In this document: piece after piece, positions 1 to 64,000 of the stretch
Layout: every line of letters begins with the position of its first letter
How positions within the stretch are numbered: position 1 is the first letter of the stretch
Assembly (NCBI GenBank): GCA_951406725.2
Contig: OX597821.1
Location: 89,094,001 to 89,158,000 of the forward strand
Reading direction: 5' to 3'
Source of the DNA: Octopus vulgaris
Taxonomy: Eukaryota
Length of the DNA stretch: 64,000 nucleotides
The notes under the pieces: model-generated
Databases searched by the model: none
The model's input: the letters and a program-made list of their open reading frames with translations, nothing else
Told to the model about the DNA's origin: nothing
Program-made: the position numbers and the translations under genes

Positions 1-356
1 ATTATGCATACACAAAGACAAATTTAAGCAATGTTTTACCAAATCACTAAGCAATAAATATATACCCAGCCACAGTGAACCTAACATAAAAATGACATTA
101 CGTAAACTAACTTGAGTAAGGAACATTCTGAACTAAATTAAAAGATAAATCTTGAGTAAATAAATAAAATTTAATACACATTCTCATAAAAAAAATATGC
201 AAAATATAATAACCACTTCACAGCTAAATAGACAGTGAAGAGGTAGGAAAGTCATTGCCAATAATCAAATGCAAAATAGAAGCCAATAAACAAACACAAA
301 GATTGCAATTGCATGAAGTACGAACCGCGAAATAAAGATTCACTTTCAATAAAAAG

Positions 357-3248
<2,892 letters not shown>

Positions 3249-3514
3249 TCAATATAGGGTGGCAAAAAAATTTTGTAGAATTCTTTTGCCACCAGCGGCC
3301 TAGTGGGAAAAAATTAAATAGTCATAGACCATTTTTAAGTTCAACATCGACAATCAAGGAACGGCCATAATAGGCCATTCACCCACTAGAAATAACAGCC
3401 AAAGCTTCAACCGCAAATAAAAATTAATTCCGTAAACCAGGGAGAAAATTTAAAAAACATTTACCTTGTAATTTCTTATACGATATACCGTTTCATCTGC
3501 TGATTAATGGTAAA

Positions 3515-3549
<35 letters not shown>

Positions 3550-3876
3550 GACCTAAAATTTTCAAATCGTCACACTCGCGCCAAATTTATCGGCAGCAAA
3601 TAAATATAAGCCGTCGATTCCATTACGGAATTAACCAGAAAATTCATAATTAATCAATATAGGGTGGCAAAAAAAATTTTGTAGAATTCTTTTGCCACCA
3701 GCGGCCTAGTGGGAAAAAATTAAATAGTCATAGACCATTTTTAAGTTCAACATCGACAATCAAGGAACGGCCATAATAGGGCCATTCACCCACTAGAAAT
3801 AACAGCCAAAGCTTCAACCGCAAATAAAAATTAATTCCGTAAACCAGGAGAAAATTTAAAAAACATTTACCTTGTA

Positions 3877-3983
3877 ATTTCTTATACGATATACCGTTTC
3901 ATCTGCTGATTAATGGTAAACTAACCTGATTAAATTAAATCAAGCCAATCTTCCAAAGGCCCTCAGATTCTTCAGTAAGAAAT
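3877..3983 (-). ncRNA. Type I hammerhead ribozyme (minus-strand copy)
   Basis: Reverse complement of 4269-4375. Confidence 0.85.
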
Positions 3984-4268
3984 AGCCCAAGTCGGAACAG
4001 ATATTTTCACGAGGCAAATCCGACCTTGCCAAGGTTATATCTGACCTAAAATTTTCAAATCGTCGCACTCGCGCCAAATTTATCGGCAGCAAATAAATAT
4101 AAGCCGTCGATTCCATTACGGAATCGACGGAATCGACGGAATCGACGGCTTATATTTATTTGCTGCCGATAAATTTGGCGCGAGTGCGACGATTTGAAAA
4201 TTTTAGGTCAGATATAACCTTGGCAAGGTCGGATTTGCCTCGTGAAAATATCTGTTCCGACTTGGGCT

Positions 4269-4375
4269 ATTTCTTACTGAAGAATCTGAGGGCCTTTGGA
4301 AGATTGGCTTGATTTAATTTAATCAGGTTAGTTTACCATTAATCAGCAGATGAAACGGTATATCGTATAAGAAAT
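4269..4375 (+). ncRNA. Type I hammerhead ribozyme
   Basis: Stem I ATTTCTTA(4269-76)/TAAGAAAT(4368-75); core CTGAAGA 4277-83; stem II ATCTG(4284-88)/CAGAT(4347-51); GAAA 4352-55; short stem III ACGGT-AT-ATCGT; GUA cleavage triplet 4365-67. Confidence 0.88.
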
Positions 4376-4759
4376 TACAAGGTAAATGTTTTTTAAATTT
4401 TCTCCTGGTTTACGGAATTAATTTTTATTTGCGGTTGAAGCTTTGGCTGTTATTTCTAGTGGGTGAATGGCCTATTATGGCCGTTCCTTGATTGTCGATG
4501 TTGAACTTAAAAATGGTCTATGACTATTTAATTTTTTCCCACTAGGCCGCTGGTGGCAAAAGAATTCTACAAAATTTTTTTGCTACCCTATATTGATTAA
4601 TTATGAATTTTCTGGTTAATTCCGTAATGGAATCGACGGCTTATATTTATTTGCTGCCGATAAATTTGGCGCGAGTGCGACGATTTGAAAATTTTAGGTC
4701 AGATATAACCTTGGCAAGGTCGGATTTGCCTCGTGAAAATATCTGTTCCGACTTGGGCT

Positions 4760-4866
4760 ATTTCTTACTGAAGAATCTGAGGGCCTTTGGAAGATTGGCT
4801 TGATTTAATTTAATCAGGTTAGTTTACCATTAATCAGCAGATGAAACGGTATATCGTATAAGAAAT
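4760..4866 (+). ncRNA. Type I hammerhead ribozyme (second tandem copy)
   Basis: Same motif 491 nt downstream; predicted cleavage after 4858. Confidence 0.88.
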
Positions 4867-4963
4867 TACAAGGTAAATGTTTTTTAAATTTTCTCCTGGT
4901 TTACGGAATTAATTTTTATTTGCGGTTGAAGCTTTGGCTGTTATTTCTAGTGGGTGAATGGCC

Positions 4964-4965
<2 letters not shown>

Positions 4966-5014
<49 letters not shown>

Positions 5015-5066
5015 ATATATATATATAGACATATATGCATACATATGCATGTACGTGTATTTATGT

Positions 5067-5152
<86 letters not shown>
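4966..5152. repeat. (TA)n-rich microsatellite
   Basis: Seen directly. Confidence 0.95.
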
Positions 5153-5156
<4 letters not shown>

Positions 5157-5719
5157 ATAATGGAGAAATTATACAGGATGTATAAGTAGATGATGTATAA
5201 TTCCCGGGAAAGCGGGGCTTATCCCTTGGTTCCGTTCCCATAATTGTTTCACTAATCCAATAACAACAATATAAAGTATGTAACCCTTATAACGTTTTTT
5301 TTAATGCATTTACACAGAATACCGAACTGTCTTACACAGGATCTTGTTTTTACGAATTCCCAATGAGTTATGAATACCCAAATTGTGAAGTCAGTTATGC
5401 AATGAGAGGAAATTAGCTACTTAATAGTAAGAATTCAAATAAAGTAGCCCTGAAAAGGGCTTTAATAAGTTCCCAGAGTATATAGAACTTCGGAGGAAAC
5501 ACTAATAAGGTATGTATACTAAATTCGAGAAGCACATTACGTAATACATTGCTAATCAGATATGAGATAATAACAATTCAAAGTAAATAACTCTGAAAAG
5601 GGATTTTTGGGCGTTCCCAGAGAATATTACCCTCAGCGGCGCTTGTGTTGGTATATTCGTGAATAAGTCACTAACCGAAATATGTCGATCTATTGCTTAG
5701 GAAAATACTATTTACTTGT

Positions 5720-6050
5720 TTAAGGGTGGTACTGTATAAATTTCGGAAATAGCTCTAACAGTTCAAAAACTAAGAAATAAGCATACAAAATTTAATTTAT
5801 ACCAAATGATTTAGGAAAATGAATGCATTATTTCCCTTGGCTGTTAAAATCTGGGGGAATGGGTTACTTCCCTTGGCTGTTGAAATGAAATGTATTAGAT
5901 ATATTTAAGGATCCCTTCCAGGGGCCCTATTATCGATTTTTTTTTCAACAATCTGAGTATGCCATGAGGTTTCCAGACGTGTTTTACTCACGTGTCAAGT
6001 TTCATCAATATCGTTAAGACGATGTAGGAGGAGTTAGCTAACAACTCCTC
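5720..6050 (+). mobile_element. Possible Helitron/Helentron-type non-autonomous relic
   Basis: TGTCAAGTTTCATCAA...GTAGGAGGAGTTAG motif resembles invertebrate Helitron-like repeats; ends not defined. Confidence 0.3.
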
Positions 6051-6951
6051 AAACTCACCTACAGAAGGAATTTCCCACAGATCATGTGTTTTGGCTGTAA
6101 TCTTGTTATATACCCGTCTGGTTAGGGACTGAAACGCCTCAATTTTGAATTATTATTATCTTTCTTTAAGCATTGCAAACATTTATAAATATATGGCAAA
6201 TAACTGTCGATATATATGAACACACACACAGACATATAGTTATATACTTACAATATATTTGTACATGTAAACATACATAAACAGACATACACACTCAAAA
6301 CATTGATCTAAAATTTTATTCTCACATCTTCACTTATCTCCTGGTAGTGGGGGTTTAACATTAGACTATAAGCCTTTCTCTGTTAATCCCTTTATGCTTT
6401 TAGTTATTTGATCAAGTGCTGCTTGTCCAGAACACCAATTGGCGTCCAATTAAGCTGTAACAGATTCAGAGATAGAACAGTAGCTGGTAATGGTTAACAT
6501 TGTCATCTGTGTTCCAGCCACACACTTAAATCTATATACATTGTTAGCTGGAAGCTTTCCAATTAGAAGACCAGTACAATATTTGGTGGTGGTAGTGGTT
6601 GTGGTTGTAGTGGTGGTACTGCAGCTGTTGCTGCTGTTGATGGTGTTGTTGCTTGTCTTATTTTTTCTTGTTGTGTGTTGTGTGTTTTCTTGCTGCTGTG
6701 TTGTTGGTGGTAAAAGTAATAATGGTGGTGTTGGTAGTGGTAGAGTTCCTCATAATCTCTCCGTCGTCTCAATGCTGTAAGACAAAGAGAGAGAGTGTTG
6801 TGAGATAATAAGACAGAAAGAAATTACCAAAAGTAGCAAGGACACCAAAAGAAGTGAAAGTGAAAGAAAGGAAAGATACGAAAAATATAATTGGAAGAAG
6901 GGATTTCAGCATTTGAGGAAAGGACACTTAACAATGCGGCCATGCAATTGT

Positions 6952-6997
<46 letters not shown>

Positions 6998-7007
6998 CAG
7001 TAGTAGT

Positions 7008-7089
<82 letters not shown>

Positions 7090-7103
7090 TCAGCAGCAGC
7101 AGC
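6952..7103. repeat. (TAG)n/(CAG)n compound trinucleotide repeat
   Basis: Seen directly. Confidence 0.97.
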
Positions 7104-8311
7104 ACTTGCTACTGAGTTTGATATTTGAAGAAGCCTACCAAATCTTCAGCATAAATGTTCTTATTTCACCCGAGGTCAACTTTGATCGAGTAGACACATG
7201 ATCAAAGAGTTTCTACCTTTGACTCTCCTATTTCTCTTTATTTTTTCTTTTGTATATCCGGGAATAATTATCCAATATATACTTCCTGTTTTTGAAATAG
7301 CTACCTGCAATTTTGAAGAGAATTTGGTTGCTATTTTTATATAGCGAGTGCACAACCTTCGTAAATCAGCGGTAGGTTGTTTTGGTTTCTCATATACTGG
7401 TAACGAATTAATGCTCTTAAAATTGTGCCTTATAAACTATCTAAGGTAAAATTATAATGTACTCTTTCATCATTCAGTGCAGCCACATCACCATCAGTCA
7501 TTTCGGTATATTTCATCCTTAAATAACTGCTTGAGATGCTGTCTTGAGTGTTAGTCAGCATAGGAAGAGAGCCGATCGGCTAGGAACTAGCAACGGATCT
7601 AACGATCCATAGAAGATCATCAGCTCCACAGGTCGTTCCTCTAGAAATGACAACTAAATCTCCTGCAAATTTCATTCTCTATCTCAGGTACAATTTGTGC
7701 AGTTCCACCACGACGTATGATATATATTGGTAGAAATCACATTGTGAAATGAATTTACCGGTCTCTTAAGCGCATTTTTGGAAAAATTTGAGCTAAGTCA
7801 CTGGCCAAAGGATAAATATATCCTTTCGTCCGTTTTACAATATTAAAGTGTGGACCCTTGAAAAGTTTCATAGGAGCTGACCGGCATTTCTGCCTAAATC
7901 ATTAGAAAACCTAGCGTTGTAGAAATGGCAAAAGTTTTGTCACCTACATAGCGATTGTCGGTGATTCAGTCCATTTCGGTGCATTCGTTGATGACCGTAG
8001 TTTGAATTCTATTTGCACAACTGTATTAGGTGAAATTATAAGAAAATGACTGGGCAACGTTTCAATGCATTTATAACTATTTTGGCAATAATTCTCAAAA
8101 GTAGTACCTTGCATGACTTGATAATTTTAGCATTAAGACCTACAAGATAAAATTACATTTATATATTAGTGCAGTACTACATTGAAGTCGCTACACTTCG
8201 CTTTTAATGTTCCCTGGGCGGATGAAGTAAATACCAGTTAAATGATAATATGGGTGTATTCGTTTTTATTTGTATTTCAAGGCATCCTTGTATATATGCT
8301 AGGAAGCATTA

Positions 8312-8708
8312 TCTTTATATATAAAAGTGAGGTTGTGTGCTGTCTGTCTCCTACGATATAGATTCCTAACTACTCCCACATTTTGCGGTGCAGTTTAACC
8401 AAAACCGGGTATCTTATAGTCGTGATTCATATCAAGCCCTTCTGAGTATTAGCGCGCGTCTACGATGAGTCTACGATTTAAAAAAAAAATTACCATCAAT
8501 TTTTCCCATTTTTAATGCATTTTTGGCATATATAAGGGAAGTAACTCTCTAAAAATTTATTATTAAATCTCAGAACGTAAAAAGCTACAGTAACACCGCC
8601 CCCCCTTTGTGATTAGCCATATTGAGATGGCTATTATACTTTACATCTCTAAAAATGCTTATAGTTATTTCCCTTACAAACCCGAGCAACGCCGGGCGAT
8701 ACTGCTAG
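8312..8708 (+). mobile_element. Non-autonomous Helitron (~400 bp)
   Basis: A|TC 5' end (TCTTTATATATAAAAG), GC hairpin CCCG-agcaacgc-CGGG at 8681-8696, 3' end CTAG|T, no TSD. Confidence 0.85.
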
Positions 8709-9555
8709 TTATATATAAAGTGTAGTGTGCTGGATTTCAGGAAAACAATATTGTAGCACAAATGATTGGCGTTATTTAGTTATGTCCCTTTATATTGTGA
8801 ATTCAAATATGGTTATGATTGTCCTTCTATGGTCGATAAGCTGTGTACAAGTCACGTACTGACATCGATTAAATCGACTAAACCATTCTACTGAAGGTTT
8901 GTGGCTTCGTGCCAAAGTTAGAGATCGTTATTAAATTTATATTTTATAATTTTCCTTAAAATAAGTCTGTCTATTCAACCACTAATTAAATGGAACAATT
9001 TTAGGTATGTTATTAATGACTAATAATTCACAGAAACTAAACGTAAACGAATTAGAAATAACAATGTACCAATTTGCTGTTGGGCAAAAATGCAAGTTAT
9101 GTGGGTTATTCAAGTGTACTTATTATTCTCATTCAGAAATATATCAGAACAAATATATGAAAACAAGAAAGATATTTTAGAAGGATTGTTTAATATTTTT
9201 TTATAATTTAAAGAGAATTACTAACAACGATGGAAATGATGGATCCAAATCTTTAACAAAAATAAATAGACACAATGTAATGACAACTTCAAAGAAAATA
9301 AATGCCGTCAGTTTGCAACATAAAAATTAATAGAACATCCTAAGAACCAGTCGATAATTTTAAATATTTGGGAACCATCATTGCATCAGATGAGAAAAAA
9401 AAATTAAATCGATGGTTAGCCTAGCCAAATCTGTTTCCGATGAGATCAAACGTATATTGTCAGATAAATAGCTATGAATAATATGAAGAAAAGAATCCTA
9501 GGGACATATTCATAATCACTCTCTCCCTCTCCCTCTCTTCTTCCTCTTTCACTGT

Positions 9556-9573
9556 ATACATATATATGTATGC

Positions 9574-9627
<54 letters not shown>

Positions 9628-9772
9628 CGTTCGAAAAATGTTCGTTTTCTAAGTTTTTGCATTTCATGTTCTCGTTTCTCATTTTGTTGATGATTTTGAT
9701 GTCCTGTAACCATATATGCATGAATATATACATATATATATGTGTAGGTATGTACATATGCATATGTATATA

Positions 9773-9870
<98 letters not shown>

Positions 9871-9902
9871 CATGTATGTATGTATGTGTGATGTATGTAG
9901 TA
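9556..9902. repeat. (TA)n/(TATG)n microsatellite cluster
   Basis: Seen directly. Confidence 0.9.
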
Positions 9903-10372
9903 TGTATATATTTATATATATGGTTGTATAGACTGCAATTGTAACAAAGAGGTTTCAATTCTGCAGAGGTGGGATTCCTTAAACCACTGCTAAAGTCGGT
10001 ATATGCGGATGGGGGTGTTGTGGGGTGTCATTAATATGTTGCTGTAATGCTGTATCGATCAGACTCTCAGGTGTTGTTATATGTTTTCTTGAATAATTCG
10101 ATCTGTTCAATTAGCCCGACCGGATGATGATGAGTGATTCGAAAGAAATTTTACTGCTGCTTCTTGCAAGTTGAATAACTGTATCAAAGTTACCACGATG
10201 CTGAAAGGGAGGCTTTTCGCCATTCTTGCAGTCTGAAGGAGGAGAGAGCAGGGTCATCAAGAAGTGTTTAGTACAAATTTTAGGAAGCAATATATGATAG
10301 TGAGAGAAAAGATAGTTACAATCGCTGGGTTTAAGATGCAGTAATAACAAACCTAGGTGTATATCCTTTCTA

Positions 10373-10925
10373 TTGGGTTGTCCGGAAAGTTCGTGCCGAT
10401 TTTTAGAGGAAAGAAAAAGGTCATTACATTTTTAATCAACCAAATATGAAGCATGTTGTTGCATAATGCATCTTCATCTTTCCTTTAACTTGGAAATACC
10501 CTCTTCCTAGAATTGAGGTGGTTTCAGGGCAAAGAATTCATCAAGGTAAATTTTTACGTCATCCAAGAAATTGAAATTTTTTACCATTAAGACTATTCTG
10601 CAGAGACCTGAATTTGTGCAAATCCGAAGGAGCAATATCTGGTGAATATGGAGGATGGGGTAACACACCTCAGCCGAGCTGCAGCAATTTTTGTTTAGTT
10701 CTCAAGGCATCAAGTGCTGAAAAGGAACTTTCTTATCTTCCATTTTAAAGGGTTACAGAATTAACACAGGTTTTAGGAGCATAAATCTACTTCCACGAAA
10801 AGATAGCTTAAACTGTACTCTAAATGGAGGTGTAGTCAAATCCTATTTTATGGACTCAAACATGTTCTAAAATAAGTCGAAAGGTAAGTTGTTATAAATC
10901 GGCACAAACTTTCCGGACAACCCAA
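10373..10925 (-). mobile_element. Internally deleted mariner transposon with intact TIRs and TA TSD
   Basis: TA|TTGGGTTGTCCGGAAAGTTCGTGCCGATTT ... AAATCGGCACAAACTTTCCGGACAACCCAA|TA; minus strand encodes VLPHPPYSPDIAPSD..FRSLQNSL (mariner YSPDLAP motif). Confidence 0.92.
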
Positions 10926-10930
10926 TAGAA

Positions 10931-11130
10931 TTGGCACAAGGCCTGAAACGTTGTAGGAGGGGGATAGTTGAAAACAATGAGCTCAGTCACAACTGGTACT
11001 TATTTTATCGACCCCGAAATTTTGATAGACTAAGTCGACCTCAGCAGAATTTGAACTCAGAACGTAAAGACAGAAAAAATTCTACTAAGCATTTTACTCG
11101 GTATGCTAACTGTTCTGCCAGCTCACCACC
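10931..11130 (-). mobile_element. SINE family C (Meta-domain-like), degraded
   Basis: ACTGGTACTTATTTTATCGACCCCGAAA...GTCGACCTC..GAATTTGAACTCAGAACGTAA shared with other family C copies. Confidence 0.8.
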
Positions 11131-12016
11131 TGACAGTATATCACCAACAGAAGAAACTAACATACGGAAGAGCGTGTCTGTGTGCCAGTTGTTGTGTGGC
11201 GTATTGGTATACAGGTTTCTACCAATCAGATTTTAGGATGGAGTCTATGGTTTTTACACGGATAAAATACATGAACTTCCTTGTAATATGGATCCTGAGC
11301 GTTGAAGAAAATCAGTAATTGGTGTGAGCTGAGGTATTTCCTAATTCTGAAGAAAAAAAATCTAGTCTTTGTTTTGTAGCTTTTGTCATGTTTATATATA
11401 GAATCTCTTTAGAATATTATCAAGAATTTTAATGACCAGCATTCATAAGGACTGTTTTTCTGTATGTGCTATGCGTGCGTAGATAGGGTTTAGCCATTGC
11501 CTCCTCTATACAACTATTGCGACTGTACTGTTGGTGATTAAAAGAGACTAGTTTATTATGGCCCCCTTGGAGGACGTGTTTCTGTAACCACTGTATGTTT
11601 AGTGTAAGATGTTTTATGATATCTATGTTATATGTAAATGACATGTACATATAAGAAAATTAAAGGGTGTGTGAATAGCAATGCCACCAGCAAAAAAAAT
11701 ATAGTGCCATTAAAGCATTAACAGTGGCATTAAGGGTGTAATTAAGGTACAGAGAGAAGAGTATAAGAGACATTACCAAACCGTTAGCCGTAACCCACAT
11801 AACAAAATATGGTTTTGCGAGAGCATCGCTGACGCATTATTACGAAACTTGAAGGACAAATGATAATGTGAATGAAACCCATAGGCAAGCAACTTTTTCA
11901 GCAAGTTCATATGTTTCACGCATTTAGGGGCATTTTTGATTAAGTATTTGCGAAGTTGCTATGGTCGAGATTGTAGTCTGGGAGGGGTTTGAAATCATTT
12001 CATTACATCAGAAATG

Positions 12017-12405
12017 GGATTGAAGCACTCCGTCGGTTACGACGATGAGGGTTTCGGTTGATCCGAATCAACGGAACAGCCTGCTCGTGAAATTAACGTG
12101 TAAGTGGCTGAGCACTCCACTGACACGTGCACCCTTAACGTAGTTCTCGGGGATATTCAGCGTGACACAGAGAGTGACAAGGCCGGCCCCTTGAAATATA
12201 GGTACAACAGAAATAGGAAGTAAGAGTGAGAGAAAGTTGTGGTGAAAGAGTACAGCAGGGATCACCACCATCCCCTGCCGGAGCCTCGTGGAGCTTTTAG
12301 GTGTTTTCGCTCAATAAACACTCATAACGCCCGGTCTGGGAATCGAAACCGCGATCCTATGACCGCGAGTCCGCTGCCCTAACCACTGGGCCATTGCGCC
12401 TCCAC
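12017..12405 (-). mobile_element. tRNA-derived SINE family A, full length
   Basis: A/B boxes; TSD ATCAGAAATG at 12007-16 and 12409-18; near-identical to 48101-48486. Confidence 0.92.
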
Positions 12406-13027
12406 TGTATCAGAAATGCAATCTCAACAACACTGTGACCCTTTTCATTTAATCAATGTGTCTTTTGAGGTTCTGTATCAATATATTATGCAGGTAAGAC
12501 AATTACTCATGTGCTTACAGGTATACATCCAGCATTTCTACACAACTTGAACAGAAACAATTTAATGTGAGATTATAGTCAAACAAATAAAACTTGCCGT
12601 TTCGAAACAATCAATTTGTCATTTCATAAAGATTTATTCAAAAGCATATTAAGAATAGAATTATAAATTTGAATTTTTGTCTGCAAATTAAAATTGAATT
12701 TTATTCTATATTCATTTGATATATTAAAACGTTTTCTGTGACGATTAATTGCTGAGTCACTGATTGTAACGTAAACTTATTTATAAACAGTTAAATCACT
12801 GCTAACATAATATAGTGAACGAATTCATTTAATTAATCACTTAATGTAAAGCGATATTTCAAAGTTGTCGTTCCTACTTTTCTTGATTAGAATTAAGCAT
12901 TAAGCGAAAGCTTATTTCTACTCACTGCAGGAGGTCATGTTGATTGATTAAGATATTTTTGCTCACAACGTTAAATATGCTCGCACTAATTTAACCATTC
13001 TTTTTCTATATGGATAGTGTTCCTACA

Positions 13028-13352
13028 GTGAAGGCGCGTGACTTAGTGGTTAGGGTATTCGGCTCACAGTCGTAGGGTTATGAGTTCAATTCCTGGCGAT
13101 GTGTTGTGTCCTTGAGCAAAATATTTTATTTCTCGTTGCTCCAGCCAACTCAGCTGGCAAAAATGTATAAGCCTCCTATTTCAAAGGGCCAGCGTTTTCA
13201 CACTCTGTCAAACTGAATCTCTCTGCGAACTGCGTTAAGGGTAGTAAACGTGTTTGTGGAGTACTCAGCCACTTTCACGTTAATTTCACGAGCAATCTGT
13301 TCCGTTGATCGGATTAACTAGAATCCTCATCATCGTAACCGACGGAATGCCA
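13028..13352 (+). mobile_element. tRNA-derived SINE family A-related (CORE-like centre)
   Basis: A/B boxes, GTGTCCTTGAGCAA centre, 3' tail shared with the 12017 copy. Confidence 0.85.
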
Positions 13353-13757
13353 GTTGTAGTGTTTCTATATAACTTCCCACAAACATGCTTTATGAAACAA
13401 TTTTATGTGATTTCAAAAGTTGATCTGACAACTTTTAATTATCTAAAATATAACGGACAAAGGAAAATATAATATATTTCAAATCATGGAATTAAATTAA
13501 GTCAGATATGTATCTCCCACTCTTCAAAAGAATTTGTTTGTTAATGGCGTGTAAGAGTAATTAATGAGACACATGGCGACCAAATCTTACTTCACACGAA
13601 AGCTCATAAGCTTTTAATCCTGTTTAGTTTTTTAGGGTTCATGCCCTGCGACTATAAATATAGTGCGTGTAATGTTCAATAAATTAATTTGGCATTCTCA
13701 TACCGAAATATTTAGCAAACAGCGTACATGACATCTTCATGCATACACACACATAAG

Positions 13758-14237
<480 letters not shown>

Positions 14238-14599
14238 TTTGTGTGCGTATGTCTACTATTTGTATTTGTTGAGTACCTTCATGTAAAACTTTAAGTGCTG
14301 AATGTTTATGTTTGTTAGAAGTGTGTGGCGTCCATTGGAATTGTTTGTTGACATACATGGTTATTGCCCCATACCCACAGGTATAGTGCATTTTTAAAGT
14401 TTCATTTAGACTTCCACGGATTTTATTTATAAACTAATAATGATCGCAAGTAATATCAACTACTGACTTCTAAAAAGATTTCTCTTTCTTTCTTTCCTTC
14501 TCTCTCTCTTTCTTTCTCTCCTTCTCTTTCTTTCTTTCTCTCTCTCTCTCTCTCTCTCCCATCCCCTCTCTCTCCTACTCTCTTTTTGTACAGATACCT

Positions 14600-17290
14600 T
14601 CGAAAAGATCTCTCAAATGAATGAACATTCTTGTAGAAAGCAATTCATCTGCAAATCATCTGATACCATTCTTCAAAGGTAGTCTCGTTATATACAGCAT
14701 AAATATGTCCTCTTTTCGGGTGGGAAGATGTAGGTGTCAAACAATCTAAGCTCTCATCACATCTCCTGCTTTCGAACCAGTTTTCTTGCTTCAAGTTCCT
14801 GTGACCTATTAGTGCTGGCTCTCTTCACATCCGACGGAGGTGTCAAATACTAGAAAAATTTGCGTTTTGTCTGATATTCCCTGATTTCGTTCCTATCTCG
14901 TTTCCACTCTTCCTCGTCACATCATACTAATATGCCAACCCTGCACGCTATTACTCTCCGACACACAAATTCATGACTCCCTACCAAAAATCCAGTCTAC
15001 ATTCTTTCCTTTATCCAGTCTACAATCTTTACTCAAAGTTTACTCAGAATTCTGGTCTCAGCACAGCCTTAGACACCATTCTCTCATCGCTATATTTGGA
15101 CATCAATACTAATGACTTCCAATTAACTTGGGTGTAATCACCCCTTTCATTACCCACTTTATACATCTTACCCACTTTTTGGCATTCCGAACTCTTTTAA
15201 TCACCGACAACTCTTCCATATATCTCCTCTTGCATAGAGGATATATTTCTCGCGTAAATTCTCTCCAAAGTTGAAGGCGAATGGCTCCGTGGTTAGAGCA
15301 TCAGGTTCACAATCATGAGGTAGTGAGGTCGATTTCCGGGTTGGGCTGTTGGTTGTGTTCGTAAGTACACGTTGCTCCATTTCACTGCTGTAGAAATGAG
15401 TTGCGCCGTCACTGGTGCCAAGCTGTATCGGTCTTTGCCTTTCCTTTGGATAACATCGGTGGCGTGGAGAGGGAAGGCTGGTATTCATGGGCGACTGCTA
15501 GTCTTCCATAAATCAAGCATGACCAGACTTATTTCCCAGAGAGTAGCTTTCTAAGAGCAATCCCATGGTTAATTTTGATCGAAGAAAGCGCGGGGGGGGT
15601 GCTTATCACCCTCGGTGACTTTAACACTAGTGACACTCCTTGTAGAACAATACCGCTGATATGAGCAATATGTCAAAAACCGAATATTATGCAATCTTCA
15701 ACTCGCAACATCAACTTGTTTCAATCCCTTTTTACGCATATATAACACACATTTTCCAAGCACTTTTAATATCTTTCTCAGTTCCAAATATAACTTCCAT
15801 AACTTCTGTTACATCGCAGTTATCCGTTGCACATCCAGAAATACAAAATACCTCCATATTTCAGACCCTGTGGCACTTCAAGCCAGCCGAATATTCGAAA
15901 TTCCACCAGGTCTATACAAGCTAATCCTAGTAGTATGTGTTTTACTTTTAAACCATCAAAACATTGTTACATTTGTGTATGAAACTGCCTTTTTGGATAT
16001 GTACCTTCTCAGCATTCCCCCCACACAAAAAAAAAATAATATTCCACTGTTCAGGTGCTGCGGGTGTCCAGGTAAAAGGAAACAGAATCTGCAACACCCA
16101 TAAAAATTTAGTTACTTCCTGAGAAGTGAGCGGTATTTATCCAGGACAACAACTTTTGAAAAACCACAGCCCGAACCATGCAGAGTGTCTTCTTGTCGCA
16201 CATAGACTACAAGCTCCTTTGACTCACAAATGGCAGCTAATCTTTGTCAAAGTAATGTCCACTAATGTTGCAGTGCCCTGAATTCTGTGGCCTCTTGATT
16301 ATAATAGATCTATTAACAATATTCCTACGAATCATGTCTTCATCTACATTGCTTGCCTTACATCAATTTCCATATTGTGCACACTGGATAAACTATATCT
16401 AAAACCTTTAAACCTTTCCACCGCACCAGTTTTGCCACTGTTCCTACTTATACGCTAAGTATGAAAGTATATCAACCTATGTCGTTACTCAAGGTCATTG
16501 GCAATATTAGTATCCTTCTCATCAAACTCATAGACCGTCACATCCTTCAACTTATTCAGTCTGTACTACTCCAGTAATTTATTCTGATTTCAAGAAACAC
16601 GTCGTTGTGCCCCACACTATGAATTTCAACACTTCTGTTCCTTCCAATCATCGCACCTTTTCGCACCTGCTTCCAATGTATAACATAGGTAATGGAGAGG
16701 ACACTTAACACTTTCTCCAATACTTTGATTCTCTCTCTCTTTCTCATTGTCATTACGGAGAGAATCTTTATGCTATATGACTGATAATGATTAGCATAAT
16801 AACACTCAGAGACACTCTCGCATCTGAATTACGAAGACCATTGGGTGAAATAAGCGAGACATATTCACTTATGTAACCAAAAGTCGTTTCTTGTATTTGC
16901 GAGATTTTAGAAAGCAGTCTCCTTTCCGAGTATATCACAACGTCTTCACCATGTATGGCATTCAAATCTCCTATAAAAACGTCCCATCTATGGGCTTCAT
17001 CCGTCTAACTTCACTTAGATTCGTAGCTTCATATTAGATCACATAATTTCGGTATGTGCTGATGAAAGTACATTTGTAACACAACGTATCAATTCACGTC
17101 TGCTCTCATATTTAGTTTTGTTCCTACTTTCTATCTTTTGAACATCAATTACCTATTTGTCGTCAAGACCAATATCATTCACATTCCTGAAGATAACACT
17201 ATCCTTCATTCTTACCTAAATTTTCCAAGCATATGTCAATCCCATTTAATCGAGAAGCCATATGCCAAACTAGGAATGGCTCCAAAGGGG
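14600..17290 (-). mobile_element. Highly decayed LINE-like remnants interrupted by a SINE and a possible mariner 5' fragment (~16100-16300)
   Basis: Pyrimidine-rich plus strand with patchy coding-like pattern on the minus strand; no clean motifs. Confidence 0.3.
15271..15585 (+). mobile_element. tRNA-derived SINE family A-related
   Basis: TGGCTCCGTGGTTAGAGC A box, GGTCGATTTCC B box; homologous to the 17857 copy. Confidence 0.85.
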
Positions 17291-17856
17291 AGTGATACAA
17301 CAATATTTATCATACAAGAAGAAAACATGTAGTACACTGCAAAGCACATGGATTAATGTAAGCAGATATTTCACAACTTGATTTCCTATAATTTGAGATT
17401 TATCATCCCAATTGTGAGCAACAATTTTTGACTAGTACTGAAATATCATAATTTCAATCGCAATTATTCCGGAGCATGACTAGAAAGAAGATACACTTAT
17501 CTAGAATTAAAATATCCATATGAGGTATGGAGTGTTATGTAATTAGCTATAATTGTATTTGTTTCATTGTCCACGTCATGCAACATAACATCAGAGTGGT
17601 AAACTTAATGGATATATTCTCTTTAGACAATGACATGCAACTGGTAAACACGTATCATTAACATTACTAGAATCCCGTGGGTAGGACTTGAAAGCGTAAC
17701 TTATTAGTTTAGTGAAGCAGCAGATTATATCAATAATGATTTTGGATTGCCTGCCATTCGTCAGTTCCTCTGGACTTTGCTTTACCGTTGCAATATGAAG
17801 CATTGCTTAAATGGAATGTCTTTCCAAGAAATTCATACTGCACTATGTTATCCACA

Positions 17857-18181
17857 GTGAAGGCCCATGGCTCAGTGGTTAGAGCGTCGAGCTTACGATC
17901 GTGAGGTTGTGAGTTCGATTCCCGGACCGGGCTGTTTGTTGTGTTCTTGAGGAAGACACTTTGTTTCACGTTGCTCCAGTTCACTCAGTTGTAGAAATGA
18001 GTTACGTCATCACTGATGCCAAGCTGTATGGGCCTTTGCCTTTCCCTTGGATAACATCAGTGGTATGCATGGGTGACTGCTGGTCTTCCATAAACAACCT
18101 TTCCCGGACTTGTGCCTGGGAGGGTAACTTTCTAGGTGCAATCCCCTGTCATTCATGACTGAAGAGGGTCTCCTCCACTTC
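17857..18181 (+). mobile_element. tRNA-derived SINE family A-related with 16-bp TSD
   Basis: A box TGGCTCAGTGG, B box GAGTTCGATTCCC; TSD CTATGTTATCCACAGT at 17843-58 and 18182-97. Confidence 0.92.
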
Positions 18182-20635
18182 CTATGTTATCCACAGTAGA
18201 GGTGTAACTGTCTATTTGCCTCTTTGTATTTCTTTCTTTCTCTTTCTCTTTCTTTGCCATTGAAATTGATATAAAACAAGGAGAATGTAAACAACATCTA
18301 CTAACGTCCATACCAGTAATATCGCGGGAGCTTCAATTACGAAGTGCCTTTAGGTCTCTAACTGCACATCCGTCGAATTTCCCATGACTAAAATTTATGT
18401 TTATCGCACTTTCTTCTGCAATGGATGTCATTATCTCTGTCTAAATATTTCTCGCATACAACACCAATTGTATAGTCTCTTTTTTAATGTTACTACTGGT
18501 ACCAACAACATCATTACTACTTATTCGAGGGCAGTTTACAGATTATATCTTGCTGGTTTATTATTTTAGTCGTAAATTACATTAATAAGAGAGTTGCATA
18601 ATAATGTCCTAAAACTAGTGGTTAGTTTTACTATGTAACTGACGTTTAACTCTGAGGAGGCCAATGGCATGAAGTAGTTACATGATTAGAGTAACTGCTA
18701 TGTGCTGTTGTGGCTTCTGTCTCGTTTCTGTGATTATTTGTGCTATAACCTTTTCTTCTCTGCAGTTTGTTGCGAAGAACGAGTATTGTAACAAGTGAAT
18801 CTATTTATACCCATGAAGGACCGTATTTTTGATAAATTGTCATTGTTTTGTCAAAAATCAACGATCAATTTAGCGATCAACATTCACAACTACGCTTTCA
18901 TACGTAGATATTTATTCATACATATATGTGTGTGGAGAGTTGCTTTTACACACATACAAACACTGATTTTCTTTAATACATGCGTACGTACACACGTGAC
19001 TTTCACAGGTATACACACTACACCCTGAGGTGATAGTCATTATCAAAGAGGAATATCTGAATATAAATTACGCTATTATTTCAATAAAGCGTCCTTCCAA
19101 AAAATGGTCAAAATATTAGTAAAGATTTCATTAAGAACAAAATGGATGCAACATTCTGAAATACAGAAATATAATAATAGTAAGAAAATAATTATAATAA
19201 CGACATCAAGAACAATAAAAAACAATTGCCATAATGTTGATAATAACAACAGTTATGGTAATAGCAGCGAAACTACTAAACCTGATCATAATGATATCAA
19301 TAATATTGATAATATAAATAATAATAACAGCAATACCAATATACAGACAACCGTAAAAGGCAAAAGGAAAGAATTAGCTTAGGTGCTAACAAGAATTTTA
19401 CAAAAAAATCTCAATAACCAGTATCTTTACTGGTAATGAAGGGCCTAAAGTGATTTGGGAGTTTTAGTAAGTCTTGTTTATTTTTGTTTCGGTTTTTGTT
19501 TTGTATTATTTTCTTTTATAGTTTATTAAATGTAATGGGGGTTCACACTATCTGAAAGTAATATATTTATAGCAGACAATATTCAGTACGAAAGATATTC
19601 TACACTATATATTTTATTTCTTGCACTCGTATATACGATTATCATATCACATTGCAATTACCACAAGTATTTTTATATAGTCTTGCACGTGCGAGGTCTA
19701 TCGCGAGGATTATTTCACTACTTACTTTTGATAGAGAAGTGAGGATAGTCTCCTTTGCCGAGTGACTATGGAGAAGACATTATTTTATGGTGAACGCGAT
19801 TGAAAACTAGCAAGTAGAGCTTTTACTCACAGACGAAGCCCCCATCAACTTCTAAAAGTATCACTTTATGAGGAAGGCAAGGTTACAGTGGGACGATGTG
19901 CTGTTCAGTAAGTACATCGGGGTGGCTATCGAAACCTCTGTGGCAAAACTGCCTTACATTAACAATACAGATATAGATTGTTTGTCGAAACTAAGAGGAG
20001 GAATATGCTTAGGTTATCCGGATTGTCTGCGACGTGTCCCGAATCAACCTATGAGTGTTTTTGGTCCGTCATTTGGTGTTCATTCTCTAGTAATTAAGCT
20101 TTGTTCTAAATCTATGCATCGTTGATGTTATTTGTTTTTGCCTCATGTTTTGGCAGAGGGAGGATGTGGAAAAGCACGAGACACACCTGCCCATAAATTC
20201 ATCCAACAATACATGGAAAGGAGTAACACCTGGTTTATCGTCAATAACATTGGTGGTGCTGTCAACATTAACTAGTAATCATCCTGTGATACGATATCTG
20301 TAGTCGGTCAATGCGAAAACAACTTTAGTTCGGTGCCCTGGAAAACCACAAAACAATACCAGAACTATAGAGGGCGCTGAGAGAAATGAAATCTAGTAAT
20401 TCTTTAGAACTGGTAATGAAGTACATCTCAGACTGAGTCGAAACTAAAGCAATGATATCCAGTATGGCCGCTTTTAACCATTTGAAAATACTCAATATTT
20501 GTTATTTTCAGCTTTCAGTCTAATAGGAAAAGTCATGAAATTTCGTAGCAGAATTAAATGAGCAGTTCGTGATGTTGAATGGTTAGTTTAATTTTTCATG
20601 TTCCTGTTGTATAAGAGAAGGCCAAACGTTAAAAT

Positions 20636-20776
20636 TGGTGGTGGTGGTGGTGGTGATGTTGTTAGTGAATGGTAAAGATGTGGCTGATGGTGATGTTGAT
20701 GATGACAGTAATGATGATGATGATGATGAGGATTATGATGATGATGAGGATGATGATGATGATGATGATGATGATT

Positions 20777-20836
<60 letters not shown>

Positions 20837-21085
20837 ATGATGATTATGATGATTATGATGATTATGATGATGATGATGATGATGATGATGATTATGATGA
20901 TGATGATGATGATGATGATGATTATGATGATCATGATGATGATGATCATGATCATGATTATGATGATTATGATGATGATGATGATGATTATGATGATTAT
21001 GATGATGATGATGACGATGATGATAAGGATAACGACAACGATGATGATGATGATGATGAAGATGGTGGTGTTTGTGGTGGTGGTA
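20636..21085. repeat. (GAT)n trinucleotide repeat with TAT/CAT variants
   Basis: Seen directly; source of the poly-D/M/I ORFs. Confidence 0.97.
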
Positions 21086-22004
21086 CCGCAGCTGTTGTCG
21101 ATAGTGATGGTTATTATGATGTTGAGGTTACACAGTGAATTGAAGCTGCATTTATCAGCCTATATTCAACCATTGTCTTCTCCCATTCAATTTATTTCTC
21201 TTCTTTTACTTCAGGTTTTATAACGGAAAGTCCACAACTTGTGCAATCGTTGTGGACCAATCGGCTTTCGCCTCTGGGATGGGCCCTATACAGCGTATCA
21301 GAAAGACGATGAGCATCTCACATCGCCTTTGAATGTTTTTGAGATCCCGTGTTACAGAAGCAAAAGAAATCTGTACTATTCTTTGGTTGTAAAGTAGTCT
21401 GCTGCCTGAAGTGCAGGGATGTAAATTTAACAATAAAGAATCTATGAAAATTCCAATTACTCTGAATTGCATTACCATTATTTTAGCGTAAAATAAATGC
21501 GAGTTATCATAATATTACGATTTCTTAAATTGGTACAAAGTCGATAATTCTGAAGAGCGAACTATTGACAAATGAATGGACAGCACTTATCTAGAAGCTG
21601 CTAGAGGTTACTTCTTCGATTCTAATTATGTGAATACGATGTAAACCGCAATAAAACAGCCCTTCTATTGCTGTTTCGCCACAGGTACATCTTAAACGAG
21701 CTGAATTATGAATGAAGGCACCCAAGCCAATCATCGTCACCTTTTTATTTAGGTTCAGTGAATCATATAACTATATCATACAGAATGTCCTTCCATTTTT
21801 AAATCCGAAAGATGTTCTTTAAGGGAGGTATGGTTCATATTGCTCGCCGGTCGTGTCACGACGTTCAGACAACTCTGCAGGCATTGTTATTGCGAAGTTG
21901 AAAAAGTATTGTTGTTTTGATGTATAAGATCAATTCAGCTCTCACCCTGTAGAAGTATGATCAAAGACATTTTAAATATGACTACTTATCTTTTGAAAGG
22001 TAAG

Positions 22005-22243
22005 AGAGTCCAGTTTGCTGGACATTGTTGTAGAGCTGAAAAAGAGGTAATTTCTACTCTTTTTCCTCTGGAAGCCATCTACTCGCAATACCAGAGGGCG
22101 CACACTCTCCTACCCTGATGTAATCTCCAGGGATACAGGCATCCAGCAACAGGACCTCCGTAATGGCATGATGGACCGTGAAGTCTGGCGTAGCATGGTA
22201 AATTCCATTGTCTCGACCACGGTCAAACAATGACGATGATGAC
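22005..22243 (+). mobile_element. 3' end of an RTE-clade LINE
   Basis: Encodes RVQFAGHCCRAEKEVISTLFLWKP...GRTLSYPDVISRDTG...MMDREVWRSMV then a (TGA)n tail. Confidence 0.8.
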
Positions 22244-23404
22244 TTATCATTTTAATGCAGCGATAGTTATCTACGATTATATTGTTCTATGTATCCTTCT
22301 ATTAGAAGCTGATAGAATGCCATTTAAGGAAGATCATTTTGCTATTTCTAGTTGGTCGACTGGTCGGACGAAGGAAACTTTGTGGGCTCATTCTTTTGGT
22401 ACACTGGTGTGTAAAACAAGATCTTATTTATTTATGTTCAACCTCTTAGACAAATATCGCGGCTTTCTTCACCTTCGCTGACTGACTTGTTTTACTTATA
22501 CTTCGGGTTAAGTGAATCCAACTGTAAAAATATAAACGCAATAGCCTTTAACAAAAGCCATCCCTGCATATTAATATGGAGAAAATGCCCATAAAAGAGA
22601 GAATGTATTTATTTGTTCATATGTATACGTAGTATATAAATACATACTACATACATAAATACATGCGTACATACATGCATACAAATATACACACACATAC
22701 ACAAACGCACACAAACATATATAAGAAATCATATAGAAACAAAATTCAATAAAAATATACATAGGGCAGTTAGGAATTGATAGGATTTTGCCAGAATTTT
22801 CCGGTTCGATCAAATAGAAAAATTCCATGTAAAACTAATGGATACCATTTCTGTTCTTCTAAATTTCCAGCTGTTCTGCTCAAACAAAAACCAAATGAAG
22901 CATAATTGCGAGATGAATAAAATGCACTTTTATTTGAACACGTATTTAGAGTTTACTATCGAAGCATTTAAAAATAGGTTTACGATCGATTTAATGAGCC
23001 TGGATTAAAGAGATTAACGAATTGGAATGCTGAAGTTGGCAAAGACACTGACACGTAGATGCCATATCAGAGAATACCTCAGATAGATTTCAGCCGGCAG
23101 CTGTCCATGGCATTGTTAACTTGATGGACATCACGAATATTATAGAGGTTTCTTTTCTCATTTCTGGTGTCGTTAATATTTATTATTATTATACAAGCAG
23201 CGAAGTATAGAGTCAACAGAGCGTTAATTTCTTTAAATTCTCTGATTAAATCCTGCTCAGATAGACTTCACTTTGGTATAAAGCTAAATGTGATTCAGAT
23301 CAGTAAAATAAAGTACCAGTAAAAAACTGAAGCCGAAGTACTCGACAGAACCCACGCCTCTCAAAACTTGCTGGCTTCGCACCTGAAACATAAGTTTATT
23401 GTTG

Positions 23405-24215
23405 TGTCAGACTGGCCTCGCGGTCCGGACCAAACCAAAATCCGAACAATTTAACCGGTCCTTCCGTCTAATGCCCTACAGTGCCTTATAGGAGCCGAGC
23501 TGCAAATCCACCGACTTGTTCTGATTAATTTTTACTTCTGGCACCGTTTCGTACTCCCTTAAGTTAGTGCCGATCACTTCGATCTCTGAGATGTCCGAAA
23601 CTATTACGGTTACGTCGTCCCTGTATGCTGACACGAAACTTCTGCATCCTAGATCGCAAAAATAACTTCCTTAGTAATGACTCGAGAGTCAGTACGTAGA
23701 TAAGGGGAGGGTATAGGCATTCTTGACGGTTCGAAAGAGCGATACTAAACGATTCCGACATGTGGCCGTTTACTTGGACCACCGAAGATATGTCGCTATA
23801 CATTGCAGCGATCCAGCCTCTGAAAACAAGACCGGAACAAGCCGCAGCGGGGACAAAAGCTTTCTATTGATCCAAATTGACCAGGGCTCCATCCATATCA
23901 GTTTCCTTCCTTACCGTCTCTGTCGTGTAGCACCTAAGGTGGAAGTTGTCGTGGCTTGTGACTATAGGGGTAGTGCTTGTCTGCGCGTCACCGACCAGCT
24001 TTTCGTCGACTAATGCCAACCTCTTGGCTAATACCTTGGCCAAAATCTTATAATCTGCGTTCAGAAGAGTTATGGGCCTAAACTTATCTAATTGGTCCCC
24101 TCGTTTGGGTCCTTTCTCAGGAGCACCACCTCGCCACGGCTCACTGTACTGGGTATTCTCCCGTCCTGCTTCCAGTCGTGGTAGACATCCACCAAGAGAT
24201 ATCCAAACGTTGAGC
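23405..24215 (-). mobile_element. Decayed Tx1/L1-clade RT fragment
   Basis: Minus strand RPITLLNADYKILAKVLAKRL, INLDQ*KAF, VQVNGHMSESF..RQEC.YPPLIYVLTLESLLRKL; stops and frameshifts. Confidence 0.82.
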
Positions 24216-24439
24216 GGTGACCCTGCTTCTAGGGCGACACCAGGCCACGAACATTTATGCTACCTACTCTTAAACAACTCACGATGACCGCACAGAATTT
24301 AGAGAAGACACAAAGGGGCGTGCACTTACCATTCAGGTATCGCTGGAGGTCAAGTGTCTCAACGTCCATGAGTTGTTGGGGTTCCCCTTTAAAAGCCTAC
24401 TCGTGGCCTTTACATTAGAGGTTCTCACGTCTTGCGTGA

Positions 24440-24883
24440 AGCTCTCCCTAATGAGTTTATATGCCTCTACAGGCATTCAGCAAAAGAGACCGGATTTGTG
24501 GAGCGCAAATAATTAGATTCTGCACAACCACCATGCACCCTGTTTCTTCACTTGTGGGCTACTCGCCAAATACATGGTATCGCTTCTGCACCCACACTAT
24601 TAACCAGATTTCGCACGTCTGGATTTTCATCTCTTTCCCAAGAAGAAAAGGCATCTTAAAAGTCACCATTTTTACACCGTTATTCAGATTCAGAGCGAAT
24701 CGCAGAAGGTCCTCCACTCACTTACGGAAAACGACTTCCAGACCGGATTCCAAAAGTGGCTGGAACACTGGTGTATTTCTAGCAAGGTGACTATTTCGAA
24801 GGCAATAATGTTAAAACTTAGGTAAATGAGTTTTTTATTTATTAAACATAACTAGTCCGAGAGCTTTGTGATACCACCTCGTA
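24440..24883 (+). mobile_element. Mariner transposase 3' relic with right TIR
   Basis: IQQKRPDLW..., DF.LFP, GDYFEG; ends GAGCTTTGTGATACCACCTCG|TA. Confidence 0.72.
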
Positions 24884-25251
24884 TCATCATGTGATTTGGG
24901 GACTGAAAGTGCAGTAGAGTAACTATAATTTCTGAGAATGTCTACCTTCAGATGCTCCATAACTTCGCAACCATTTGATTTAAAATGTTCAGCAAGTTCT
25001 AGCGAACTATTGTTCTTGTGTCAGGCGTCCCACAAACGCCCACCGATGTTTATGCGCAAGTTGATAACTTTATGAATTCTGTTATAAATTTTACTTTGAG
25101 TGCTAAAATTAAGAGTAAACGATTCACCTGTCATTAGCGATTTCTTTTAAGGTATAAAGAAGGGCTCGCGCGCACACACACACACATACATACATACATA
25201 TATATATATATATACACATATACATACATATATATATATACACATATACAT

Positions 25252-25286
<35 letters not shown>

Positions 25287-25619
25287 CATACAAACTGGGA
25301 CAACAAAACATCGAGATAGACGATAAAAAGAAAACAAGGACGGGTCATTCGAAGTTTTCTTTCCTCAGTTAAGTACCAGTTTATCTTCACAATTTCGGCT
25401 CATTATACTTGAGATTGCTCCAATCTGGCCAATACAGGTTCACTAGAAAGTGGAAAGAGCTCCCTACATAAAAAGGAGATGCTTAAGAGTCACCCTCGAA
25501 AATTTCACAGTAATTTATCGGGTATTCATGATCGATATAAAGCAAAACTAATCATTTAGTGATGAGATTTAAACTAGTTCGTATTTAAATTTCTATATGA
25601 ATATAATAAAATCAGTATA

Positions 25620-25860
25620 ATACGTGGAGGTATCAAGACGTTCCCTATTTATGGTTTCCTATTTATGGTTAGTAAAAAAGGCCTTATATGTTTTAACATC
25701 ATTTCTTTCGAAATAGTCACCTTGCACAGCAATACACTGGTGCCAGCGCTACTGCCTCTTTTGGAATCCGATCTGGAAGTCGTTTTCCGTAAGCAAGAGG
25801 AGGACCTTCTGAGATCCACTCTGGATCTCGATAACGGAGTTAAAACGGCGGCAACAAACT
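25620..25860 (-). mobile_element. Mariner 3'-end relic
   Basis: Minus strand RWHQCIAVQGDYFE; TIR-like TACGTGGAGGTATCAAGACGTTCC. Confidence 0.65.
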
Positions 25861-26155
25861 ATTGTCTTGAAAAACAGGAAAGAACTCTAGCTAACGTAAT
25901 CCTAAGTACACTCTTTAAAACTAAAATCTACCGGGAAAAAATTGCTGTCATTTCTGGAAAGCTATTAATCGTAAGTTTACGTGATTATAATTTATTTGGT
26001 AGTAAACAGCATTTAGTGATGGGATTTTGAGTGCAACAGAGCCGGAGGTGATATTCCAGGAAATTTTATGTATATTATATTGCTTCAGTTCACTTTTGTT
26101 ATTTCTAATACCATTAAAGTTGCGCATGGATATCGCACAATCTCTTTACACTTAA

Positions 26156-26498
26156 TGTGGTAAGAAGCTTGCATGATTCCGAGTTCAATTTCGCTGGATC
26201 CTTGGACAAGCGTCTTCTATTAAAGCTTCAGGCCGACCAAAGCCTTGTGAGTGGATTTGGTAGTCGTAAACGGAAAGAAGCCTGTTGTATATAAATATGT
26301 ATATCTCTATGTGTGTATGTCTTTGTCGCTGTTTACGTAACTGTGATTTAGCGTACGGCAAAAGAGATTGATAGAATGAGTGATTGGCTTAAAAAATAAG
26401 TCTTGGGTCGATTCGTTCGACTAAACTTTTTAAAGGTGGTGTCCCGGCATGGCCTCTGTCAAATGACTAAAACTTGTAAAAGATAAAAGATAAAAGAT
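26156..26498 (+). mobile_element. SINE family B, degraded
   Basis: GGCCGACCAAAGCCTTGTGAGTGGATTTGGTAG shared with the 31378 and 54198 copies; (GATAAAA)n tail. Confidence 0.8.
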
Positions 26499-26987
26499 TG
26501 GTACAAATGAGACACAAACATGAATGGCAGTAACGAGTGCTGGTTCGTTAAAACATCTAATATGCTAACATAATATGCAATTTTGCTAGAAATCTTAGGA
26601 AAATATAACCTCGAAACAGAACTGTTCTAGAAAAGGACCAATTGAATAAAGTGGATTTGGGTTCCCTGTAGATAAGAAAGTAACATAATGGTCAAGGCTG
26701 GAATGCCGTTGGTCAGCTCGAGTACAGTAAACATGGGGAAAACCGACAGTAACTAGTTAAATCACCTCTAGCTACACCTATCGTAATAAAAAAGGATGGA
26801 TTCATTGTTTTACATAATCATACTATATTTGAAAATAAATACAGTCGGGCTATGGTTTAAATGCTTTTGAATATCAATATATTTGATAGCGCCTGCCATT
26901 TGGCTAAACAACAACAACAGTAACTACAAATAATCTCAGCTCCTATGTTGTTATTGGTTAAATGGGGTTTTTTTTTAATTATTAGAT

Positions 26988-27306
26988 TGCACCCCGTCAG
27001 TTACGACGACGAGTGTTCCTGTTGATCCGATCAAGGCAAGAACCTGCTCGAGTTATTAACGGGCAAGTGGCTGAGCACTTCACAAACAGGCGTACACTCA
27101 ACGTAGTTCTCAAGGAGATTCAGCGTGATGCAGAATATTCACAAGGCTGACCCTTTGAAATAAAAATACAACTCGTTTTCGCCAGCTCAGTAAACAGAAG
27201 CGATGTGAAATAAAATGTTTTGTTCAAGGGCACCATACACTGCCGGGTATCGAACTCATGACCTTAAGATCGTGAGCGCAATAGTAACCATTAAGCCACA
27301 CACCCT
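26988..27306 (-). mobile_element. SINE family A-related, degraded
   Basis: Tail CCGTCAGTTACGACGACGAG..GTTGATCCGATCAA and tRNA-like head homologous to 13028-13352. Confidence 0.8.
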
Positions 27307-28779
27307 ATTATTTTATTTCGCCATATGTATGTGTATCATTGACTGAAAGTAAACCGCTAGCAGAGAACCTCCAACCTATAGTACCAATTCCAATTTCAGG
27401 AGAAATATATTTTTACTTCAGTCATGCTATCTATAACATCTGAAAATGCATCAATACCTCCGCATCCCACTCCGCTTTCTTTTTGAGATATATCACCTTG
27501 ATCGAAATCGAAAGTAAAAGTTTGATTACCAACCTAGTAATTTATACATATGGTCAGTTGGTGTGAAGGTCCGTTTGTCTGTTGGACTGTGCCAATAGAG
27601 CTGTTCGTCAGATGATATGTATAACGTAAGCAAGAACTATCACTGCAAAGAATAATTAAATTTTTGCGAGGTGTAATAAACTATTGGAAAGTCTCTTTCT
27701 GTTACCATTCCACTGCTATTGTCTTGGCAATCTACCAGATTTCAGGCTATAAATGTCTTGACATTTCACATGCAAGCGAACCTTCTGTAATCTGATATTT
27801 GCGTAAGACAATCTTTGACACAAATAAATATAAGAGACATCAGTGGTGAAAAGATTTCGCCAATCTGATTAGCTATCTCAGATTTTTCGGAAAGATTATA
27901 TCAATCGGTAGATTCTATCAGGAAGAAAATCTATAGACTACATTGAGGTATTTTAATTCTTTTCGAGATGTGTTAAAAGATACACGTCATTTCTATTGGC
28001 ATACACATACAGTTATGTACTCAATAATTATACGTATACTCTCCCGCATACTCAAATACTCACACAGCCGCATGCACATGAAATTATATAAGTGTATGCG
28101 CTTACATATTATGTGAGTATGTGTCTATGTGTTTAATAAAGACACACACAAACACAAACACATATATGTGTGTATATATGCATATATGTATGTATATATG
28201 TATGTACGTGTAATGTAATTTGCTTCAAGCATTGCCTTGTACAAATGATATATTCTTGAAAAGACCTTGAAGCAATGCAGGTGAGAAGTTAGGCAAAAGA
28301 CAAGATATTGCATTGCCATACGCACATTGTTTAATAATCTGATTATATTTCGGAAACGTTTCTTTCATCATGTATACTAGAGAAAATAGTCCAATAATTC
28401 AGAAAAAAATGTTATTGACGGTAGTCCGCACTGTCTCTACAGTGGGTTATTTTAAATTGTATAATAGATGCAGTGAGCTTTTCTTTGAAATATAACAAAC
28501 AACCTCTGTAGGGTGATACATATGTTGTTTTTATTTATGAGCATCTCCTTGCATATATTGCCTAAATTTACACCTGCGTTATTCAAACGTCTTCTTCAAT
28601 GCATATACATGGTGTTCTGACTAAAATTTGATGAGTTGTACGTCTCCCGTTTTTCAAGAACAGCTTGATGTACTGTGAACAGTGAGCGATGGAGAGCACA
28701 AATATAAAGTTGTGGATGAGAAAAAAATGTTTGCCGATATAGAGGATTCGAAGCCATGTGAATATTAGAAAATTAATTA

Positions 28780-29215
28780 CCTGCATCATGATGATTCACG
28801 CCGGTATCCCAACGCCAACATCATGACCGCTGCTAAATGCTATGTGAACATTCAAAAGGCTGTAAGATGAGATATGGACAGCTACAATGGAGAATAAGAA
28901 ATCGTGGCTAACGAGAAAGTATACAGCATGCGTTCTGACTGCATCCACACGCCAGTGTTCGTCCAAGATACGACGAACAGGGCATTGGGCTCATTTCAGA
29001 TGTCTATGTGAAACTGCTGAATATTGTTGTCAAACGCTGCTTGGAGAGAGCTGATGTTGGAAGGCCAATTGTGTTACAGCAGGATTCACCTCCTCATAAT
29101 ACTTCTGGAAAGAGTAGATAGTTGTTGTTGGATTATTTCTACTTTTTCACTATTCCTAATTTCTGGCCTCCTAATGTACCAGATTGTAATCCCACTGATT
29201 ACTGTGTGTAGGCTT
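28780..29215 (+). mobile_element. Tc1/mariner (DD37D/maT-like) transposase relic
   Basis: YVKLLNIVVKR..VGRPIVLQQDSPPH...PNFWPPNVPDCNPTDYCV. Confidence 0.7.
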
Positions 29216-29224
29216 TTACTCGAA

Positions 29225-29789
29225 CCTAAACGCTTTGCAACGTTTGTTTTGAAAGTAGTGGTTTTCTGATTGCAGCTCTCCCGTGAAATCCGGATTTGTG
29301 CAACTCCCGGCGAACAGTTTTTGTAGAAACTGACTTCTCCAGGTGGTCATGAAGATCTGCAGTAATTTGAGGAGCTATACTTTTGTGATCCATTCTAACA
29401 ATTCGCGTGAGAGTTTTCTTCCGGAGTTTTGTTTCTACGAGGAGGTTTTATCATCTTTTTCGAAGACTGTCATTACTTTCGAGACAGAACTTCTTGATAC
29501 ACAAAACATTTCGGCTGTTTTCGTTACGCTAGCGCCTGCCATATGTGCACCCACAATTTGACTTCTTTGAAAGTCCGATAGATCTGTCATTTTAATGAAT
29601 TTTAATTACCTTTTTCTGCTGATATCTTAAAAGAAACAGCAGTTTTAGCAATTTTATTATTAAGCAACACCAATACTAAATGAATAAAAAAAACATTAAA
29701 ATAAACAAGCTTTTGACGGTTTTATACACAATTCAAAATTATGAAGCTATGTTGCTTGGTGTTTCCGTGATTTTGTCCAACCCATGTAC
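29225..29789 (-). mobile_element. Tc1-like transposon 5' half (TIR + HTH region)
   Basis: TIR-like TACATGGGTTGGACAAAATCACGGAAACACC at 29789-29759; ATG at 29590 gives MTDLSDFQRSQIVGAHMAGASVTKTAEMF...SVSTKTVRRELHKSGFHGRAAIRKPLLSK. Confidence 0.85.
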
Positions 29790-29989
29790 ATATAATAGAA
29801 ATCAAAGAGACTGGACTTGTGGGGAAAAGTAACTGGTAAGTGTGTGTCAATATGTATACATACACATGCACGTACATGTACACATATATACGGAGATAAA
29901 TATATACTATATCTGTGTGCATGTTGGTATGTATGCATGTAGGTATATTTTTGTATATATATATACTGAGGTGAGTTTCCGATGTTTAC

Positions 29990-30500
29990 ATCAATGCAAC
30001 AGTTCAAGGCTGAGATGAAAGGAAATAAAGTACTAATACAGAAGTACTTCACTTCGCCCAAAACAGAGCAACTGATTGCAACTGACAGGGAATTTAAAGC
30101 AACGTAAGTAAAGATGGGCAAAAAGTAGGAGACATTGATTTAAATCCAACGGTAACATGCAGTAACATTCCGAGTTTGCATATGATACGGTGTTCCTTAC
30201 TCTTCCTCAAATATCCCTATACATTGCATCTAAAGATGTCAAACATTGCAGCCAGTACTGGTGAGGCAGTTGCGTTGACGTGGATGGCAACGTGTTCCAC
30301 TGGTTTACATAGAAGAATGTAAGTGATGCGATATGCAAAGGAAATATTGTAAGTTATGCGGTATACGATGTTAGAAATATGGTAGAATACGGCTTAGACA
30401 TGCTAGTGATGTAGAGGCAGATGCTGAGTCAACCGTGTGCAAATTAAAAATGTCAGGGGCTTTTGTGGGTGTGAGGATGAGACTGTCAAATTCTGAGTGA
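29990..30500 (-). mobile_element. Decayed LINE 3' fragment (CR1/Jockey-like)
   Basis: Minus strand WNTLPST motif near 30300; otherwise eroded. Confidence 0.4.
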
Positions 30501-30710
30501 GAGGTTACATAAATATTCAAAGAAACACACAGTTCAAGTCACACACTCATGTAGACACACGCATGTTCGTATGTAAGTATAAGTGCATGCGCACGAATAT
30601 TTGTATACCTTTGTGTTTGTGTACAAAGGTGTACAAATATATATATATATATAAATAAATATATATAAATAAATAAATATATATAAATAAATATATATAT
30701 AAATAAATAA

Positions 30711-30776
<66 letters not shown>

Positions 30777-30967
30777 CCCTGTTTGAGTTGACTTTGTTAT
30801 TGTAATTTATACGACACGATACCTATAAAAACTAGCTGAGCGAGATTCCACTTATGCGGATACTTTTACAAATATTTGGAGTGGATTCTTATGGTTGACT
30901 CGAATCGGAAATTCCGGTAGCGAACATCGATTCTTAGTGTGACACAATATATATATATAATGTGTGT

Positions 30968-31015
<48 letters not shown>

Positions 31016-31298
31016 AAGAGAGAAAGAGAGAACGAAAAAGTGAATTTTCGAGAATTATTTTTTTTTTGAGATTGTATTCCCCACTCATTTAGAATTGGTA
31101 CTATCTACCAGCAAGTGATTTGTCTATGATTTCTGCAAGAGTAGTTCATTTTACTAAATCAAGACTTCATTTTATATGTAACTTATTCATCTTTCAGATA
31201 CATACATTTTCCCATTCTGAGTTATCTCCCTTAGCTCACACTCGTTTCACTTAAACGAATAACACTGGTCTTTATAATGTGCTCTCCACTTTTTGAAC

Positions 31299-31377
<79 letters not shown>

Positions 31378-31379
<2 letters not shown>

Positions 31380-31548
31380 CGCAGGAGTAGCTGTGTGGTA
31401 AGTAGCTTGCTTATGAACTACATGGTTCCGGGTTCAGTCCCACTGCGTGGCATCTTGGGCAAATGTCTTCTACTATAGCCTCGGGTCGACCAAAGCCTTG
31501 TGAGTGTATTTGGTAGAGGGAAACTGAAAGAAGCCCGTCGTATGTATG

Positions 31549-31609
<61 letters not shown>

Positions 31610-31846
31610 TTGTTTGTGTGTCTGTGTTTGTCCCTCTAGCATTGCTTGACAACCGATGCTGGTGTGTTTACGTCCCCGTCACTTAGCGGTTCGGCAAAAG
31701 AGACCGATAGAATAAGTACTAGGCTTACAAAGAATAAGTATCGGGGTCGATTTGCTCGACCAAAGGCGGTGCTCCAGCATGGCCGCAGTCAAATAACTGA
31801 AACAAGTAAAAGTAAAAGTTAAAGTAAAGTAAAAGTAAAGTAAAGT
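31378..31846 (+). mobile_element. SINE family B, full length, with internal (TA)n and (AGTAA)n tail
   Basis: GGCGCAGGAGTAGCTGTGTGGTAAG A box, GGTTCAGTCCC B box; homologous to 54198-54591. Confidence 0.9.
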
Positions 31847-32760
31847 ATATATATATGTATGTATGCCTGTTGAGAAAGTAATATATCTCCAGGGCTGTTC
31901 TGTTATCATTGCACAAACAGACATTATTCTTCTGAATGACATTTCGATTTTATAGCGTTCTTGATTCTTAAGAGTAGATTCCCCTCTCATTTGGTCTTTG
32001 TACTAATTGCCAGCAAATAATTAGTTTGCTATTTTATTCGTCGGATTTCCATACCCATGCAACTGGCCACTTATACGTAATTCTTTTAACTCGGGGTTGT
32101 TTCATTTTATTGAAAATATTAAAGCCATTTGATAAAAGCAATGCACAATTGCTATGCTAATGACGCGTTTTGAGGCTGAAAAACCTTTCCACAGTTATTC
32201 TGTTTTCCGGCCACCGGTCTCTGATTGTCTTAAAGCCGTATTAATTTTGTAGAATTTGTTTCTTGGAAATTATGCTGCTACAAGTTGTCAGTAAGTGATT
32301 GGTTTACGCTCTCTGGAAATATAGAAATTTTCTTAAAATATAAATTTACCCTGCTTGTAATCCATTTTACACTTTTCGATATTGACATATACGTTTACAT
32401 AAGTATGCGCGTATGTATGTAGGTATGTACGAAAGAGAAGGCGACTAATAGATAAAGAGATGAATAGATCTTCATATATTATACTGGACAAATGACTGCC
32501 TTAATCATATGGACATCTTTGTAACATAGGTCTAATGGAAAAGCGCTGGCCTAGGGATAAACATTAAGAGCAACAATAAAATATGCTTTTACTGCATTCA
32601 CTTACATTTGTATTTATATTTTCTTTTGTACGTTTTACGTTTCATTTGGATCAGTAAAATTATTACAAAATCTACAGCGATTTATTTACATATAAGCATA
32701 CACACGTATATATATATACATACATACACAAACACACGCACGTACACACACACACACACA

Positions 32761-32835
<75 letters not shown>

Positions 32836-32841
32836 GTATTA

Positions 32842-33074
32842 AGGCGGCGAGCTGGCAGAATCGTTAGCACGCCGGGCGAAATGCGTAGCCGTATTTCGTC
32901 TGCCGTTACGTGTTCTGGGTTCAAATTCCGCCGTGGTCGACTTTGCCTTTCATCCTTTCAGGGTCGATAAAATAAGTACCAGTTACGTTCTGGGGTCGAT
33001 GTAATCGATTTAATCCCTTTGTCTGTCCTTGTTTGTCCCCTCTATGTTTAGCCCCTTGTGGGTAGTAAAGAAAT
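32842..33074 (+). mobile_element. SINE family C (Meta-domain-like), full length
   Basis: AGGCGGCGAGCTGGCAGAATCG A box, GGTTCAAATTCC B box, GTCGACTTTGCCTTTCATCCTTTC..GTCGATAAAATAAGTACC central domain. Confidence 0.9.
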
Positions 33075-33539
33075 ATATATATATACGTATACATGTATTA
33101 TATATTATACACACATGCATATATGTATTGCATATCATACATACACACACACATGCATATAAACATATATAAACACATTTGTGAGCGCATGTGTGTGTGA
33201 AGGAAAATGTGTATTGATTCAATGAATGAAATATGGTTTTGAAAAACTACACACTGTCAAACAAACTGTTAGATATCCAGATTGATTTTTGCAGTGGAAC
33301 TTTTCATACAGAACTAAGTCTAAATATGTCAGTGTTATGCTAGGAGAATAAATTGATGGCATAGAGTTCCATGATCTGATAGGGAGCAAGGTCATAACAA
33401 AATAAAAAAAGAAAACCTCTCATCAGATTGATATTCCGACAATGACAGATCAATTACGTAGCAAGGAGGGGCTCAAACACTTGATAAGAGAAGATAATAT
33501 AACCAGTGACATCATGTTCGCATTGTTGTTTACACACAG

Positions 33540-33806
33540 ATACTCACTTACACACACATACATATGCGTATGTACACACACGCGCTTACACACACACACA
33601 CACATACATATATGGACACACATATATATACATATAAATATATACACACAGATATATACACATATAATATATATACATACATATACATATATATGTATAC
33701 ATACATATATATACATATACATATATACATATATATGTATGTATACATATCTATTTATCCATCTATATATGTACATATATATATATACATATACATATAT
33801 ATGTAC

Positions 33807-33848
<42 letters not shown>

Positions 33849-33893
33849 TCACACACACACACACACATATATATATATTTATATTTATATTTA

Positions 33894-33940
<47 letters not shown>
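33540..33940. repeat. (CA)n/(TA)n/(TACA)n degenerate microsatellite
   Basis: Seen directly. Confidence 0.93.
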
Positions 33941-36900
33941 CTACATGTGCATAAACTAAAAATATTGAAAGAAAGAATATATTTTAAATTAATTTTGAAA
34001 AAATAAGAACAGAACTTTTATGAAATGTTTATGAGTGTTGTGATGATTTATAAGACGGGTCCTCTGATCTCTGGTAATGTGAAAACGTATCTCATTATCA
34101 TTGAAAATATGGATTTGTATCAGTCGAGACCGTGAGAGATATCACTAGAATGAATTTGCTGACAGAATTAATAAGGAAACTCTACGCAATACGTCATTGT
34201 TATGCTATTCCTATGTTCTGCTATGTCATATTTTGTTCCGTTGTGTTAGTGGAAGGAATAAGCTATCTGAAACAACGGGAGGAAAGAGGTGGTGACAGCA
34301 AAACTAAGAATGGAAAAACTGATATGGAGTGAAAGAGAAAGAATGAATGCAGTGACTTTGCGATCCATCTGTAAAAGTTCGTATGATTTGACCAGTCTTC
34401 TAGTTTTCGAAAAATATTTAATGCATGGAAGAAACCTGAAAATATTTATTAAAGGTTTGCACATTTAAACACACATAGACAAATCCCATACTTCTGCACG
34501 TTCAGACGCAGAGGCATGTAAATGCACAACAGCCAGCTTTCACAAATGCTATAGAGAAAGCATTGAGTCAAGTTGTGTATGACTGCATTAGAAATAAGCA
34601 GAATCAATGTATGATTGGGTGGAACCTAAATGGATATTAAATCTCTAATATCCCTTAAACATCATTGAAAAATTTCGAAGCTGTGAACCTGTGTATGTGC
34701 ATAAAAGGCCTGGCCAAGCAGGACACAAAAGCTTTCCTGTCACAGCTGCTACCACTAGGACTGTAGGACCGCTTAAAATTTCTCCCTTCACTTAAAACTG
34801 AAAAAGAAAAAAAGAGAACAGCTGACGGTACAGCAACTACAATTCTGGACGTATTCTACTCTAGGTACATTTATGTGGTACTTCTTAAATTATCAAAGAT
34901 CAACTTCATTTTTAGTCAAAAACATTAATCATGACAGACTATTAGATATTCTATCATTCTGGTATTCTATAAATCGAAACACTTTTTCATTGTCAATCCG
35001 TAAAGCTTTGCTTTAGTATTCCTTCGAAATTTTTAGTAGATCAAATACATCAGGATACCGTTGATTGTTTCAAGAATCGAGAATGTAAGTTAGGTGATTT
35101 TTTGTGGGATACTTCCAGCTTCGAACATGTCTTTAATAAGAGCCCACTATTTTGCGATATTTCTTTAGTTTTTTCATCTCTAATGGGTTCCCATTTTTAC
35201 TTATTGTCCATCTCTTTTCCATCGACGAAAGACAAAAGTATAGTACGGCTGCTTCTAGATTTTATCCAGACTTCTACTAACAGAGGAGATACCGCGATTT
35301 CTATTTGCCTTAACTAGACATCTATCACTACTGTATGCAATACTATTGATGAAATTGGTAGATTTTCTTCTCTGATTATTCTCAGAATTACAATCAGGAT
35401 GATTTCTTGGAAATAGCGATGGCCTTTATCTATGAGATATAGTCGTCTAGCGCTTATCTCCAATTTTTGCTTTTGCCCCTCTGTGCAGAAGACTTTCAGG
35501 ATTCAACCCCTTACCTCACCATATATGAGAGATATTCCTGTTATTTTTCCAATTTTGTTGTCATCCTTATCATACATTTATGGGTTATAATTTTTGAACA
35601 ACCTTTTAAGCTTCGACTACTATTAGGAAATGGATTTCTGCGCAGATCCACCGATCTTACCGATCACTTCTAGGTGCACCACTTGCACATACTGTACCAT
35701 TATATAATGCCCAATCGTGGTTCAACGTCACTAGCAGTATGTCGAGCTATAACATTTGTAGTTATTTTTGAATATTTATTGAGTGCATCACTAGCTCGTA
35801 TCATTTTGTGTGGGCACCAGCACTACCTGTCTTCCTGCCTTATGCTGAGGCTTAAAATATGTCACATGCATCTATATACACTGCTCGGACAATGGTGCTC
35901 CCATCCAGCAGCCACAAAGTTCGTGATTTACTCCAGCAGCACTTTTGAAAGCATACATAAGGTCCGTAGTTTTATGTTCATTTCGTAAATCGTAGATCAT
36001 ATATCGTTCGGCAAGCAGGTACTGCATTTTTTGCCTCATGTTATCCCGTTTCCTTTCCCCTTACATCGAGTTGGCTTTTATCGAAGATTGTTTTGTGGCG
36101 TATAACGTTTGTACAGAACCAGTTACTCTTGCTAATACATTTGCCATTCTAACTTGAGTTTATATTTTCAGTTTTGAATGTTTTATTGCTTTGGTTACCT
36201 TTTTATGAAATTGCTCTTTTTTTCTATTTAGTTGTTACACTTTTTTGTGTGCGTGCGCCGATATCCGAAATATTGCTATATTAAACCGACAATAAACAAA
36301 GCAAAATTGTTGCCAGCAAAAATATTGATATGTACAAATTCCTATGAATGAATTTTCTGGGGAGGAGATTGAAATATTCGAAACCGTTTTGTTCGTCATG
36401 AAAACCTGAAGAAATATATTTCTGAGAAACGTGATCGTTGAAACAACAAAAGTAATAATGATATTAACAGCAACAATAACAAACATAACAATAGAAATTA
36501 AATGGATAAATAAATGTTTGAATTATTAACTAAGTAAATAAATCATATTTAATTAAAGACAAATATCTTTGAAAATTTAATTAACATATTTCTAAAATTT
36601 ATCAAAGAGTTATATTTGGAAAGGATTTTATAGGTAAACAGCGAAAAAACATAAAAAATGAAGTGAAAATGTTTTAATTGAAAACGGCAAAACACAAGAC
36701 ATACACGAAAAAGTAAAAGAAAAACAAAACAAACAACAACTGAATATATAGAAATACGTAAGTAAATATATCAGAGAAGAAAAGTGAAACAAATAAATTC
36801 ATTCGATAAAATATTTAATAATAACGTAAAAGCATTTTTTTGATAATTTTTTTAGGGTGTGTTGTAGGAAGGAGGATATTAATTGGTTTCTATTTACTGA

Positions 36901-37513
36901 TGCCAATGTTTAGAATTATCACATTGTGTATACAACAGATAAATTTATTTACATATGTGAGAGCAAATACGAGGAAATTTATTTGCATATATCTAATATC
37001 TATCAATTTATCTGACTCCCTACCTATCTGTACGCCTACTATTCTATCTATTTCTCTATGTTAATATATATATACATACATATATATCGTATTATATTAG
37101 TGAATGAGGACATTTTTATTTCTTTATTTCGTATTTGTTTATATCATTTTTTTTTTTTTCTTTTTTTTTTTTTTTTTGCTGAGACTTTGAAAAGAATTGC
37201 CTGCAGTGAACGACATTTACGATCTGATCTTCGTTCGTTAAACACTCTAATGTAATTAAGAATCATAGAGCAATTGAATGAAAAACAGTGTAAAGTGGGA
37301 CAGATTATCATGTAGAAAAAATGTCAGATTCTGGAAATGAATAATATCGCAGCATGCAAAAACATGTATCAACACAGACATGTGTATATACACATATGCG
37401 TATATTTTTTTTATATACATTTACATATTGATAATTGTTACATGCATTAAAATAGGAATATATACCTATCAACATATCGATGTATGGAAATGTATATTGC
37501 TAAGTTATACCTG

Positions 37514-37928
37514 AGATTTTTTCGGTTTGAACGTCAGTTTTTAAAAATAATTTCCACGTAACTAAACCCTTTTAAACTTCGTAGACTGGTAGAATGTGTT
37601 TATAAAACATCTTTTTCTCTTGGCTTTATTGAAAAAAATTCTATTGTTTGTAAGATATTTGTTGTTTTTTTCTTCAATTTCTGCAATTTCAACCAATCAA
37701 TGACGTCTATTGAGGTGAAAACATTCTGTGCCGTATGAATATGTGCCTCGTTTAAGAAACAGATTGGGTTTATTTACATTTCTGAAGAAAAAAAGATACT
37801 CTTCCCCCCACCTCTAACTCTAACCCTAAAACATAGAAGTGCAATAGATCGTTACTAGGGTCATAATTATGGGTGACAATTTCATATGACACCGCTAGAA
37901 AAAACTGCCGTTCAAACCGAAAAGATCC
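37514..37928 (-). mobile_element. MITE, ~29-bp TIRs, 8-bp TSD (copy 1)
   Basis: TIR (G/A)GATCTTTTCGGTTTGAACGGCAGTTTTT; TSD TATACCTG/TATACCCG. Confidence 0.88.
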
Positions 37929-38021
37929 TATACCCGTTTTTATGTATATGTGCAATACTTTCTTACAGTGTATGTATTTAGGTTTTTTTTTAAACTAAGC
38001 TCATTAACGCATTAATTTCAA

Positions 38022-38217
38022 AGTTTGGCACAAGGCCAGCCATTTCAGCGGGAGTGTGGGAGTCGATTATATCGATCAGAGTGTTTAACTGTTTTATCGA
38101 CCCTGAAAGGATGAATGGTAAAAAATTGAGCTCGATAGAAGTTGAAATCAGAACTTAAAGACGGATGAAGTGATTCTAAGCATTTTGCCTGGCGTACGAG
38201 CGAGTCTACCAGCTTGC
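38022..38217 (-). mobile_element. SINE family C, degraded
   Basis: TTTGGCACAAGGCCAGC tail, ATCGACCCTGAAAGGATGAA centre. Confidence 0.75.
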
Positions 38218-38564
38218 TAATCATATCAATATTCGCCTTCCAATATTAGCGTGGCCTCTTGTATAGCACCTAATCCTGATCTTTTACCAACTTTACTGTG
38301 TGACCTTTTATCTTTAAATCAGAGCACTCCACTTCTAGTAATGCTTGTCTAGTTGTCCCTCTTGTCCTGTGTATCTTCTACAAAAGGCACATTGTAAAAT
38401 TTGAACAATAAGCACATCACTTATATGCATCATACATATTATACGAGTGCAGTTATATTGCTTTTACACATGGATTGATGAATTTGATATGCAAATACGG
38501 CTAATTTGCATGTTGCTTGTGTGTTAACATTTCACTTCTCTTCAACATATGTAGAATACTTCTA

Positions 38565-38996
38565 AGATCCTTTCGATTTGAACGGCAGTTTTTTCTGGCG
38601 GTGTCATATGAAATTGTCACCCATAATTATGACCCTAGTATCGATCTATTGCATTTCAATCTGTTTTAGGGTTAAGGTTAGAGTTAGGGTTAGGGTTAGG
38701 GGTGGGGAGAAGGGTATCTTTTTTTTCAGAAATGTATATAAACCCAATCTGTTTCTTAAACGAGGCACATATTCATACGGCACAGAATGTTTTCACCTCA
38801 ATAGACGTCATTGATTGGTTGAAATTGCAGAAATTTAAGAAAAAAACAACAAATATCTTACAAACTATAGAATTTTCTCAATAAAGCCTAAAGAAAAAGA
38901 TGTTTTATAAACACATTCTACCAGTATGCGAAGTTTAAAAGTGTTTAGTTACGTGGCAATTATTTTAAAAAACTGCCGTTCAAACCGAAAAGATCC
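38565..38996 (+). mobile_element. MITE copy 2, opposite orientation, with internal TTAGGG-like array
   Basis: Same TIRs; perfect TSD TACTTCTA at 38557-64 and 38997-39004; TTAGGGTTAAGGTTAGAGTTAGGGTTAGGGTTAGGG at ~38666-38701. Confidence 0.9.
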
Positions 38997-40409
38997 TACT
39001 TCTATATCAAGTGTACATGTTCACTGTTTTATCCTTTGTACTTTATCGTCGAGAGCTGCAGCCTGGTGGAATGTTTCATTCAGAGATGTTAATGACAAGA
39101 CAATGCTACACCTGTTACTAAATCAATGATAAAATGTACGTAGCTTTTCTTCCATATATGTGATTACAAGTTCTTGTAGGTCTTTGTTAATAGTGGTACC
39201 TGGCTGCATGATAGAAAATTCTGTTACACAACAGACGCTTGTTCCATTATGATAACTCACCAGTTTTCATGTTATACAAAAATTCAGTACAAAAATATAT
39301 CAAAGAAATATAAAAATTTGAAAACTTGCGTCTACACACGATAGAAAAAGACAACAACACAGAATATAATACGCAACTTTGACAAAATTAGACTATTCGT
39401 GCTATGATTTACATTGACGAATGATACAATAGATTTGGAAAAAGTCGTACATTTTATATCAGAATAGTAAATTTTAGTTGGATTCGAGCTGCCATGCTAT
39501 GCTTTATATTGAATAATTACTTCAACGAAGAAAAGAGAAAAAGGAACATTTCCTACTAAACAATAGGAAAAGAAAGATGATATGCCACAAATAATACAAT
39601 ACTGACAGGAAAAATGTCTTAATATGAATCATGAATATTATGTACGAAAACTTACGTTCCAATTTTACAACGAGACAACTATCGTTTCTGTATGTGGGTT
39701 ATGACCTGGCTGCGTGGTACAATAAGTCTTCTGTAAAGCAAATATTGATATCGACAAATTCAAACGAACTCTTGCTCGTTTGTATAAACTTCCTCGATGA
39801 AAAATATTCAAATGCCGCTAAAAGAGTCCGGCTTTGTGGACGAAGGTATCTCTTGACCGAACTACCAGCTCATTTCATTTTCCTACACACCTATGATGAT
39901 ACGTAACTCTGAATAAATTTTATTAATTCATTGTTCGATGACTTATTTTGTGATATATAAGGAGATTAAAACATAATTCTGTATATAATGGAAAAAAGAA
40001 AGAAGAGAAAATAGCAGTTGTGGTAACTGAAACGTAGACTAAATTCCAATATTCACACTATGGTGTAGATTGAGGTTTAATTCAAAGATTGGGAATAAAA
40101 AAATATTATTTTCGTGAATACAATACAAAATACTACACTAGAACAGAACTCCAACTTTCGTACTATGCATGACGTTGAACAATAAATACATGTTTCTACT
40201 CTGAAAAAGATAAAAAGGTGAACTTTACTCAAAAAACAGTAGGAAACGGAAGATAATATGTCTTGCAATTATCTTCCTACACTACATAAATCATCGGAAG
40301 ACTCAAAGATTGATAGCAATTTCTATCAAGAGTTCAACGTCCGAAGACATTAATATTACGATGATGTTTATATGGTTAATGCTACATTGATATTATTAAT
40401 ATTAGTTTC

Positions 40410-41372
40410 ACATTTTGGCACAAGACCAGCAATATTGGAGGAAGGTATTAGTCGAATACCTGTACTTATCTTATCAACCACAGAGCTCAATTAGTACTTA
40501 TTTCATCAACCCCGATATAATGAACGGCAAAGTTGACCGTGGCAGCATTTGAACTCAGAAGGTAAAGATCAATGAAAATCGGCGAAGCATTTTTGCCGCA
40601 GTGTGCTCGCGAGTCTGCCAGTGCGCTGCTTTTATTGATGCTGTTAATACTAGGTCAATGTAAGGCAGCAAGCAGGCAGAACATTAGCATGCCCGGTAAA
40701 ATGCTTAGCGGCATTTCGTCTGTCTTTACGTTCTGAGTTCAAATTCCGCCCAGCTCTACTGTGTCTTTCATCCTATCGGGAGTCGATAAAATAAGTACCA
40801 GTTGAACACTGAGGTTGATGTAATCGACCTACTCCATCTCCAGAAATTACTGGCCTAGTGCCGAAATTTGAAATCAATACTAGATCAATGTAGCACGCGA
40901 GGTATGAGGCTAAGCGGCATTTCGTTCGTCCTTATGTTCCGAGTTCAAATTCTGCCGAGATCGATTTTGCATTTCGTAGTTTTGTGGTCTGTAAAATATG
41001 TGCCAGTTGAGCACTGGGCTCAACTTACTCTCTACCCAACTTACTCCCTACCCTCGAATTTGTGCCAAGATGTGAAACTAATACTAGATCAATGTTGTTG
41101 AAAAGAGATACTCTTTTCGAAAATATAAGGACAAAAATACCTATTTCTTTACTACCTACAAGGGGCTAAACACAGAGAGGACAAACAAGGAAAGACACAC
41201 AGATTAAGTCGATTATATCGACTCCAGTGCATAACTGGCACTTAATTTATCGACCCCGAAAGGATGAAAGGCAAAGTCGACCTCGGTGGAATTTGAACTG
41301 AGAGCGTAACGGCAGACGAAATACTGTCACGCATTTCGCCCGGCCTGCTAACGTTTCTGCCAGCTCAACGCC
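40410..41372. mobile_element. Cluster of four family C SINEs (-, +, +, -)
   Basis: Copies at ~40410-40630(-), 40663-40870(+), 40890-41075(+), 41140-41372(-). Confidence 0.85.
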
Positions 41373-41394
41373 TTATAAGGGCATATAGATATTG

Positions 41395-41478
41395 TCGGCC
41401 TCTAAGCAGACCTTTTGCGATACGCTTAAAGCCAGGAACTTTTCAGCCCCCCCCCCCCCTCGTGTATATGTATATGTA

Positions 41479-41521
<43 letters not shown>

Positions 41522-41826
41522 GCATTTCAATACTAACAGACCAATGTATATAGATATGTATATATACACATATACATAGATTCATATATATATATATATA
41601 TATATAGCTATAGGTATGTATGTGTGTGTGTGTGTGGCTTGGGGTAAAAGAAAATACAGGAATATAGTTGATTATAGTTGTATTGAACATATTCCACTCT
41701 CAAAGTCACATATTGCAGCGCTCCTTCACTTTTTTAAGCGTTGTAAAACGCTGAGAAGTTTAGGCCTCCAAGCAGGCCTTTCGCGGTACGCATTTAGGCA
41801 GGAACTTTTCAGCACCCCCTCGTGTA
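41395..41826. mobile_element. Two mariner-like TIR ends in direct orientation (third, inverted copy at ~43219-43246)
   Basis: AGGAACTTTTCAGC(A/C)CCCCCTCGTG|TA at ~41435-41466 and ~41799-41826. Confidence 0.6.
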
Positions 41827-43486
41827 TATGTATATATATAGGTATGTATGTATATATAATATTTGCTCCTGTATACATTTATATAAACATATAAAAACCA
41901 ATCGTATATAAATAAAATAAAACAAAAGAAGCCACTGGACAATAACGATAGATAAAAAACGTACATCACTCTACAATATTCACCAATGGAAATAATACAT
42001 AAGTATAATAAATAAATGCGATATATTAATTCGGAATCGCTTTTCTTAAGCGAAATATTAATATAAGATGTAAATGATTGAGAAACACAGACGTTTTCCA
42101 TTTTTTGTCTCGAAACACAGCATTAAATATTTATAATAATTGGGCCTATCGTTATATGACACCACCATCCTCAGGCTCACAGACAGACAGCACTATATTT
42201 CATTTATCGCGAGAGATGGAAAATAGAGACGTTACGATTTCTATCTCAAGGCATACTTCATATTTGCTCAGGAGTATATTGCAGATGGCTCTGAATTTTC
42301 CTGTAATTCATACTTCAAAATTTTTAGGCTGTGACTGTAGTGTGAACTTTGTCCAAGTTCACACTACAGTCACAGCCTAAAAATTTTGAAGTATGAATTA
42401 CAGGAAATTTCAGAGCCATCTGCAATATACTCCTGAGCAAATATGAAGTATGCCTTGAGATAGAAATCGTAACGTCTCTATTTTCCATCTCTCGCGATAA
42501 ATGAAATATAGTGCTGTCTGTCTGTGAGCCTGAGGATGGTGGTGTCATATAACGATAGGCCCAATTATTATAAATATTTAATGCTGTGTTTCGAGACAAA
42601 AAATGGAAAACGTCTGTGTTTCTCAATCATTTACATCTTATATTAATATTTCGCTTAAGAAAAGCGATTCCGAATTAATATCTCGCATTTTTTTTTGTTA
42701 TACTTATGTATTATTTCCATTTGTGAATATTGTGTACGAAAATTTACGTTCCAATTTTACAACGAGACAACATCTTTTGAATTCCAGGAGTTTGTCTGTG
42801 TTTTCATTTCAGAGGATGAAACAGTCGTCCAGGAATCTTTTCCAATTTTCTTTTATGTATCGGGAAAGAAGGTTTCCAAAGGTAGATAAAGGATCAGCAA
42901 AGATTTCATCCTACGGTTGAATTCATCCTACGAAACAGTCACTTCATGTTTGACAACATGTTCTATCGACACCAATCCGGAATTGCCATGGGCACTGGGG
43001 CAGCCCCGGTCATTGCGAATCTAACAATAGACTATCTGGAAATAATAATATTCCAATTTTACAACGAGACAACATCTTTACTGATGTACGTGTTTTCATC
43101 TATAGTTATTGTCTAGTGGCTTCTTTTGTTTTATTTTATTTATATACGATTGGCTTTTACATGTTTATATAAATGTATACAGGAGGAAATATTATATATA
43201 TATATATATATATACATATACACGAGGGGCTGCTGAAAAGTTCCTGCCTAAATGCGTATCGCGAAAGGCCTGCTTGGAGGCCTAAACTTCCCAGCTTTTT
43301 TCAGCGCTTAAAAATGTGAAGGAGCGCTGCAATATGTGACTTTGAGAGTGGAATATGTTGAATACAACTATAATCAACTATATCCCTGTATTTTCTTTTA
43401 CCCAAAGCCACACACACACACACACATATATATACACATAGATACATACATACATACATATAGCTATATATATATATATATATATA
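41585..43486. repeat. Large inverted repeat (palindrome), 5-nt spacer at 42350-42354
   Basis: GTGTGAACTT-tgtcc-AAGTTCACAC centre; inner ~327 bp arms with one mismatch found; outer arms more diverged; insertion in right arm. Confidence 0.95.
42773..43055. mobile_element. Rearranged Penelope-like RT fragment (two oppositely oriented pieces)
   Basis: 42773-42889 matches 44869-44985 directly (minus strand WKRFLDDCF); 42894-43055 matches the reverse complement of 44993-45154 (QSGIAMGTGAAPVIANL). Confidence 0.88.
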
Positions 43487-43716
43487 CGAGATATATATTT
43501 ATTTATTTATTAACACTACCCAGATTACTACCACAACTTCCATCACCCTTACAGATAGAATAATTAACAACAACGATAGCAATATTATTGTTAAATAATA
43601 GTAATAATAGCATTAATAATACTAATAGCTTAGACCGTTCTACCCCCATCTCTAACCTCTCCTATGTCAGCATTACATCCTCAATTCCTGAAAATAATCC
43701 CAAAAATACACCCACT

Positions 43717-44102
43717 TGTAACTGCCATCCTGGGTCCATCTGCCTTCTATAAAGCCATTGTAGAAAATCTAATATAATTTATAAATGCGCCGTCCTCAAT
43801 ACATTACACAATTGTACAGCTATATATATATACGATCAACCATAAGTTTTAAACAGCGATATTCTGCTCATCTCAATTCTTTTAGATACGAGAAACATAG
43901 TAAATCCACAACACACGCCAGTCATCTAAAAAACAGAAATATTTCCTACACTTTTTCATAGTCCATAATAGATTCAGGGCTTCCATACCAAGTTCAGCGC
44001 TTAGCCTGTAAGTTATGCCTTAAAGAGGCATTCCACACATTAAAACACAACTCCTCAACACTACTATACAAATATAATGAGGCCCTAAGTGCATGCAACC
44101 AC
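43717..44102 (+). pseudogene. GIY-YIG endonuclease relic of a Penelope-like element
   Basis: CNCHPGSICLL*SHCRKSNIIYKCAV...YI(R)ST.SFKQRYSAHLNSFRYEKHSKST...CKLCLKE...LLYKYNEALSACNH; one frameshift, two stops. Confidence 0.82.
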
Positions 44103-44868
44103 TGCTTTTATCATACCTTAAAATTTTACCACAAATCTAAATCCAGCCTAAATAACCACACAGTATATATATCCACAATACACCCTAGTTAATCCCCAAC
44201 AACACTAATTATCTCCATTTTAATTTTTAATCGTAAATTAATTCCCCTATCTTACTTCAATAATCACAATCATTTAATTCTACATATATGAACATATAGA
44301 GATACATGTGTGTGTGTGTACAGGTATTTTAAATATGTATGTATTCGTATGTGGGTATATATATATAAATGAGTGTGTATATGTGTATATATGTATATGT
44401 ATGTATCTTTAAGCGCGCATGCGTGTGAATGTAATTGAGTGTGTATGTATAGGTGTATGTATGTGAGTGCATGCGTACGTATGCCCTTATACCATATTTC
44501 CTCCTCTTCTATTCCTACGTATCACTAACCTATCACATACGTCTATATATAGTAATTTGACATTGTTCTATTCTTCCCTCCACCTCAAATTTTTCTACCA
44601 AAACTACAGCTCACTTCGGTATCACCCTACCCATACCTTTTCTATACATTTTCTCTAACCATTCTTTAATACAGCACCGTCATATCACCTCTACCCATAT
44701 ATCTCATATTCTTTTACTCCTTACCTTCTCATCCCTTTCTATCCCTCCCCCACACCTATCCCATCCTCCCATCACATTATCTTGACCACCAACTAACACT
44801 TCTTTTCTCACTTCTTTCACTTTTTCTTTACTTCTTTTTTCACTCTGTTGTTTTCTCTCTCCCTTTTT

Positions 44869-45505
44869 TCTTTTGAATTCCAGGAGTTTGTTTGTGTTTT
44901 CATTTCAGAGGATGAAACACTCGTCTAGGAATCTTTTCCAATTTTCTTTTATATATCGGGAAAGAGGGTTTCCAAAGGTAGATAAAGATTCCTGGAATAT
45001 TATTATTTCCAGATAGACCATTGTTAAGTTCGCAATGACCGGGGCTGCCCCAGTACCCATGGCAATTCCGGATTGTTGTCGATAGAACATGTTGTCAAAC
45101 ATGAAGTGACAGTTTCGTAGGATGAATACAACCGTAGAATGAAATCTTTGCTGAAACTTTCTGGTATTTGTTCCGGATATTCGTCCAGCCAAAACTGAAT
45201 TGCCTCTATCAATTCAGTTATGATGTATATAAGGTATACTGGTATATAAAGTAAACCATGATTGTTTCTTCCTTGACTTGTTTTGGGAGGTGATTTAACA
45301 TGTCCAAGTCAACTCTGATATAGCTATTGATGTGTTTAAGGAAGGGTTTCAGGAGGATGTGCATAAATAGACTTAGTCTGTGTGTTTCACTCGCTGGGCC
45401 CGCTATAATAGGTCGTAATTTTAGATACACTGGCTTTTGCGTATGTATGTACGCCTCTTGTGAGTTTTTATGGTTTCACTCGAAATCTGCCTTTTATGGA
45501 TTTTT

Positions 45506-45575
<70 letters not shown>

Positions 45576-45700
45576 TTAGAGAGTAGTCAATCCTGTTGTG
45601 GTATTCCAAATTTCGTAGATCATTTTAGTAGCGGATATGCACTGCACTTTGAATACGAATTCGGTATACTTATGTGAAGTAACTTCTGAAATTTCCATTT
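44869..45700 (-). pseudogene. Penelope-like element reverse transcriptase relic
   Basis: KIHK, LRPIIAGP, FILRNCHFMFDNMFYRQQSGIAMGTGAAPVIANLTM..LE, WKRFLDECF; frameshifted and interrupted by (TA)n. Confidence 0.88.
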
Positions 45701-45754
45701 GTTACTACACACACAGACATGCATACAACTATATGTGGGTGTATACGTATATAA

Positions 45755-45790
<36 letters not shown>

Positions 45791-45829
45791 CTAAATTTTC
45801 GCTATGTGGCTAAGCAATTTGCCGCTTAA

Positions 45830-45894
<65 letters not shown>

Positions 45895-45977
45895 TGTATT
45901 TTTTCTCAAAACAGTTTCTGCACTGTATGTCTTCGAATGTCAGGGGATTCAAAAACACGGGGAATATGATTGTACAT

Positions 45978-46036
<59 letters not shown>

Positions 46037-46770
46037 CATGTATGTATGTATGTATGTATATATGCGTATATGTAGTTATATTCGTGTATGCATATATATG
46101 CATCTATCTATACACGTGTATATACATACACGAATAAAGACGAAAATATATTAATGCGCACAAAATGTGTATGCACGAGTGTCTGTGTGCGCATATATGT
46201 GTGTGTATGGGTATTTGTATTTGTGTGTGTGTGTGTGTGTGTGTGTACATTATGCTACGTAAACTTGCGCACGTAGAGTAAATTCTATTATTAGATCTAT
46301 TTTCCTTGAATATTTCCTCAGTATTTTCAATGCACTTTTAAATTTTTCAGTTAGCTACTTTCTTTTCGTATGATTTTCTTTCAATTTCACATTATTTGTT
46401 TGTAGTTTTTTGTATCCAGATTTTGTGAGTCTTTTGTAGGTTTGCAATATAATTTCAAAAATATTTCTATTCATGCATACGTACTTACTTTCATAGATGC
46501 AAATCGTATATATTCCAGATTCCCTCACTTTTGTAGGCAATACGCAAATGTTTACACACACATACTAACACACACACATATATATATATATATATGTATG
46601 TATAAAGAGAGAGAAAGGAGGAGACATAGAGAGTACTTTACATGTGTATATGTAAGCAGGATTATATATATATATGTGCATGTGTGTGTGCACGTGTGTG
46701 TGTATTATATACATAAGTATAAAAACACATACACGCACAAATAAAGATACGTATGCATACATGTATGTAC

Positions 46771-46807
<37 letters not shown>

Positions 46808-46824
46808 GACATATATACTTATAT

Positions 46825-46878
<54 letters not shown>

Positions 46879-47195
46879 ACATACCCGTAATTTAAGAAAA
46901 GTAAAACAACAAGCAAAACGACACAGTATAACAGATGGAAAATAAAAATTGCAGTCTTGCTTAAATTGGTGTTAAAATGCTAATTTTGTCTCAGTTTTCC
47001 AGGCCATTTCTCTCTAAGATTCACATCTCAATTTTTCTGTCAGCTTACATATTCGAGCCAAATCGTAATATATAAAATATATTGAGTAACGAAAATAAAC
47101 AAATAATCTATCCCATTTGTGTTTCGTGCACAGTTTTTCATGAGATTATTTTTCAATTTATTGTTGATGTTAAATATATATATATATACATGAAA

Positions 47196-47240
<45 letters not shown>

Positions 47241-47381
47241 TTTAATATGTATATACCTGTGTAAACACATATGCATATATAAATATATATATCTATGTTT
47301 ATATATATGTATATATATATACCTATATAATATATAAATATATAAAAATATATTATACATACGTGTGTGTCTGTATACGTG

Positions 47382-47448
<67 letters not shown>

Positions 47449-47480
47449 GTATATATATGCATACACACAAACGCACACAC
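45505..47480. repeat. Dense array of (TA)n/(TG)n/(TATG)n microsatellites
   Basis: Multiple tracts seen directly. Confidence 0.9.
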
Positions 47481-48100
47481 ACTTATCCGATAGATATTGT
47501 TTATTCTTCTGACTTGCCAAACGTTTTTCAGCTTCATGGCGTTCGTGGCTTCACCGGAAAATATCTGATGATTGTGTGTGAGTGAGAAATATTTTCGAAA
47601 TTCTGAGAATAAGCACTACTTTATTTGAATTATGAACACCGTCATAAGACTAGGTCTGTGTGTCGGGTGTAAATACGTGTGGTTTCGTGTATGTATATGA
47701 GCGTACACGTGCGCTTACAAACACACACACGGACACACACACACACATACACAATCACACACTCACAAACATGCATATTTATATCCATTGCGTATGTAAA
47801 ATTTTATTTTTTATTGATATATTTTATATAACGTATCGATTATCAGCGCCGCCATCATGGTATTTATTTATATTTTTCTAGTCAATACTTCATTATTTTA
47901 TATTCGAAGCAACCTTACATTATTTTAACTATTTTTACCGCTGTTCTGGGCAACAGTTAATCACTATACAATTCAACAAAATGCAGAGTACATGTTTTTC
48001 AGTTAATTTTGTGCCACAAAAATATGTGTTACGAGCACTCGTATGAACTATTACGTGTTAGTGCCATCGTTATTGATGTCACTCTTATCATGGTCCGACT

Positions 48101-48486
48101 GGATGGAAGCACTCCGTCGGTTACGACGATGAGGGTTCCGGTTGATCCGAATCAACGGAACAGTCTGCTCGTGAATATAACGTGTAAGTGGCTGAGCACT
48201 CCACAGACACGTGCACCCTTAACGTAGTTCTCGGGGATATTCAGCGTGACACAGAGAGTGACAAGGCCGGCCCCTTGAAATATAGGTACAACAGAAACAG
48301 GAAGTAAGAGAAAGTTGTGGTGAAAGAGTACAGCAGGGATCACCACCATCCCCTGCCGGAGCCTCGTGGAGCTTTTTTTAGGTGTTTTCGCTCAATAAAC
48401 ACTCACAACGCCCGGTCTGGGAATCGAAACCGCGATCCTATGACCACGAATCCGCTGCCCTAACCACTGGGCCATTGCGTCTCCAC
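48101..48486 (-). mobile_element. SINE family A, full length, 12-bp TSD
   Basis: TSD CATGGTCCGACT at 48089-100 and 48487-98. Confidence 0.92.
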
Positions 48487-49169
48487 CATGGTCCGACTAC
48501 CCACAATAACAATATCTATAGGCAGCAGAACTCCTTTAAGAGACTAGATGACGTGGAAATCTTGTCGGTACCACATCTTGGAAGATTAAGTTGTTAAACT
48601 TGCGGAAATAAAAGTTACTTGACAAAAATAATGCAGGAAATGGTGGTTTGCAAGCGGTACCACGAACAGCAATGTTAACAACATCAAGACCTAGTTTGAA
48701 GTATGCGTCATGGAACTACTGTTCTCAGAATGCTCTCTGTCGCAGCTCCAAGTTAAGTAACTTATGGGCAAGGGAAAATGACTTCTTGAAGCATCAAGGC
48801 CCGGATTTCACCGGGAAACCGAGGAATCTCTTTCCTCATTAGAGGGCTCCCCAGAAGCTATGAAAAGTTGTAGCATCCCAATCTCTTGTTGTCATAAGTA
48901 GGAAGAACATGGTGAATGAGGAAAAGTGAGAACCAACGAAATGAAGTACAACAACAATCATAGCAATCGATCACTATTATGTACTAACTGCACTTGAGCT
49001 GGAAAAAATCTGGCAAATGAAAGAATCAAGTGTCAGTTGTTATCCAGAGATAACCTATTGAAATGGTTCATTGGCGGGTTTTGAACTCAATAAAACGGAC
49101 GAAATTCTTCTAAACCTTTTACCAGTCATGCTGAGGATTCTGCGAACTTGCTATCTTAAATTTCGTAAT

Positions 49170-49980
49170 GTTTTCAATTTTTGGCACCAGGCCAATAGGT
49201 TCGGGGAAGGGTGTAAATCGATAACATTGACTATAGTGTTTAACTATCATTTATCTTACCCAACCCCGAAAGGATGAAAGGCAAAGTCGACCTCGGCAGA
49301 ATTTGAACTCAGAACGTTAAGACGGGCGAAATACCGCTATGCATTTCTTCCAGTGTTCTAACGATTCTGCCAGCTCGCTGCCTCAAAGCTCTTAAATAAT
49401 CCTTTTTACTAAAAGCCACAAGGTCTGAAATTTGGTTGGAGGCGACTTGTCGATTGCATCGATTTCAGTATTTCACTGGTACTCAATTCATCGACCCCGA
49501 AAGGACGAAAGGCAAAGTCAACCGCGGCGGAACTTGAACTCAAAACAGCGACAGGCGAAATACCTATTTCTTTACTACCTACAAGGAGCTAAACACAGAG
49601 GGGACAAACAAGGACAGACAAACGGATTAAGTCGATTATATCGACCCCAGTGCGTAACTGGTACTTATTTAATCGACCCCAAAAGGATGAAAGGCAAAGT
49701 CGACCTCGGCGGAACTTGAACTCAGAACGTAGCGACAGGTGAAATACCTATTTCTTTACTACCTACAAGGTGCTAAACACAGAGGGGACAAACAAGGACA
49801 GACAAACGGATCAAGACGATTACATCGACCCCAGTGACCAACTGGTACTTATTTAATCGACCCTGAAAGGATGAAAGACAAAGTCGACCTCGGCGGAATT
49901 TGATCTCAGAACGTAGCGGCAGACGAAATACCGCTAAGTATTTCACCTGGCGTGCTAACGTTTCTGCCAGCTCGCCGCCT
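49170..49980 (-). mobile_element. Family C SINE followed by a tandem SINE trimer
   Basis: Monomer 49170-49383; trimer 49401-49980 with 184-bp period, flanked by CAAAGCTCTTAAATAAT at 49384-400 and 49981-97. Confidence 0.88.
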
Positions 49981-51159
49981 CAAAGCTCTTAAATAATGGC
50001 AACATAAAACCATTACTACTGTATTCTCCCACGAATATTGCATCTCAAATTCAAATTATTTGTCAAGATGAAGTCACCGAGGGCGCCAGTCGACCTGATG
50101 GCATAGAAAGAAATCAAAAATATGAATATCACGTGCATTCATTATTACGTTATACGTCTTTACTAAAAGCTGCAGTTGAAACGATTAACAAAGTGGTTAG
50201 GCACCAGAAAATTAATCATAAAGTTTGCCAAATGCAGTGATTACAAAATCTATTAAAATATTCCTTGTATTCACTTGCAGCAACCATCCACCACTGAAAC
50301 TGGGAAAGAGATAATCATTTTTAACTCTTTGTAACTGAGTCAAAAATAATAACCGATATTTAGACATTTTCTTTAATTAACTTAAATTAGGAGAGAAACA
50401 ACATAAGAACAAAAACAACAAATGTTTAAATTCAGTTGCATTTGTGCTTCCTGCATATTTTAAAGCTGTACTATTATTAAATGAAACTAATTGAATATTT
50501 AAATTTAACCTTTATTTATAGTGCTATATAATGGTTTCACTGCGCAAATGGAATGAAAGGGAGAAAGCAAGAAAGCAAAATGAAAAGCAACGAATACTGA
50601 ACGAATGAATGAATGTGTGGATGAATAAATAAATAAATACATAAAAATCGAGGAAAGAGGAAAGGAGAAGAAAAAAAATGGGAACAAAATCCATTTATGC
50701 AAATGAGAAGAGAAACTTAGTTTTATAACTAATGAAGGTGCTATATCATATTGGATTATATTCATTTAACATCATTTAGCGTTCAATGTCCTTCTTGCAA
50801 AGCGTTTGTTAAATTTTATTAGTGCAAATCACCGATAAATCTTCATCCTAGCTGTCTAAGTGGCCATACATTATGCTGCAATATTTTGTATTATTCCCTA
50901 CCTCACCCACGCCATCTGCCTTGTAAACTTAGCAGGTTTGAAAGCACATTTGCAATGGCTGAAGACATAGAGTGTTGCTAAAGTAATTCTAGCATCTCTC
51001 TCTAAACCATTAGTGTTGGTACTGTGTTGTAATCATCACCAGCGTATTGAACTTCTTTGCTTTATTAAGTTACCTCATGACGTATTTGCCGCTGAAACTG
51101 GATTTACTGATGAACGTTTAGAAAAGTGAATGAATGGAGTGCTTCCTTCTCTCTGTGTT

Positions 51160-51280
51160 ATCGTTGTTGTTGCTGTTGTTATTGTAGTTGTCTATATTGT
51201 TGCCTTTATCGATAATTTTGTTATTGTTAGATTCATTATTGTTGTTACTATCGTCTTTGCCGTCGCTACAGTTATTATTA

Positions 51281-51311
<31 letters not shown>

Positions 51312-51326
51312 TATTATTATTATTGT

Positions 51327-51383
<57 letters not shown>

Positions 51384-52130
51384 AACTGCTACTACTACTA
51401 CTACTATTATTATTATTATTGTTATTGGCATTGTAATGGTTGCGTTATTGCTGTTGTTATTGTCGTTGTTATTGTTACCTTTAATTTTATTGTTGTTGTT
51501 GTAGCACTTAATGTCTTTATCGTTAGATAACAATACACGTTATTACATTTATTGTTGTTAATGCAGTTGTTGTCGTTATTGACGTCGTAATAGCTACAGT
51601 CGTGTTGTTGCTATCATTGTTTTTTTTTGTTTTTTCTCATCATTATCGTTGGTGTTGTGACTTACAATAATAAAGGTAAGAAGAATAGCTACATCAACAA
51701 CAACAACAACAACAACAACAACAGCAACAGCAACAACAACAGTAATTGTCACGACAATAATATCAATAACGAACAATAACGTTTACAACAGCAATAATGA
51801 TAACAACAATAAAAGTTACAGCAGCCATCATATCAAGAGTGGCAATGACATCTAAAATAATAAATACTAAGAACAACAAGAATGATAACAATAACAACAC
51901 AACGCTACCATCTACAATATTGTAGGTCTTTTAGCTTTCGTTGCACTTGTTTGAGCTGTTGCAGTTCTTGTGGTTTTTGCTATGTTATTGTTTATACCCT
52001 TGCTATACTTGTTATAGCCTTTTTTGTTGTTACCGTTTGTGTTGTAGTTAATGCTAATGTTGCTCTTACCGTTATGGTTTGTTTGTTTTTTTCCTTTTGG
52101 TGTTGCTTCCGGTTTTGCTATTGTTGTTAC
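51160..52130. repeat. (TAT)n/(TAC)n/(TTG)n/(AAC)n low-complexity trinucleotide region
   Basis: Seen directly. Confidence 0.9.
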
Positions 52131-53507
52131 CGTCTTTAAAATAGTTGTGGCAATTTTCTCTTCCTGCCTTACTATCGTTGAAGTTCGATTTCATATTTTA
52201 TAAAAATGTCAACCATAAGAAACTGGAAGCCACTTTCATTCAACTGCATAATTGCATAAATCTCGAAATATGTTTGGAATAATAGATGCTTGCAAAGCTC
52301 TATTGTATTTTTGCACGAGAGAATCGTTTATCTAATGAACCGTTGATAAAGAAATTCATCGTACTAACAACATATACTTTCAAAGTACGATATGACCAAA
52401 ATATATCTAACGTCAGAACTCCGACCATTTAAGTAGATATTTGGTGGGGTTCAACAATAAATATAGAAATATCGTCGACAAATGTAAAAGTCTTGACTAA
52501 GCAACAGCCTATAGCCAACACACAGTTTTTCGCAGTATAGAATATCGCTGAAATAGACTATTATATTCTCTAATGGAAATATTCTCAAAAGAAACTCAGA
52601 ATTAATTTCATTTTGCAGTTATAACCCGTCATTTCAACACAAGAAATACAAGGACCCTCATTGTTAATCGTATATTATTAATTATGTGCTATAACTCCAA
52701 AGATTTATATCCCATATACCATATCATCGGACATTTACACGTCAATAAGTTTCTATAATTAATTTTATATCTTTATAAATTTATATTTAATGCTCTACAG
52801 TTATCGTTTATATAGCTTTTATATCAAGATATACGATCACTCGAAAACTTTTTATTCATTTCTTTCCTTTTCTCATCTTTTCTTATTTCTCTCATTTGTT
52901 CATTTACATATACAGTTTATGTAAGTTTTCTTCAGATCGGTATACTATATAATCGCACCATCTCTTACTTTGTAGTTATTGCTTTAGTGTCTTCTTACTA
53001 CATCCGACTCGTTTTTTTTCTTTTCACTTTTATATTTTTCATTTGCATATATCGTTAATACAGTATTTTTTAAATATGTATACAATATAATCGTTCAAAA
53101 TATCTTTTTATTCTTTCATTTATTTTTTTATTCTTTTTTTCCTTTCCTTTTCTCTACTTTCCTGTTTTCCATTTTTCATCTTAAATTTTAGTTTAGTTGC
53201 CGTATATTCTACCTATATTTTCAAGGCTAACACTGCAGGATCTTATCAACCAATCAAATTGCGAGTTATTTTCAAATATTGCGTGTCACTTGAAGAGTAT
53301 ATTAAATCGCATGTATAAAATAAAAGAACGTTTAAATGTAACCCCACTCCTACTTGTAGACACATTGAACCAAGATGTGAAACTCGAAGAGGTGCAGAAA
53401 AGAATTTTTAGATACAAATTTTGCGTTTACTTTTTTGCATAAAGATTTTTCTCATATTTGTACACCATAATGAGCGCACACAAACGCGCGCGCGCACACA
53501 CACATGT

Positions 53508-53650
53508 TTCAAATTTTGGTACGTGGCCAACACTTTCGAGGGTAATCGATTACAGCTACCCCACTGCTGAACCGGTACCTATTTTACTGACACCGAATGG
53601 ACAAACAAAGAAATTGAACTCAGAACGTAAAGACGGACGAAATGCCGCTC
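53508..53650 (-). mobile_element. SINE family C fragment
   Basis: TTGAACTCAGAACGTAAAGACGGACGAAATGCCGC. Confidence 0.7.
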
Positions 53651-53799
53651 TCTAGACACACACACACATAAACACAGACACACGCACACACACACACACG
53701 CACACATACACACACGCGCATATATATCCTAATTGCATGTAAATGGGGAAGTATCTCACTTTTACAGCTATTACAACTTGCACTACAGTGCGCCTGCAT

Positions 53800-53836
<37 letters not shown>

Positions 53837-54197
53837 AGCGCCTGCACATATGCATATTTGTGTATACATAAATACATACATATATACTGATACGCATATG
53901 CTAATTCTTTATAATAGTTTATGTGTGTAAAGTAATTGATAGACAGAAGTGATTATGATTTAGTGACATGTGTGAGTGTGTGTGTGGTAGGGGCGGTTAT
54001 GCAAGTAGTTGTCTGGTCATATTCATTTGTATATACCTTCCTGTAGCTGTCCTATAAAAGTCATTCTTCCCCTGTCAGCTTCACTTGTGTCAACATCACA
54101 TCATTATAATTATTACTGAAAACAGAAACAATTAGTTTGAGAGAGATGGAATGGCAGGCTCTCTGTAACATAGTCATAAATATGGTTAACCCTCAAG

Positions 54198-54591
54198 CTT
54201 TACTCTCTTTTACTTGTTTCAGTCATTTGACTGCGGCCATGCTGGAGCACCGCCTTTTTAATCGAGCAACTCGGCCCCCGGGACTTATTCTTTGTAAGCC
54301 CAATACTTATTCTATGGGTCTGTTTTGCCGAACCGCTAAGTAACAGGGACATAAACACACGAGCATCGGTTGTCAAGCAATGCTAGGGGGACAAACACAC
54401 ACACGCATATATATATATACATATATACGACGGGCTTCTTTTCAGTTTCGGTCTACCAAATCCACTCAGAAGGCTTTGGTCGGCCCGAGGCTATAGTAGA
54501 AGACACTTGCCCAAGGTGCCACGCTGTGGGACTGAACCCGGAACTATGTGGTTGGTAAGCAAGCTACTTACCACACAGCTACTCCTGCGCC
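54198..54591 (-). mobile_element. SINE family B, full length
   Basis: Reverse-complement homologue of 31378-31846. Confidence 0.9.
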
Positions 54592-54694
54592 TGGATATGT
54601 AGTTCACATAAGTTGTCTTGTTTCACCTATCTTTGTTTCAAATTGCTGCTTATAAGGTCTAACATCATTATTATTGTAGCTATAAATAATAATA

Positions 54695-54835
54695 ATCTTT
54701 TCTACTGAAGGCGCGGGGCTTGACATTTTGGGGGAGGGGACTAGTTGATTACATCAATCCCAGTGTTTCGGTGGTATTTGATTTATCGATCCCGAAGGGA
54801 TGAAGGGCGGGGTTGACCTCGGTGGAATTTGGATC
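54695..54835 (-). mobile_element. SINE family C 3' fragment
   Basis: TTTATCGATCCCGAAGGGATGAAGGGC..GTTGACCTCGGTGGAATTTG. Confidence 0.7.
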
Positions 54836-55719
54836 CGATACGCGCGCGTGTGTGTGTTTATCTTGTAGTAATGACCCCAGTCATTGCTTTAGGACTTGAC
54901 AACTCTGTTTAGACGAGTTCCAGGTTCAGTTTGCTTCGGTTGATAATACATAGAGTGGATAACTACTTAGGTTCCCGCATTTCCAAGCTAAGAGAAACTA
55001 ACACGTGACCGGCTGCAACTACGCGCCACTGAAGAGGACCAGAGAGGTTAAAATACAGCTTGCGCTCTCGCTAGATGCTGCTAGGATGTATTTATGTTTC
55101 TATCTGACATTATTCTGCATTTAAGAATACAAGTTCATAAAAAATATTTTCTCAGAACAAATACTACAATAACTGGCTTATCGAAATTTTGTATAAAGTA
55201 AATATGTTACGCAGAAGATTATTTTTAACTACTTCATCGTTTAAGTACATCGGGAGGCACAAGTGAATGTGATATTAATTTTCTCTTACATTAGAGACAA
55301 TGAATTCTCGACCGAATTTGTGGTTGGATGTAATTATGGGCCATTAAAAAGGCCCAAAATATTGTGATGAATCTGGAGTTCCCTTCGGCAGTTGGTGGGA
55401 CTAACTTTTGCCTTTCTGTTCTTTGTTGAAAACAGCAAGTCCATAAAACACTTTTTGGGGGAGAAATAATGTAGCGGTTGATCCATCGGCATTGTACATA
55501 CATTGCATATGCTACACACACACACACACATTTATATGTATGTGTGTATGTATGTTTGTGTGTGTGGGTATATATATGTGTGTATATATATATATATAGA
55601 GGGAGACAGATATTTATAAATGAGGGTGAAAAATTTGATATTAATTTAATATACCATCAATTTAACACTAAGTGGCTTAGCACATAAAAACCAAGGGAAA
55701 AATACAAATTTATACATAA

Positions 55720-55963
55720 ATATTAGAGAGTGACCACTATGTGGTTCACTCTAGTGCTAAAAATAGCTCCGCTAATGGTATAGCCACTAAAAGTTGTTTC
55801 CAAGAAGAAATACCACTACATTTAACGTAAGGTAAGCGAAACACAACGAAAAAATAGATTAACCCTGAACAATTGTTTCATTATAGCCACTTTTAGCGAC
55901 TATACCATTAGCGGAGCTACTTTTAGCACTAGAGTGAACCACAGAGTGGTCACTCTCTAATAT
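55720..55963. repeat. 75-bp inverted repeat with 94-bp spacer
   Basis: ATATTAGAGAGTGACCAC...CTAAAAGT (55720-94) vs its reverse complement (55889-963), few mismatches. Confidence 0.9.
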
Positions 55964-55973
55964 CTATGTTAAT

Positions 55974-57075
<1,102 letters not shown>

Positions 57076-58069
57076 TATCTGAATGAATGCACAAATATAT
57101 ACATATATATACCTGTACGTGTGTGAGTATGATTTGGTTGGCTGAAACCAATGCTGGCGCAAATTCCCCTTTTCCCTTACGTAAGACTCCTTCATTTCGT
57201 CATGCAGAATAGAGTTCGCTATTAAAAAATAATGATGTTCGAAGGTGACGGATGGAAGCATTCCTCTTATTAGGCCGGACACGGTTACGGATGAAAGCAT
57301 TCTCGTCATTAGCTAGTAGCAGTTTAGCTTTGATCTCGCATTATCACAAGCATTAAAAACCATTCAATTGATAGCTTAATATGACTTCGTTCAAGGGATG
57401 TCACTCTCATAGAATGTAATTTAGAAGAGATGGAGTTCAAAGCATCTACATTCTGAAAGAAGAAAAAAATACATAGTATTATGTGGAATTACTTGAACGA
57501 AATTACAGAGATCTGACACAAAATAAACGCAGGATTACGTAGATTGATTACTGAATAAATAGTGAGGGATTGCTAATCTACAGCAACAGAAGTTAATGCA
57601 TTAGTGTTAATAAAGGTCTTCTCTTGCATGGTTCAAAATATACGTGTAGCATTAGGTGCAGGATCGATACATGAACGATCAGGATTTATTGTAGCAGTGA
57701 GAATCCTTATATTAATTGCTGATTTATTAAAAGATTTATTGAAATAACGATATCGTGGTAACGGCGGTCATTCTATTTACTGTTCCAGACATTTTTCTAT
57801 ATTCATAGTTCGTAACTTAATAATTAATAACCTATTCACATTACAGCTTCTTTCATTAAGCGGTATCCATAGAAAAATCAAAATCCAACATTTGCATAGA
57901 ATGCATGTTTTACGGGTCTAACTTCGCCTCGTGCACAATGACATGAAACTAAAATAATAAACATGTTTTGCCAGCGGGGTTTAGTATTTTGAGCAGCAGG
58001 TGTATGCTCAATTAATGTAAATGTCTGTGGATAAACGAATAATTCCAGCCGAAATTTGCATAATCAGTA

Positions 58070-58550
58070 GCCATTGAGTTTGCAATTATATTCATCGCCG
58101 GCAGAGGTCCAAATTCAATAGACTAGGTTGCATTTCGTCCCTCAGGTATTGATTGAAATGGTAATTTTAAAGTTAGACTGTCCAAATTCCACCGAGGTCA
58201 ACACCGCCCTTCACCCCTTCGGGATCGATAAGTCAAATACCTATTTCTTTATTACTCACAAGGGGCTAAACACAGAGGGGACAAACAAGGACAGACATAG
58301 GTATTAAGTCGATTACATCGACCCCAGTGCGTAACTGGTACTTAATTTATCGACCACGAAAGGATGAAAGGCAAAGTCGACCTCGGCGGAATTTGAACTC
58401 TCAACGTAACGCAGACGAAATACCGCTAATCATTTCGCCCGGCGTGCTAACTTTTCTGCCAGCTTGCCACCAATAAGTCAAATACCAGTGAAATATTGGG
58501 ATCGATGTAACCACCCAGTCCCATCCCTCTAAATCTCAGGCACAGCGCCT
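58070..58550. mobile_element. Nested family C SINEs (minus copy 58241-58470 inside a plus copy)
   Basis: TSD ATAAGTCAAATACC at 58227-40 and 58473-86. Confidence 0.85.
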
Positions 58551-58619
58551 TCAGGATAATTATTCTCGATATAACTTCCATATTAAGGACTCTGAACCAA
58601 GTTCAATTAGGAGAACTGT

Positions 58620-59530
58620 TTTTCACACGTATTTTTTTCTGAACACGATTTATAGCGAGTAGTCTTCAGGTTCAGCCTTGAATGCGCATACGAGGGGTTT
58701 TGTAATACCCTTAAAGACAGGAATCAGTACCTCCCTCGTATGTCAGACTGCAATGACACATTATAACAAGAAAGGATAAAACAGGGTAAGTACATCTACT
58801 CATATACATCTAAGACAACTTACCATAGAACAGGTAGAAAAGAAATTTGCAGTGTTATCAGTGAAGTTAGTAGGGGGTTTGATATGAACAGAAAGAAAAG
58901 AGGAAGAGAGGGAAGAAAGAACACACTGAGAAATACGAAAGCAAATAATTTGGAGTGAGTTATTGAGGAGTATAGGGGAAAGATTATATGCTGAGCGCCC
59001 GGAAATAGATGTGGAGATTCTCGAGGGAATGCTATTCCAGTGTAGTACTGAAGTGTTTAACTAAATTGTATCTGCAATGAATTTGCGACTGAAATATGCT
59101 CTAAAAGTTTGCAGATTGAATTTCTTGGTGTTCTGTGTTTGAAGCACTACAGGTACTATCAATGTTTAAATTTTCTGCGACACTCAAATTATTCTTGTTG
59201 CCCCGCCAGTTGTATTTGTTTTTGCTCGTATACACTAGTTTATTGAAGGCTATACAATTCATTCTTTCCGTTGCCTCAGCAATGAAATGAGATGACATTT
59301 GTGTGTTTAAGCGAATATATGCTGTCTTAATTGCGTCTTGAAAGAGTTCAGGGTAGGGATGTTTTATATTTTGTCCATGTGGTTTGTATCTGAGATATCT
59401 GCAGTGTCCACAACGTCACTTTGAATGCATATTTTATTGAAAGGAAACTTGGCTGAGTCCCAACGGTTTATTTATTCATCGCATTCTAGTCTATTGCTTC
59501 CAACTATTTTGTTAAATTTGAATATGCGTG
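58620..59530 (-). mobile_element. Decayed LINE-like remnant
   Basis: Patchy minus-strand coding-like pattern only. Confidence 0.3.
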
Positions 59531-60191
59531 AGTATCTATAACTAAAAAATTACAGTTATTTCAACAGAATTCTTACTAAAGATTTTATGTATACATGATT
59601 CGCAGAGATGGGCTGTTATCATGGTGAACAACAATTAACAACGTTCCTAGCCTCATTCAGTGTGTGCGATGTGTTTAACCAAATGATAGTTAAGCCGCTA
59701 GTGTAACCACGCAGTCTGGTGGTCTGATGAGATAGCTTTCTTTATTTGAATTGATTTGTGAATATACAATGCCACATTGCGTAGCATGACCGTCTGTGAA
59801 AACATGTAAACATGATTTACTTCACACCGAAATTTTTACTACACGAAGAAAGCTACAAAACAACTATAATCCAAAGTATATCAAATAGTTAAATATACAC
59901 ACCCGCCTCTCATAGCCACTGAAATTTTATGGCTTATATGCTCCTCATGAAATAGGTTTATCAGTCGTATCTTTTTGATTTCAACTCTATGGACACTCTG
60001 TATTATACTTCTCTGTATTGACCTACTATGTGCTCTGCTAGTCGACGCCGTCAGAAGAGATTTCTGCGATTGCTACACGGTTCTCTGAATACATATCTTA
60101 CACTATAAACTGCATGCGTGCATACATACATATATGTATGTAACATGCACATGTGTATATATATATATATATATATATATCCATATATATA

Positions 60192-60365
60192 TCTTATATA
60201 AAATCCGTTCTGTCAGTCTGTGTGTGTCTTCTCGGATCTCGGGCATCCTCCATCGGATTGCGCCCAAATTTGATATGTAGATACCGACGATATCAGGGCG
60301 TGTATAAGTCTTCAAAAGATTGCAAAAATCGATTCCAGGTGAGAATGCGATCGATAAAGCCGTTT
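60192..60365 (+). mobile_element. Helitron-like 5' end
   Basis: A|TCTTATATAAAA followed by a (TGTC)-like stretch and CCAAATTTG, architecture similar to the 8312 element; no 3' CTAG found. Confidence 0.55.
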
Positions 60366-60734
60366 TTGTCCTGCTTTTCTTCCATCAACCTGTACATAAC
60401 TGCACCTTCCATTTTTTGTTGTTTTTGTACTGCTTAAAGACACGTTTCTTTCCTGCCAAGCTTACTGTTTAAACCATGTTTGTGTTCTCCCAGTCAACAG
60501 CCTTATCATTACTGGTACGTTAAACTCTTCGGTTGCATATTTGTGTGAATAAAATCGTTTTTCTTTGGAATAGAAAAAAAGTCTATCTTTATTTTTTTCT
60601 TTTGCTGGTGTCTCAAATTTACGTTAAATCAGTGTTTCTCAAAGAGTAGGCCTATGAGACGGGCAAACAAGTTGTTTTGAGAAAATTTGGTTTAAATGTT
60701 TGACAACTTTGCACGGGAGGGGGGCGTTTTACTC

Positions 60735-60843
<109 letters not shown>

Positions 60844-61529
60844 GATAGATAGATATAGATATATACATACACAAACACATAGATAGATAAATAGATAGAT
60901 ATGTATGTATTCATGTATGTACACAATACTTTTGATAACACAGTGTATGGCATGTATGGCATGTATTCATGTATTGCTATCAATGAATATATATCTGCTG
61001 AGCTACCAGCGCTTGTATGTAAATTCTGTTTTGTTATGAAGGATTGCACATTGCCAATGGATTTTCTATCAGTCACGTTGATTTATAAGAATCAAATATT
61101 TCTCAGGGTTTAGTGAGTCACGGTGAATATAAGGCGGAGGGAGATAAAGAGAGTGTAAGTTTTAGAAGCAGAGTAAAACTTCGCCTAAAAGTTACCCTAT
61201 ATGAACCGGCGGATGGAAAGCAACATGTGCAACAGATGTAGTAGCTGAAACCAAAATGCGGCTATACACAGGTGTGGAAAAAAAGAGAGAGCGGTAGGCA
61301 GAAACTAAAAAGAAGGTAGAAGAGATAGAGGAATATCAAGATAGCATTTATTACATATACATACATGTATTGAAGATACGTATAAGTGTTTGTTTATAAC
61401 TTGGCAGATAGATGTGTGCAAATATTAAAAGAAACACACTTGCACATGCACTCCTGCCTTCACATCTACACATCCTCATGTACAAATACACACGCACACA
61501 CGCATAAACGCACGCATATAGGTATATTA

Positions 61530-61531
61530 AC

Positions 61532-61562
<31 letters not shown>

Positions 61563-61672
61563 TAGATGTGTATATATATATATATATACATATATAGATG
61601 TGTGTATATATATATATATATATACATATATATGTGTATATATATATACATATATATAATATATATATATAT

Positions 61673-61705
<33 letters not shown>

Positions 61706-61750
61706 TATATATATGTGTATATATATATACATATATATATATATATACAT

Positions 61751-61815
<65 letters not shown>

Positions 61816-61830
61816 TCGATGTATATATGT
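61530..61830. repeat. (TA)n-rich microsatellite
   Basis: Seen directly; similar tracts at 60737-60915, 62145-62235, 63785-63820, 63919-63979. Confidence 0.95.
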
Positions 61831-62143
61831 GGGCATTTCTATTGTGAATGTATATTTGAAGTGTGAGATATTAAATAAACACATTGATAGCCTGATTGAT
61901 TGAGAGGAATAGAAGGGAGGTGGGGATCAGTTTTTCCAGATACAATGTCAAATGAAAGATAAGAGCTTCATATGTCATTCAAACACAGAAGCTGTTAAAA
62001 GGAAACATCAGCTGCCATAGAATTCAAGATATGATAACTGATGGATCATGGACAATACTGTAGAACTCTTAAGCCATCTCTAGAAAGCTATCATCTTTCT
62101 TTTCTATCTTTGTCTTCACTTACATTCCGTCTCTGTGAATATA

Positions 62144-62221
<78 letters not shown>

Positions 62222-63783
62222 TGTATGTGTGTGTGTAAACAGATATCAAAGTATCTTTATGTGCAATCGTATGTAAGTGTTATTATGTGACAGAGGAAGC
62301 TGCAACCTCGTGTTATAGCAGGAGTTTTTGTAAAGATGAAAAGATGTTATGCAACATGTCGTATAGCTGAGGGGAAACGCACAATAACGAGCTCCTGGTC
62401 CAGCTGCCCAATGATGCAAATCTCAATAAGGAGTTCGAGTATCGCTGCTGCATCATATGCATCAATAATCAAGTCACATGTAGAGTCACGTGATCAGAGC
62501 AATACGCATTCATGAGCAGCAGCTGCGTGTCTCAATATCTGAAATGATTTATTTTCATAATAATGCAAATAATCGAGATTATAATGCACAGCATTTATGT
62601 TTTTTATATGCATTTATGCTAAATTTTGCACCACGACAGATACAGAGCACACATGCACGTCCACATATGTACACATGAATGCCACAAACGATCAAATATC
62701 TCTGTCATTTATTCTGACTTGTGCATATGGTAAGCCATAGTAGACGCAATTCTATTTACGCAATTTAAATTGTGACATTACGTCAAAAAATGGCTAGTTG
62801 CTCACTTGAAATGTTTAAGATAAAAATGGTTTAAAATATCAGGTTTCACAAGTCATTTGAATATCTTTGGGCATTCCCTTAACAGCAAACTGGCAATCAT
62901 TTAGATAATTAACTCTTAGATTTGTTAGTTAACGAGACAACGCCGATGCCATCACCTGTAATCTGACTGTTCAGTACTGCAGCCAAGTTTTCGGCAATAA
63001 CTCCTACCGATAAAAAAAAATAGCAACGCATATATTAATACCCGAAAATCAATTACAAATTGATCTAAAAGTAAACAACCAAACTAACAATGTCTTCCAT
63101 TTGTATTTCTTTATTATTTATTTTCTTTTCAAAATAACATTCTGTCAGGTTTTTATATAGTCTAACATTAATATTTAATTCTACGTACGCTCTTTGAAAC
63201 CTGTCATGATTTTATGTTAGTGCATTAATATTTTCTATTGTAGCATAACTCACAATAAGTACTATATTGATCTGCACGAAAAGTAAATAAGATATTTACT
63301 TAATAAACAAGGATGGATTCCACTACCATTTACCAAAAACATGACACTGTGTAACAAATACATAAAGGTTGGTTTTGTAATTTATTCTTCACAATAGAAA
63401 TGTATATTGGTGTATTTGGAAGAAAATGTCATGTTAGCCATAAAAAGTAACAATAACCAGAACCTTTAGAGTGTCGGACAGAATGCCTTGAAATACTTGT
63501 CCCGGCTGTCTATCCAGTGAGATAACATTCGTCCGCCTCTTTTTTTTTTTACCTTAGATACATTTGATAAATGATCAGTAAAGCATCATTCCAGTACGGG
63601 AAATCTCTCCGGGGGATGTGTGTGTGTATGTGAGTATGTGTCTGTCTATCTGTATGTATGTATACGTGTATGTATGCTTGTGCGGCCACATAGCATAAAG
63701 CACTCGAAGATGGCTGAAGATGAGAGTGAATATGCATACAAACAAATATACATATATGCATACTTGCTTGTGTGTGCGTGTGA

Positions 63784-63825
<42 letters not shown>

Positions 63826-63918
63826 GCACAGTCAAACAAATACATTAGTTACAGTAGTATGTTACAGCTGTTGTGTTTAGACTTGCTTTTATTGAATACT
63901 TTCATTTGTTGTGTGTCC

Positions 63919-63983
<65 letters not shown>

Positions 63984-64000
63984 TACAACAAATAAAAATA

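Follow-up and report, generated by a model that had tools for sequence, protein, structure and literature searches.

A two-armed insertion in a TA microsatellite

The window, by which we mean the whole 64,000-nucleotide stretch that was analysed, contains at 3241-4969 an insertion in (TA)n made of two arms of a 491-nt unit whose tails both point outwards, with about 1.7 units on the + strand and about 1.75 units on the - strand. We number the unit from U1 = 4138. The preliminary description had taken this place for a 491-bp tandem repeat. The + unit is indeed repeated on the + strand, but the locus as a whole is not a plain tandem: it is an inverted insertion, and that description had neither its two-armed architecture nor the two fixed 3' ends reported below.

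On the left, the target microsatellite is visible as (TA)16 at 3212-3243. The outer part of the left arm (3241-3518, - strand) covers U191-U467 and terminates, on its 3' side, at the distal fixed end U467. It carries the locus-private variant U359C, in common with other segments of this locus, and half a hammerhead at 3471-3499 on the - strand (the 3' strand of stem II, GAAA, stem III and the 3' strand of stem I, the 5' half being absent). There follows a (TA)15 tract at 3518-3547, which stands in place of U80-U190, and then the inner part of the arm (3543-4124, - strand), made of U482-491, one full unit and U1-79; it includes a type I hammerhead, found by the descriptor scan at 3877-3983 on the - strand, with its predicted cut between 3885 and 3884. 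A locus-private variant is present on both sides of the (TA)15. This points to one insertion, and the tract may come from a template jump, from a deletion that occurred later or from a faulty assembly.

The arms meet head to head at 4115-4148, where a 9-bp unit is repeated about 3.4 times and where the inner ends, U482 and U1, lie 10 nt apart on the unit. This 9-mer repeat is a templated insertion. The right arm (4138-4969, + strand) is made of the unit 4138-4628 followed by 4629-4969, which is 100% identical to it, and it runs into a TA-rich flank at 4967-5153. On its + strand one finds the proximal 3'-end module at 4469-4499 (a GGCC hairpin, 5 nt, TTGATT, 6 nt), leading to the fixed end U362 = 4499, and the distal one at 4552-4604 (a GGTGGCAAAA hairpin followed by the same 5 nt, TTGATT and 6 nt arrangement), leading to the fixed end U467 = 4604. 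The segment U363-U467, 105 nt long, is the one-sided tail. The GGTGGCAAAA helix had been noticed before and exists with one correction: on the + copy it pairs with TTTTGCTACC through one G.U pair, and its perfect version lies in the - arm. In the window locus the right arm stops at U341 (4969) and not at the usual U362. A T>C change at 4496 (U359), three bases before the usual proximal end, is found among the sampled loci only in the window locus, and it may have shifted the RT start to U341 (n=1). The window locus belongs to the read-through class defined below.

The unit has a GC content of 35.6% and is non-coding, its longest internal stop-to-stop frame being 69 aa; the earlier view that it holds no credible ORF is thus upheld. 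Next to the insertion, a 494-aa ORF at 1648-3132 encodes a LINE-type RT (RVT_1), which we rejected as the mobiliser. Two other copies of the LINE continue past the break point with neither TA nor unit, and the right flank of the insertion does not resume the LINE. Hence, we concluded that the LINE is a neighbour and not a part of the element. The RT frame lies within a broken LINE-type element (1057-3211, - strand), with frameshifted pieces on both its sides; the 5' part of this element is absent exactly where the (TA)n flank begins, and its other copies are 96% identical. Elsewhere in the window, 49475-49932 is a tandem repeat of 184 bp in 2.5 copies which are 90% alike.

The hammerhead and its family

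The hammerhead at 4269-4375 (+ strand) consists of an 8-bp stem I (4269-4276/4368-4375), CUGAAGA (4277-4283), stem II (4284-4288/4347-4351) closing 58 nt, GAAA (4352-4355), stem III (4355-4358/4363-4366) inside the 12-nt near-palindrome 4355-4366, and GUA, with the cut predicted after 4367 (U230). A second + copy at 4760-4866 is identical, with its cut predicted after 4858. Every core element reported earlier as present and paired was found at its position. This arrangement, a CUGANGA/GAAA/NUH core and three helices of which helix I is open, is that of a type I hammerhead. The segment between the two cuts, 4368-4858 on the + strand, is the predicted 491-nt monomer, which could be released and circularised.

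A descriptor search run on the two strands of the 64-kb window gave exactly three hammerheads (3877 on the - strand, 4269 and 4760 on the + strand), all at the places given in the preliminary description. An Rfam search of the hammerhead stretches of the window found no hammerhead family at E<=10. The Rfam miss is likely caused by the long stem II and reflects the library and not a failed structural feature; hammerheads with a long stem II escape Rfam. We disregarded the microRNA hits of Rfam in the window, which lie below the gathering scores and are repeat or palindrome noise. The 58-nt insert in stem II remains atypical, as remarked before, whereas the monomer length, which had also been called atypical, is not: 491 nt is inside the published retrozyme lengths, 51-972 bp in vertebrates (bioRxiv 10.64898/2026.07.22.740005) and 150 to >1000 nt in metazoan retrozymes (PMC7229834).

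The ribozyme has a folding z of -3.8, and the cut-to-cut monomer 4368-4858, folded as a circle, is highly structured (z about -5). We aligned 15 monomers taken from the main family and from a sister group. RNAalifold recovered stems I and III unaided; 94.7% of the cells of the named structure pair, and two-sided changes occur at 5 of its 13 named pairs. The covariation score was higher than in 500 out of 500 shuffles and than in all the slid controls, with covarying pairs stemming from only two to four lineages, that is from few independent events. The sister subfamilies have compensatory changes in stems I-III and retain the 12-nt palindrome. In a sample partly selected on these very motifs, and omitting two non-ribozyme matches, 194 of 198 cores read CUGANGA, position 7 (the N) taking all four bases, and the palindrome is fully pairable (all 12 duplex pairs) in 199 of 202 ribozyme copies. 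Its loop is TATA or TGCA, and the form with a single change is absent from the sampled ribozyme copies. The ribozyme is under selection.

Taken as a hairpin, stem III contributes about 0 kcal/mol, against -13.6/-15.1 as a 12-bp duplex, and the active fold of a single monomer has a weight of about 1%. The unconstrained fold of 4269-4866 is a double hammerhead (P 0.98 vs 0.003). Hence, cleavage as a dimer is predicted by these models, as for the axolotl ribozymes (PMC7229834). In the wider context 4138-4969 the palindrome duplex stays (0.88), while copy 1 is predicted to lose its stems I and II. In a published account of Xenopus retrozymes, only 1 out of 9 is reported to cut in vitro.

In the whole genome (2.8 Gb, 227 contigs), we counted 805 exact matches of the 29-nt 3' half of the ribozyme, spread over many contigs, against 0 for the reversed control, so that the motif is not there by chance. 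The junction of the proximal end with (TA)n has 409 exact matches and that of the distal end 1121, the controls being 0 for both. The distal end is shared with older subfamilies, at about 75-97% identity. A sister group, 73-80% identical across the whole unit, has units of 479-490 nt and 117 motif matches. Arrays contain up to 10 ribozymes in a row.

Outside the ribozyme, the block at 4157-4212 (U20-75) is strongly conserved between subfamilies. It contains TTTGGCGCG and then TTTGAA, which resemble E2F and CHR promoter motifs. The regions upstream of 6 U2 loci match the unit no better than shuffles do, and so gave no sign of a U2-type promoter. The copies show no A>G excess which would indicate fixed A-to-I editing: of the 15 fixed variants private to one locus, 4 are A>G and 4 are T>C. 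Donor-like (4379-4387) and acceptor-like (4450-4459) splice sites lie just 3' of the predicted cut; the spliced joint of the putative intron 4382-4459 is absent from the contigs of sequencing runs. Contigs from eight such runs, of uncertain kind, contain unit pieces which bear five organism labels and have loose ends in (TA)n at 4499/4500 and at 4608; as contigs they show neither strand, RNA ends nor circles. One loose-end motif turned out to be single-copy and uninformative. Reads across 4858->4368, which had been proposed as a sign of circles, are not diagnostic, since this junction is also the genomic tandem junction.

Insertion ends and templates

We studied the insertion footprint in 37 loci, namely all the places listed for the 29-nt ribozyme motif on contig C1 and on the first 148 Mb of contig C2. 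By hand count, 30 of them consist of two tail-out arms in (TA)n, one ending at about U362 and the other at about U467; some of the second arms measure 12-20 nt, and two are reached via a small internal skip. The other seven are single-armed, fragmented or chimeric. The same two ends are used in the 73-80%-identical sisters, and both come after a hairpin, five bases, TTGATT and six bases. An inverted 5'-truncated copy head to head with a direct copy, present in these 30 loci, together with a one-sided 3' tail, is what has been described for insertions of EN+ Penelope-like elements (PLEs; PMC8557442, PMC3846280), and PMC11167929 attributes it to RT starting at two internal sites, both strands of the target being extended. 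The resemblance to the EN+ insertions of these accounts extends to partial tandems, (TA)n targets and microhomology junctions; the octopus family differs from them by having neither RT nor GIY-YIG ORF and by a tail of 105 nt vs 30-40 bp. No target-site duplication is discernible, the flanks being (TA)n. A protein-coding PLE of the octopus genome (L056) shows the same two-armed pattern, with a one-sided tail of about 35 bp. Mobilisation by a PLE, which the preliminary description had put forward, is thus backed by the footprint, and it is from the footprint that the enzyme is inferred.

At insert-free head-to-head junctions we found a microhomology of at least 2 nt in 16 cases out of 22, against 18% by chance, a proportion which BLAST boundaries may inflate; 5 further junctions carry inserted bases. 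The inner ends of the two arms lie within 45 nt of each other in 13 of 27 loci, vs 5.1 when permuted. This proximity, together with some palindromic junctions with long overlaps (L086, L090), would suit a mechanism suggested for the Penelopes of rotifers (PMC3846280), namely self-priming fold-back on an antisense template. Such a fold-back would copy one arm into the other, yet the outer ends differ (362 vs 467), the inner ends are more than 45 nt apart in 14 of the 27 loci, and at one locus the arms come from two families. We consider it improbable. At this last locus (L104:3889-4392) one arm belongs to the main family and the other to a different hammerhead element with a CCGAAGA core, the two being joined head to head without TA. 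This shows that one RNA per insertion is not a strict rule. Two other loci deserve a description: at L109:3586-3769 the second "arm" is flanking genomic DNA inverted around the TA tract and not element sequence, and at L136:3700-4100 a sister-family fragment is folded back inside the ribozyme, with TA right after the splice-donor-like site.

The tandem organisation and some sign of local exchange between units could also suggest an ordinary minisatellite spread at the DNA level, with a vestigial ribozyme. This is hardly credible in view of the dispersal over many contigs, the (TA)n targeting and the compensatory stems, and it is contradicted by fixed 3' ends combined with variable 5' truncation.

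Sampling by the ribozyme motif hides short copies (0 of 54 ends lie at the cut in such a sample). We used instead an end-anchored sample, made of 63 of the 64 junctions between the proximal end and (TA)n listed for C1 and C2. In the first round, 20 of the 54 arms which reach U260 stop at U227-260, vs 3.0 expected (p 7e-11), and only one stops at U190-226. In later rounds there is no excess at the cut (3 of 34 vs 2.4 expected). The two arms behave alike: among the loci where both are long enough, both stop in 16 and both pass in 17 (omitting one complex locus), and 2 are discordant (p 7e-8). When both stop, the distal (467) arm does so behind the proximal (362) arm in 13 of the 14 untied pairs (p 0.002); when all 16 pairs are taken, the median offset is 12 nt. 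Since the arms stop together or read through together, the templates seem to have been cut linear molecules on the one hand and circular or uncut ones on the other.

By BLAST, 10 of the 20 stops fall at U227-238, in or atop stem I. Exact mapping places the modes of the stops at about U235-238 and about U252-258, at palindromic AT runs and not at U231, and it shows 6 arms extending 2-7 nt past the predicted cut. A rival explanation is therefore that the RT stalls at the folded region of stem I on an RNA which is not cut. The modal ends lie indeed 5-27 nt 3' of the cut and a few ends pass it; the structure would act in the first round only, even on a circle, and a leading RT, once stalled, could block a trailing one. 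Against this, half of the stops are at U227-238 with a sharp edge beyond, longer predicted helices elsewhere in the unit have no pile-up of ends, and the modal ends coincide with the palindromic AT runs which come first on the 3' side of the cut, as end-joining after run-off would give. We regard stalling as rather unlikely and find it fairly probable that the stops reflect run-off from the cut 5' end, the cDNA being then trimmed back to the nearest microhomology. The copies which stop 0-30 nt 3' of the predicted cut, about one third of those sampled, are then likely a record of RNA which was cut in the living animal before being copied.

The long copies tell more about the template. Over 219 segments from 51 loci, substitutions per site amount to 0.28% inside an arm, 0.45% from one arm to the other and 1.9% from locus to locus. 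The two arms agree fully at 18 subfamily-informative sites in 28 of 32 loci (mismatch 1.1% vs 35% permuted), which means that both come from one molecule or from one source. There are 18 haplotypes among 44 loci, with units almost identical inside one locus, and 15 locus-private variants are fixed in all the units that cover them, 7 of these spanning both arms. Of the 63 arms in the sample chosen by the motif, 34 are longer than one monomer, with a maximum of 9.4 units; hence a single linear monomer cannot be the only template. In some arrays, variants are common to a subset of the units, in one case with a period of three, and a single monomer circle does not explain these arrays. At 88.82 Mb of contig C12 (L010/L012/L026) and at L074, variants recur every three units or so within an arm, which suggests a trimer template, a later duplication or gene conversion. 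At L088:3823-4391 the plus arm is made of repeats of a sub-unit, U130-370, which suggests a 241-nt deleted circle or template jumps.

One may ask whether the long arrays need an RNA circle at all. They could have been copied from uncut linear multimers, or have grown later by unequal crossing-over: an anole PLE uses unprocessed RNA in vitro (PMC11167929), homogeneous source arrays would yield homogeneous daughters, and the variants shared by subsets of units or recurring with a period of three fit this explanation. It is less easy to reconcile with the diversity of loci (18 haplotypes for 44) when units are nearly identical in each of them and private variants are fixed, as this would need a bottleneck of one monomer at each generation. 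Moreover the ends of later rounds do not pile up at the cut, unlike what the 5' ends of partly cut multimers would give. We hold this explanation to be rather unlikely.

Penelope-like elements and known retrozymes

The preliminary description had considered that the element would be simply a pseudo-LTR if all its copies were attached to a PLE ORF. This is not the case: by tblastn, none of the 146 unit loci sampled (40 + 27 + 79) has a contiguous PLE ORF. Seven of them have a PLE piece nearby, at least 0.4 kb away (four loci, L120, L226, L233 and L241, were inspected and three judged by coordinates). Conversely, among 70 PLE endonuclease loci of at least four families, found via PF01541 and a Hydra-like endonuclease query, none carries the unit as an end, and one has a separate 57-bp stub of it. 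No DNA was found in common between the unit and the four PLE families sampled, so that the footprint is what suggests the enzyme. The element has no ORF with PLE RT and GIY-YIG and hence does not itself qualify as an autonomous PLE.

Could the repeat nevertheless be no more than the pseudo-LTR belonging to an autonomous PLE, with the arrays as truncated by-products? The PLE footprint speaks for it, as does a splice-donor-like AG/GTAAAT located 14 nt after the cut, splice donors being found near the 5' introns of PLEs. The units are, however, head to tail and devoid of ORF, and the two counts above (0 of 146 and 0 of 70) leave this reading quite improbable. The unit has instead these properties of non-LTR retrozymes: two or more units following one another in tandem, all with a complete type I hammerhead which covaries; a non-coding sequence of GC below 45% and of a length within about 150-1000 nt; and, in the 146-locus sample, dispersed copies independent of an RT ORF. 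The retrozyme reading of the preliminary description is thereby strengthened. We have good reasons to regard these copies as a new and young family of non-LTR retrozymes, likely mobilised by PLEs. The family likely behaves like a non-autonomous cargo of PLEs.

Its cycle would be the following. Arrays would be transcribed into multimers, in which neighbouring ribozymes are predicted to pair through the 12-nt palindrome, to cut as a double hammerhead and to free 491-nt monomers, some of which a host ligase may circularise. The endonuclease and the RT of an autonomous Penelope-like element would act in trans: the GIY-YIG nuclease would cut both strands of (TA)n, and each cut 3' end would prime RT within the RNA, from U362 for one of them and from U467 for the other. 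When the template is a cut linear monomer, both cDNAs would run out near its 5' end (U231) and leave a stub of about 340 bp without ribozyme; on a circle or an uncut multimer, they would read through and make arrays of up to 9 units. The cDNA ends would then be joined head to head via microhomology, often with templated insertions, a pathway proposed on account of the junctions that we see. Going one step further, we suggest tentatively that the retrozyme cycle, in its entirety, is recorded in the genome by this family. Two PLE RTs would sit in tandem on one RNA, at the two look-alike hairpin-N5-UUGAUU modules, one for each DNA strand; on a cut monomer they would run off and leave a dead stub, and on a ligated circle they would roll and generate new ribozyme arrays. 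If this is true, cleavage and then ligation decide whether an insertion can breed, and the hammerhead gains a defined role in PLE-type transposition.

The retrozyme class was already known; the element is not of a new kind, and the gain lies in mechanistic evidence. The non-LTR retrozymes of Metazoa (coral, mussel, axolotl; PMC7229834) are also non-coding, tandem, of type I and low in GC, with a dimer-dependent stem III in the axolotl as predicted for octopus, and PLEs have been proposed as their mobiliser in the same article. The octopus family is set apart from them by insertions in (TA)n with two arms, by two fixed 3' ends, by the insert of 58 nt in stem II and by stubs ending at the cut; that article mentions neither octopus, nor cephalopods, nor inverted copies, nor the target site. 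Its authors demonstrated circles and cleavage experimentally; those of the octopus family are predicted. The vertebrate non-LTR retrozymes (bioRxiv 10.64898/2026.07.22.740005) belong to the same class and co-occur with PLEs. There the link with PLEs is a homology with pLTRs, which we did not find in the octopus family, where the link is the insertion footprint; the accessible text of this preprint covers 35 genomes, names no mollusc class and does not analyse the insertion footprint.

In the in vitro TPRT of the anole Poseidon PAc (PMC11167929), there are likewise two internal RT starts downstream of the hammerhead, both AT-rich target strands are extended and a protein dimer is predicted. The starts of PAc are adjacent and are used alike on both strands, while those of the octopus family are separated by 105 nt, each arm having its own; and PAc works mainly on uncut RNA, while about one third of the octopus insertions look derived from cut RNA. 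The minimal hammerheads of PLEs (PMC4209133) are also of type I, with a palindromic helix III region and a dimer-type activity, and the bulge at the start of their helix II exists in the octopus sister subfamilies too. The octopus hammerhead differs from this minimal type by a 4-bp helix III lying in a 12-nt palindrome and by a long hairpin inside helix II. In the literature outside subscription journals and supplements, we came across neither a retrozyme of octopus nor an analysis of the ends of retrozyme insertions. The present analysis adds the evidence from covariation and for a double hammerhead, the finding that the two arms stop together at the cut, the chimeric locus and the shared start module. 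The published accounts, as far as they are accessible, leave open how retrozymes return into animal genomes and what the hammerheads of PLEs are for. With hundreds of young insertions, fixed starts and two classes of template, the octopus family offers exact substrates and predictions for the existing in vitro PLE assay.

Finally, we must note two PLE families of the octopus genome. One (L056, L058) has a minimal hammerhead with a CCGAAGA core and inverted arms of 766 bp which are 100% identical. The other (L051-L054, L065, L066) is young and has many intact RT-GIY-YIG frames of 781 aa, before which lies a second long ORF; its direct repeats of about 500 bp end in (TA)n.

Follow-up and report, generated by a model that had tools for sequence, protein, structure and literature searches.

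The junction at 4118-4148 of the window (the whole stretch of DNA analysed, 64 kb long) is probably a real and young insertion seam, and its stutter is probably not an artefact. The explanation that we favour, to which we give about an even chance, is the young head-to-head insertion of a retrozyme into (TA)n, trans-mobilised by a Penelope-like protein with reverse transcriptase (RT) and GIY-YIG domains, in which two primed cDNAs with a shared stop were joined by microhomology and a host polymerase stuttered. Judged from its letters, the stutter is closer to the scar left by ordinary joining of DNA than to proof of telomerase-like copying, which is a possible and testable reading but an unproven one. 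What is new here is the retrozyme family, the layout of the insertion being already known, and one junction whose signature is of a common, repair-like type amounts to a lead and not to a discovery.

The results showed that the three 9-nt copies described by the original prediction are present, with GGAATCGAC starting at 4120, 4129 and 4138; the word has 4 occurrences in the window, and the fourth, at 4629, lies inside an ordinary reverse unit. The turn was likewise found at the hairpin where it had been placed, ATTCC-ATTAC-GGAAT at 4110-4124, which is weak (-2.9 kcal/mol as DNA) and is one of eight stems of at least 5 bp with loops of 3-10 nt scanned in the 491-nt unit. Over 4104-4151, the left arm reads as ordinary unit through 4124, two extra 9-mers follow, and the right arm reads as ordinary reverse unit from 4138. 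The features of the junction are as follows:

4110 to 4124, plus strand: 5-bp inverted repeat with a 5-nt loop, the turning point, read from the sequence
4118 to 4148, plus strand: perfect 9-nt array of 3.4 copies, 18 nt beyond a clean fold-back
4629 to 4639, plus strand: ordinary copy of the 11-nt GGAATCGACGG (the 9-nt repeat and its 2-nt terminal repeat), 1 nt 3' of a 14-bp helix

The 9-nt periodicity is perfect from 4118 to 4148, where ACGGAATCG is repeated for 3.4 copies. Because the periodicity starts at 4118, the repeat is bounded by ACGG and not by GG alone, and the overlap common to the left arm and the array is 7 nt (4118-4124) and not 5. This is the only perfect, non-simple array with a period of 7-12 and at least three copies in the window, and no comparable array was found in 237 kb from 80 Penelope-like loci; the array is therefore not ascribed to chance.

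Self-comparison identified three pieces (A, B and C) of one 491-nt unit within a (TA)n tract:

3212 to 3243, no strand: (TA)16, left remnant of the target microsatellite, from the sequence
3241 to 3518, minus strand (RNA sense): piece A, a 278-nt fragment of the 491-nt unit, from self-comparison
3518 to 3547, no strand: (TA)15 between pieces A and B, where about 111 nt of the unit are absent
3543 to 4124, minus strand (RNA sense): piece B, the inverted arm, 582 nt (1.19 units) with its 5' end at the junction, from self-comparison
4138 to 4969, plus strand: piece C, the direct arm, 832 nt (1.7 units of 491 nt), its overlapping parts identical
4967 to 5153, no strand: (TA)n, right remnant of the target microsatellite, from the sequence

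Pieces B and C are joined 5' to 5', because the hammerhead sense is plus in C and minus in A and B. The three pieces differ by 2 substitutions and 3 homopolymer indels, and all of them carry at 3872 a T that makes up less than 1% of the summed depth in each of four runs (depth being no copy number); on these sequences they most likely came from one donor at one time. The arms B and C are mirror images for no more than 572 nt, and since the right arm continues without interruption over 4708-4969, where the mirror in the left arm holds the TA tract, it is more than a plain copy of the left one. Neither arm is obtainable from the other by plain mirror copying, and the earlier description of the strand as continuing in the simple reverse complement of the left arm fails at 4708-4969, by which the right arm is longer than the mirror.

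Both ends of piece A overlap the TA tract by short microhomology, and its 5' truncation (sense position 4328) falls within the 3' strand of a predicted 14-bp helix other than the one at the junction. The 3' ends of the pieces lie at 111, 237 and 340 nt past the predicted ribozyme cut and overlap TA by microhomology in all three cases, that of C, at 111 nt, being in a UA-rich hairpin loop which matches the TA target. A target-site duplication is unreadable with both ends of the element in (TA)n. The TA run at 3519-3542, which stands in place of the roughly 111 nt of unit, begins inside the strongest RNA hairpin and is possibly a hop of the polymerase onto the target and back. The wider TA tract (698-5153) has been struck by several retroelements; at 895-3211 (ORF 1648-3132, minus strand) it holds a 5'-truncated LINE (RVT_1, E 9e-30) with a short tail of 4-nt repeats.

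The element fits a non-LTR retrozyme of a new family, putatively a non-autonomous Penelope derivative, with self-cleavage and circular RNA predicted. A type I hammerhead motif was found in three places, and in two consecutive units (4270-4374 and 4761-4865) it is complete in core, stems and triplet:

3878 to 3982, minus strand: type I hammerhead motif, the inverted-arm copy, from a motif scan (core starting at 3975 on the minus strand)
4270 to 4374, plus strand: type I hammerhead with stem I, CUGAAGA, a long stem II, GAAA, a short stem III and the GUA triplet at 4365-4367, from a motif scan (fold z -3.35)
4761 to 4865, plus strand: second hammerhead motif on this strand, 491 nt past the first, from a motif scan (core starting at 4768)

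The only ORFs of at least 100 aa over the element are TA-repeat read-throughs. Rfam returned 10 matches, all sub-threshold and of microRNA type, with no ribozyme among them; the palindrome accounts for such matches, and a microRNA precursor was rejected. The unit or a part of it is present in 20 of the 24 public runs listed. It is very abundant, with 784-13,329 unit-matching contigs per run in four runs under two organism labels and a summed depth of 10^4-10^6 in the runs examined. The head-to-tail joint 4124->3632 was found in all four runs examined, and the only run recorded as RNA contains 0.06 of the words of the unit. A 23-nt family motif had 0 matches in metagenome and viral contigs, no relative was found in the viral collection, and a search of 80 Penelope-like loci from other organisms for an autonomous partner matching the unit gave nothing better than E 0.11. 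Read by hand, and therefore weak as observations, the listed variants at 3904, 3905 and 3968, all three in the hammerhead's 5-bp stem II, leave the pairing intact as G-U, and the 40 substitutions listed for 3632-4124 all fall outside the hammerhead core and stem I.

Non-LTR retrozymes derived from Penelope-like elements have been reported in animals (PMC7229834, Cervera & de la Pena 2020; bioRxiv 10.64898/2026.07.22.740005, Li, Clavereau & Pollet 2026). The available text of these reports describes the same non-coding tandem unit of low GC, with a type I hammerhead per unit, two consecutive ribozymes, very high copy number and strongly self-paired RNA, the last of which is predicted in our case. 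The 491-nt unit is longer than the 170-400 nt given in PMC7229834 and lies within the 51-972 bp of bioRxiv 10.64898/2026.07.22.740005, and inverted arrangements, which are present in this element, receive no mention in the main text of PMC7229834.

The window also holds a Penelope-like RT fragment at 44869-45213 and a related fragment at 42773-43055, the latter with an internal inversion and a 4-nt overlap at 42888-42891. Relatives of the former fragment combine the RT with a C-terminal GIY-YIG domain and an upstream Cys motif (GIY-YIG in 9 of the 12 scanned), and the relatives of the window fragments are presumably Neptune-like. The RT fragment, at 44905-45213, represents a likely helper class for the retrozyme. 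At 3 of the 80 Penelope-like loci (L002:2586, L008:2938 and L009:3764), minimal type I hammerhead motifs were observed just downstream of the ORF and on its sense strand.

A library or assembly artefact, in the form of a fold-back chimera or a mis-resolved palindrome, appears very unlikely to us. It would agree with a long near-perfect palindrome inside a very high-copy repeat, with the location of all three homopolymer indels in the left pieces, and with the lack of cover on the junction side in three of the four runs examined. It agrees poorly with flanks that are two different unique sequences, with arms that mirror each other only to 572 nt and differ by 2 substitutions, and with short-read run X3, which covers 4136-4165 evenly. 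The depth in X3 was 34.4 in both bins (4136-4153 and 4154-4165), in comparison to 0 in X1, X2 and X4, with the limits that the ordinary unit also fits 4138-4165, that the stutter count is unreadable from this cover and that X3 may be the source sample. Since a junction unitig is predicted to span 4095-4167, even depth over both bins suits one junction contig; against this, the X3 junction record is not among the 32 pieces listed. A further point against an artefact is that 24 two-place records of another run gave no junction cover. The low-depth cover in X3 thus argues weakly against an artefact. Inheritance of the junction from a master copy was rejected, as the junction side has a depth of 0-34 in comparison to 10^4-10^6 on the unit; with such a summed depth on the unit, the junction is not inherited family-wide. 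No strand-change joint was seen among the 12 joints listed, and since contigs drop rare forms this is no evidence of absence.

The favoured explanation would proceed in three steps. Both strands of the TA target would be nicked, and each 3' end would prime cDNA on multimeric or circular RNA at UA-rich matches. Both cDNAs would then stop at or just inside one 14-bp RNA helix, where the 5-bp inverted repeat would make their ends complementary. Short realignments on the CC/GG or ACGG repeats would finally add the two 9-mers; in the sequence, the overlap is lengthened from 5 to 7 nt and the palindrome spacer widened from 5 to 23 nt. A host DNA polymerase is the most probable agent of this third step, acting either during joining (by loop-out or trans SD-MMEJ, Pol theta-like) or later (by slippage or repair at the palindrome centre). 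The two strands of the helix are:

4410 to 4423, plus strand: 5' strand of the predicted 14-bp long-range helix, pairing with 4614-4627 (pair probability about 0.9 on average, whether folded as a circle or linearly)
4614 to 4627, plus strand: 3' strand of the same predicted helix, overlapping the ordinary copy of the fold-back hairpin

This helix is the only perfect inverted repeat of at least 10 bp in the unit. Two cDNAs need a shared stop because their ends lie about 15 nt apart within a 491-nt unit, and the stop sites of A, B and C all lie in, or at most 2 nt from, the 3' strand of predicted 14-bp helices, in zones which make up 10% of the unit, the test being post hoc and B and C not independent. 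The shared stop helix is a prediction of the folding model, and at one junction all four routes to the stutter give the same letters. For C, the 3' end sits in a UA loop with no pairing at all; for B, it is predicted to be paired, which would fit the model of two primed cDNAs less well.

Outside support for two primed cDNAs comes from a purified Penelope-like protein which, in the available part of the report, cuts each of the two target strands, extends them, and begins copying at a stem-loop within the RNA (PMC11167929). Several observations count against the favoured explanation: it is drawn from a single junction, at which all routes yield the same letters; the 3' ends differ by 126-262 nt and lack the tail of 30-40 nt known from canonical Penelope insertions; the TA tract leaves no target-site duplication readable; and no autonomous partner is tied to the unit. 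Two other turns were rejected, namely a snap-back of the right-hand cDNA, which is excluded as it would place the other loop strand on the plus strand, and a turn at the ribozyme cut, which is 229 nt away.

The original prediction was of an element related to Penelope, with an inversion that turns on the 5-bp hairpin, and this much stood, as did a loop orientation (ATTAC on the plus strand) that allows a fold-back of this strand; snap-back followed by slips on GG is not the best reading of the stutter. In that account, a left cDNA ending at 4124 folds back through the 5-bp hairpin, is extended by 6 nt, slips twice on GG and copies itself, and its sense tail later anneals to the right cDNA. We consider it unlikely, although the loop orientation matches a plus-strand fold-back, the turn is exactly at the hairpin, and snap-back of a cDNA ahead of 5' joining is documented for R2 in the accessible text of PMC11371274. 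It leaves the matching AC at 4118-19 to coincidence (0.057 by base composition), and in each of the two slips a stem of 11 bp (-13.2 kcal/mol) would give way to one of 2 bp (+1.6), at a cost of about 15 kcal/mol. Snap-back of the left cDNA alone cannot account for 4708-4969, where TA would have been the template, and an extra step is needed for this segment. The telomerase-like label does not apply to this account either, because its template is DNA, on which Pol theta is as capable as an RT.

A telomerase-like reading would instead require that the RT copied GGAAUCGACGG on RNA, met the 14-bp helix 1 nt further on, realigned twice on the 2-nt terminal repeat and annealed to the left cDNA by 7 nt. 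Such reiteration of a 9-nt stretch at a helix boundary through a 2-nt alignment, with the reiterated end making the microhomology that sealed the join, is in our judgement improbable, to the same degree as the snap-back account. In its favour, an 11-nt stretch that carries a 2-nt terminal repeat is placed 1 nt 3' of a helix whose pair probability is about 0.9, and the AC match is explained by the 7-nt overlap. The part of PMC4993307 available describes a 2-nt alignment region in some rodent telomerases and a helix as the usual template boundary, and the likeness extends to a short stretch with a terminal repeat copied three times in phase, with a predicted helix directly 5' in the RNA. The geometry of a helix beside a repeat is common, however, because all three helices of at least 14 bp have a stretch with a 2-nt repeat within 3 nt and a 2-nt repeat (period 5-12) begins at 45% of the unit positions. 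Most of the stretch is paired in the predicted circular fold, the RT passed the ordinary site at 4629 unchanged, and the 12 joints listed hold no family-wide signal. The template would offer 1.2 repeats (11 nt for a 9-nt repeat) in comparison to the 1.5-2 typical of telomerase, and, unlike telomerase, the case consists of one event at an internal junction, with the site read normally one unit earlier, no TERT and no dedicated RNA.

The chance is slimmer still, in our view, that an antisense transcript ending at 4124 folded back, with the RT stuttering at initiation and copying RNA into the right arm while the left arm remained or was rebuilt. This would agree with how the loop is oriented and with a right arm that exceeds the mirror of B in length, and the accessible text of PMC3846280 (Arkhipova et al. 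2013) proposes it for head-to-head Penelope palindromes. It is at odds with the purified system of PMC11167929, which according to the text available primes on nicked target DNA, and with the right end of C (a stem-loop, 111 nt past the cut), which resembles an internal start of that system.

Synthesis of the SD-MMEJ type, by loop-out or in trans, and later slippage together account for the stutter with a probability that we put at about one half. The pattern of SD-MMEJ was found at the junction, in that the insertion lies within a longer direct repeat beside the join, with short primer repeats and new microhomology, which speaks for the pattern and not for an enzyme. Two identical rounds of SD-MMEJ are less usual than one. 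The bare junction already holds ACGG twice, 9 nt apart, in the middle of the 572-bp palindrome, which would serve later slippage or repair of a centre break. Slippage and centre-break repair at palindromes are both named in the accessible part of PMC3300023.

The available descriptions of SD-MMEJ (PMC5728401) comprise a direct primer repeat, short synthesis and new microhomology, while Pol theta is described as melting and re-priming short snap-back stems (PMC4912351); the junction shares with them an insertion in a new direct repeat, 2-4-nt primer repeats and a longer microhomology. With R2, in which cDNA snap-back is described at 5' junctions (PMC11371274, accessible text), it shares an antisense copy at the 5' junction of a retroelement. 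These data come, as far as the available texts go, from flies, human cells and purified enzymes, whereas here we infer the host polymerase.

A second palindrome was observed at 41973-42733 (arms 42010-42349 and 42355-42694), with 97.8% identity over 763 nt, a 5-nt spacer and no stutter, nested in wider inverted arms of unrelated sequence (41548-41968 and 43082-43498). Because the palindrome at 42010-42694 keeps its 5-nt spacer, revision of a centre is not obligatory.

As to the layout, a 5'-truncated copy in inverted orientation is often found next to Penelope-like insertions, which prefer (TA)n, and the mechanism of the inverted ends is called undefined (PMC8557442, available text). In Pen2a_Av of Adineta vaga, the inverted and the direct pLTR have an overlap of 15 bp, junction palindromes are common and self-priming was proposed (PMC3846280, available text). 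The present junction shares with Pen2a_Av and with Naiad/Neptune (PMC8557442) the head-to-head 5'-truncated copy and the short overlap or palindrome where the copies meet (15 nt here and 15 bp in Pen2a_Av), together with the (TA)n target and the unreadable target-site duplication. In comparison to the inverted 5' pLTR insertions of these texts, it has no ORF and no 30-40-nt tail (optional there), and it has a third piece and an internal TA tract. Since head-to-head copies, a junction palindrome and self-priming were published for Penelope in 2013, the proposal that the locus may be a footprint of how inverted ends form holds something extra only in the stutter, fold-back at a palindrome with self-priming being in PMC3846280 already. 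The 18-nt tandem addition is absent from the junction descriptions available in PMC3846280 and PMC8557442, and the literature search found no account of reiteration at Penelope junctions, subscription papers being mostly beyond its reach.

The base rate of the stutter was surveyed in 80 of 209 Penelope-like metagenome loci (237 kb), which are too few for a rate. One clear fold-back was found among them, in locus L060, where it lies in the ORF, tail to tail, with a spacer of about 54 nt and no array; at L060:1235-1452 it turns at a 5-nt inverted match and may be an amplification chimera. None of the 9 other inverted repeats inspected in the 80 loci had an array with a period of at least 7.

With a young locus almost free of mutations and a very abundant family, counting the inverted junctions across the family could tell twin priming from snap-back and from antisense self-priming. 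Recurrence of the stutter at the helix would bear on the origin of telomerase repeat addition, and reiteration by the RT, if true, would be genomic evidence of latent repeat addition in the sister group of TERT, with an RNA substrate ready at hand.

Elsewhere in the window, inverted copies (89%) of a repeat of about 430 nt with degenerate TTAGGG runs (38666-38701) were observed at 37515-37930 and 38563-38995. A dispersed SINE-like family, which we take to resemble cephalopod SINEs, occupies seven places within 40464-58405, with 2.5 tandem copies at 49475-49932.
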